This document shows, piece after piece, positions 1 to 64,000 of a DNA stretch of 64,000 bases. The DNA comes from Haliotis cracherodii (Eukaryota), in NCBI RefSeq assembly GCF_022045235.1, contig NW_027266275.1, positions 70,866,001 to 70,930,000 of the forward strand, read 5' to 3'. Every line of letters begins with the position of its first letter. The first letter of the stretch is position 1. The notes beneath the pieces were generated by a model. It made no database searches. It had not been told where the DNA came from and saw only the letters and a program-made list of their open reading frames with translations. Both the position numbers and the translations under genes were made by a program.

Positions 1-262
1 TTCTGTACCATCTAGTATACTATTGAGTATGCCTGTGTAAAAGTAAGTAAAACAATGCTTGCGTTGTATGTGCATATCAACAAGTTTCTGTACCATCTAG
101 TATACTATTGAGTATGCCTGTGTAAAAGTAAGTAAAACAATGCTTGCGTTGTATGTGCATATCAACAAGTTTCTGTACCATCTAGAAAGCTATTGAGTAT
201 GCCTGTGTAAAAATAAGTAAAACAATGCTTGCGTTGTGTATGCATATCTACAAGTTTCTGTG
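1..262. repeat. 85-bp tandem repeat, ~3 copies (truncated by window start)
   Basis: ttctgtacc recurs at 1, 86 and 171. Confidence 0.92.
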
Positions 263-653
263 CCACATAGACCCATCCACAACTGGTCAGACTATTTTCA
301 GATACATATTCAGCATATGGAAGACTACAATGAATGCAACATGGTCTATATATCAATCAATCGTTTTAATCATGTTTTTCGCCACACACCTGTCTAAACA
401 CGTCGTAACTGCCCGAGACGCCTAGATACATACATATGCCAAGCTTGTTAGAATAGACAATCTTGAAAACAAATACTCCCGTCTTTATCGACATTTTTAT
501 ACATTGTAGCATCTTTCTGGTTCTATCATTGCATAAATATGTACAATAACATTTGGTCCAAAATCAACAAGGGAGACAATAGTAGTTAGCAAGAGAATGT
601 AAACGGCTGACATACCTATCAAAACTATGCATATTTCTACTTAAGTAAATAGA

Positions 654-903
654 CCCGTGAAGATTCAGCAACTCATGCTTACCATAAAAGGCGACTATGC
701 TTGTCGTAAGAGGCGACTAACGGGATCGGGTAGGCAGGCTCACTGACATGGTTGATGCATGTCATCGTATCCCAATTGAGTGGATCGATGCTCATGGTGT
801 CAGTCACTGGATTGTCTGGTCCAGACTCGATTATGTACAGACCGCCGTCATATAGCTTGAATATTGCTGAGTGAGGCGTTTAACAACAAACAAACCAAAC
901 AAA
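654..903 (+). mobile_element. Structured-head retroposon copy (duplicated-hairpin subfamily)
   Basis: Same family as 20190-20428, with an (aaac)n tail. Confidence 0.85.
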
Positions 904-964
904 CTTAATTGAGTAATACATGCCGTGTGAAGTTACCAGTTCCTGGCAACTTGGTCACCAACAA

Positions 965-2340
965 GTGTTTCATCATACAAAGGTACACATTTACTGAAAG
1001 GTGTTTCATCACACGAAGGTACCTAGTTACTGAAAGGAGTGTCATCACACGAAGGTACCTAGTTACTGAAATGTGTTTCATCACACGAAGGTACCTAGTT
1101 ACTGAAAGGAGTGTCATCACACGAAGGTACCTAGTTACAGAAATGTGTTTCATCACATGAAGGTATCTAGTTACTGAAATGTGTTTCATCACACGAAGGT
1201 ATCTAGTTACTGAAAGGAGTGTCATCACACGAAGGTACCTAGTTACTGAAATGTGTTTCATCACACGAAGGTACCTATAGCTAGTTACTGAAAGGAGTGT
1301 CATCACTCGAAGGTACCTAGTTACTGAAATGTGTTTCATCACACGAAGGTATCTAGTTACTGAAAGGAGTGTCATCACACGAAGGTACCTAGTTACTGAA
1401 ATGTGTTTCATCACACGAAGGTATCTAGTTACTGAAAGGAGTGTCATCACACGAAGGTACCTAGTTACTGAAATGTGTTTCATCACACGAAGGTACCTAG
1501 TTACTGGAAGGAGTGTCATCACACGAAGGTACCTAGTTACTGAAATGTGTTTCATCACACGAAGGTACCTAGTTACTGAAATGTGTTTCATCACACGAAG
1601 GTATCTAGTTACTGAAAGGAGTGTCATCACACGAAGGTACCTAGTTACTGAAAGGAGTGTCATCACACGAAGGTACCTAGTTACTGAAATGTGTTTCATC
1701 ACACGAAGGTACCTAATTACTGAAATGTGTTTCATCACACGAAGGTATCTAGTTACTGAAAGGGGTGTCATCACATGAAGATACTTAGTTACTGAAATGT
1801 GTTTCATAACACGAAGGTACCCATTTATTGAAAGGTGTTTCATCACACGAAGGTACCTAGTTACTGAAATGTGTTTCATCACACGAAGGTACCTAGTTAC
1901 TGAAAGGAGTGTCATCACACGAAGGTACCTAGTTACTGAAAGGAGTGTCATCACTCGAAGGTGACCATTTATTGAAAGGAGTGTCATCACACGAAGGTAC
2001 CTAGTTACTGAAATGTGTTTCATCACACGAAGGTACCTAGTTACTGAAAGGAGTGTCATCACACGAAGGTACCTAGTTACTGAAAGGAGGGTCATCACAG
2101 GAAGGTACCCATTTATTGAAAGGAGTGTCATCACACGAAGGTACCTAGTTACTGAAATGTGTTTCATAACACGAATGTACCTTGTAACTGAAAGGAGTGT
2201 CATCACACGAAGGTACCTAGTTACTGAAAGGTGTTTCATCACACGAAGGTACCCATTTATTGAAAGGAGTGTCCTCACACGAAGGTACCTAGTTACTGAA
2301 ATGTGTTTCATCACACTAAGGTACCTAGTTACTGAAAGGT
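965..2340. repeat. 36-bp minisatellite A (~38 units, two interspersed variants)
   Basis: Unit catcacacgaaggtacctagttactgaaa(tgtgttt|ggagtgt). Confidence 0.95.
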
Positions 2341-3786
2341 GTGCCCTCACATGACGTTACCCAGTTACAGATATGTGTGCCACCATATGATGTAACCAAG
2401 GTACGGTCAGGTGTGCCCCCACATGACGTTACCCAGTTACAGATAGGTGTGCCACCATATGATGTCACAAAGGTACGGTCAGGTGTGCCCTCACATGACG
2501 TTACCCAGTTACAGATAGGTGTGCCACCATATGATGTCACCAAGGTACGGTCAGGTGTTCCCCCACATGACGTTACCTAGTTACAGACAGGTGTGCCACC
2601 ATATGATGTCACCAAGATACGGTCAGGTGTGCCCTCACATGACGTTACCCAGTTACAGATAGGTGTGCCACCATATGATGTCACCAAGGTACGGTCAGGT
2701 GTGCCCTCACATGACGTGACCCAGTTACAGATAGGTGTGCCACCATATGATGTTACCAAGGTACGGTCAGGTGTGCCCTCACATGACGTTACCCAGTTAC
2801 AGATAGGTGTGCCACCATATGATGTCACCAAGGTACGGTCAGGTGTGCCCTCACATGACGTTACCTAGTTACAGACAGGTGTGCCATCATATGATGTCAC
2901 CAAGGTACGGTCAGGTGTGCCCTCACATGACGTTACCCAGTTACAGATAGGTGTGCCATCATATGATGTCACCAAGCTACGGTCAGGTGTGCCCTCACAT
3001 GACGTTACCCAGTTACAGATAGGTGTGCCACCATATGATGTCACCAAGTTACGGTCAGGTGTGCCCTCACATGACGTTACCCAGTTACAGATAGGTGTGT
3101 CACCATATGATGTAACCAAGGTACGGTCAGGTGTGCCCCCACATGACGTTACCCAGTTACAGATAGGTGTGCCACCATATGATGTCACCAAGGTACGGTC
3201 AGGTGTGCCCCCACATGACGTTACCTAGTTACAGACAGGTGTGCCACCATATGATGTCACCAAGGTACGGTCGGGTGTGCCCTCACATGACGTTACCCAG
3301 TTACAGATAGGTGTGCCACCATATGATGTCACCAAGATACGGTCAGGTGTGCCCTCACATGACGTTACCGTGTTACTGATAGGTGTGCCATCATATGATG
3401 TCACCAAGATACGGTCAGGTGTGCCCTCACATGACGTTACCCAGTTACAGATGGGTGATTTCACCAAGGTACGGTCAGGTGTGCACTCACATGACGTTAC
3501 CCAGTTACAGATAGGTGATTTCACCAAGGTACGGTCAGGTGTGCCCTCACATGACGTTACCCAGTTACAGATAGGTGTGCCATCATATGATGTCACCAAG
3601 AAACGGTCAGGTGTGCCCTCACATGACGTTACCCAGTTACAGATAGGTGTGCCACCATATGATGTCATCAAGGTACGGTCAGGTGTGCCCTCACATGACG
3701 TTACCGTGTTACTGATAGGTGTGCCACCATATGATGTCACCAAGGTACGGTCAGGTGTGCCCTCACATGACTTTACCCAGTTACAG
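2341..3786. repeat. 36-bp minisatellite B organised as 72-bp dimers (~40 monomers)
   Basis: gtgccctcacatgacgttacccagttacagataggt alternates with gtgccaccatatgatgtcaccaaggtacggtcaggt. Confidence 0.95.
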
Positions 3787-4422
3787 CCAAATGCGCCATC
3801 ACGTGAAGTTCAATAACACCGTGGTTTATGCCGGTTGTTCTCGTCGCTCTGCATCTGTCGAAGTGGAGACCAAGAAACATGATCATTCCTCCGCCAATGC
3901 ATAACGCACCACTGATAAATGTTAAAGAGACGGCCCACGAAGCCGTGACAGTTCCTTGACTTGCCAGAAACATTATACACGATGCTATCGACAGAAGGCC
4001 TGAAATAAAAATATAATAACACTTTATGTACATGTATATAAAATAATGTACCATTACAATGTTTTAGTAATATGCATTCAAGAATGACTATTGCAACAAT
4101 TAACAACAATATGGAGATATTAAAGAAAACAAGTATATCTTACCTGGGAAAATAGGAAAGACGGAGATGACGGCATTTTCTGACTGCAGTCGTTTAGAGT
4201 ATGTTGTACAATTGTGTAGGAAGATAATGTAGACTGTTAGGATGGAGAATGTGAGTGCCATGATGGCCAAAAATCTCACACCCTGAAACATAGCTGAAAC
4301 CAAAACAGATCAATACTGAGAAATACCATGAGTTGTTGATATGTATGGTTTTACTAACGATACCATATTTTCCATCTTTTCATCTCTCACTCGAATTTCA
4401 ATTCTCTCTCTCTCTCTCTCTC

Positions 4423-4453
<31 letters not shown>

Positions 4454-5381
4454 GCTCTCTAGCCTTAATACAACTTAGATTTTCTGCAACAGAAAAATAA
4501 GCGATTCTTGTCTGAAATCAAACCAAAACATGAAAGATCAGTAACCTCTGACCAAGTTGTGACATCGCTGACGGAATGTACACAAATCTGAAGATGATAT
4601 TATCTAACCAATGCCACTTGTTGACTAGAAGTCATCAATGTCTGCACCCGGACTATGGTACAATCATTCTTAAGCTGGTTTAAACATGTCCCTGCAAGAT
4701 GTACAGTTGTAGAAGGCACGCGGACATAAACCATATGAGAGTCCATTTATTGATTATGGTGTAATCCTATGTATCGTTCAATTCTAAACGATCCCTTGCA
4801 CTGAGTCCCACTAAAGTATCATATAAGCATCTGGCACATCCTAACTCGTTACACTTAGGAATATTGTAAATTACAGTATAACTCCCGTGAAACACAGATG
4901 CATGTCAGTACTTCGGATATATAGATTAAAGAGCAATCGTCAGATCCTTCGCGTTACTATAAATAGAGTCCAAGATGGCGCAGCCATATTACATCAACGG
5001 AGTAATTTGTGACCTGTTTACAAGTGACAACAACGCATAAGGATGCACATATACACGGCGATGTGTAGGTAGATAATACTCGTTTCAACAGATGCAAAGC
5101 CATCACTTAGCGCGTAAAATAAAACTGAAAAACCACAAAGATTCCGTTTCTCTCAAACACTTACGATCCACGGTCACAAATGGTTTGCACCGTGTCCATC
5201 CTTCACACTGCAGCCACAACCCAGACGTGGTGTGACTCCTCTGTTGGTAGTCGACCATGTAGTAAAGGTACGTATGTTTCCAAGTGGGTACACTGAACGC
5301 TATCAGGTATCCGAGACATCCCAGAGTAGTGCACACAGTCCCAAGGTGGTAGGTATGGCATTTCTCTCGCCAGTGTGGCAT
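3773..5381 (-). CDS. Claudin/PMP22-like tetraspan protein, paralog 1 (~197 aa); exons 5381-5165, 4293-4144, 3999-3773
   Basis: Starts MPHWREK. The first loop has the W...GLWLQC-x4-C claudin-superfamily signature, and there are four hydrophobic segments. Both introns are GT-AG and phase 1 (c|gtaag, tttcag|ct; g|gtaag, tttcag|gc). Exon structure matches two paralogs in the window. Confidence 0.88.
4403..4460. repeat. (CT)n microsatellite
   Basis: Seen directly. Confidence 0.9.
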
Positions 5382-6583
5382 TTCGGAAACGTTCACAGTC
5401 TACATAGGGAATAAGCTATCCTTGTAAACATTTTTTTTTCTCCAGTGAAAGTGGTACGGCTTGCAATAACTGGCGTTGCAGATCCATTTATGGCCATCGA
5501 TTCTTTCGTACATGCGTCATTCCGTGAGTCAAATATTTAAATCGGTCAAACGACTTCCGAAAATTAAAGCTCCACTATAGGGTAGAATTGTGAAGAATAA
5601 TGTTTTGGAACTTTGAACAGTATTTCGATTGTATCACACTATGTGACTATAGTTTGGGAGGGAATCCCGAAGTGATGCCAGCCTTGGACCTGTTTCCACT
5701 TTGGTGAAACCCACGGGTAAGGTGCTGACAGTCTTAGAAACATAGTCAAGTCGAATCTGGGATTCGAACCGACGATCATTAGTTTCTGGCGTGCATATAG
5801 GACACAACTCTGCACAGCGAATTGTGCCAGTTATTTCATATATGAACAACTCTTGAATTCGAATTAATTAACACCGTTAACCACTTTGTCCCGATAGGGC
5901 TGAATTACTGCCGATGTGACTATAAATCCTAACTTACAAACTCAACTCAGTAAAACACAAGCGTGTATTTCTTGGTTCATCACACAGAAGACACTACACA
6001 AGACACGATGAGATCTGTATCATGACTGATATAGACTGAAATATCGGGATATACATGTATGTGTTTTTATTGCATAGTTCTATCAGCATCCATATATCTT
6101 CACGGGACACATTCACTTTGTTTGCGTTTTAAGAGGTCAAGCATCACATACAAAACAAATCGTTTGATAACAGCAAAGCCTATGTAAACAAAGTAAGCAA
6201 AGACTACGTACTACATTATACGGCTATGTCACGCCAACCGAGTGTTAAAAGGGGCGGAATAATCAATATTTTGTTTTCCAGTAAATGTCAGTTAAACTAC
6301 AAACCCCATTTCATTTAATTCGGCAAAGACCTCCCATCCCTCATCCGGGCGCCTCCCATTCCCCATCTCGACGCCTCAAGTTCAGTTCCGCTAGGTGTAT
6401 TGTGAAATACGCCACCCGATCAGCTTGCATTAAATAATGACCGCTGACCCAGGCGGGATTTTGATAACAATCGTGCGAAGCGGTTATGCAGTTACTGCCG
6501 AGCTTTTGGTAACTATTTCCTCTACACCATATCGCCACTCTATTTACATGGCTATGGCTTGTGACGAAATACACACTTCGAGG

Positions 6584-6824
6584 GTTAGAATAGGTCTTCA
6601 GCAACCCATGCTTGCCGTAAAAGGTGACTATGCTTGTCGTAAAAGGCGACTAACGGGATCGGGTGGTCAGGATCGCTGACTTGGTTGATACATGTCATCG
6701 ATCCCAATTGCGTGGATCGATGCGCATGATATAAATCACTGGATTGTCTGGTCTAGACTCGATTATTTACAGACCGATGGAATATTGCTGTCTGCGGCGT
6801 TAAACAACAAACCAACCAACCAAC
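6584..6824 (+). mobile_element. Structured-head retroposon copy, slightly 5'-truncated; others ~13121-13250, 16060-16245, 16765-16932, 17243-17295, 20534-20690, 25415-25628, 28486-28735, 35315-35500, 52290-52470
   Basis: The 12-bp TSD cacacttcgagg (6572-6583, 6825-6836) indicates insertion by target-primed reverse transcription. Confidence 0.87.
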
Positions 6825-6942
6825 CACACTTCGAGGCTGAACCCAACTAGATGTATCTAAAGTCACTGCATATGTCCGTGTATTGTTATGAAAAATATCC
6901 TTGGCATTTATTGATTATCTCTGATCAAATTGCTGGCGTTAA

Positions 6943-7591
6943 AGGGCAAGTTCACACGGAAATGAACCATTTTTTCTTGTACTTTTTCCACATCAAAAGT
7001 GTTTACATAGAAGTGTCATAGGCAAAAATATAAAAACATCATATTTAATAAACATATTTTTTGCACTAAAACGATTTATATTTTTCACATTTACCAAGTG
7101 TTCTATTTCCATAACAAAAACACCATGGCTTATGCCCCTTGCAATATGACGTCATTGGTGCCAATTGATAAACATGACGTCATCATGCTTTGTTAGAGCC
7201 GCTTCACGTGGTGTAGGTACAGTTTTGTGATTCTAGCATCTCAGATGCCAGCCAGAATTGTGTTATGCTGAGTCACCCTGCGCCGGAGTGTGTCGTAGAC
7301 CATGTTGTTTTACCGCAAACTGGTCCTTGATATCTTTTGCGTTGAGAATAGACAGGGACCCAGTTGAATTGGCACCAATTACGTCATAATCTAAGGGGGA
7401 TAACTCAGGCCTATTTCGCTCGTAAAACGAAGGCCTCATAACGGCATATCACTTTCACACTATTGTGAGCTTCCTACTTTCACTGTGAAAAAAAATGAGT
7501 GTATATTTTCAAACACAGATACTTACTAATTCTAAAATTGCGTTTTGTCTAGAAAAAGAAAGAAAGTGATTTTTGCGTGTACACTTCCCCT
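6943..7591. mobile_element. Kolobok-like non-autonomous DNA transposon (related arm fragment ~15330-15500)
   Basis: TTAA on both sides; imperfect TIRs agggcaagttcacacg and cgtgtacacttcccct. Confidence 0.7.
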
Positions 7592-8023
7592 TTAAGCGAC
7601 ATCAATACGATAGAGGCGGTTGGGTTGCCGACTTTCCGTATTAAATAACATGTCAGCTCACTTCCTTGTCCATTGCAAGTGTAGCAAACGGCTGCGTTTA
7701 TGAGATGCGTTGATGAATACAAATGGAAACTTAAGATAAGGGAATGAGGAGCTGTTTTGTCATTACAACATGATTTATGTACAAATGTCTACCGATGCAG
7801 ACGGCAGCTGTTAAATACTACGCTTGTAGTCGATATGGATGAGTAGTGAGTAAGATATTCATACAATCTTGATATAACCAACATTATACCACAATACATA
7901 CTCGGACTGAAACAATGAGGTACTAGTTTGTATGTAATTGACATTGTTGCAAAACTGACAACTGAAATCTGTTTTGGATGATCAATATTTCACACGGATA
8001 GATACACTATGACACAATACTGA

Positions 8024-8565
8024 ACATATTACGCCGGCTTTCATCGCTTAAGCGGAACCTTCGTTGGATCGACACGGTAAACAGATAACTATTTAATTTC
8101 ACTACAGATGCGAGCACTGATCTCCTGTGCTCATTCTTCAGGGGTATTCCTGAACCACATTGCTGAGCATCTCTGTTCTTGAATTGCATGGCGAAGCAAG
8201 TGTTTTCTTAATCCTCGAGAACACCATTTCTTGAGTCATACAGCTGAGAAGGGATGCGTGATAAATGAGGTTACACATACATGCATGTATTTATCAAAGA
8301 TTGGCAAACAAACTGCCCGCTTGTCACCATGACTACCACATTGTTATCAGACAACTAAATATTGATTATGTGTACATATTTAGCTACTAACTAGATATAA
8401 TTTCACTTTAAAAGTATTCACATGCATAGCGAGGCATATCTATTTCGTATTAGATCAATAACGTGGCACATCACGATATGTAACTACATAACACATGCCA
8501 GCATTCATACACTGGCTCGCGCTGAGTCATGCATATCGCCTTGTAAGGGTCCCACCATTTAATAT
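8024..8565 (+). repeat. ~540-bp dispersed repeat, left arm of an inverted pair, abutting a gap
   Basis: Reverse complement of 24800-25343 with scattered substitutions. Confidence 0.9.
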
Positions 8566-8739
8566 NNNNNNNNNNNNNNNNNNNNNNNNNNNNNNNNNNN
8601 NNNNNNNNNNNNNNNNNNNNNNNNNNNNNNNNNNNNNNNNNNNNNNNNNNNNNNNNNNNNNNNNNNNNNNNNNNNNNNNNNNNNNNNNNNNNNNNNNNNN
8701 NNNNNNNNNNNNNNNNNNNNNNNNNNNNNNNNNNNNNNN
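8566..8739. other. Assembly gap
   Basis: N run. Confidence 1.
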
Positions 8740-9634
8740 TGCGATTTTATAGTGCTAGCCCACTGAGATACCATGCCGCAGTTTATCATGAATACCCCAC
8801 AGTATAGTGACACCGAGCCAACCAGTTCTTGTTTTAGCTCCTTTAATGCCAAACGCCAGTCAGGGTAACAACAAGTACCATATTTTAACGTCTTTTGGTA
8901 TGATGCGGCCGGTGTCTTAACGTGAAGCGTTAACCAGAACAATTGGTGCCCTGTGTGATGCACCACTTATCCGGACCGTACTGTGCCACGTTAGGTCGTC
9001 TGGATTAACGAATTTTTTTATGGAGAAATGTCCCTCTTAATATAGGTACGCGTTTCTAAGAGTAATCGTCCAGAAGGTACGGTATCCAGATTAGCGGTGT
9101 CCGGATTAGTGGGGACAGGGCAAACATGATTTTAATGTACTCGTCCGTTATAATGTCGATCATGTTTGTAAGATGCAATCAATATATTAGCTTTACATTT
9201 GTGATTACCTCTAATATGCGTAAGGGAAAACATGGCCTCGTGGTCTAGGCTGATGGAAGACGGTGTGCAGAGTCGTGTCCCTTTGACGTATCTGGATTTT
9301 ATGTTCGTGGATTCACACAGGTTCACTACTGTTAAAAGCGGCGTTAAAACCAACTCACTCACTCAAATAGGTTCACCCTGATTATGTTTTCAGGTTTTCA
9401 CGTCTAAGACCTGCATGACTGCGCGGTTTCTGTGGGTATTGATTTGGCATTATTGTGAAATATGAGTTTGGTATACAGTTTACAAGCGCACAAAGCCTCA
9501 CACTGATTGGAGTGGTCAGCTAGCTATACTATGTTACCGAATATGTACTGGCTTATTTCACCTTCTATTTCCGTAGTGTGATTAAAGAGAAAAAAGAAAA
9601 TATTTTTATCAGCAGGATCAACAGTATTAAAAGT

Positions 9635-12330
9635 AGGGGCGATAGTAGTAACAGTATGAGCGACAGTAGTAACAGTTGGAGCGACAGTAGTAACAGTAAG
9701 AGCGATAGTAGTAACAGTAGGATCGACAGTAGTAACAGTAGGAGCGACAGTAGTAACAGTAGGATCGATAGCAGTAACAGTAGGAGCGACAGTAGTAACA
9801 GTAAGAGCGATAGTAGTAACAGTATGAGCGACAGTAGTAACAGTTGGAGCGACAGTAGTAACAGTAGGATCGATAGTAGTAACAGTAGGAGCGACAGTAG
9901 TAACAGTAGGATCGATAGTAGTAACAGTAGGAGCGACAGTAGTAACAGTTGGAGCGACAGTAGTAACAGTAGGATCGATAGTAGTAACAGTAGGAGCGAC
10001 AGTAGTAACAGTAGGATCGATAGTAGTAACAGTAGGAGCGACAGTAGTAACAGTAGGAGCGATAACAGTAACAGTAGGAGCGACAGTAGTAACAGTAGGA
10101 TCGATAGTAGTAACAGTAAGAGCGATAGTAGTAACAGTAGGAGCGACAGTAGTAACAGTAGGATCGATAGTAGAAACAGTAGGAGCGACAGTAGTAACAG
10201 TAGGATCGATAGTAGTAACAGTAGGAGCGACAGTAGTAACTGTAAGAGCGATAGTAGTAACAGTAGGATCGACAGTAGTAACAGTAGGAGCGACAGTAGT
10301 AACAGTAGGATCGATAGCAGTAACAGTAGGAGCGACAGTAGTAACAGTAAGAGCGATAGTAGTAACAGTAGGAGCGACAGTAGTAACAGTAGGAGCGATA
10401 GCAGTAATAGGAGCGATAGCAGTAACAGTAGGAGCGATAGTAGTAACAGTAGGAGCTATAGTAGTAACAGTAGGATCGATAGCAGTAACAGTAGGAGCGG
10501 TAGCAGTAGCAGTAGGAGTAATAGTTGTAACAGTAGGAGCGATAGCAGTAACAGTAGGAGCGATAGCAGTAACAGTAGGAGCTATAGCAGTAGCAGTAGG
10601 AGCGATAGTAGTAGCAGCAGGAGTGATAGTTGTAACATTAGGAGCGATAGCAGTAGCAGTAGGAGCGACAATAGTAACAGTAGGAGCGATAGCAGTAGCA
10701 GTAGGAGCGATAGTAGTAGCAGCAGGTGTGATAGTTGTAACAGTAGGAGCGATAGCAGTAGCAGTAGGAGCGAAAATTGAAACAGTAGGAGCGATAGCAG
10801 TAGCAGTAGGAGCGATAGTAGTAACGGTAGGAGCGATAGTAGTAACAGTAGGAGCGATAGTAGTAACAGTACGAGCTATAGCAGTAGCAGTGGGAGCGAT
10901 AGTAGTAGCGGTAGGAGCGATAGTAGTAACAGTAGGAGCGATAGCAGTAACATTAGGATCGATAGTAGTAATAGGAGCGATAGCAGTAAGAGTACGAGCT
11001 ATAGCAGTAGCAGTAGGAGCGATAGCAGTAACAGTAGGAGCGATAGCGGTAACATTAGGAGCGATAGTAGTAATAGGAGCAATAGAAGTAACAGTACGAG
11101 CTATAGTAGTAACAGTAGGATCGATAGCAGTAACAGTAGGAGCGATAGCAGTAACAGTAGGAGCGATATTAGTAGCAGCAGGAGTAATAGTTGTAACAGT
11201 AGGAGCGATAGTAGTAACAGTAGGAGCGATAGTAGTAGCAGAAGGAGTAATAGTTGTAACAGTAGGAGCGATGGTAGTAACAGTAGGAGCGATAGTAGTA
11301 ACAGTAGGAGCGATAGCAGTAACAGTAGGAGCGATAGTAGTAGCAGAAGGAGTAATAGTTGTAACAGTAGGAGCGATAGCAGTAGCAGTAGGAGCGATAG
11401 CAGTAACAGTAGGAGCGATAGCTGTAACAGTAGGAGTGATAGTAGTAACAGTAGAAGCGATAGCAGTAGCAGTAGGAGTAATAGCAGTAACAATAGGAGC
11501 GATAGCAGTAGCAGTAGGAGTGATAGCAGTAACAGTACGAGCGATAGCAGTAACAGTAGGAGCGATAGCAGTAGCAGTAGGAGTAATAGTAGTAACATTA
11601 GGAGCGATAGCAGTAGCAGCAGGAGTGATAGTAGTAACAGTAGGAGTGATAGTAGTAACAGTAGGAGCGATAGCAGTAACAGTAGGAGCGATAGTAGTAG
11701 CAGCAGGAGTGATAGTAGTAACAATAGGAGCGATAGCAGTAACAGTAGGAGCGATAGCAGTAACATTAGGAGCGATAGCAGTAGCAGCAGGAGTGATAGT
11801 AGTAACAGTAGGAGCGATAGCAGTAGCAGTAGGAGCGATAGCAGTAGCAGTAGGAGTAATAGTAGTAACATTAGGAGCGATAGCAGTAACAGTAGGAGCG
11901 ATAGCAGTAGCAGCAGGAGTGATAGTTGTAACAGTAGGAGCGATAGTAGTAACAGTACGAGCTATAGCAGTAACAGTAGGAGCGATAGTAGTAACAGTAC
12001 GAGCTATAGCAGTAACAGTAGGAGCTATAGCAGTAACATTAGGATCGATAGTAGTAATAGGAGCGATAGCAGTAACAGTACGAGCTATAGTAGTAACAGT
12101 AGGATCGATAGCAGTAACAGTAGGAGCGATAGCAGTAACAGTAGGAGCGATAGCAGTAACAGTAGGAGCGATAGTAGTAACAGTAGGAGCGATAGTAGTA
12201 ACAGTAGGAGCGATAGTAGTAGCAGCAGGAGTGATAGTTGTAACAGTAGGAGCGATAGCAGTAACAGTAGGAGTGACAATAGTAACAGTAGGAGTAAAGA
12301 CAGTAACATTATGAGCAACAGTAGTAACAT
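9635..12330. repeat. 21-bp purine-rich minisatellite (~2.7 kb)
   Basis: Unit agtagtaacagtaggagcgat and variants, built from (agt/agc) triplets. Confidence 0.95.
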
Positions 12331-13688
12331 TTGTAGTATTTGTTTGTGTGTTTTCAACCTCTCAATGAGGGGCGGTGGCATAGTCGAGTTGTTAAAACGT
12401 CTAGTCACGCCGATGACCCGGATTCGATTCCCAGCATGGCGACAAAACCATACTTACTCTCCTTCCTACCTGATCCGTGATCAATGGCCCGTTTCGCCTC
12501 AATGGGTGGTAAATACGCATATTCTCTCTTGAATTTGTATCCTCCCGGATAAAACCTACCCGAGCCACCCGTGAGTGAAATGAAATTGTAGCATGAAACG
12601 CAAACGACAGGAAACAAGTGTAGAATAATCATTGTATTAACAAGTATCATAATGTACACAAACTGTATTCATAACAAATATAAACAATGTAATACAAGTG
12701 AGAAAACAATGGCCGCTCCCGATAAAACTAGCAGCCGATACTTGTTGCGCTTATTGAAGAGACTTCGGTAATTAGATTATCGTAAATACAGGCCTGCAGG
12801 ATGATGTACAAGCGATTAACATTACCACTGCATCAGTGATTTGGCAAAGGATCATCTACCCATCCTCTCACACACTCTGTGAATTAATTTTCAAGTACTA
12901 ACGCACTATTTTTACCTTGACAAAAAATATACTTTATTGGTCGAGGGCGACACTTTCGCCCGTGAAACACTAGCCACGGAACCCGGGAACCGTGGTATCA
13001 TGTGCAAATGCTGCCAAGGGATATTCGAAGACACTACGATCGAGATTGATTCCATACGTTTCACTACTCTTGAATGGACGGAAACATTTATATTTCCTTA
13101 TTCCGTCTCACTGTCAAATACCCTGCGAAGATCCGGGTTACACATGCTCTTCATGATCAGCAACCCGTGCTTGTCGTGTGAGGCGACGAACGTTGCTGGT
13201 GATGTCAGTCACTTGATTATCTTATTGCGTAAAACAGCAAACAAACAAACATTGTCAAATATCCATTACGAAAAACACCTAAATATATTCTGCTGCGATC
13301 GCCCTTAGTGCGATGGTGATATTCGGTATGACAAATGCTGATATGTAATTATCTTTGGCGTGAAGTGACAGTTCTATCAATAACATGACTTTATGACCCA
13401 TCAGAGTTGTCAGGTAACATTGATAAATGCTATTCAGGAATGATTATTTATACCCCTGCAAAGCCATCGTCTTTCCAAATCACCACAGTAATATTACACC
13501 TTGAAATACGGTTTCTCGTGTCTCAATACACATGGGTCCTGATGCATCGCTGATGGAAGCGTTGTTTTGCACGGTTGACTGTGGCAGTGTTTTTGAATGT
13601 TCACCAGAAGATCAGTGGAAAGAAGCACTGTTAAGAGATAGTCATTTCCATGACAATCCCTTAGAGGTTGTGGTGTGAAAGAGGTTTA

Positions 13689-13854
13689 GTGAGTGAGTGA
13701 GAATGGTTTTACGCCGCTTTTAGCAATATTCCAGCAATATCACGGCAGGGGACACCAGAAAGGGGCTTCACACATTGTACCCATGTCGGGAATCGAACCC
13801 GGGTTTTCGGCGTGACGAGCGAACGCTTTAACCACTGGGCTACCCGACCGCCCC
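13689..13854 (-). mobile_element. tRNA(Asp-like) SINE copy; others ~12368-12460, 18570-18726, 20908-21045, 32259-32410, 34920-35085, 35615-35765
   Basis: Matches 31600-31778. The 12-bp TSD gaaagaggttta overlaps the tail of the adjacent Meta-like SINE. Confidence 0.88.
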
Positions 13855-13897
13855 GAAAGAGGTTTAACGACGCCTTCAAGATTATTGCACTTATAGC

Positions 13898-13946
<49 letters not shown>

Positions 13947-14773
13947 CTGCTTGTTCTAGCACGGACTAATGCCGGTTTTATAGTGCAAGCCCACTGAGAT
14001 ACCATACAGTTTAACACGAATACCCCCCTCAGAAACAATATACTGACTCCTTGTTTTAGCCCCTTAATGTCGAGTGCCAGAGAAGGAAACAACAAGTACC
14101 ATCTTTTAACGTTTTTTTGGTATGACTCGGTAGGGGATCAACCCCTTGACCCTCAGGTCTCCAGGGGGACGCTCTGTCCACTGGACCACGGAGGCGGTCG
14201 ACAATCTTATAACACTGAGTGTTAATTGACGCTTATAACTGTTTGTGGCGAGCCCTTATTAAACAAGTTCCCAGTTCACTGGCTGTGATAATATTTCATG
14301 ATAATATATTATTTCTTGATAAGGAATGACTGCAGTTGTTTCTTCAAAATTTTGTAAAGCTATTCTACCAAGGCCCACACTCACTGACACTAAAATAATA
14401 TAGGACGTACGCACAGTCCATACATTCATCTTTCACTGATTGCGATAAAATAATAAAATTATATTTCCCGATCGGGAATTGATGTAACTGTTTCTTCAAA
14501 ATTATGTCAAGTTCTGCTTCCAAAGTCTAAATCACCTTGACGCCAATAGCTTAATGTGGCAAGAACTAAATCTACATCGTTCACTGGTTGTGATTAAATG
14601 GCATGTTCCGATGACACGAATAGTGCACACTGGACACTGCCATAAATACACCGGAAGAACAGACGATGACCACTTGAATCCAGATATACGCTTGATCTCA
14701 CTGATATGTTTCAATCATTCTTCAAACTTGTGGTTCCAACGTTCAAGCACCCCTTTGATCCTCCCTGCAGAAG

Positions 14774-17700
14774 TCAGTAGTAAAGGAAGTCAGGGTCGGG
14801 CGGTGGGGCAGATGGGTCTAGTCTCGGTTGTTGATCCACCTGTGTCGCTAGATGTGGAACAGTGTTTGTACTCGAGGCAATAGAAGAAACTTGCGTATTT
14901 GCCTGTGACCGATCAGAAGGAATGGCGTCCATAGGAATTGCCATTGCCGTCATGTCTGGGTTGAAGGCAGTCTGGCCATGGAGATATGGATTTGCAGTAC
15001 GTTCAGTTCTCGTTGCTCTACGCCTGTCAAAATGTAACCCCAAGCACATGAACATGCCTCCAGCTATTGTACAACAACTGCTGCTGACTCCGAGTATGAC
15101 GCCCCAGGCGATGGTGCTTATCCCTTGGTGTACAACACATGAAGCCAGGGAGAGAAGACCTGGAAATGAAAGTACACCTATTACGCACATACCTACGTAT
15201 TATCTATTGATTCCATGGTACATGGCACAGTTTGATGTCATGATGACCTGATAACATTAGATCGAATACAACTTTAGAATAACAAATTTATATTGTTCAT
15301 TTATCTGTAATCAGGACTTTATCGTGGCACCATTGACGTCATATAGCAAGGGACATCAGCTATGGTGTATTTAATGGCAACAGAACTTTAGAAGAGAAAA
15401 TATTAAATTGTAAAATTTGTATTTTGTTACTCTAAAACTGCTAAGTCAATACTTTTCATGTTGAAAAGTACAAGAAAAAAAGTTCATTTTCGTGTCATGT
15501 TACACATACTGAAATAATATATTAGGCTTTCTGCAAACAATAGAACCAATTTAAACAAAGCAATCTTAAGGCTACGGTTGTGTTGCAGTGATTCAAAAAC
15601 ACATGCTTATGTGGAAAAGGCCATGTTGCTTTTATTTGCAAGTATGTCCGTAAATACATTAAGTTAATTTTTTGTGTACAAACCTAGTCGTGTCTACTAT
15701 CAGCTTTACTGTCAGGAATGTGGTTTCCTACCTTTCAACATCGACATTTAAATAGTAACTAACATTGCCAAGGACTAATAGCTATTCATATCCGTGTCTG
15801 TCACACTGGTTAAAAAAGACCAAAAGATAGAATGTCCACAAATATTCGATCATGTGTCTGTGTAGTCTTACGGCTCACTTATTCAGGCCCAAACCACGGT
15901 GTCATCTAAGACTCGAGGTACACCGTTGGTGTGTAGCATGATACACGACACACGCCGATAACATGGTAGGAACCCGAATGTTTTAACTTTAACGTGGAGC
16001 ACAAGTTGTTTGTTATCGAACTTCACCATCTTTTCAGATGTCTATGTCTGTAATTTATGATTTGTTTGTATATTGTTTATCGCCGCACTCAACAATATTC
16101 CAGCTATATGACGGCGGTCTGTAAATAATCGAATCTGGACCACACAATCTAGTGATTGACATCACGAACATCGATCCACTCAAATGGGATACGATGATCC
16201 CGTTAATCGCCTCTTACGACAAGCATGGTTTGCTGAAGATCAGTGTGAGATTTTTTTATCATCCAACATCATTCTTCCAACTTTTTCAGTTTGTAGACAG
16301 TAATAAGTAGTGTCTTAAGTGTAAAAAGTACTGCTAACAGCTTCAGTAGCAGAGCCATTAGTGATGTCATTTGATTGTGACGTCATGGTAACCAATGACG
16401 TCACAATGGTCTGCAAAGCATTGTGATGCAATTTCGTTGCAGCAATTATCATATCTACAGTGTAGGGTTGCGTTGCAAAGCGCCAGTCGCTTGTAGGCGA
16501 TGTACAGCGATTCGCCGTACAACAGTGCGCTAACTTTCAGCCGCTTGCAAGCGAAACAATCGCTGACTGAGGTCGCTTCGTTCTCAAACCAAAATGGCGG
16601 CTAACTTTGACAGCAGAACAAGGAATTTTAAACTGGATCAACGAGAAAATGAGCAAAGGTAGCTAACACACCATCATCCTCAGTCTGCTCCACATCTTCA
16701 AGTAGTCATAAATTTCATCAGCTCGTCATCGAGCCTCTTCTATTACGTTCTTCATTACGCGGATGGTCAGGCTCGCTGACATGGTTGATGCATGTCATCA
16801 TATCCCAATTACGTGGATAGATGCTCATGATGTCAATCACTGGATTGTCTGGTCCAGACTCGATTATTTACAAACCGCCGTCATATAGCTGGAAGATTGC
16901 TGAGTGCGGCGTTTAACAACAAACAAACAAACGTCAAGGCAACCAACCGGTAGTTGCGCCGCCATTTTGGAATAGTACGCAAGCGCTTCGAACTGTTGCA
17001 GACCCCGGGTTGAGCGGTGAATTTGCTTTCTCTAAGCGATTCGTGGCTTGCAACGCGCCCTAGATATCGCTTGATCTTACCCAAGCGATATCTCCTGTGT
17101 AGCCAGTTTTGGATGATAAATATATGTACAGTAATGGAATGTGTTTGAAAAAATCGGGATATTGTATCCTGCGTCTTTGTAGTCTCCTGTTTGTCTTTGT
17201 TTTCCTACATTTTCTAGAGGAAGAAAATTGAACCTGTGGCCCAGTCGCCTCTTACGACAAGCATGAAGGCCTATTTTAACCCGGATCTTCACGGGCGGAC
17301 ACATCCTAATGTGAATATTAACCGCATGCGTGTGTGAAGAGAAATTCATTCAAATATGTTAACCTACTATCTGAAAATCCTCGTCTTGTGAAGCATTATT
17401 TTTTATTCTTTAATGAAAACTGATCAATGATTATGTGATCACAGTCGGATAGTCAACAGTAATGAGTTATGTCAGGTTGAAATGTGTTTCGATCAGCTCA
17501 GCTGAGGTGAATGTTAGGAACATATTATGAGAATGTTAGGAATATATTATGAGAATGTTAGGAACATATTATGAGAATGTTAGGAATATATTATGAGAAT
17601 GTTAGGAATATATTATGAGAATGTTAGGAACATATTATGAGAATGTTAGGAACATATTATGAGAATGTTAGGAATATATTATGAGAATGTTAGGAACATA

Positions 17701-20700
17701 TTATGAGAATGTTAGGAACATATTAGGAGAATGTTAGGAACATATTATGAGAATGTTAGGAACATATTATGAAAATCGTACCACAAAAAACGGGGAACAC
17801 AGAGACGAAGGCATTTTCTGACTGAAGACTTTTTGAGTAGGCTGTGCAGTTATGGAGGAAGATGAGACACAGCGAGATGAAGCAGAAAGCCAGAGCGATG
17901 CACGCCAGCACTCTGGATACTAGGAGCGACGCTGGAACAAAGACATGCTTTAAGATACACGTTAAATCAATAGCTGGTTCGGAAGAGTAAGGACGTACGT
18001 AAATATGTAAACGATTTTTTTATGCAGTGCGAATGATCGACATTAGTTCAATAGACATAAACATCTTCAGACAAATACATGAAAGTGAAACCTGGGACGT
18101 GAATTGTCGTACTCTTTCATAATAGTTAAGTAATAAAGTAAAAAACATGTAAATGGTCTTCAAAGAGCGTCATACGACTCTTGCTCAGAAGTTTTTGATC
18201 AAGGTTACAACATTCAAGGCCTCAGTAAAGTTTTCAAAAGTTTTATGGTAGACATGTGCAGGACATTTCCAAATTTGACGCATCAGTGACAAAAATGATG
18301 TCAGATGCAATTCCCCATTTTAACTTGTACCATATGTTTCCGTGTATTTTCAGCTGAACAATGGACTTGCCTTTGCATGTATTTGTGATGGGTGCCACCG
18401 GTGGGGCAGGATACGGTCACCTTTTCGCGTACACCTGGTATCATAACTTTTTGATTGTGATTCATACAAATGCTCATGATATCGTCGGAATTGTACAATC
18501 GACGCTGCTTTGTGCAGAGATTTCTATTGGATATGGAAAAAGTTTTGTCGCTTTATTGCAATCAATTCTAGGCGATGGGGTAGCCGAGTGGTTCAAGCGT
18601 TTGGTCGTCACGTTGACTGCCCGGGTCGTTCCCTACATGGGGACAATGTGTGAAGAACATTTTAAGTGTCCCCCGGCCTAATATTACTGGAATATTGCTA
18701 CAACAGGCGCAACAGCATACTCACTCCAAGAAATTGGATTTTGAAACGTAAAACTAAAATAATAGATTACAATCTTTACCGTTGATGGTCAAACCAACAA
18801 AGACGTAGTTTATGCATTACACAGAAAGTAATTATACCATTCCCAGAACGTCTTGACCTAAGTTGACGTGCAATATTACGTGGGTGAGTCTCGGTGCATG
18901 TAATGATATTGAAGGTAAAAAATCAGAAAGTAATTCAAACATCACGTGAAAGAACACTTACAGCGTTCTTATCAGAGCAGGTGTTTTTCCGGTCACGTAC
19001 AGGTACACGTCTGTAATTATCATCCTGGCGCTATGCCGTGTTTTCTCTAATGAGCGCCACCTGCAGTCACCTATATAGTAACTACGGGTATGACGAACTT
19101 AAAGGGGCCACTCATTCAGTTCGTTATAACCGTAGTTCATAATAAGCATATATACCGTAAATAGTCGAGACCATAAACAGTTCGTTATATCCGTCAGTAC
19201 GTTATAATCGCGTTTGTTATAAACGTAGTTTATTGTAATGACCTATGATCCATAGGAAGACTTTCTGTAAATAATCGAGTCTGGACCAGACAACCCTGTG
19301 ATTGACATCATGAGCATCGATTGATCTGCGTGTGTGTGTGTGGCTGTTTGTACCTGTCCGGACAAAATGCCGGTTTTATAGTGCCAGCCCATTGAGATAC
19401 CATGCCGAGGTTTAATATTATATATAATAATAATGTGGGTACTTATATTGCGCTAGCCTCCATACACTCGCTGCATGCTCAAAGCGCTAACAATATTACC
19501 CCGGGCGTTGGATCAGTGTGCACTCGAGTTTCATTCTCAGCTTCATGGGGAGTATACAACCCAAGCTGCCCTGGCGCTAGAAGGTTAACAGTCACATTTC
19601 CATCTCATTCCACCGGGTTCCCATTTTGTACTGCTTGGTGAACTGGGGCGCTTTTCGAACAATGTCACTTGCCTCAGGAGGTTTAACCCTTTCATGTGTG
19701 TATAGATGAAACCTGTATTGAATTTGCACAAAAACTGTATTGTACACCATAACAACGGATTCTATTCATACCGGTTCAACTAGCAATACAATATTTCTGA
19801 ATAAATTTATGGGGAGGAGTGAGTGGTTAGGGCTGAGGCGGGAAAGAATGAACACTGGGCCTCCAATAAACTACCCGGGGTATATATTTTGGCTGATACG
19901 GTAAGAATCACGTGGATATTGACTCTGCCTCAGGAAACACATTTCAATGAGGTTTATCAATCTGATAATACTGTGCAAATATAAATTGATATATGGATTA
20001 CGCTAGTGTCACTTGAGACACGTGTGGCAGATGAATAAAGTCTGACTCATCCTTGTGGTTTTGTTGCACAGAGGAAGTTTGAGATGCTGGACAGTGCAGA
20101 AATTAGCTTCAGGTGCACGAACAAAGGAAGAGTTTTAAGTTTACGTAATCGAGCCATGATGTTACGGATGCGTGGCTCTGGCTGCCTAAGTTTGTTTGTT
20201 TGTTGTTTAACGCCGCACTCAGCAATATTCCAGTTATATGACGGCGGTCTGTAAATAATCGAGTCTGGACCAGACAATCCAGTGATTGACAATGAGCATC
20301 TATCTACGTAATTGGGATACGATGACATGCATCAACCAAGTCATTGAGCCTGACCACCCGATCCCGTTAGTCGTCTTTTACGCAAGCATGGGTTGCTGAA
20401 GACCTATTCTACCCCGGATCTTCACGGGTGTGACCGCCTTACGGATACTGCCTATAGCACACGTGTATATGAAGTTTTGTCTTTCGGGAATACAATATTA
20501 TATGCTAAATTTATTCTAAGCAGAAATGTACCCTTTGGGATTCCGGGTTAATACTGGTCGTAAGAGACGACCTAATGAACCGGATAGTCAGGCTTGCTTA
20601 ATTGTCTGTCGTCGTATCGCGACGGCGTGGAATGTTGCCCATACAAATCACTTGATTGTCTGGTCCATATTTTTTGCATATAGCTGGAATATGGAGGCAG

Positions 20701-23237
20701 CAACATTGCTTACATTGCTTGCCACACACAGGCATCATTGATAACTATGACTACACATAGAATTTATATGGTGGCCACGATATACACATCCATTTTAAGA
20801 ACTAATGTAGGTATACTATTGATTCATGAAATAATGTATTTAAATGGAAATTGGGGCTGTGTTTCTCCTCATACAGATATCTATTTTCTTACTTGCTTCT
20901 AAAACAAGTGAGTGAATGAGTGAGTATGGTTTTACGCCGCGTTTAGAAATATTCCAGCAATATCACGGGGGGTGATATCGGACTTCACACATTGTACTCA
21001 TGTGGGGAATCGAACCTTGGTCTTCATGATGAGACAACGTTTTAATTACAAAGAAATGTATACTGCAGAGTGAGATTTGAGAGCTGTTAATCATTGACTC
21101 ATTAACTGCATGAGTTTTCAACACGTGACAACCCTCCGCATGACGCGACGTGTCACACTGTGTGTGATGATAACCTCTAATGGCTGTAGGGAACCGATTT
21201 CTCAACCCAATCCTCCTCACCCCCAACACACTGTCCGCTCTACCCCCACCACATACCCCCTACATTCCCCCAAGCCCCACCCTCACAGACCCCTACCCCA
21301 ACCCCCACATACCCCTACCCCACACGCCATGTCAGCTTCTATCAAACCGACGGCCATATTTGTACCTGCAGACTACGAACTCTGCTATGCGTTCACTGTG
21401 TGTCGATGATCGACAATGTTAATGACTATGTGCTGTTGTTGCTTCGGTATCCATGACGGATTGTGCATTCGTCGTATGTCTAAAGAAATGACACCTATAA
21501 GTAAACATTTCTGTCACGTTTCATGGTACGTATTCAGAATGTTAAGCTTAAATAAGATATTAAAATGGGCTCCAGTACACAGTAAAATTTAATTGTACCT
21601 TCACGTAAATAATTGAATGCGAACAAAAACTCCTACCTATCAACTTCACAAGCCTTTATTGTTCACTGAACGTTAAACCTACACTAATTGTGACTAAGAA
21701 GGAATGTTTGAGATGCCATACGCTGATTATTAAATGTTACACCCATGTTTGCTATACACACTGTCATACTTGTGTGCCTGCTCGTGTCCGTTTGACGGTC
21801 AGACCGCGCCTTCGACTGGCGTCATCAAAAACATGACTTTATTAGTATCTCCCTGTTTCTGTTGACAAGCTAGAGTGTCCATGTTCCTGGCTGCACGTTA
21901 AGGGGGGAGCATAATGGAAACATATATCGGAGACATGAGTGAGTGAGTGAGTTGTGTTTAACGCCGCTTTTAACAGTATTCCAGTTATATCGCGGCGTGT
22001 CAGCTTAATGTGGGAGGAAAGCCCGAAGTGATGCACGTCTCAGACGTTTGTCACTTCGGTGAAACCCACGAGCACGAGTATGGTGCTGACAGACCTAGAA
22101 ACATAACGGAGACATGATCCCTACTGGCACACATTAGGCACCTAGTCCAAAATAATAGTCCCGTTATGACAATCAAACCTACTTCCATCTTCAGTTTTCA
22201 AAAGATACTTTTTCTTTTACAGTGTGAAATAGAATTTTGTTTTCTTCACTTTTTCGGTTTTTTTGGATTCGATAATTGACTTGCCCTTGCGTGTTTTTGT
22301 TCGGTGGGGTAGAATAAGGTCAACTATTCGCGAACACTTGGTGTCATCACTATTTAATAGTGGTCCCTAAGCACATGCTTAAGATATAGTCAGAATGTAC
22401 CCTGTTTCAGCTTTTGGGACAGCTTTCTCATTGATTATTGAACTAATTTTTGTCGCCATTTTTATAAGAATTAAAATGAGTTCACTTGACAGTAAATTCA
22501 ATTAACGAGAACCAACAGTCATAAATTTCCATACTTTGTAGAGCAGGATTGATGACCTTTTTGACAACACTTGCTGTCATCACTGATTTTCAGTGATCCA
22601 TTCATATACTTGTCAACGGCTCAGCGCTATTTTGCTTTTCACCAATGGAATCTGTTTTGTCGGAAAGTCGAGATATGTTTTTCTCTTGCGTTGGCGGTTA
22701 ATATATTCAATCATTTGGGAATGAATCACACAAAACTCAAATATCTATTATTAAAAAACACCAAAATGAACAGAGTCTACACATGAAAAATAATGAAAAT
22801 TGATACGGATGTAAAACTATGGTAAAACGTCAATCATGATCACAGAACAGGAAAATGCTAGCGTTCATTATTACATGTATGTGCCAGATGTGGGAAAAAA
22901 GAAACAAAATAGATCGGTTATGACAATCACAGCCTATTATCGACATTGTTATTTTAGGTACCACGGACGTGTATTTTTAATTAACATTTGAATAATATTA
23001 AATTATTATGATAACTTTATACTTACTATCCCCTTCTACCAAAGTATACGTCCGGCAGTTGGTAAGTCCATCACACATGTGTTGCCACAATCCGGAGTAT
23101 AGCACAGGTGTGTTACCATCCCCACCTTCACGATTCCACGCAGGGACTCCAAAAGCTACGGTAAATCCTACAAATCCGAGGACCATAACACCCAACCCAG
23201 AGCGGTACAAGCCCCCCTTTTCCGCCCAGTGGGGCAT
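14774..23237 (-). CDS. Claudin/PMP22-like tetraspan protein, paralog 2 (~248 aa); exons 23237-23027, 17931-17782, 15159-14774
   Basis: Exon 1 reads MPHWAEK...W...GLWQHMC-x4-C. The 150-bp exon 2 is not in the ORF track; it reads SLLVSRVLACIALAFCFISLCLIFLHNCTAYSKSLQSENAFVSVFPVFC, homologous to paralog 1 exon 2 (IFLHNCTTYSKRLQSENA). Exon 3 shares GLHFDRxRATRT with paralog 1. Introns are phase-1 GT-AG. Confidence 0.88.
16466..17060. mobile_element. PIF/Harbinger-like MITE carrying a retroposon fragment
   Basis: Imperfect TIRs ggttgcgttgcaa and ttgcaacgcgccc, flanked by tag on both sides. Confidence 0.5.
17509..17772. repeat. 22-bp minisatellite x12
   Basis: Unit gaatgttaggaa(c/t)atattatga; it begins 10 bp inside intron 2 of claudin-like paralog 2. 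Confidence 0.95.
18155..18556 (+). mobile_element. Penelope-like retroelement 3' fragment (RT thumb at ORF end; possibly Naiad-type); second copy ~36855-37200
   Basis: Frameshifted FKERHTTLAQK..DQGYNIQGLSKVFK.FYGRHVQDISKFDASVTKMMSDAIP, followed by a shared 3' segment. Two similar copies lie in the window. The clade assignment is from memory. Confidence 0.55.
19425..19680 (-). mobile_element. CORE-like SINE fragment with L2-type tail
   Basis: The minus strand reads cctgaggcaagtgac...cagttcaccaagcagtacaaaatggg...agcgctttgagca...gcgcaatataagt(att)n. Confidence 0.6.
20190..20428 (-). mobile_element. Non-tRNA-headed SINE-like retroposon (~240 bp) with structured 5' end, full length
   Basis: Begins cccgtgaagatcc and ends gctggaatattgctgagtgcggcgttaaac(aaac)n. 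More than 10 copies occur in the window. Confidence 0.85.
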
Positions 23238-24657
23238 GGTGGTGCCTCCAGATCTCACTCTGCGGCCTGACTACCGCTATCTCCGTGTCCTCAGCATGGT
23301 TCCTGGAAATCAAGCCACTTAGGTGAATAGTTAATTAATAGTGCAGTGACAGCATGTGTACACAAGTGCAGGAATTCACCCTCAGGTGCTTGTCATCAAA
23401 TACCATGGACACCAATAAATGAGTAATGTTAGCTGGGGGCTGAATAGGTCCGTCGTTATCAGTGTCACCCGCTGAATAAAGTCTTTGTTGTTCTCTTATC
23501 TAACTGTAGGCGTCACGTAATTTCCTTATAGGCCACAATGGTTTCTTACAGGTGTTCCTTGATAGTAGTGCATGGCCCTTTGGAATCAATTAATTCCTGT
23601 ACCTATATGTTGAACTGAGTTGACAGGTGATGCATCACGCATACTCAGTGAAGATGACACAGTGTTACCATATAACATATGGCCGATCACCAGATGTTAT
23701 CGATCTCTGAGGCACGGTTTCGTCAGTAAAATACAACCAACTGACCTGGTTACGTATCACAGGATGAGGAGATCGATAGAAATGTGACCACGCTTGTCAA
23801 ATATTTCCTATTTTCCAAGCTCAACCCAAACTGAATTGAATAATCCCGTGGTTAAGCGCTGTAAGCTTATCAAGCTAGACGTTGTCAGCTATGTCAACAT
23901 GCACGGCTAAGCTGCCTAAGGTCAGATTAACACACTGTCCATTGCAGGCATGCTGCGCTGCTGTATAATGCCGTTACTGGATGACGCATGTTCACTTTGT
24001 ATTACCTTGCGACTTCCTGGAAATTGCCCCATTCGTCGAATCCCATATGCGTGCACTTTGTCCGTGGTAACATTGATATGTGCGGATAAACACACAAGTT
24101 ACAGAAGGCTGTGACAATTAACGAGGTCATTACCATTAACGCGACAAGATAGCAGAATATAAGGTCACGGGTTAAACACGTTTAAATAACTTACATGTAT
24201 ATATTGAAAAATATGATTTCCGTGCCATTACGTCGTTGAAAAACTGCTCTGACGTCCAAAGATCTGTATGATCATATTGCGGTTTTAAACATAAAAATGT
24301 TTATTTTTTTTGGTTCTATTTTAATAATTCATTTCGAAACCCAATGTATATACCATACACGGATACAGGTGGGAGTTGCCAGGGGCGTACTTACTTTGTT
24401 GACGTATAAATAAACATACATAAATCGAAATGTGGTGGCAGTTATATTTGACTACTTTTTGGCTAACAAACACAAATTGTTTCCCGAAATATGTCCCTTT
24501 TTATTTGCCATGTTTGAATTTTTTAAATATTTTGTTCCAGAAACAAACGTTCTCCAAACAAGGTGCTAATTGGACATGCTGGGCCGAACAAGTTGAGACA
24601 AAACAATAATTGTTAGAATCTTGCTGTCATTGTCGTAAGTGAGTGTTTTGAAGTAGA

Positions 24658-24797
24658 NNNNNNNNNNNNNNNNNNNNNNNNNNNNNNNNNNNNNNNNNNN
24701 NNNNNNNNNNNNNNNNNNNNNNNNNNNNNNNNNNNNNNNNNNNNNNNNNNNNNNNNNNNNNNNNNNNNNNNNNNNNNNNNNNNNNNNNNNNNNNNNN
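24658..24797. other. Assembly gap
   Basis: N run. Confidence 1.
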
Positions 24798-24799
24798 TA

Positions 24800-25343
24800 A
24801 TATTAAATGGTGGGACCCTTACAAGGCGATATGCATGACTCAGTGTATGAGCCAGTGTATGAATGCTGGCATGTGTTATGTAGTTACATATCGTGATGTG
24901 GCAAGTTATTGATCTAATACGAAATAGATATGCCTCGCTATGCATGTGAATACTTTTAAAGTGAAATTATATCTAGTTCGTAGCTAAATATGTACACGTA
25001 ATCAATATTTAGTTGTCTGATAACAATGTGGTAGTCATGGTGACAAGCGGGCAGTTTGTTTGCCAATCTTTGATAAATACATGCGTGTATGTGTAACCTC
25101 ATTTATCCCGTATCCCTTCTCAGCTGTATGACTCAAGAAATGGTGTTCTCGAGGATTAAGAAAACACTTGCTTCGCCATGCAATTCAAGAACAGAGATGT
25201 TCAGCAATGTGGTTCAGGAATACCCCTGGAGAATGATCACAGGAGATCAGTGCTCGCATCTGTAGTGAAATTAAATAGTTATCTGTTTACCGTGTCGATC
25301 CAACGAAGGTTCCGCTTAAACGATGAAAGCCGGCGTAATATGT
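24800..25343 (-). repeat. ~540-bp dispersed repeat, right arm of an inverted pair, abutting a gap
   Basis: Reverse complement of 8024-8565. Confidence 0.9.
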
Positions 25344-25687
25344 GTCAAAGTGTAACTGCCATTTAAAATCTTAATCACAGTATTTTACTTTTGTAAACAC
25401 TGGGGCTCGCTTCGTGTTTGTTTTTGTGTTTTTTTAACGCCGTACCCATCAGTCTTCCAGGTATTTGACGGCGGTCTGTAAATAATCGAGTCCGGACAAG
25501 ACAATCGAGTGAGTGACATCATGAGCATCTAACTACGTAATTGAGATACTATGAAATGCATCCCCTTACTCGCCCCTTACGACAAGCATGGCTTGCCGAA
25601 GATCAGTTCTAACCCGGAACACCACGGGAGCGTACTTGTAAGATGTAGATTTGTTATGGGGACACCTGATTTGGATATATTGATATA

Positions 25688-25862
25688 CAGTAAACTACGG
25701 TTATAACGAACACGCTTATAACGAACTGACGGATATAACGAACAAACTTTTTAGTCCCGACTATTTGCTGTAGTTGTGCTGTATATATGCTTATAACGAA
25801 CTACGCTTATAACGAACTAAAACTAGTAGTCCCTTTGAGTTCGTTATAACCGTAGTTTACTG
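25688..25862. mobile_element. Tc1/mariner-type MITE; other copies 29397-29575 and ~19076-19235
   Basis: TIRs cagtaaactacggttataacgaac and gttcgttataaccgtagtttactg, TA TSD, and internal ttataacgaac subrepeats. Confidence 0.88.
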
Positions 25863-26189
25863 TATCTTGCTTTTTGTGGTCACCTGTTTGCTTTGTTTTC
25901 CTACATTTGCAAAAGAATATTGACTTTGTAGCCTTGGTAAGTGAGTAACAATTAAACGTCTCATCGGCATTATTTCAGCCATATAGCGACTTGTAGCCTT
26001 GAGTTGTTAGTGGAAGACCACACCAGGCCGTAATGGGGGTGATAACGAGAGGCAGACACATATATGTGCTAGAGACGTTCATTCATCACAGATCCAATCG
26101 TGAAGCATCACAGATTGAGTAACGAAGGGTGAAGATGAGCGTCCCAGGTCGAGTCAAGCAGATATAAACTCGACTAAAGGGAGTTTGGT

Positions 26190-26980
26190 GAGGGTGGAGC
26201 TGAGTGTCACAGATTGAGTGGTGAAGGGTCAAGCTGATCGTCACAGATCGAGCGACGAAGGGTAAAGCTGAGCGTCACAGATCGAGTGATGAAGCCTGGA
26301 GCTGGTCGTCACAGATTGAGTGACGAATGGTGGAGTTGAGCGTCACAGATCGAGTGAAGAATGGTGGAGTTGAGCGTCACAGATCGAGTGACGAATGGTG
26401 GAGTTGAGCGTCACAGATCGAGTGGTGAAGCCTGGAGCTGAGCGTCACAGATCAAGTGACGAATGGTGGAGTTGAGCGTCACAGATCGAGTGGTGAATGG
26501 TGGAGTTGAGCGTCTCAGATCGAGTGAAGAATGGTGGAGTTGAGCGTCACAGATCGAGTGACGAATGGTGGAGTTGAGCTTCACAAATCGAGTGGTGAAG
26601 CCTGGAGCTGAGCGTCACAGATCGAGTGACGAATGGTGGAGTTGAGCGTCACAGATCGAGTGGTGAATGGTGGAGTTGAGCGTCTCAGATCGAGTGAAGA
26701 ATGATGGAGCTGATCGTCACAGATCGAGTGACGAATGGTGGAGATACCATGCCGCAGTTTAACATGAATACCCAACTCAGACACAGTATACCGACACCGA
26801 GCCGACCAGTCCTTGTTTTAGCCCCTTGATGCCGAGCGCCAGACAGGGTAACAACAAGTACCATCTTTTAATGTCTTTTGGTATGACGCGGCCGGGGATC
26901 GAACCCCTCGAGTGGTGAAGGCTGAAGGTGAGCGTCACAGATCGAGTGACCAAGGGTGGAGCTGAGTTTCACAGATCGAG
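26190..26980. repeat. 34-bp minisatellite interrupted by a SINE fragment
   Basis: Unit gagcgtcacagatcgagtgacgaatggtggagtt. Confidence 0.92.
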
Positions 26981-28895
26981 TCAAGCAGATATAAACTCGA
27001 GTAAAGGAAGTGCGGTGGGTTGATTGGAGACGTCAGTCGTGCCATCTAGTTAATTATTCAGCAGATATATAAATATGCGTAAATGCTATCGAGAGCTCGT
27101 TGAAATAAATGTGTCGCTGCCACACATGTCAAGAAGAAACGTTTTCAGCCCACATTTACACCATCACGACAAACTACATGACACAACATGTCGCGCATTG
27201 CGTAACTGCCTCCTTGCCTTCAGACGGACACAGTTCGCAAAACCTACATGTAAATGTGATGGCTGTCAAAAATAGAAATGAAACCATGACGTTTGGGATG
27301 CCAATGATATTTCAAGCTGTGCATTAGCATACATGTCGACTCTCGTTCCTGAATGGCGTTAGTTTCCGACATATCGTGAGTGTTCTACCAGGCTGCACAT
27401 GGAAAGTACATGGTAATCAAGGGCCCTTATGAACACCTTGTTGGTCAAAGTGCAAACTCACAAACTCATTCGCCATACTGATTTATTTCTCCTGTGATCC
27501 ATATGAATGTGATATTTCATTTTGCATAACGCATCTAGACATCTTCAAGCACCCCAGTATATTAATAGTACAACTGCATTCATATTCAAAGATTAGGAAG
27601 GATATATATATATATATAGGTCCCTAATATTTTTGTAATTTTAACCGGTTTTTTTAAAGCGACCTTTACCACTTCAATGTCATTTGCACCTGTGTCCAAT
27701 TTCAGTTTTAGAACATTGTGTGTCAGATTGGCGGCGTAACCTGGCAGAGGTCACCATGACCTAGGGCCCATCTTCTCATACTTGAAACCGCTGGGACCGT
27801 GGCCCAAGTCACGTGGTACATTAAAGTATTAAAGTTACTTTTTTCATAGGTTTGAAACCTACTAAAGAAATTAACATGAAAGAAAAATCCAAAATCATTT
27901 TTAACTATTCTAACCGGCTCATTATATAATGGTAAAGCGGGCGTAAAATCATAGTTATTTTCCTTGTGAAGTGATACCTGTTATTCACTATTCTGTGCTA
28001 CAGACGGGCGTTCTAAATAGCTAACAGTAATATTTCCTATCTAGGGATATCCTCAAAGCTGCAACGACAGCGTCGGGACTGAAAACATTAACAATGGTGT
28101 ACGAGGCAGTCTCTGCTTTACGATTGTCTTCAGTGCGGGATAGTACTGTTCAAGAGCCAGTGTCACACATTCAACAGTGTAGCATCACATAAACTTCAGA
28201 TGTAATGGCCCAATCATCTAAGATGCCACAATTCCCCGTGCAGAACTGCGTCTCTGAGGCGTGCCAGAAACATATGACCATGGGTTCGAATCCAGGTTCG
28301 CCATGATTATGATCTGAGATTCTTTAGAACGTACCCTTGCTCGTCGTCAAGACGTGCATAACTACATGGACTACCCATCACACTTGAACTATATCGTTAT
28401 CACTTGTTATATATGGGCTTATAAAAGACGAGATGATACGCTACAATAACTGATGGTCAGCCATCGTGACCTATAGAACCACAGGGAGAATAGGTCTTCA
28501 GCAACCCATGCTTCCCGTAAAAGGCGATTATGCTTGTCGTAAGAGGCGACTAACGGGATCACGTGGTCAGGCTCGCTGACTTTGCTGATGCATGTCATCG
28601 TATCCCAATTGCGTGGAACGATGCTAGTGATGTCAATCACTGGATTGACTGGTCCAGACTTGATTATTCACAGACCGCCGTCATATAGTTTCAATATTTC
28701 TGAGCGCGGCGTTAATCAACCAACAAACAAAACAACAGTACTATATTTCGTTCGCCTTCACTTTGCTTTATCCCATCTTCTGCTTAAGACGAGCATGTGA
28801 ACGCAGTTGATAATCGTCCTTGCTGGCGGTAGGGCAGGACATGCTTACGCTTTGCGCGAGCACCTGTTGTCGCCACTGATGTCATTTCGTCCATT

Positions 28896-29230
28896 GACAG
28901 CCTCCGTGGTCTAGTGGTAGAGCGTCCGCCCGGAGAGCGGAAGGTCCGGGGTTCGATCCCCGGCCGCGTCATACCAAAAGACGTTAAAAGATGGTACTTG
29001 TTGTTACCCTGTCTGGCATTAAGGGGCTAAAACAAGGAAGGTCGGCTCGGAGTCAGTATGCTGTGTCTGAGTGGGGTATTCACGTTAAACTGCGACATGG
29101 TATCTGAGTGTGCCAGCACTTTAAATCGGCATCAGTCCGGCCTAGTACAAGCAGCCACACACACACACACACACACACACACGTACATGCACGTCGCTAT
29201 GTAAGTGCAATAATCTTGGACGCGAAACGT
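28896..29230 (+). mobile_element. tRNA-headed SINE with Meta/MESC-like central domain and internal (CA)n
   Basis: A box gtggtctagtggtag, B box ggggttcgatcccc, then cataccaaaagacgttaaaagatggtacttgttgttaccctg. The domain name is from memory of Meta-SINE consensus sequences. Confidence 0.85.
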
Positions 29231-31104
29231 TCTGAACCTCTTGCATGATCAAATGCAAATGTTTGGCTAAAAAGGCCAAGTCTTCGATTTTAAGAGAAAA
29301 TCGGTGTATGAGAATATCCGGGACCCAGGATGAATATTTTATATGTTTATATAGCTGAAAATCATGCTGGGTCAAAGACTTGCTTATATTCCAATACAGT
29401 AACTTACGGTTATAACGAACACAAAGGGACTACTAATTTTAATTCGTTTTAACCGTAGTTCGTTATAAGCATAATTTTATGTATAACATATATACACAAG
29501 ATGGGCGGGACCGAAAAACAGTTCGTTATATCCGGAAGTTCGTTACAAGCGTGTTCGTTATAAACGTAGTTACTGTATTAGAAAGCACTTCCTGAAAAAC
29601 TCATATGACATTTTTCATCCTTACCTTTGCATTTCGTGCTGTTATCAGCCCCAAAACATACACCTGTTGAACTGAACTAATTCACATTTGTATGAACACA
29701 TGATAACATTCAGGAATAAGTAAACGTTTTCCTCATGTCTGTTTTCAATGATGAATATCCCGTTGGCCAAATGGCCACTCAGCATACCTTGTCCTTTGCT
29801 TTGCATGTCAAGTAATAGTTCAGCATGCTTGTTTTGCTTTAAATATTCTTATGTGTTTGCTACGCATGTTTGAGTTCTTGTGTATGTGTGCTAAAATGGT
29901 TTCCAAGTCACTGCTTCGGGTGGATCTTATACAACAATCCATTACTAAGGGTACAAGGGCTGCACACATTCTATGTTCAATTTGTGTAAACTACGAATTT
30001 GTTGGGTTCAGTCCTCTTCATGTTTGTGAGATATATCTTTAACCCTGGTTCATACGTTTCTTCAGAGAGTTAAACTTGGCTAGCCGTCCCAGACTGTGAA
30101 ACAAGAATGTTCGGTCCTTGAGGTGAGGTGAGGTGAGGTGAGGTGAGGCGAGGTGAGGTGAGGTTTAACGTCGCCTTCAGGATTCAGGAGTGTTTCACCA
30201 ATATAGTGACGTGGATGCACGTGTCTGTGTGTCTGCTTGTACTAGCCCGGACTAATGCCGGTTTTACCGTGCTAGCCCACTGAGATACCTTGCCGCTCCT
30301 TAACATGGAGCCCCCACTCAAACACAGTATACTGACTCCGAGCCGACCAGTCCTTGTTTTAGCCCCTTAATGCAGTGCACGCGGCAGGGTAACAACACGA
30401 ACCATAATTTAACGTCTCTTGATAAGAAACAGCCTTCCGCTCTAGCGTCCGGACAGACGCTCTATCCACCACGCAGACAACATAATCATGAGTAAATTAA
30501 ATAAACATCAAACATAACAAACGTATGAAATAACATATAGTATTTACACACAACAGAAGTAAATACACCTATTGCAAATACAAAGAGGTATCCTTTTGAT
30601 TATTATCAAACGACAGCGTTGCTTTAGGATAATGGTGTGTGTTTTTAAAAAGATATCAGTATTTAATGGTCGATAGTGACGGTATCAAATTCCATGGGAT
30701 ACCACCTGTTACAAGGTATTGAGAGGTTGCATACATTCGTGCGACACTCTTGTGGACTTAACCTGGATGGCAGCAGTCTATACCAAACTATAAACAGCTC
30801 ATCACTTTGACTTTTAAACCAAATGTGCATGCATCTAAGTCCGGATAAAGGAGGTGTCAGTTTACAGAATATACGAATATATTATCTTTCTCTGATTGAT
30901 AGGACAAGAAACATTTAGGACAAAGCTTGTAAATAGCTGATATGGCCATATCCAACCAGACTAACCAGTGAACATTTATGTACTAAACAAAAAATTGTTT
31001 CTGTTTTGAAACTGAAAACAGTTAAAGCTATCGTAATTTATGCCAATGGCTGAGATACTGCCATGTTATCTTTTTGTTACACGTGTGGAGTCACGTGATC
31101 TTCT

Positions 31105-31340
31105 GCATTGTTGACAAAATATAATTCAGACATTATTGTTGACGTAAAATAATTCAGACATTATTATTGACGTAAAATAATTCAGACATTGTTGACGAAA
31201 TGTATATCAGACATTATTATTTGATGTAATATAATGCAGACATTATTATTGACGTAATATAATTCATACGTAATTGTTGACGTAACATAATACAGATATT
31301 TTTCTTGACAAAATATAATTCGTAGAATTGACGTAGAATA
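31105..31340. repeat. Degenerate ~29-bp AT-rich tandem repeat
   Basis: aaataattcagacattattgttgacgt recurs. Confidence 0.7.
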
Positions 31341-31599
31341 ATGCAAACATGAATTTTGGCATAATTCAGAAATGATCGTCATGTCGTTATTTCAACTTCT
31401 CGACGCGGTTTTCAATATAGAAAACAGCATTGAAAATATATGCATAATTTATACATTCGTGAGTCTATCAAACCCATATAATATGTTCTCTATCTGACGA
31501 ATACACCAATACATGTACGTTGTCTGGTCTACATTAATAATAAGATCGGGTAATAAGATAGAATATCTCTTGATAACACTAAATACTGAGACTGGGTAG

Positions 31600-31778
31600 G
31601 GGCGGTCGGGTAGCCTAGTGGTTAAAGCGTTGGCTCGTCACGCCGAAAACCCGGGTTCGATTCCCGACATGGGTACCATGTGTGAAGCCCATTTATGGTG
31701 TCCCCCGCCATGATATTGATGGAATATTGCTAAAAGCGGCGTAAAACCATACTCACTCACTCACTCACTCACTGACTG
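31600..31778 (+). mobile_element. tRNA(Asp-like)-headed short SINE, full length
   Basis: A box tagcctagtggtta, gtcacgc anticodon arm, B box gggttcgattccc and a (ctca)n tail. The 15-bp TSD is actgagactgggtag. Confidence 0.9.
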
Positions 31779-32791
31779 ACTGAGACTGGGTAGCAGATGA
31801 CCACCTCCAGCTGGCACTGTACTGTACCAAACAATCACTTCATTGCTCACACACTTCCCTCCGTTGGCTCAGTCAGTGTTTTGCCATTCAGAGACCATTG
31901 CTTTTGCAGAAGTCCTGAATAATGCATATATCTTCTTGTTATATCCAGGTAACAAATAAATTGAAATTTATGAATATTAATAAGTGATATTGTCACACAA
32001 ATTATGCAAACGTCAAAACAACTCAATAGTGAAAACATTAACATGGAATGCATCAAGCTGGGCGCCATCCTCGGTTCTCGGGTGACATAGAAAGCAAAGC
32101 TGACCCTTGCTCGCTAGAACTCTTGGGAGGTGTCGTTAAGTCCTTATGTTATGCATTGAAGATTTATGCCTGATAACACCTTACCTCAAGAGGCATTATA
32201 CTGACATGTACTATAAACATAATATGCATTATATTAACGACTTCAGGCACTAAGCCATGGGCGAGGGGGTAGCCTTGTGGTTAAAGCGTTCGCTCTTCAC
32301 GTCGAAGACCCGGGTTCGATTCCCTACATGAGTACAACGTTTCTGGTATTCCCAGCCATTATATTTCTGGAATATTGCTAAAAGCGGCGTAAGACCATAT
32401 ACACTAACTCAAGCACTATGCCTAACGGTCTGGTGCCTAGTTTCAGTCTAATGCACTGACTGAGACATCTGCGTAAATGGGGTGGTAACTGGTAACTGGT
32501 AGATTGATAACGTCATAGGTTTTGAATAAGCAGATCAACAAAGTGGGTTTCGAATGATTCGCATCAAACGTGCTAGGGCTGTAAATTGGCCGGAGCCTGG
32601 TCCCCCATTAATTAAAAGCTTACAATCAATACCTCTAGATGAATATCGGTCTGTCTATTCAGTGTTCATTGTGATGATAGTCGCGGAACACTTTCGGGAC
32701 ACTATTAATTTCATTTAAAAACATTCCACGACTTCATTCAGCGTTCACACATCACAGTAAAGTTCGCCGCCGGCTCTGAAGTAAGGATGTA

Positions 32792-35700
32792 TCATGCGGA
32801 TCCCCTCATGGCTTCCTCATAGCTAGGAGGAGCGTCAGCGAAGTCGGGCGGTTTTATGAAGGAAGCGTCTTGAAAGGCTGGGTTAACCATTGGGCCTCCA
32901 GATCCTTCCCAGTAGGCAAATCCGGCAGAGCCACCTGGCGGCAGGTTCATTCCCGTGGACCAGGTCTGCATCCTGTTGGCCGGGGGAGTAGCAGGACGTC
33001 CCCGTCGTGAACACAGGAGGCAGGCACTCAGTATCATCATGGCGTTCCCCAAAACCGCCAAGGCGAACCCCCAGGACAAGCTGGCGTTGTTCCGAGACAC
33101 CAGCAGCTGTGTCCGTATAGCGTAAATGGAGGAGGCGATGATCCCAGTGATACCTTCGGAGAAAACGTCACATGGATTAGCTGCTTAAAACAAGAACTTG
33201 TGAAGGTATTCACAGGTTTAATGTGAAATCAACAATAGTAACAAGACCTGTACTATATAGCAAGAAATTTTGAAGGTATTCACAGGTTTAATGTGAAATC
33301 AACAATAGTAAATAGTACCTGTACTATATAGCAAGAAATTAATGCGTCAACAAATGCATGCTAGTAACAACCTAATCTAAAATGCGTTATGAAGTTAATG
33401 CGAAATTTAAAAACGCTCTTTCATTAATAGTCAAACTACAGCACCAAGAATGAAGACTTGAAATCATGTGAGTTATCAGCAGTTCGACTGAATGGTAGCG
33501 TTTTCGTTTCTCACTAACATAACTTCACTCACTTGACATGTGGTCTAACTCCCATGACTGTATTAAAATGTATTGGTTAGTATGGGGTGAGGTGATGTGA
33601 AATGGGGTGAGGTGATGTGAAATGGGGTGAGGTGATGTGAAATGGGGTGAGGTGATGTGAGGTGATGTGAAATGGGGTGAGGTGATGTGAAATGGGATGA
33701 GGTGATGTGAAATGGGGTGAGGTGATGTGAAATGTGGTGAGGTGAGGTGAAATGGGGATTAACGTCGCGTTCAAGATTATTCCATTTATATAGCGACGCG
33801 CATGTACGTGTGTGTGTTTGTGTGGCTGCTTGTACTAGTCCGGACTGATGCCGATTTATAGTGCCAGCTCACTGAGATACCATGCCGCAGTTTAACATGA
33901 ATACCCTACTCAGACACAGTATACCGACTCCGAGCCGACGTTGTTTTAGCCCCCTAGCCGAGCGCCAGACAGTGCGCCAACAAGTACCATCTTTTAACAT
34001 CTTTTGGTATGACGCGGCCGGGAATCGAACCCCGGACCTTCCGCTCTCCGGGCGGACGCTCTACCTCTAGACCACGGAGGCGGTCTGGTTAGTATGAAGA
34101 GTTAGGGGAACACCTTCTTGATTATAAAGATGTTTGATGTCATTTTGAAATTTGAAAATACCCTGTCATTACCATCTAATAATCCATATATAAACAGGCA
34201 AATGTCCCCGGGTTCCGGGAGTGATAATATGTACTGGGGCAATACTAACAGTACTTATTTATCCTCCAAACCTTTCAAGCAATCATCAAATGAAATCCAT
34301 TTGGCAATACCCTGTGCCCCTCGCTAAGATAAAACATGTATATGTCTAAACAATGACGAAATCTCATCACCCTCGAGCATTAACGTTCGGTCCGGCTCCG
34401 TGATGAAGTATTTAAAATATACTGGTATGTCAACACGCCCCGTAGTCGGGCACAAACATATCCATTGTGTTCAAGGTTGCCCCGAAACAATTTCCTTGTC
34501 ACAGTCATCGCGATCCTATCGGCTACAGTATACATTAATTTGTCATAATATGAAATGTGGTATTGTTCTTGTCGTCGCACGTTAAAGCGTGGATTGTCAC
34601 AAGCAGACAAAGCAAACATTTGAAAAAAATACACGTGGCTCTGTTCAAACATGACATTCAATTTCACTCAGACATGTCCAGCAAAAGGGTTGATTATCAA
34701 TACCGGCATGTCCTAAAAGGTTTTTCTTATTAAAACATGTACAGTGCGCTTCAACATGTCGACTGTGTTGTTTAGAGTGATGGCGTGGCCGCTTGGCATG
34801 TGGAAGTTCCAGGTTTCAAATGTCTATTGTTGATATGTGTGCCCACCAACGTGATGTCCATAGTTACAAACATGTTGCAATAAATAGTCTCGTGCCCTTG
34901 TCGTGGATGAGGAAGAAATGTGAGTGACTATTGCTTTACGCCGCTTTTAGCAATATTCCAGCAATGTCAATGCGGGGAACACCAGAAACATGTTTCACAC
35001 ATTGTACCCACGTGGGGTATCGAACCCGGGTCTTCAGCTCGGCTTCGACGAGCGAACGCTTTAACCACTACCGTACCACCCCTGCACGAAGAGGACTGGT
35101 CACAATGGGTGCTGAATAAGGGTAGCACTGTGGTACGGGGATCGCGGGACGCCTGCAGTGACCTGGCTGGAGGGGTCTATGGTAATTGTCTTTTGTCATT
35201 GCGTCATCTTTTATTTCCATTTCCATTCAATGCCTAATTTTTAAATATCTTATTTAAATTTCAAATTAGACATATGCATGTACATATATTATATTTAGCT
35301 GATTATTTTGCAATTGTTGTTTAACGCCGCACTCAGCAATATTGTAGCTATATGACGGCGGTCTGTAAATAATCGAGTCTGGACCAGACAATCCAGTGAT
35401 TGACATCATGAGCAATTTGGATACGATGACATGCATCAACCAAGTCTGCGAGCCTGACCACCCGACCCCGTTAGTCGCCTCTTACGACAAGCTTAGTTGC
35501 CTTTTGCAATGAGATAGGAGAAAACACTGATTTAATATAAATACCCTTACATTTCTTTTTAAATGTTATTGCATTGTGGGACGATAGCCTTTAATACTGG
35601 CTACATCTGTCTGTGGGGTAGCCTTGTGGTTAAAGTATTCGCTCGTCACGCCGAAGACCCGGGTTTGAATCCCGACATGGGTACAATGTGAGAAGCCTAT

Positions 35701-38700
35701 TTCTTGTTTTCCTCGCAATGATACTGCTGGAATATTGCTAAAAGCAGCGTAAAACAATACTCACTGTCCGTCTCTCTGCCTTGTCTGTCCGTTGATATAT
35801 TTCCCTACATTTTATCTTCACTACCTCACACTTCATTAAAAGTTAATGGGTGAGTGTCATTTTACTTTGCAGTCAGCTGCCTGTAAATAATAAAATCCAG
35901 ACCACACCACAGGACGTATAAGTAACGAACGACGTCATCAGGGTACGATGAGGTAGCGCCTAACAACCCGATCCCCAGGATGAGTTTTAAGAAACGATAC
36001 ACGGCAGCGAAGCTGTACCAACATGTATATGGAGACACATGGGAAAATGTCACTAAGTTTGGAAATGAAATTATGAGTGTATGTATCCTGCAGAAACATA
36101 CACATGCATGTATAACCTTGTGTACATTAATCAATTTGGAGGGAATGCACATATATCCACTTCCCAGTGATACGCCATCATGAAATATGTTTCGTTGTTT
36201 CAATTACATGGGTTATTCGCAGTGCTTTTAATGCTTATAAGAGGTATTAAATCCGAATGTAATTCAAACGTCACAGGGAAGAATAATTACAAAGTTCTTA
36301 TCACAGCAGGTAGGGTTTTCCTACGGAAGCCTTTTAGGGCCATTTGTATTTTTACTTTTTTCGATACTATCTATAAATTTCAAGATACTAAGTTGAAATT
36401 TCAAGATACTATCTTTAAATTTCTAGATACCAAGTTGAAATTTCAAGAGAGTATCAACTTAATATCTTTAAATTTCAAGATAGTATCGAAAAAATAAAAA
36501 AAAATAAAAAATGGCCCCAAAAGGCTTCCGTATTTTCCTGGTCATCTGGCGCGCCATGTACATATATATACACGGCTGTAATCATCAGCCTGTGGCTATT
36601 CCGTGTTTTCTCCAATAAACTCTACCACCAGTCTCCTATCTCCATAGGGTGATTTCAGCTTTCCAGTGGTCTATGTTCCCTTTATGTTGAGCAATACTCA
36701 AGCAGCTGCAGTTAAGTGTCCACATTTCACAACTAAAATCGAGCATGCTCTTTCGTCGAAGATTTCAAAGATCTCAAAGAGGTTTAAAACATTCGTTTGT
36801 TTGTTTGTTTTTGAACGCCGCACTAAACATTATTCCAGCTGTATGAGGACGGTCGGTTACAACGTTCAAAGCCTCAGTAAAGCTTTCAGAAAGCTTTATG
36901 GCAGATTTGTGTAGGACATTTCAAAATTTGACGCTTCAGTGACAAAAAATTATATCTGATGCAATTCCCTATTTTGACTTATAACATATGTTCTCGTGTG
37001 TTTTTTAGGTGAACAAGTGACTTGCCTTTGCATGTGTTTGTGACGGGTGCCACCAGTGGTCAGGATACGCTCACCCCTTCGCGAACACGTGGTTCCATCA
37101 CTATTTCGTGTGACTCGTGCTTATGTTCTAGATATAATCGTATAAGGAATAAGGAATAATAGAGAGTTCTTGTGATTATGGAAACGGTTTTGTCGCTTTA
37201 ATTACCTGCAAGAGTTGGCAGCGCCTTGATGGACCTCGTGTCCACAGCGGTGCGGGAAAACTGGGTGAAGTTGTATCGTATCAGCAGCAGCAGTGATATC
37301 ACAGAAAATATCAGACTGATCGTGGCCAGACCTCGGGTGGCTTGGTGCCAAGAATGCATCTCTGAAATGAAGTGGGGTGCATTTAGAATAACACCAGGCA
37401 TGATAAAGATACGGACATTTCTAATTTCATATCTTAAGGAAAACACATGTACATAATCACATCATGTTTATATATTTACCTAGTGTCTCATACTGCGTAT
37501 AACTGAATAAAGCTTTTTTTATTTGAGTAACGTTTTCTATTGTATTATATCCTCAGCAAAATACAATGTCGCCTTCATCGGTTATTCAGTGTATTATATA
37601 ACCATTCTTTTATTAAAAACACCCTGACTATGGTCACCATTGCTTTTTTTCGGTCGGACAGCCTCCGTGGCCTAGTGGTAGAGCGTCTGCTCAGAAAGCG
37701 GAAGTTCCGGGGTTCGATCCCCGGCCGCGTCATACAAAAAGACGTTAAAAGATGGTACTTGTTGTTACCCTGTCTGGCGTTCGGCATTAAGAGGCTAAAA
37801 CAAGGACTGGTCGGCTCGGAGTTAGTATTCTGTGTCGGAGTGTTGTTCATGTTAACTCAGCATTGTAAAATCGGCAATAGTTCGGATCAGTACAAGCAGA
37901 CACACACACACGTGCCTGCACGTCACTAAATAAGTGCAATAATCTTGGACGCGAAATTAAACCCGATTCACCTCACCTCGTTTCGGTCGAGACGCCATCG
38001 TCACCATCTCGGTCCCTCCCATCAGTGAAACCCCACAGAGGTTTTGACGCGCACGTGTGTAATTGATTAAACGGCTATTTTAGTGTAGTGTCCTTCGACT
38101 CGGGCTCAGGAAGAAGCAGCGTCAGCGACTGGGTCGAGGTATTACAGGGGATGTGTCATGGAAAACACTGTCAATAAGCGGAATTAGTTCGTTTCGGGGA
38201 AATAAAATGTTAAAGGCGAAATATCCAATGAACGAATTCCGGAGTTTCGAGATTATTATAGTGGACTAAACAGGTTTAATCTGACAAGATTCCCAGAGTA
38301 ACGACGTCAGCAGCGCGGAGTGTTCCAGAGAAATGCACTCTCTGTTCCAGAGCTCCAGACCTACATTATTCACGGACTAACATGTCCGTACAACAGATGT
38401 GCTTATAGTAACAAGGTTCACACTAACAAGAGTCATGGTTAGTTCGGACCATAGAGTGTCCATAGTGTCGAGGTCCGAACTGGCACAAAACCTGGGTACA
38501 TCCGAACTACTCAGGTTAAGTAGCAGACAAGCCCGGAATAAACATGTTGTGGAAAACAGGTCAGGAATAGGGAGGTTTCAGACGTTTTGACATCCAGATT
38601 AACAAGGACCCCGAATTAGCGAGGCCCTGACTAAAAAGAATGTAACAATATGTGGACGGGTTAAAAAATGTCTAGATTAACGAGGGTGTGTTATCTACGC

Positions 38701-41700
38701 TCTATTCACCACCAAAGAGCCACACTCATCATCACATATCACTCTTCCACTAACTATACAAGCACATAACGGGAAGAGTAATTACCCATACAGTCCGGCA
38801 CAACCAAGATTAGACTATTATAGACTGCGACTGTATGAAGGCATCAGCATTGATTCATACTTCATGCTAACATCATAATGACAACCTGGCATGGCAGTAA
38901 TGATTGAAGGGTGGTGTGGCTCCCCTAATACAGTGTGATGCAATTACTTCAGCTCCGTTCGACTTGGCTGTTTTTCCGAGTAATTATTTCTGCAGTTCTT
39001 TGATCAGTACTACACTTGAAGAAATAAAAATGTTGTTGCTGTAGCAACAAAATATGATACGAAATAGATTTGTAGCTTGGAATTGCATGTAAATATGCTT
39101 CACACCATTAATCGTTCCGTTTATGTGCCTTAATGCTTATTTATATTCCTGGATTTTAAAGATATTTGCGTGTAGTGCAACAACCGCATTAATGAAACAT
39201 TTGCAGCTCAAGTCTTTGTAATCAATAAAGAAACGGGATATCGTTGCGAAAACAGTCTTGCCAGACCTCCCTTTATAAGCCACCATGTCGAGTAACGATT
39301 TTACATCGCCTCGCGTCTACAAATCTACAAGGTCGAATCTGAAATGTTGACGGAAAGTCGTATATCAAAATAGCCCACAAGCACCGTTATCTGTATGGCT
39401 GTCCTACTTGCAAGGCTGGTCAGGTAATGCTATAAATCCACAACGAAAAATATCTACTCTCAAGCTTATATTACTCAAGGAAACTAAAGCCATCTAGCGG
39501 GAATGCCACCGCTTCATGACAGCCATTTCGACTGGTTTGTCAACTTGTGCTAGATGGCTATAGGTTCATATTCAGTTTTAGAAGAGCTGATTTACTAAAG
39601 CTAAGTACATTTGGAATTATGGGGGTTGGGGATGGGTAGAGTGCATAAACCAGCATTGGCGGCAGAAGCTGGATCCTATGGACTCAAACTCGGATGTTCA
39701 GTGTGGCGAGCAAGCGCACCAGCCTCTACACTAAACAATATTTGAGAAGGAATGGAACGTATATGACTTAAAGATGCATGCTGTCTCGTATTACTTATAC
39801 GCTGTGATGCCCTGTCCGATCTTTATGCTTGACGTGCGGCTTTGTATGGTCAATATTCTGAGGGAATGAACGTCAGCTTCAAGGGCGTAGCGAGGCAAAT
39901 ATAACTCGATGCAGTATATTTCTATCTTACACTCTTGTAAAACACTTCATCAAAAAGAGATCAAACACAAGCAGGCCATTTCGATGCGAAAGATGGCTAC
40001 AGATCGATCTCCAATTATGGTGATGTGTTATGAAAGTCACTGACAGTACATCCGAAAAGGATTCAAAATTTGATCCATATTTAAATCACACCTAAAGTCA
40101 TGTCCATTTCGAAAAATAATAATGTATGATTTACATTCTTTTTAGCGACATGAGCATATCGGCGAGGTAGAATCCAATGTTTTAATTTCTTAAAATGTCT
40201 TTTTTTTAATTATTAACGAACCTAACTTATCATCGACAATTTGCATACAGGAAACCGACGACTGAAAGAAGAACACAATATGGAGTTTTTATTTAATATT
40301 TAACTTAATTAAATTTGATATATTTTTGTAATGATTTCAAAGTGGAAGCACTAGCTTTTGGTGCCACATAGTAGAAGAATAAACATTATACATAAATTCA
40401 CTTAATTTATGAAATAAGTTTATTAGCTTGAATTTACCTGAGGCTGTATGTGGGCATATTCCATAAAGGTTTGTAATAATCATTTTCCATTATTATTAAC
40501 ACATTAAAATAAAAAATGCAGCAACGAGGGTTTGGGTGATCCTGGCACAGTCAGGCTGGTTAGGCTCATCATCAGCTCAGGACCCTAGCCCCCCTTTACA
40601 CGCAACCCAGACAGCGAATGGGACTTTTCACAGAATGCGCTGTCTAGTCAAACCCACCCAGAACGTTTTTGGGAATGTGAACACTCCTCAACACTGCAGC
40701 CTTCTGCATTACCCAGATTGTCAGAAGGGCTGGTTGTAAAGCCATCACAATTAACAGTAAGTGAGTTAAGATTTATAGACTCATCAGGGGTATGTTGGCC
40801 GTATACATGCAGCGACTATAAACCCAAGCTGCAGAGATAAAAATACTTTCTAATGCTAATAGGAGCGTTCATATAACGGAGAGGTGTGAGTTAGAGTAGT
40901 GATTAAAGTTTTCACTTGTCACGCCATTGACCCGGGTTCGATTAATGTCACTCGCGTCACGAATAATTCATGATTTGCGTCAAACATAATCGATTATTGG
41001 TATGCATAATATCGTCTGACGTATTGCACATGTACGAGGGTTGGTCAAAAAGTCCTAAGCCTGACTAACTTTCAACTATGAGCATTAACAAAGTGAACTA
41101 GTTAATGTAGTACATTGTTTGAGTAGTTCATTGCAAGTGTGGGGGCACGGGTGACCCAGTCGTCTAAGGCGCCGCGATTCGCTGTGCAGAGTTGCGTCCC
41201 TGGGGCACGCCAGAAACCTATGATTGTGGGTTCGAATCCCGGTTCGCCCCAATTATGTTTCTAGGTTTGTCAGCACAATACCCGTGCTCGTGGGTTTCAC
41301 CGAAGTGGTAAACGTCTGAGACCTGCATCACTTCGGGCTTTCCTCCCACATTAAGCTGACACGCCGTGATATAACTGGAATACTGTTAAAAGCGGCGTTA
41401 AACCCAACTCACTCACTCACTGCAAGTGTATTTGGTCTGTTGCTTGTATATTGGTGACAAGTTGACCGTGATAAGGGTCCAAATGGACACAGAAATAGAA
41501 AAGAACGAGTACTGAGCAGTCATCAAGTTTGACTTTAGAGAAAAGTACGCCCCAAGAAATTCATAACCGCAAGTGTATGGGAATAAGTGCCCTAGCTATT
41601 CCACAGTGAAACGTTGGGCAGCAATGTTAAAGGCTAGGAGAACAAGCAATGATGACCCTAGGTCTGGACGTCCCTCAACTTCCATCAGTGAAGATTCAAT

Positions 41701-44431
41701 CAAGGAGGTAGAATAACCTCTACTGTCAGATAGACGTATGCCATTGTAGAACTTGTGGAAGACACAGGTCTAAGCTATGGATCCACTGAAACTATTATTC
41801 AAGAACATTTACAGATGAAAAGGATATCTGCTCGTTGGGTGCCAAAGTTCTTAAATTCTGATCTTGAGGAAAAAGGAACTGACATTGCCAGAGAAAATTT
41901 AGACTTAATTCAGGAGGATTTCGTCAAATTCAATATGCGATTAGTAACGGGTGATGAAAACAATGGTCTACCACTATGATCCCGAGTCAAAATGTCAATC
42001 CATGGAATTGCACCATTCTACTTCTCTGGCACCAAAAAAATTCAAGTCTTCAAGATCAGTGAAGAAAGTTATGGCCACTGTATTCTGGGATGAAAATGGT
42101 GTGATCCTTGTTGATTACTTAGAAAGTCAAAAGACGCTTACAGGTGCCTACTTTGTTGATTTGCTTGATCCCCTAAGAGATTCTATCAAAGAAAAGCAGC
42201 GAGGAATGCTGACTGCTGGAGTTCTACTTCATGACAATGCCTCTTCCAACACATCTTGACTTGCAAAGGCTGCTGTGTGACAATGTGGGTTCGAAGAGCT
42301 TCCTCATCCTCCATACTCGCCAGACCTCGCACCAAGTGATTTCCCCGTTTCCTAAACTAAAGGAACGCCTTCTTGGATAGCGCTATGACGACAACGATGA
42401 CCTCAAAGCTGCTGTGAATGAATTTACCAGGTCGGCTTCAGAAAACCTCTTCCTGACTGGAATTGAAAAGCTTCACTATCGATATGAGAAGTGTATTGAA
42501 AAACAGGGAGGTTATGCTGAAAAATAAAATTAAAAACGTAATTGTTGGTTTTGTTTGTTAAGCTCAGAACTTTTTGACCAACCCACTTTTGAATGTTTGA
42601 AAATACACATCAAGATTTAAAGCCACAATATGTAAAGCCTTGTTCTGTACATATTTCAAAGTAAATCTACAAGACGTATTAACATGTACAGGTAAAGGAT
42701 ATAAAGCGCTGAATGTTCTGGAAGACATTTCGTCGTTGACAGTTTCGGGGTAAAGGTTACCAGGGGGGACACGGATGTGTCTGCCTAGTCATCAAGACAC
42801 AATTGAGTAAACACTCCACCCCTTCCTGCCCATCCTTCTCAGCCAATCAGAACACACCTGATAACCCTAACCCTAACCCTAACCCTAACCTAGATGCTGG
42901 CGTGATTCACGTACTTGTGGTAGAGGGGCTAATATATTCAAATAGCCAGCAAAGCATGGGGGGATGGAGAGGAGCATGATGTCACTAGTAGGTGGATGAG
43001 TGAGTGAATTTGGTTTCACGCCGCTTTGGACAGTTTTACTGTTATATCACGGCATGTCAGTTTGATGTTGGGGAAAAGGTATTAGACCTTTACCACTTTG
43101 GTGACACCCACCAGCACGGGTAGGGTGCTGACAAACCTCGACGGATCAAGGGGGAATGAGATTCGAACCCGCTATCACAGACTTCTGGTATGCAACTCAA
43201 GACGACTGGGCCACCGATCCACCGAGAGGTACATAATGTTGGTACATTAAGTATAATTCCACCCAATATTATTACTTATATTATACACTGCGAAAATACT
43301 CATTCTTATTCACAACATTCCGCGCCCCTTGGGGCAATGGCACGCAGACACGTGATACGGAGATGTGATGACAGGATGTTAACAACCCTGCTTGATGGCA
43401 CTGTTGTATATACATGCATAAGCATATACTTGGAGACTAATTCAAACACTGGGATATGTACCTGCACTTAAAGTAGGTCGCACTTATATCATCGCTACAG
43501 CCAAACCGCCAACTGCATAACACGTTGCTAATTACACAAGTATCGATTATAGCAGTTAAATTCACACAAGGAGTGGATTAACTTTGATCGCATATTCTTC
43601 GTTCAGGTAGCTGAATTGGAGTGTGACGTGATTGTGTCTATTCCGGTTATAAATAATAACGGCGTGTGTTTAAACACTTGCTACTGAATATATATAAATC
43701 AGCGTTGGTCCAGGTACATTGAAAAACAATAACAGACTTCATGATACTGATTCAGTTGTTTTTTGCCTTCAAATGTGAAACGGTGAAATCATTTCGATTT
43801 AATTTATACAATATGACATCTTGTTTTAATGGTTTTAAAATAAAAATATTTGATACAGTAATTTCATAATTTCAGAAATATAACAGGAATTAGATTATTT
43901 TATTTATTTATTTATTTATTTGTTTATATATTTAAAATTTGTGTCCACTATATAAAATAAAACATAAAATTAAAGTAATACATATGATATTATGAAGATA
44001 ATGTATATCTACAGGGTGTATGTCTCTAAAACACATTCTAAAGCATATCAGCTATGCAATGTCGGATTCCTGTGATAAAAGCACCCACTGTATACTCAAA
44101 TATTACCTTCCAAACTCACAGTCACTTTGTCATTTACCTGGGTAATCCATCTTTTTACCACAAATGTTCACCTTATTACAGTAATAAAACAATGATTACT
44201 TATCAGTTGTCACTCACCCTGGTTGAGAGATTCAAACACGGCACACGAAGATATTGTTTTGCCACACATTTGCCACAGTCCATGGTATGCCGTCACGCTG
44301 TCCGTTTTAAATAGCGAGTATACTTGTGTCCAGGTAGGGCTCCCATATCCTATCACGTACACACAAAACCCCGCAACTTGTATCATCAAGCCCGATTGAT
44401 ACCGGAGTCCTTTTTCCGACCAGTGAGGCAT
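32792..44431 (-). CDS. Claudin/PMP22-like tetraspan protein, paralog 3 (~243 aa); exons 44431-44218, 37361-37206, 33153-32792
   Basis: Exon 1 reads MPHWSEK...W...GLWQMC-x6-C. Exon 2 reads WHQATRGLATISLIFS... Exon 3 contains LSWGFALAVLG (the PMP22-like pre-TM4 motif) and a tail with PPSYEEA. Introns are phase-1 GT-AG, and an acceptor-like tttccaag lies directly before the ATG. Confidence 0.86.
33585..34085 (-). mobile_element. Meta-like SINE with tail expanded into a 20-bp minisatellite
   Basis: The SINE body (33758-34085) and the (ggggtgaggtgatgtgaaat)n array (33585-33757) both lie inside the 11-bp TSD tggttagtatg. Confidence 0.87.
36322..36532. mobile_element. IS3EU-like MITE
   Basis: TIRs tacggaagccttttagggccattt and aaatggccccaaaaggcttccgta, 6-bp TSD ttttcc, and internal ~21-bp repeats (aaatttcaagatact). 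Confidence 0.72.
37657..37980 (+). mobile_element. Meta-like SINE copy
   Basis: Matches 28896-29230; 9-bp TSD tttcggtcg. Confidence 0.87.
41035..42587 (+). mobile_element. Decayed mariner (DD34D) DNA transposon with pseudogenised transposase
   Basis: TIRs are gggttggtcaaaaagtcctaag and ctcagaactttttgaccaaccc, with TA at the left end. Transposase motifs ARWVPK, LVTGDE, LLHDNA and HPPYSPDLAPSDF are broken by stops and frameshifts. Length is ~1.26 kb after removing the nested SINE. Confidence 0.93.
41141..41420 (+). mobile_element. tRNA(Leu-like)-headed SINE, full length, nested in the mariner
   Basis: A box gtcgtctaaggcgc, B box gggttcgaatccc, a V-domain-like body (gtgggtttc...tttcctcccaca) and a (ctca)n tail. 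The 9-bp TSD tgcaagtgt is at 41132-41140 and 41421-41429. Confidence 0.88.
42862..42890. repeat. Interstitial (CCCTAA)n telomere-like repeat
   Basis: taaccctaaccctaaccctaaccctaacc. Confidence 0.85.
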
Positions 44432-45711
44432 CTTGGAAATGAAATGAACGTCACGGAATGTAATTGACTACATGTTCATGTCGTTGTGTGAAATGTTTAT
44501 CCACGCACTGGCGTCATTCGTTCGTGCCAGGTAGCTGAAATCTACCTGTAGTCCACAGCGCCTTGTTCATGTCAAGCTTGATATGTATGGCAGGTGGGTA
44601 GCCGTTGAACAATGTCTATATCACTGGTGATACTGGTGACTGGTTGACGCAACTGAAATAGCCAGCACCTGTCGGCCATGGACAATCAGCGCGTGAAATC
44701 TACCTGTCGAGACAAACACTGTAGATTAGTGGGTCGCTCGCCTTTACAGTTCAACCAATGCGATACGACGCCCCTTGCTTGTACGATTACCACGAAAATC
44801 AACGAGTTCCTGAATCCGGGGCTGGTAAACCGAAACTGGTTTATTGAACCGGTTTAGTGTGCTGCATATGACAAACATAATGATTTTGAGAGCTTGACTG
44901 CTGTGAGTGGCGCTCAGGGATCATTACTATAATGTGTTTACAATTACATTCACTCAACCGTGTTTAACATTTACAGGGCTTCTATAGACTGCTCAATGGC
45001 GTGTTACGTAACATAAAATTGCTCACCGTAGCATGATACGTAATCTTTATATTTATATTACCAGGTCACTGAATTAGTGCCCGCGTCAAGGTAGGTGAAA
45101 CATATCATGGAAAAACGACTGGGCTTTCATACTTCCTGGACTGTGATATGTGACAGATTCGTTCCTAGATTTTCTCAGATGTGTGGGTGTATATTCATAT
45201 TGTGTAATCACTTTCATTTGGCCAATATATACAACGGCACTGTCATATTTTAAATTACGCATCACAAAATGTCGACTGTATAATCATTCTGACATTCAAA
45301 ATTCACCTGGTGTAGTCCACTGGTCTTCGTGTATAGGGAGATAAGGAATCACATAAAATGTTGGTGGACTACTATTATCCGTGTTTTGTTTTTTTATTCC
45401 GCGTGCATGACGTTGCTACTCAGGTGCGTGTTCAATAATAACGAGCAAAGAAAATAACAAGAGCCGTATTTAAGTCGTCGTTGGAGTTTTGCTTATTTCA
45501 TACGTTTAATACAAATTAATTGGGTTGTTTTTCTGTTACGTAATGACAAATCACACAGTATATTAGCAACCGCCATCTTCACAACATGTACATAATGACA
45601 ACTCACAAAATATTTTATTTTATTATGTAACAACGATCAGATAAAGACCAGACATACAATATGTAAGTGACAATCATTCACACAATACGCAACTATTTGT
45701 AGCGACTTTTG

Positions 45712-45885
45712 AACACAATATGTGTAGGTAACGGCCAATCACACACTATGTAGGTAACGGTTAATCATAGAATATGTTGATAACTGTCATTGTCACAATG
45801 CACGTGTATGTAGGTAGTGGCCAATCACACAATATGTAGGTAACGGCCAATTACACAATATGTAGGTAACGCCCGATAACACAAT
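45712..45885. repeat. Degenerate ~27-bp tandem repeat
   Basis: cacaatatgtaggtaacggccaat recurs. Confidence 0.75.
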
Positions 45886-47939
45886 GCGTTGTAAATGTGC
45901 TTCAAGCACAGAAACAACCCCAGACTCAGTCTTGTCGAGTGAGACAGATAAAATGTCCATGAATTTTACGAGTGTTTCAACTGAATAACACCTTAATATA
46001 TTTTAACAGTTGTACATGTGTTGTTATTCTCATAACGCTAAAGATTTTTTTATCGTCCATCAGTACACTTAAACTCATCTACAAAGTACACACTCTACAT
46101 GTATATCTACATGTATATACCCTATTCATCAGCCATAACATCACATGTGTTTGCTAACGATATAAGACTTTTCATGTGCATTTCATAGAGTTTACTTACG
46201 GTTTTAAAATATAAATTACAACATAAAGCAGATAATATAATCATCACTTGTTAATTATAGATTTTGCTGTTGTTTAAATCAATTTAATTGGGCGAAAATA
46301 GACCTTTGTGGTCCAAGCCGCTCTAAAACTCAAATAGCAGGTTGTATTATTGTTTTGAGTCAACTATACATACCGGTGTTACAAATGTCGAGATAGGCTT
46401 CCTCAATTTCTTTACAACGGTAAAATGGTCTGCAACTTAATCAAACATATCCAGTAAGTACATTTGACTATTTACGTCTCATCAATATAATGTTTAATTT
46501 CTCCAATCATTATCTTTATATTTCACCTCTTTAACATATCTATTTCCGTCAATTTGTTATCGTTTTATTATGTATCATGCATTGCGATAATGTTGATTAC
46601 GAAAAAACGAGGTTGTAGTAACTATTTTGAGGAGCAAAAGAAAGTATACCGAGTCTGTAATTAAAAACTGAAAGAACTCTTGTTAAATTTGAATATGTGT
46701 ATTAAAACCTTCACTCATTCTTGCAATAGTTTATAAAATGTAGTCTGTGATTTTGTGAAAAAATAGATTAGTTTAATAAAGACTGGTGAAAGAAATGAAT
46801 TTTGCATCCACATGACCTCTGTCATGTCTGAAATATTTTGTGCAGAAAAACCCCAGCAAATGTATAGATTTTCAAAGATAGGATTTTAATAGTTTTTTAG
46901 CATGCGACGAAAAAAATTTTTTTTTTTTTTTATATCAAATCATATTTTAAAAAATAAAACCATGTCGAAGTATTTTTTGAGTGCTGACTAAGCGCCAGTA
47001 TAGTTCATTTTTTTTATATAATAACATAATAACTTAAGATATTTTCAGTTCAAAATCAAACATTGTTAAGATCAACTGAGAGGTATAGGTTTCTTTGCTC
47101 CTCAGTTAATGATCCCATGCATGGCATCATATGTCATCCATGCATGTCACTCTATGTCATGTATCCACATGTATTCACATGTATAATGTATACACTGATA
47201 TCTCGGTGACTTTAATAGTGAGTTTGCAGAGGGGATTTGTTGAACTAGTTCCAACATATGAACACGTGGGGACATTGTTTACAAAACAAATTTTATTTTC
47301 TCATTACTTGTATATAATTCCTATGCCCTGTACATTTATTCTGCACTATCATTATTCACATATTACATTGTAAAGAACTCTATATAGGAGAAGGCCTCGT
47401 AAGTGCGTCATTTGTGCCTAATCCATTTGATTTTCCGCAATAAAATATGTTTAAATATAAAATAACAACACAAAAGAGTTTACACTCATAATATTACTAC
47501 TGCGGGGACTACTTAACGTTATTTATGGAATTTAAATCTGAGTTCTAATGACAGTCATAGGTGTTTTGTTGGATTTAAATGAGGCTGTTGTGTTATTTCT
47601 TTATTTAACTACACTAAAGTCTTATGGTTCACATATCCGTTTCATAATGTTTGTGAAATTGCTGTAAAAGAAGTTAGTGTCTCGTGGCCAATCTTCTTCT
47701 ACTTCTTTTAAAGGTTTACAAATAGTCATTTATATGCGCCATATATGAAAATGTAACTGTCCTCTTCCCTCGATCACAATGCTTCTGATGACAATAACAA
47801 GTGCCTTACAGCGGGAGAGATCTAGACTGGATCAAGCGACTAACATGTTGATGGCCAACATATGCACCATGCATTAGTTTGTCGTAAGTCAAAATCCGTC
47901 CAGATACTGGTGTTGAGGGAAAATGTTTTAGCGGTACTC

Positions 47940-48012
47940 ATTTCGCGTAAAGGAAAATATTATCTCCCCAAATATACCTGACGTCATAACAACACAAAAT
48001 GGTGCTTTCCCG
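47940..48012 (+). promoter_or_regulatory. Possible IAP proximal promoter motifs
   Basis: A perfect CRE palindrome (tgacgtca) at 47979-47986, ~120 bp before the ATG, plus tttcgcg (E2F-like) and aaaatgg (YY1-like). These are motif matches only. Confidence 0.3.
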
Positions 48013-48104
48013 CATTGTTTGACAACTGAGGGTACATCGTTATTTTTGTTTACATTTGCAAAACTTTGGATTATACGTTGTTATCAACCTTGGAGTTTAT
48101 CGCA

Positions 48105-51100
48105 ATGGAGTCTTCTTCGAGCACTGACATGTCGCTAGAGATGATCAGGGTGGCATCATTTGGTCAAAACCCTCTAAAACCGGTGACCTCATTTCACGGA
48201 ATCACCGATTTTACACCAATTCCATCTTCTCTGAAGCTTTCAAAAGCAGGATTCTACCGGGATCCAAGCTCGGAAGGGGATGAAGTAAGATGTTTTTCGT
48301 GTGGCCTAGTCATGAAGGACTGGAGCGCGTATTATGGTGAGTCTCCGTTTTCTGTACACTTGTGTCGCAGTCCAGAATGTCAGTACATCAGCTGTCAAAG
48401 TAACGTCGTTTCAAGTGATGAAGATGAACCTAGTCCCTGCTTTACCAGAACCCTGACCCCACAATCGCCCGAATTGTTCCTTACAGCAGCAGAATCTACG
48501 ATCGTAAGACGTCAGTTGTTTCCAGAAGATAATTATGTCCGCCCAAATGACAATAGTTTGACAAATTCTCAAGTTCAATCAAGTATCAAACTACCATTTA
48601 ACCCAAAGTTTGGCAACAGTGATATGCTTTTTGAAAGCAAGCGACATGCCACATTTGCAGCTAAACCGTGTCTCAAAGCAAAAGAATTGGCGTCCAATGG
48701 ATTTATCATGTTGACAGGGGATAATATTGGTTGTGTATTCTGTGGTAAACAAACCACCTGTCCTACAGCTGAGTGTACAACACCTGTGAAGGATATACAT
48801 AGGGCACTGAACCCAAACTGCTCATTCTTCAGAGGATTTGATGTAAGCAATGTGTCATGTGTGTTGGAAGAGTCCATAAGGAGAGACAATGAGTGTAGTG
48901 ACAGTAACACTTCTAGTGACAGTGAGGAAGATGTTAACAATACAACAAGTTCAAGTGCGCCGTGCATGTTCCACAATCCCTATTTTGAGGATTTCACAGT
49001 TCGGAGGGAAACATTCAAGGATTGGCCTCCACAGATGAAACCAACAGCACAGCAGCTTTCTGAAGCTGGTTTCTATTACACAGGTTGAACATCTTAATTT
49101 TCTTACCATTACTTTGACTATATGTTTTACCATGCTGACAAATTACAACAGTAATTGACAGTCAGCATGGTTAGTGGCAGTTCAATTAAACCATAATTGA
49201 AAAGATCTTTTACCATGTTTACACATATATAAATTACATATATTTTTTTATATTCTATCCACGAATCTGTTATAATGATCATTTTTGTATGCACAGGGAA
49301 GAGTTGAGTGTTAATGTTAAACGTTTTAAACACGTTATATGGGTTATATTCATTGTAAACTTGTTTAATCCATTAAATCTGTTTAATCAATATGTTGCGG
49401 TAGAGTAGACACTTTTAATATTTATGATTAATGTTTCAAATCATATATACTTTCATTTAGTCATGTTGATGCAGGTAAAAATACAAACGATTAATTTTTC
49501 AAATCATAAATATTTTCATTGGGTTCAGATTCACTGTTTTGGGTATGAGTCCTCCAATCGATTAGGTACGAGTGGGTATGGGTTATCCAACATTTGGGTG
49601 TGGATCTCCGTGGGTATGGACTGTCCACAAATGGTCCCGTTCTAGTTATAGATTACTTTTTCCCCTTTCTGTCGACATGTTTGATATGCAATAACTATTA
49701 TTATTATTATTTCCCAAACAGAACATGACGGTTAATTACTATGATTACTCGTCACTGTAAACATGGTCATGATGATTTATCAGCATTGATCAATTGTGTG
49801 TTGTCCATGTTATCATTTTGTAGCTGTATGTTTAGAAGTGTTAATAAATCACCTTGAACAGGGTTAATTAACATGATTTATTTAACATTGTTAATCATAT
49901 TACATTTCACATGTTTCATTGAGCAGTTATTGACAAAGTTCTTATAATTGTGTTGACTGTTGCAGGGACGTTTGACAAAGTGGCGTGCTTCACCTGTGGC
50001 TGCAGCCTCAGTAAGTGGCAGACAGATGCTGATGCACTGGTCCAACATGCCAAGCACTCCCCCAGCTGTCTCTACCTGCGACAACTATCTCAGTATCACG
50101 ACATCAAGCAGCTCGCCATGGAGACACAGGTACGTACATTGCTGAACACAGTCACCTCATCGTGCTGAGACAGCTTTGAAGTCTTCCAACAAATGGTCAA
50201 CTAATGTCATGTGTAATAGCCAGAAAGATGCATAGGATAACCTGAAAGGACAGGGGATACAGTGCATGTGGCAGTGTGTACAGAGACAATTTTCCCAAAG
50301 TGCATGAACCTGTATTACCATGATCATGATGATACATATATTATTATCTCATGATTGAATAGATTCCATGATCTGTTCCTTAGTTAATTATATATCGAGA
50401 ATTAAAAGTAACACAGGAGACACTTTGTCCGAGCAGTAAGAGATATATGATTCAGCCAGGCCAACATTTTTCGTGTTAATCAAGGGAGGTAATAATTGCA
50501 ACACATCGAACATGTTGAACAGGATTTTAACTATGTTATCATGGTTTTGGGGTTAAGTTAGTAATATAAACAATAATTTGTTATCAGGCAAGGCTTAAAA
50601 CGGTTATAACTTTACAGGTTGTCTGATACTCAAATTGAAATGTTAAGAAGTTAGAATGTAGAAAGAGTGTCTCTTTTTGTGTTTTTTTTCCATATGACCC
50701 CAATAAAGGTTTTTTCAAAGTACAATTTGTCACATGCTGACATTGTTACTGAATAAAGGCCCAAAATTGTTTTTGATCCCTGTCCACCATACCATGTGTA
50801 TACAGAGAAATAATATTTCTGATACTGATTCCATCATGTCTATGTTTAACAGTAATTCAGAGATTCTATAATCAGCAATAAATGTTTGTGAAAATGTCAT
50901 TGAAATACCACTTAACATTACCCAGTTAATCCAGTTGATTGTGATGATAACTGTGAACATGGTGAACTTTTTCTTTTCCAGGAGATGACAACCTGTGAAA
51001 TGCCAACTGAAGGTGAGACATGTTTTTCTTTCTATTACCAGTAATTGTTCACATTGTTTTGTTTCACCTACATCATTATTTGTAGTTTGTCTTTGTGTGC

Positions 51101-53932
51101 ATGATGTTGTGTATTACTGTAGGGTAGCATTGACAAACAAGTTTTACATCCTTTACCTACATAACATAAACATGTGGACATTGATATTATCAACATGTAC
51201 CTAACCTGAAGCATGTAAACATGATATCTATAATGAGTCAGTTTAGTGTCCATGATGTGACTTATGTTTGATATTAAGGCTTATAAAAATGAAAGAATTG
51301 GTTCTCATGCAATGACCATTGAAAATTTTGTGCGGGTGGGCGTTTTTTGTTTTTTTTTGCTGGTTCAAACTAGTATGTAACCAAATATACAGTTGTGTAC
51401 CTTCAACCTGGGAAAGGGCCTCACCACATAAACAAGCATACAAACTCCTTTGCCACCACGGCCATAACACGAGATGCAAAGAAAGCAGTACACATGTAAA
51501 GGGAAGTAACTGCATGCTATATTGGATCGCATTGTTTTTAAGTATTAGGATTTTTTTATTTATTTGAAAATGGAAATATAGACGAAACGTGCAACAGATT
51601 TTATGATGATGCCAGCAGTGACAGTGAAACTACCTCAGTTGTTCTGCCACTCTAAGAGTCTACAGCGATGTAGATATTTTTTCTTTCGTACAATTGTAAC
51701 ATTATTTTTTAACCTATGTCATTCACTTTTTGTCTCAGTGTACATGACATTGTATTTGAACGGGGGTAGTATTGATGCACTGAAATGGGACTACAGATCC
51801 TTAACTGTAGAGACTGTGAATGAGACTTACACTTTTAATGTTCAGTGTTCATGATGTTGATATATGCCACCTCTTCACCATGTAACCTCCTGTTTCAGAT
51901 GGCCCTGTAAGCAATGAGTCTCCAGTCAAACTGCCCTTCCCCTTCAAGCCGACAGTCGACCCGTCCATACTCACCAACTGCCAGGCAGCCCTAGCAAGTC
52001 AGTTTGGGTTTCAAGTAGATCTACAAGTTATTCGTGAAGCTCTCTGTGAATTTTATGCTATCTTCAGTGAGTTCTGCTGTTATGATATATATGTTATGTC
52101 CATCGCATTAAACATGTTTAAGTAGGTCCATGAATAGGTGTAAATCTTACTATTAAGGGGAGATAACTAATGTGTACCACAATGTTTTAAATGATCTCTA
52201 AGGCAGCTAAATGAGACTTGTTTGTTCTCATATGGTGATTGAGATTTGATGCAGCCATCATATATGTATGCAACCAGCCATGGGGATTCAGGGCCCCAAG
52301 CAACCAGTGCTGTTCAAAAGTGGCAACAAAATGGATTGGGTGGTCAGGTTTGGCTGTGTGATATGCATGCATTGTTGCACTCAATATCAATCACTACTGA
52401 CTGGTCCAGATTTACAGGCCATTGTCATATAGCTGGAATATTGCTGGTGTTACACAACAAACAACAAACAAGAAAAACATGTTGGAAAGCTGCCAAAACC
52501 AGTCCTGAGATAAATTTTTTGATATTGTATCCTGTAATGGAGAAAAAGAAACATTCAGAAAACTTGCACTGTCCTATTAATGAGTTACAAGTGTTGAGCT
52601 AAAATTTATAACATCTCAGTATGTATTTATCATACCATACAAGCCTGCATGTTCCTCTTCGATATGAAGTTTAACATCTGCTAGTGGTGCCAAAGTCACA
52701 TGCCAAAACATATGGCCATAGGTCATTTCAACATGATGGCCCATTGCTAAAGAACAATTTGCTACAAGAAAGCCGAGAAACAGAAAATATGACTAACTTT
52801 AAACAGACACTCAAAGCCTGTCTCTTCAAGAGAGCCTTTGACTCGATCAATTATGGTCTAAGCGTGTTTGAGCAGTTGTAAATTGGAAAATGCGCTATAC
52901 AACTACTTTGTTCAATTTATTTAATTATGAAGTAGAATTAACATGTAAACATAATTATGATACACAGGTGACAAATGACCTGACAGGTTCCTTTTCCCCA
53001 CTCTTGATGTGACGTATATGGATGTCTGTATGTCTGTACACTAAGCCTGATGGTGTTGCGTTACAGACAGCTACCCCAACTATGACCTGCTGGTGGGATG
53101 GATGCTGACAACAAAGAAAGAGTTTCAGATGGTGAGGGAGATGAGGAGCAACATCCACAGTCAGGAGGTGACCCTGGAGCACAAGGACCAGCAGATACAT
53201 GAACAGGGGCAGCAGATACATGAACAGGGGCAGCAGATACATGAACAGGGGCAGCAGATACATGAACAGGGGCAGCAGCTGGGGGAGTTATCCAGTAAAG
53301 ATGAAGAAATCTATCAGCTTAAATTGAAACTTAATTTACAAAACCAGCATATCATTCAGATCGCTCATCAAAACCAACAGATCACTCATCAAAACCAACA
53401 GATCACTCAGCAAAACCAACAGATCACTCAGCAGCTGAACCAGAGGAACAGGTTAATCAGCAACAAGAATGAAATACTTCAAGTACAGGGTGGAAGTAAG
53501 TGTATTTTACACTGGTAGTACTTTGAATATTGTTAGCGCGGCTGGTCAGAAACCAGATTTCATAAACCTCTCCAGTCTATGAGTTTTTCCACCTAGATTT
53601 TACCAAGATCTAGCCTTTATGTTTACGAGGAAATAAGGTTCTTAAGTAAATGGTACACTATTGTGTTAACAATAAATGATCTCAAGATGTTGCTGTTGAA
53701 TCTGCCCCAATATCCTTATGAAAACTATATGTGAGAAAGCGACAGGTTTGTATTTCTGTAGAATACTTGTAAACAATGTGGTTATGTTGATCCCATCTCC
53801 CGACATGACCTATACAATCGGTCTCCTCTATTTCCAGGAATTGACCAGCTGGAGGAGGACAACATCAGGAAGCAGAACTTGGTCATGCAGCTCCGGCGGG
53901 AGTTGCAGGTGTCCACATCCCGGCGAGGATGA
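48105..53932 (+). CDS. Baculoviral IAP repeat-containing protein (IAP/BIRC family), ~621 aa: 3 BIR + UBA-like + coiled coil; exons 48105-49083, 49966-50129, 50982-51012, 51899-52066, 53067-53495, 53838-53932
   Basis: Three BIR motifs (R..[ST]F...GF[YI]...CxxC...H-x6-C). BIR3 is split by a phase-1 intron (AGFYYTG|TFDKVACFTC...HAKHSPSC). All six exons join in frame with GT-AG sites and total 1866 nt. Exons 3-6 are less certain than exons 1-2. Confidence 0.85.
52670..52905 (+). mobile_element. L2-clade LINE 3' fragment in an IAP intron
   Basis: Translates LVVPKSHAKTYGHRSF...FKQTLKACLFKRAF, the typical L2 ORF2 C-terminus. It is followed by an agcgtgtttgagca...gcgctata tail. Confidence 0.75.
53189..53430 (+). 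repeat. Two coding 21-bp (heptad) repeat blocks in the IAP exon
   Basis: cagcagatacatgaacagggg x4 (QQIHEQG) and catcaaaaccaacagatcact x~3 (HQNQQIT). Confidence 0.9.
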
Positions 53933-54328
53933 ACCTCAGATCCAGGGACACTTTCATCTGTTGCTCCGGCGGGAGTTGCAGGTGTCCACATCCCGGCGAG
54001 GATGAACCTCAGATCCAGGGACACTTTCATCTGTTGCTCCGGCGGGAGTTGCAGGTGTCCACATCCCGGCGAGGATGAACCTCAGATCCAGGGACACCTT
54101 CATCTGTAGCTCCGGCGGCAGTTGCAGGTGTCCACATCCCGGCGAGGATGAACCTCAGATCCAGGGACACTTTCATCTGTTGCTCAGGCGGGAGTTGCAG
54201 GTGTCCACATCCCGGCGAGGATGAACCTCAGATCCAGGGACACCTTCATCTGTAGCTCCGGCGGGAGTTGCAGGTGTCCACATCGCGGCAAGGATGAACC
54301 TAGATCCAGGGACATCTCATCTCTAGCT
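53891..54328. repeat. 73-bp tandem repeat x6 overlapping the IAP stop codon
   Basis: Unit starts at 53891, 53964, 54037, 54110, 54183 and 54256, with a diverged copy at ~54410-54480. Confidence 0.93.
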
Positions 54329-54613
54329 ATAACAGGAGTGAAATCCTTCTCTTGCAGAGTCTGAGAGTCAGATCCAGGTAACATCTTCATGTGTGTACAA
54401 ACAACATCAGTCATGCAGCTACAGAAGGAGTTACAGGTGTCCTTCTCTCCAACAAGGATGAGCGTCACATCGAGAAGGATACTGGGCAGGTTATCTGTAG
54501 TTGTGAACTCATATATCTTTTCGTTGTGAAAAACATTTTTGAGGGTGTTATTTTATTCATATGGTTCAGTTCACACATGTTGGGTAATCATTGTCATATG
54601 ATCTATGTTGATA

Positions 54614-54616
<3 letters not shown>

Positions 54617-54666
<50 letters not shown>
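54617..54666. repeat. (AT)n microsatellite
   Basis: Seen directly. Confidence 0.95.
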
Positions 54667-54668
<2 letters not shown>

Positions 54669-57600
54669 CTGCAATCCCGGTGAAAAGATATTGTGGATTA
54701 TCAGCTCATGTAGTCACCTAATTCATCATATTATTCGTATTTTATGAAATGCATATCTTAGGTAAATATCCTTCTCTCAAACATCAAAATTCAACCATGA
54801 GCATGATGAGATTGTCCAGATGAAACGGCTGTTCTATTTAACTGAATGCCAGAGTTATTGTAAACTAACACACCATCTCTTGCTCAGTGCATAATGGCGG
54901 GTACACATATACATACCATTGTTAAGGCACAGAGTTGGTAAAGAACATCCAACACAAAACCAAATGGAAACTTATCAAGTGGTTCACAGAGCAGGCTGCT
55001 GTGACATCATAGTATGATCATACAATGGTATACCAGTTGTTGACCTCCTGCATGTTTTGCATATATTTATGACATATTATGTATAAGCATATGATTTTGT
55101 TTGTGTGGAATATATTTGTTAGACAGTGGAATATAAACGTGAAAGATCAAACAGGAAATTCAGTCTGCTTTGGAAAGAATGTCTCATGAAAGGAATAGTT
55201 TCCCATACTTTCATACTGTTGAGAACTTATTTAGGGTGTTTATGTTAACAATGTTTCCTGACAATAAGAACTATGCTTGTTAAGAAGTTGTCAATTTAAT
55301 GTTTCTTATTGTGACCAGATTGTGCTTCTAATAAGTTGTGTTCTAGTTGTACTTAATTGATGGCAGCACCCTCCAAACTTACTTCTGAACAAAACCCACA
55401 TACTGCAGTGTGAACAGCTTACCTGGAATATAGTTGAAGTCTTGACAGCTGAAACAACCCCAAAACACCAACTGTTGACTTAATTTGATACTATGAGTAT
55501 GGCACCTTGAGGTCATGTTTTTTATTAAATGATTTAATAAGAGCACATATTATAGAGTGGAAGATATGAAATTAGTTTTGAAAAACCAATGTTCACCATA
55601 ATTAATTTGATTGCATCACTAGTCATTCCCTATGATGTGAATTACAGCTCCTGGATGTGAGAAGTGTCATATTTTCATGTATTGAATCGTGTATCATTAT
55701 AACCTTACAACTGAGGTACATCGCAGCAAGTTAACAAATACCACTACAGCACAGTTTTATCCACTGCTGTTACCAAACCCAGATTAGATACAGCGATAGA
55801 TCCCTCTCACAATCACTTCAGTAGGCGTTACAAACCTGACTTTTAATCTTTAATAACCAAAGTACTGTCAAGTGTTATGTTCTTTCAAGTTGTAATGTTT
55901 AGCTAATATAACGAGCCAGGGACATTTTATGGGCGCTTCGGTGACTTTAGAAATGTACCAGCTGAAACAATCAATTGGTTGTTCATACATTCTGGTAAGT
56001 ACTACTGTTCAGTTGTACAGACATACATTATATTCTTGCTTTTGTTGTTGAATAGAAGATGAACTAATATGCAGAATGAATTGTGCATTTGTAATATATT
56101 TCCTAAGGGAGATAACTAATCTATATTATAGACCATCATTTACTATTGCAGGTCCATGCTTTGTATAGTTAATATAAACTTTTTGTATGATAATTTTTTT
56201 TAAATATTTCTTTTGAATGCATTTTTGTTAAGCTTTGAAAGATTTTATGATAACAAACAATAATATATAGATCTACTTAGGCATATTCAATATGTATTTT
56301 ATGTTTTCCTGTATGTTGTTTCCAGACATAGGGTATTTCATGCTTGAATAGGGCAGAAATTTAGGTTTTGGCGACCTACACAATTCATTGAAACCGAACC
56401 TTGTTGAGATATTATGTATATATTTAAATGTTATTGATAAAAAGGTCAGTGTGTACAATGTTGTGTTACTCAAAGCCTATTCATGTTAATAACAAACTGT
56501 TATATTATTTTGAACCAATTTTATCATAGTGCTGACCAGAGACATCATTTCTTGTTAAAGAATCTAGATATCTGAATAGCCATCACCATCTTGTATAAAT
56601 ACATACGTCTTATGAACTCGTAATGATAAGTCTGTCACGTTTGTCACTAACAGGGTGTATGGAATTGTTAGCTGAACATTTGTTAGACCCGTCAACCTTC
56701 AGTGTCATGGTGTACAAGTCCATTAAGCTTTTATAATCCTGTACACCCTTCCAGTGACACATGTACATATATTTTAATAGAACCAATGTACATATGTTCT
56801 TCTATCTTATTGACATTATCATTACCTGTATGTACATATGTGTATATGTAGAGCATCAGACAGTGCTATCTATCTTCATGCTGATCAGTGTTCAATGTTG
56901 TCTCTTGGTAGTCGACCCTCCCACACACCAGGTCTGGGTACACAGATCATCACTCCCTAGTTCAGGCAGATGCTGTATACTGCTGGGATGTTGCTGACTA
57001 CATCGTAAAACTACAAGGAAGTCTAGTATTTGAACCATCTATCTGTAACAGATGATCCATCATTCACATATTAACACAAGATGAGGATTGGATAGTCAGT
57101 ATCATTTTGGTTAATTACTTAAATCTAGAGTGAGTGAGTCAGTGAGTTGGGTTAATTGCTGCTATGAACAGTATTTTAGTTATATCAGGTATTTTGGGCA
57201 AAAGCCCAACATCCCAAAGTGATGGATGTTTACCACTTTTATGAAACCTGCGCAACCTATGCTGCTGACAAAGCGAAGGTCATGATCAGGGAAGATCTGG
57301 ATTCATGCCATGACATTTGCATCCTTGCATGTCTAGGGGATGCAACTCTGTACAACTTGCAACACCTTCCACAACTGGGACACACTTAAACCTGGAGATT
57401 TCGTCCATTCAGTTGAAATATTTTAGTGATTGTCATCAATGTGAAACAGGTACACTTATATCTCCTAGTCACCTATAGTATACAGACTGGTGGTGTTGTG
57501 GGGGGCCTCTACTGTCTGTCTTCCTTCCATTCTTTACATTAGGACCTACTGGAGTGCTGTTGTCTTCCGACTGGTTCATGTGGCCTGTTCTGTTTCATCA

Positions 57601-59194
57601 TACACTACCACATGTGTTCTGTGATGGTTCAGTATCTCACAACTAAGGCAGCAATAATCACCCATTGTTAGTCCCTATTGATTCAACAACGTGAATACAT
57701 ATTGTCAAGGTTAACATGAATGTTCATCGAGGGTACAATGTATTGATCATTTCGTTTCATGGAAAGAGGCAGCAGTACAAATATCATTTATCGAGTTCAA
57801 GTATGGAATATTAGAGTCCTCGGGTTCATCATATGAGTAATACCTACTAGAACATTGCTATCTCTTCACTCTGTCTCCCTCTTCTTTCAAGAGGTCAGCG
57901 TATTTCTGGGACTCCTCTTAGACATTCTGTTTACACACAAGGGGTTCAAGTTCCATCTTAATGGTAACCTATTACCTTTTACACTGAACGTTTTGATACT
58001 GTTGAGAGTATTTGTATTGAATTTTAAATGGGTATTTTACATTTTAATGAACACATTTTGTATACTTGATGATATATTTTGTGTGACATTTTTGTTAATG
58101 TATTTAACACATTTTAACAACATTTAATGTTTTTAAAACAAATCATCTAGAATATTTTGAACAACATCTTGTCATGTTTTTGGAACAATTCACCTTGAAT
58201 ATTGTGAATTCTTTTTCTTCCATTCTATGAACTCTCTTTCTCTCTCATCTACATCTGTAGTTTGTATATATCTTGTGAAATAAACAATTTAATAAATATT
58301 TTTGTTACCGATTTATTTCTCTTGACTCTTGACGAGTTGCTCAGCTCGTCATTCTGTGTCGTCCATTAAGTCCACTGCCATCTCATTATTGAAGTTCAAC
58401 TACGACCAACATGTTATTCCAGCCAGGCTTACCTCGACAGAAAGGCTCGAACACAAATCCTGTGAATTAATGTAACGGTGGCTAGATAATGTAACCAAAG
58501 AGTCACGAATCTCTACACTGATTTAATGTAAACCATTACCTGCGCTTGGATTATCAAACTTCAAACATGTCAGCATCACTCTGCCATCACGTGGTCGAAT
58601 GTTCCAAACATACCCAGTTCTAAAGAAAGATCGAGGCGACAAAATACCTACTAAAATATACAGCAGACACATTCATACAGAATTTACATGCCACTCCTAA
58701 TAGAGAAAGTAGAACTCTGCTTCTAATTGTTTCTCGAAGTAAATATATTGTTCGAACATCCCACCATGTCAAAGTCTGGATTTAGTAATAGTTAGACAGC
58801 GCGCAACATCACATTTGTCAATACTATAGCATGCCGTCCCCTCCTAAACTGCACTGCTGCGAAGAATCCACAGGATTTTAATAATGAAAAGCTGTCGCCG
58901 TATCAGCGTCCTTCACAAGATTGATTCATGCTGTTCGAAATGAAAATTCATACAAGGTTTAAAGTTCAAAAGATTCAAATGACTTTTTAAGAGACCTAGG
59001 ATATCACACTAGTATTTAATACTTCACCAATGTATTGAGGTCAGCATTTGCTGATGAACGATTTCAAGACGTAAGTTTATGTACATGTAAATATTGTCTT
59101 TGGGATTTAGGAGAATACGGTAATTTTAAGTCTTTGAAAGGCAATTAGAAGTTATACACACAAGGAAGAGAATTTATGGATATCATCTTTTTTA

Positions 59195-59250
59195 TTATGA
59201 GGAACACAGCGTTTTGGAATATATACTTACTCCTTCATCAGTGAATAAAT
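59195..59250 (-). ncRNA. Degenerate minimal hammerhead-ribozyme motif of Penelope pLTR type
   Basis: The minus strand reads ca-CUGAUGA-aggagu-aaguauau-auucc-AAAA-cgcugug...AAUAAA. The GAAA core is mutated to AAAA. Confidence 0.4.
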
Positions 59251-59393
59251 GCTATAAGCCAACAGATAATTTGAGCTGATAGGTAATTAGCAAAGGACAA
59301 ATGGAAGCTAACACTTAACAGTAAATCAGCGCTGATATTTGATAGCAACGGACAACTGGAAGCCAGGACTTCAATTATCACTGATTGGTAATA

Positions 59394-59646
59394 GTGAGTG
59401 AGTGAGTTGGATTTAACGCCGCTTTTAACAGTATTCCAGTTATTTCAGGGCGTGTCAGCTTAACTTGGGAGGAAAGCCCGAAGTGATGCAGGTCTAAGAC
59501 GTTTACCACTTCGGTATGGTGCTGACAAACCTAGAGACATAATCGGGGCGAAACGGGATTCGAACCCACTATCATAGGTTTCAAGGGACGCAACTCTGCA
59601 CAGCGAATCGCGGCGCCTTAGACTACTGGGGCACCCGTGACCCCGA
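59394..59646 (-). mobile_element. tRNA(Leu-like)-headed SINE copy; other decayed copies ~5655-5820, 21936-22105, 28205-28340, 42997-43220, 57130-57380, 60767-61010
   Basis: Reverse-complement match to 41141-41420. Confidence 0.85.
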
Positions 59647-61027
59647 TTGGTAACAGGACATTCACAATAGGCAAGAGGGAGGCCGGGGGTAATTAGCACT
59701 GATAGATAATAGAATGGAAATGACAATGGAATCCAGCTGGATAATTAGGAACGACAATGATCAAAGCAATAAATCAAAAGCACTGGGCAGATAGGTTCAC
59801 GAGAACGGTTCATGTCTTCCCGCGTCACAAATCGTTCCAAATTAATGTTCAGGTAGGAATGACCATTTTGCATCTGAAACAGTGACCCTATAAATATCCT
59901 GTCTCTAAAATGGTCCAGGGTCGCCAAAATATTAAACTGTTGGTCACTTACCAATGAATTTATTAGACCACAGTTACGTTTACTTCGACTATTGTTGTAA
60001 TGTGTACTGATAATTATGTAAAGGTTAGAGCTCCATGATCCCATGATCCTGTGCCTCACTATTGAAGTGATTAAAGCCCGAGCGCGGTGAAACTCGGCAT
60101 CTAACATATTTTATATTCGTATTTTACAAAGCCATTCAAGAATTCTATGTTTAGTTCTGAGGACACGGTGTTTCCTGCCCCAACGTCATACACAACAATC
60201 CGAACTTACACTTCGTTGATGGCGTGTCAGATATGACGTCCCTGGCAACATTGCAAATTGTATTGAGCCAACCTGAGTACTTTTCTCAGTCAGATAAATA
60301 CTGTAAAACGTGAAATTAATGCGTCTCCAAAAGAATGCGACCGCTGGCCCCTAGCCAAAAATGCGACTCAATATGAATGCGACACCCCCCCTCCTCTCAA
60401 GTATATCTTGCCCATATGGATGTGCTATAATGAGAAAAGATACATCCTTAATTAAGCAAAACACATTTTTATCTATCTGCTCGGTTTGTTTTTTTCAACG
60501 AAATGTCATCAAATTCACACAGCGTTAAGTTTATACATACACTTGCGTGATAATGCATTGTATAAAACACAAATATTCCAAATCATTATTTTTAATGATA
60601 AATGTTGCTTCCATCGAAGTTCTTTCGTGACAACTTTGCAGAAATCTACATTAGTTAAACTTAGGTGCGTGTCCGAATCTCACAAGAGAAACACCTTCTT
60701 CGCCTTAAACCTTAAGGTCAGACACACATTTACATATTGTCCTGGTACGTACAAACTTCAGGGTAAGTGAGTTGGCTAGGTTAACGAGTGACGCTGCTTA
60801 TCAGTACTTCACTTATATCACAGCACGCCAGCTAAATGGGGCCATGGTGGACACGTCAGAAGTAACGCAGATCGCAGACGATTACTATTGTGGTTAATTT
60901 AAGTTACCTTGATAACTCAATTACAATCACAACCAAGCGGATCCATGCACGACTAAGGGATGCAACTCTGCACAACGAACCACTCCTTGGTCCACTGGAT
61001 CACCCATGTCCCCTAAACATTTATTCC

Positions 61028-62467
61028 CTAACAGAAGTTAATCAAACTATTTTTCACATCCGCAGACAAATGGTGAAAACCATTGGTGTACATGCCAATC
61101 AGATCCCACTTTTTAAACACATACTTTAAATGAGAAGTATAGGATAGCACGACGCCAACACTGTTTAATCTAGAAACTGAGATCTTTCCCTTTCCAGGGC
61201 AGTGGTGCTTAAGGGTTCTAAAGTCTGTGGCCTTTACGTCAGTGATGGATCTTAGTATCCCCGTCACGTACACGTCATCCATAGCAACAAAACGCGTCAC
61301 AGAGGAGGCATTGTAAAGCTTTGACAAAACATCCACGGACACAATGTAAGCAAATCCTTGACAGAAATCAGGCCACGTATCAAAGGGATACATTGTTCTG
61401 GGAACATAATATTTTTTACTTGATTTCCTCTGTGGCACAAACCCTTTAAATACGGTGCATATCAACTGATCAGTCGTTTCCTTCAAATGAGTGAGATAGT
61501 TGACAACTACATATGGATTCATAAACATATCATCATCCATCTTCAATACAAAGGCTGCGTGCGGACAATGATTCAGCATCCAGTGATAACCCATTATGTG
61601 TTTGATGCTCAGATTTCTATAAACATCAATGAAATTGCCTTGGATTATGTCTTTAAATTCGTTAGCTTCTCGTACGATACCCTTTTGGAGAGTTGCATTA
61701 TCGGACACTCCGACAGAGAACACAAGAACGACAGTTTTATTCCCCGCTTTACGAATGCTTCCAAAGGTTTCTCGGATTCGACGTCGAAACTTGTAGTGAC
61801 CCAAGGCCGAATGAACAATGGTTAAGAGATACACGTGACCTCTCAGACAGAGGTCAGAGTTCAAGGTGAACTGATACTGATGCAGATTGATAAGAGGATG
61901 CCTCTCTTCATCTTCCTTCAATATGGAGAAGTTGAACAGTCCCGGTATTTGTTCAGTGGTAGGGAGTTTGAATGGAAGACCTTCCACAAAGGTATTGTGA
62001 GACCATTGAGCCCGCAAGTGAGCCCCACTTTGCCTGGTATGACGATCAGATACGTTTAAACTTCTATAACTGGAGGGTGTCTCAGCAACAACTCCTAGTC
62101 TCCTCTTCATTCCCATGAATCGAAGATCTGATTTTTCCAGATTGGTGTGTAAAAGATGGATCTCTCGCTGTTTGTTTGATTCAATGACATATTTGTCATT
62201 TACATTCGCATAGGCATGTATCCCAGCTGTGCCATTAGGTTGAGTTAGGGTCTGGATTGTGATTAAACTTTTATTTTTGAATGATTTCCAATGTTTGTAA
62301 TCTTGGTGCCATTTGGCTCCAATGTTGAGGAGGTCATCGCCAACATGTTTTATCTGCTTGCACGAAATCTTTTGGTATTGCACAATAATCAGTGATCCTA
62401 ATACACACAAGCCCACAATATTCAGCAGATGGACCCTTTTCGTTATTCTTCTAATGAATCCACCCAT
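61028..62467 (-). CDS. Beta-1,3-galactosyltransferase-like (CAZy GT31, Galactosyl_T), type II membrane protein, single coding exon
   Basis: 479-aa ORF with an N-terminal TM anchor. It has the motifs RRRIRETFG, DIIQGNFIDVYRNLSIKH, the DxD motif FVLKMDDD, PDFCQGFAY and DDVYVTG. A splice acceptor (tttcag) just upstream of the ATG implies a non-coding 5' exon. Confidence 0.93.
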   Translation of the reverse strand: MGGFIRRITKRVHLLNIVGLCVLGSLIIVQYQKISCKQIKHVGDDLLNIGAKWHQDYKHWKSFKNKSLITIQTLTQPNGTAGIHAYANVNDKYVIESNKQREIHLLHTNLEKSDLRFMGMKRRLGVVAETPSSYRSLNVSDRHTRQSGAHLRAQWSHNTFVEGLPFKLPTTEQIPGLFNFSILKEDEERHPLINLHQYQFTLNSDLCLRGHVYLLTIVHSALGHYKFRRRIRETFGSIRKAGNKTVVLVFSVGVSDNATLQKGIVREANEFKDIIQGNFIDVYRNLSIKHIMGYHWMLNHCPHAAFVLKMDDDMFMNPYVVVNYLTHLKETTDQLICTVFKGFVPQRKSSKKYYVPRTMYPFDTWPDFCQGFAYIVSVDVLSKLYNASSVTRFVAMDDVYVTGILRSITDVKATDFRTLKHHCPGKGKISVSRLNSVGVVLSYTSHLKYVFKKWDLIGMYTNGFHHLSADVKNSLINFC

Positions 62468-62520
62468 GTTGACTGAAATACAGAAAGGAGAAATATATTG
62501 ACATATTGTAATAGCTCATA

Positions 62521-62853
62521 GTGTTAAACGTCGCGTCCAAGATTATTGCACTTATATAGCGACGTACATGTACGTGTGAGTGTGTTTGTCTGCGTGTAGT
62601 CTGGACTGATGCCGACTTTATAGTGCTAGCCCACTGAGATACCATGCCGCAGTTTAACATGAATACACCACTCAGACACAGTAAACTGACTCCGAGCCGA
62701 CCAGTCCTTGTTTTAGCCCCTTAATGCCGAGCGCCAGATAGGGTAACAACAAGTACCATCTTTTAACGTCTTTTGGTATGACGCGGTCGGAGATCCAACC
62801 CCGACCTTCCGCTCTCCGGGTGGACGCTCTACCACTAGACCACGGAGGCGGTC
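62521..62853 (-). mobile_element. Meta-like SINE copy; others ~8740-8912, 13861-14200, 26741-26908, 30119-30460
   Basis: Reverse-complement match to 28896-29230. Confidence 0.87.
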
Positions 62854-64000
62854 CTATGTTTTACCAATAGCACATTACCTTCTGTTCAGATGTCAGTGCG
62901 GGCTGTGTGTCAATTATGACAGATGTTCCATAACTGAACACAGTATGATGTTCCAGTAGATTGGCTCGGACATCTGCTATGTATTGTACATTTTACATTG
63001 TTGAATACAATAGGTTTTATGTAGATGATTAAAAGAATCTCTTCCAAAAGCTGAGTCGATTTTAGTATTCCGACAACATCATGAGCATGCGTTTATGAAT
63101 CAATATCAAATAGTGATGATAACAAGTGCTCGCGAAAAACTTAGCATATCCTGTCCCACCGGTGGCAGCTATCCCAAACACATGCAAACCTAAGTCAATT
63201 GTTCACCTGATAAAACACGGGAGCATATCATGGTAAAAGTCAAAAGCATCAGGCATCTGGCAAGTAGCAAAAGAAGTTGGCGTAAAAACAATGGACTGTA
63301 AGGTATTTGCATGTACGACAAACTAACTGATAAATGAACATTTTAGCTTTTTTGAAATATTAACATACCAAATTTCAATGCTCTAAATGCTTCATCAAGT
63401 GGTCCTCACTTATTATCATGAGACGTGAGAGTATATTTACGTGAACTTATACGTGACTGCTTTGTGTATGTGTTCTTACACATACTGTCAAGTCGGTATT
63501 CGTATGGATGCCACTGGTCCATATACATAGGCTATTCATATACATATACTATTACAAGGGTACATGAATTCACACTTAAGTTACATCATATTATGCCAGT
63601 ATTTGCAAAACTTTGTCTTATCTCATAATTTTGACATTAATATTACATAGATTTCTCAGTAACATTACGTTGTTCGAAGACACAAGTGTTCTACATTTAT
63701 ACTAATTCCGATTATAACAATACAGTTTAGGAAGGTAGAGGTGCCGTATGTTTTCGTTGGAATTACACATTAAGGTAAAATGATATGTAATACAATGACT
63801 ATCTATCACTTGGCATCTCTAGGAACACGTCAACTACCTTAATGATATATGTACATACATGCTTCCATGTCAATGATGCTTCGAGGACATAGAAAACAGA
63901 CAAGTAGTCAGTATTTGTGAATATGATAAACTGCCAGGCAAAAGAAAGTACAGAAATGAAAATCCGATTTGGCCAAATTACAAACTTAATCAAAACATTA

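Follow-up and report, generated by a model that had tools for sequence, protein, structure and literature searches.

Introduction

A minisatellite consists of head-to-tail units of about 10–100 nt in an array of 0.1–20 kb. According to the available part of PMC6947457, which summarises Haber and Louis (1998), minisatellites arise from a motif flanked by direct repeats of 5–10 bp, and microhomology-mediated tandem duplication is described in the available part of PMC13167724. Human SLC6A3/DAT1, in the excerpts of its literature at hand, carries in its 3′ UTR a VNTR (variable-number tandem repeat) with a unit of 40 bp. Tandem back-up stops are described for yeast and ciliates, within a few codons of the true stop and argued in the partly available sources to be selected.

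Here we analyse a repeat array at the end of a claudin-like gene of the abalone Haliotis cracherodii, within a window of 64,000 nt (assembly GCF_022045235.1, contig NW_027266275.1, positions 70,866,001 to 70,930,000). We consider it quite probable that the array is a single-locus 36-nt minisatellite that began as a tandem duplication of the stop-containing gene end between 8-nt direct repeats and now drifts as untranslated 3′ UTR. A partial literature collection yielded no report on this locus or on stop-straddling minisatellites.

Like the arrays and duplications of the two models above, as far as the available text of PMC6947457 and PMC13167724 describes them, the abalone array has a short word at both edges (8 nt), a single locus and a later expansion. 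It differs from them in that the segment is a coding end with its stop, the copies land in the 3′ UTR in the gene's phase, and the seed state is reconstructed; in that single-copy state the two AACTTCAC arms would lie one 36-nt unit apart. With the SLC6A3/DAT1 repeat, as described in those excerpts, it shares units of 36–40 nt in an untranslated tail and an unchanged protein, but it is much bigger, with 80 units in two blocks over 2.9 kb and a higher-order block of 72 nt, and starts inside the coding sequence. As in the partly available accounts of yeast and ciliates, extra in-frame stops follow the true stop; in contrast to those stops, the abalone ones recur every 12 codons as passengers of the repeat, and 3 of 40 have been lost.

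Results

The array runs on the minus strand from 3808 to 927, and its first unit is the gene's last 12 codons (Table 1). With 36-nt units, 80 copies and about 2.9 kb, it falls within the size range of minisatellites. Compared with the four subtype consensuses, the gene unit has 25, 27, 24 and 24 of 36 nt identical, and none of 4000 random 36-mers of the window was as close to any consensus (best rotation allowed; null maxima 21–22). Between 3775 and 2359 there are 39 in-frame stops, a count that takes in the stop of the gene itself and a doubled TGA TGA, and 3 of the 40 block B units lack the terminal stop. The gene's frame is the only fully open one of the six in block A. Units of block A are 96–97% alike to their own subtype consensus and so appear recently homogenised, while unit sequences turn over by 25–35% within the array as a whole. 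A 6-nt insertion in unit 1312–1271 of block A keeps the frame. The two 12-nt deletions in block B are one event copied (60-bp period), and no frame is open in that block. The distal unit is 50 nt long (982–933) and puts the last junction out of phase, and thus two of three independent indel events are frame-keeping.

Most of what a sequence-only reading had proposed for this anatomy agrees with these counts: the last 36 nt of the gene are homologous to both blocks (24–27 of 36 nt, 0/4000 controls), the unit-by-unit translation returns the two block B peptides and the TAC of block A, and about 40 stacked stops are followed by an open frame in the gene's own frame. That open frame had been placed at 905–2350 with 481 codons; the frame was right, and the length needs correction to 483 codons, starting two codons earlier at 2356. 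The statement that the indels preserve frame stands for the 6-nt insertion and the 12-nt deletions and fails at the 50-nt distal unit.

Table 1. Features of the array, its host gene and its flank (positions within the window).
Feature	Position	Strand	Description
Claudin-like gene (paralog 1), coding exon 1	5165..5381	minus	ATG at 5381; 217 nt; phase-1 donor; from tblastn with the H. rubra ortholog and splice dinucleotides
Claudin-like gene, coding exon 2	4144..4293	minus	150 nt; phase-1 donor; from tblastn and splice dinucleotides; contig cover in 4/4 RNA-like runs
Claudin-like gene, exon 3, coding part	3773..3999	minus	TAA at 3775-3773; joint skips 144 nt with CT..AC ends in 3/4 runs
Seed unit	3773..3808	minus	LHVMAHLAVTG-stop; last 12 codons with stop, end of exon 3
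5′ edge 8-mer AACTTCAC	3803..3810	minus	Likely microhomology arm
Block B	2357..3772	minus	40 units in strict 72-nt alternation, RHVRAHLTVPW-stop / HHMVAHLSVTG-stop; 37/40 stop-ended; two units 12 nt shorter
Block A	947..2356	minus	39 units of two subtypes, irregularly ordered; codon 12 is TAC
Stop-free frame	905..2356	minus	483 codons stop to stop, gene's frame; likely untranslated by-product
Distal edge	927..946	minus	Degenerate unit end, out-of-frame TAA, then second AACTTCAC (934-927)
Dispersed very high-copy repeat, SINE-like (name putative)	664..900		Directly after the array; 10 blastn matches in window; summed depth 1e5-1e7 in 4/4 runs
Unique flank past array	300..664	minus	Likely distal 3′ UTR, with cover in RNA-like runs and ATTAAA at 370

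By the marks examined, the array is a single-locus minisatellite, and it shows no evidence of a coding-repeat nature; VNTR-type variation in allele length is putative. Pattern scans of the whole 1.18 Gb genome placed every match inside the array, namely 20 of 20 for block B and 30 of 30 for block A (two mismatches allowed for each) and 1 of 1 for the gene end (three allowed), and DNA searches returned one candidate region. The search for the 36-mer elsewhere in the genome that had been suggested thus gave one match at up to 3 mismatches, the gene end itself. A dispersed satellite or part of a transposon is ruled out on these pattern matches and the one candidate region from the DNA searches. 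Nor is the array an assembly artefact, because contigs of other organisms contain its units and its distal edge. A metagenome scan for a unit gave 0 matches, such data being uninformative on an animal repeat. The summed contig depth of block A relative to the flank was about 10-fold in run X7, up to 20-fold in X12 and 50- to 120-fold in X10 and X14, values that do not translate into copy number.

The host gene has a CDS of 594 nt in three exons on the minus strand, encoding 197 aa. The letters of exon 1 continue loose contig ends at 4293 in all four RNA-like runs, and the coding part of exon 3 is 100% identical to protein P0001 and 89% to P0002. Tandem paralogs number four in all, three inside the window and one just before its start (L010). 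A family profile matched claudin-9 (E 1.7e-6), claudin-4 and TARP gamma-2. The predicted model of the paralog 1 protein (pLDDT 68.7) has helices at residues 2–30, 73–98, 120–137 and from 144 onward and strands at 36–67, i.e., four membrane helices and a beta-stranded first loop. Foldseek with this model returned TARPs and claudins at TM about 0.5–0.6, the TARPs fitting the fold as well as the claudins. W-GLW-C-C is the first-loop signature of the PMP22/claudin superfamily. G54, L55, W56 and C65 are invariant in all eight family members, and the W and the first Cys are visible in the alignment. The host gene thus shares with the PMP22/EMP/MP20/claudin superfamily the profile matches, the predicted fold and the invariant GLW and Cys. 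It differs in that its protein scores under the Pfam cut-off (P0001, 14.4 bits against a curated 26.7; PF00822 or PF13903), while PF00822 is matched by three of the eight family members (best E 2e-9), and in that relatives were found in Haliotis only. We regard the gene as a "claudin-like" member of this superfamily, and its identity as a junction-forming claudin as putative.

Contigs from 6 of 21 read runs were examined, X7 and X8 from organism A, X10 and X14 from B, X12 from C and X17 from D. X7, X8, X14 and X17 (three studies) are RNA-like, a status that is guessed, no run being catalogued as RNA, and is supported by splicing and empty introns; X10 is a DNA-like run of organism B. In the RNA-like runs, exon depth was 4–15 (11.7 and 14.6 in X7 and X14) and intron depth 0. 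The exon 2–exon 3 joint is present in three of the four, X17 being without it (such holes prove nothing). In X7, X8 and X14, contigs continue from the spliced exon 3 past the stop and reach block B; the repeat thus lies, at least at the beginning of the array, downstream of the stop within a spliced mRNA, as a 3′ UTR repeat does. Block B units are 5–50 times deeper than the exons in the RNA-like runs. Across organisms, block B was found in A, B and D and block A in A, B and C, with block A units present in X7, X14, X12 and the DNA-like X10. Past the array, contigs cover 380–703 at depth 19.1 in X7 and 300–664 at depth 20.8 in X14, and an X14 contig (817–1001) crosses the array's end. Gaps in cover, which prove nothing, lie at 924–949 and 300–377 in X7 and at 534–637 and 924–949 in X12. 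No contig in the runs examined bridges the whole array, and contigs carry no strand. The whole array likely lies within one 3′ UTR of 3.4 kb or more that is common to close relatives, its continuity being a reconstruction. As far as this is testable, the findings named beforehand as fatal to the sequence-only reading, a dispersed repeat or transcripts that end before the array, did not emerge: the locus is single, and contigs enter the array.

Two side observations concern transcript ends. The distal cover could stem from another transcript. One example would be that of the next paralog, if it had a non-coding first exon; the coding exons of this paralog start some 3.3 kb past the window start (L010:6699). 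Four AATAAA motifs inside block A (2261, 2117, 1973 and 1829) could end some transcripts early.

An array with the origin that we propose may nevertheless have come under selection since, its length or sites tuning mRNA stability, localisation or translation. Array units do occur in organisms A, B, C and D, and 3′ UTR VNTRs can affect expression, as the available excerpts on SLC6A3 report. However, these organisms are very close (87% of the 31-letter words of exon 3 are common), so that sharing needs no selection. The RNA structure was no better than that of shuffles in three of three stretches (z −0.34, −0.04 and +0.39), no Rfam match was found in 1–6000, and the unit sequences turn over within the array as noted above. 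We therefore judge a functional 3′ UTR element unlikely, and regard the array as likely a repeat of the ordinary, drifting kind, remarkable for how readily its origin can be read.

The 483-codon open frame is at chance level, and the array is no coding repeat. Shuffled units are stop-free in a given frame at 42% and 55%, and units with 12 random changes from the gene unit at 51%; another array in the window (9623–12329) is open in one frame for 902 of 902 codons. With a unit length that is a multiple of three, copies stay in the gene's phase, so stacked stops and a long open frame follow and selection is not needed. Block A holds 29 distinct variants, 20 non-synonymous, 9 synonymous and 0 stops, among 36 units sorted by type, a hybrid and two units with indels being excluded; the types number two. 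The probability of no stop among the 29 is 0.29, and the non-synonymous to synonymous ratio fits neutrality (P = 0.54) in a test of low power. Neither of two marks of a coding tandem repeat was seen at this locus: a continuous frame from gene to repeat is absent, with 39 in-frame stops between, and the unit variants show no protein-level constraint in this low-powered test. Of 7998 candidate proteins of 265–846 aa, none resembled the block A frame at E ≤ 0.001, and two Pfam matches of the frame, below cut-off, are taken as noise.

The open frame invites two coding explanations. In one, a 12-residue repeat expanded in a protein tail, its first unit then gained a stop that went on to occupy block B, and block A is the open survivor. 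A 3n unit that keeps to the phase of the gene (a 1-in-3 chance), the full openness of block A in exactly the gene's frame and in no other of the six, and the two frame-keeping indel events among three are what such a relic would show. However, block A is recently homogenised and has no synonymous excess, and the distal indel is out of phase; evidence from the array's far edge and from related genes is given below.

In the other, the change from TAA to TAC made an in-frame terminal exon, and a minor isoform or a rare, recombined allele would encode a claudin-fold membrane protein (or its first helices) with at most about 39 basic 12-residue repeats. Block A contains acceptor-like TTTCAG sites whose phase, 1, is also that of the donors of exons 1 and 2, and 12 of these sites have 9 pyrimidines in −15..−4, like the gene's two real acceptors. 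A GT straddling the stop at 3776 is in phase 2, and block A has phase-2 AG sites. Since the phases match, either splice, from exon 2 to TTTCAG or from the GT across the stop to AG, would give an in-frame repeat tail, and block A does occur in RNA-like contigs. Against this, no joint or loose end was seen at the end of exon 2 or at 3776 in four of four RNA-like runs, contigs being prone to drop rare forms, and exon 2 joins exon 3 in three of the four. The protein searches and variant counts above also speak against a translated tail. Read-through offers no route either: UGA-C leaks 3–4% in mammalian cells (PMC4615788, from its available part), and at such published rates the passage of ribosomes through all 39 stops is negligible; the first AUG of block A has 44 others before it. 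It had further been suggested that contraction of block B could restore a long tail. This idea is not supported, since the first stop sits in the gene's own unit, so that shrinking block B alone would not open the gene, and the longest exact run common to the gene unit and block A is 8 nt. A latent repeat tail of either kind is exceedingly improbable; if it were true, a 3′ UTR satellite derived from the gene's own amplified stop region would be giving rise to a new protein tail.

Discussion

The array likely arose from copying of the gene end, a direction suggested by the letters at its two edges. On the minus strand within 1–4002, AACTTCAC occurs in two places only, 3810–3803 and 934–927. Of the 75 full-length units counted, which exclude five with indels, 1 has it at the homologous place, namely that of the gene. 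Its coincidence within 60 nt has a chance of about 0.001 by base composition, a rough and post hoc figure. The distal edge aligns to a dimer of the gene unit with a score of 27, as high as in 0 of 2000 shuffles, and to the block consensuses with 14–22. TTG at codon 7 is seen in 2 of these 75, the unit of the gene and the distal one. Contigs of organism B that cover 927–935 have no difference listed there. The edges thus keep the old, TAA-bearing state, and the TAC of block A looks derived. Short direct repeats bound the duplicated unit, as in microhomology-seeded duplication, in the form of the AACTTCAC pair. A partial last copy at the end of an array would also look like a short edge repeat; as the two would look identical, we infer the seed state.

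Comparison with related genes points the same way. The orthologs of H. rubra (XP_046557164.1; P0002) and H. asinina (XP_067671520.1; P0006) are 197 aa long and end in HVMAHLSVSG. Judged by these alignments, the stop position is old and common to H. cracherodii, H. rubra and H. asinina. Codon 8 encodes Ser in three of the four array unit types and in both orthologs, and Ala in the H. cracherodii gene. The paralogs do have longer tails, as had been noticed from the sequence, their proteins measuring 240–273 aa against 197 for paralog 1, and these tails are non-repetitive. No older repeat units were detected upstream within the coding sequence (P 0.58–0.99 in five of five tests). These observations speak against the relic coding tail, in which block A would be the surviving open part: the far edge beyond block A has TAA and gene-like letters, so that TAC looks derived; the orthologs end at the same residue, and the paralog tails hold no repeats. 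Given the chance-level open frame, the old shared stop and the non-repetitive paralog tails, the suggestion that an ancestral repetitive tail was cut by a stop is not supported, and we regard the relic as very unlikely.

The order of events could also be reversed, with a non-coding satellite present first and a gene that, its old tail gone, was extended into unit one and adopted the TAA there. The last 11 residues are weakly similar to the paralog tails in pairwise comparison, with P > 0.05 in 9 of 10 tests, and no paralog-like tail remnant was found past the array (tblastn, best E 2.9), as capture would have it. However, the repeat is nowhere else in the 1.18 Gb genome. Moreover, when scored on the paralog motif profile, the last 8 residues rank first among 20 tail positions in three of three orthologs (shuffle P ≤ 0.006; the motif was drawn from an alignment that contained the query), and both queries have their best placement on the paralog motif in four of five paralog sequences. 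A resemblance between the protein's terminal residues and a motif in the paralogs' long tails is only suggestive on these alignments, DNA identity being 13 and 16 of 36, and with the single locus it makes capture most unlikely. The sequence-only reading had offered an origin of the satellite from the gene's terminal codons as one of two options. This is the one we retain, on the single locus, the 8-mers at the edges, the TAA at the distal junction and the paralog-like terminal residues.

A duplication of the gene end would have had the following history. Before H. cracherodii, H. rubra and H. asinina diverged, the protein tail may first have been truncated right behind a motif that the long-tailed paralogs retain. 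The anatomy suggests that the 36 nt between the AACTTCAC in the coding end and the AACTTCAC across the stop were then duplicated by slippage or mis-pairing. The first copy would have retained the stop and left the protein unchanged, so that the duplication was tolerated. Slippage and unequal exchange would have expanded the array and homogenised local variants, the oldest letters surviving at the edges; their products would be the 72-nt dimer block, with the stop kept, and the distal block, with TAA to TAC fixed. Translation would end at the first TAA.

For genome reading the locus is a caution, as a 3n repeat unit alone yields stacked in-frame stops and long open frames. On the most likely reading it is also a worked example of minisatellite birth, in which the seed, flanking microhomology, sub-family turnover and untouched edges can be made out together in one place, and the case shows why such births are tolerated where genes end.

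Annotation and depth at paralog 1

The annotated protein of the same genome (P0001) that matches paralog 1, the minus-strand claudin-like gene, is likely short at its N-terminus. The annotated length is 156 aa, and its start lies 41 codons downstream of the ortholog starts in H. rubra and H. asinina. An ATG at window 5381 heads an open frame (exon 1, 5381-5165), and a contig of run X17, from organism D, enters this exon for ~231 nt.

At the other end of the gene, units of block A, the distal part of the 36-nt minisatellite, had at window 1002-1053 a summed depth relative to the flank that was far higher in organism B (runs X10 and X14) than in its very close relatives, organisms A and C, although depth does not equal copy number. 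This gives a hint of a larger or more varied block A in organism B.

Neighboring arrays, open frames and paralogs

Tandem arrays, open frames and claudin-like paralogs in the window and in two stretches before its start (L010, L011)
Feature	Position	Strand	Remark
21-bp array, ~130 copies	window 9524-12361		several long open frames
Compound 56/38/94-bp minisatellite	L011:852-1701		20 kb before window start
Open frame	window 53051-53518	+	two in-frame 21-bp coding-like repeats
73-bp array	window 53890-54322		after the preceding open frame
Claudin-like paralog	window 14774-23237	as paralog 1	
Claudin-like paralog	window 32792-44431	as paralog 1	
Claudin-like paralog	L010:1766-6699	as paralog 1	
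Open frame	window 48030-49088	+	352 aa
Open frame	window 61028-62515	-	495 aa, single exon
Putative transposase fragment	window 41948-42259	+	

One minus-strand frame of the ~130-copy array (945 aa) reads as a Thr/Pro-rich mucin-like repeat. The array is possibly an exon of mucin-like type, or else one more 3n satellite. The frame with two coding-like repeats carries units of the QIHEQGQ and QITHQNQ type, which are coiled-coil-like. Many unrelated tandem arrays lie in the region around the compound minisatellite. Judged by motif, the 352-aa frame resembles BIR (inhibitor of apoptosis) repeats; the 495-aa frame has the look of a beta-1,3-galactosyltransferase, and the transposase fragment that of the mariner type. 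The three further claudin-like paralogs bear Pro-rich motifs (PSAPP, PPSY) at their tail ends, which paralog 1 lacks and which, as we read them, resemble PPxY-type sorting motifs.
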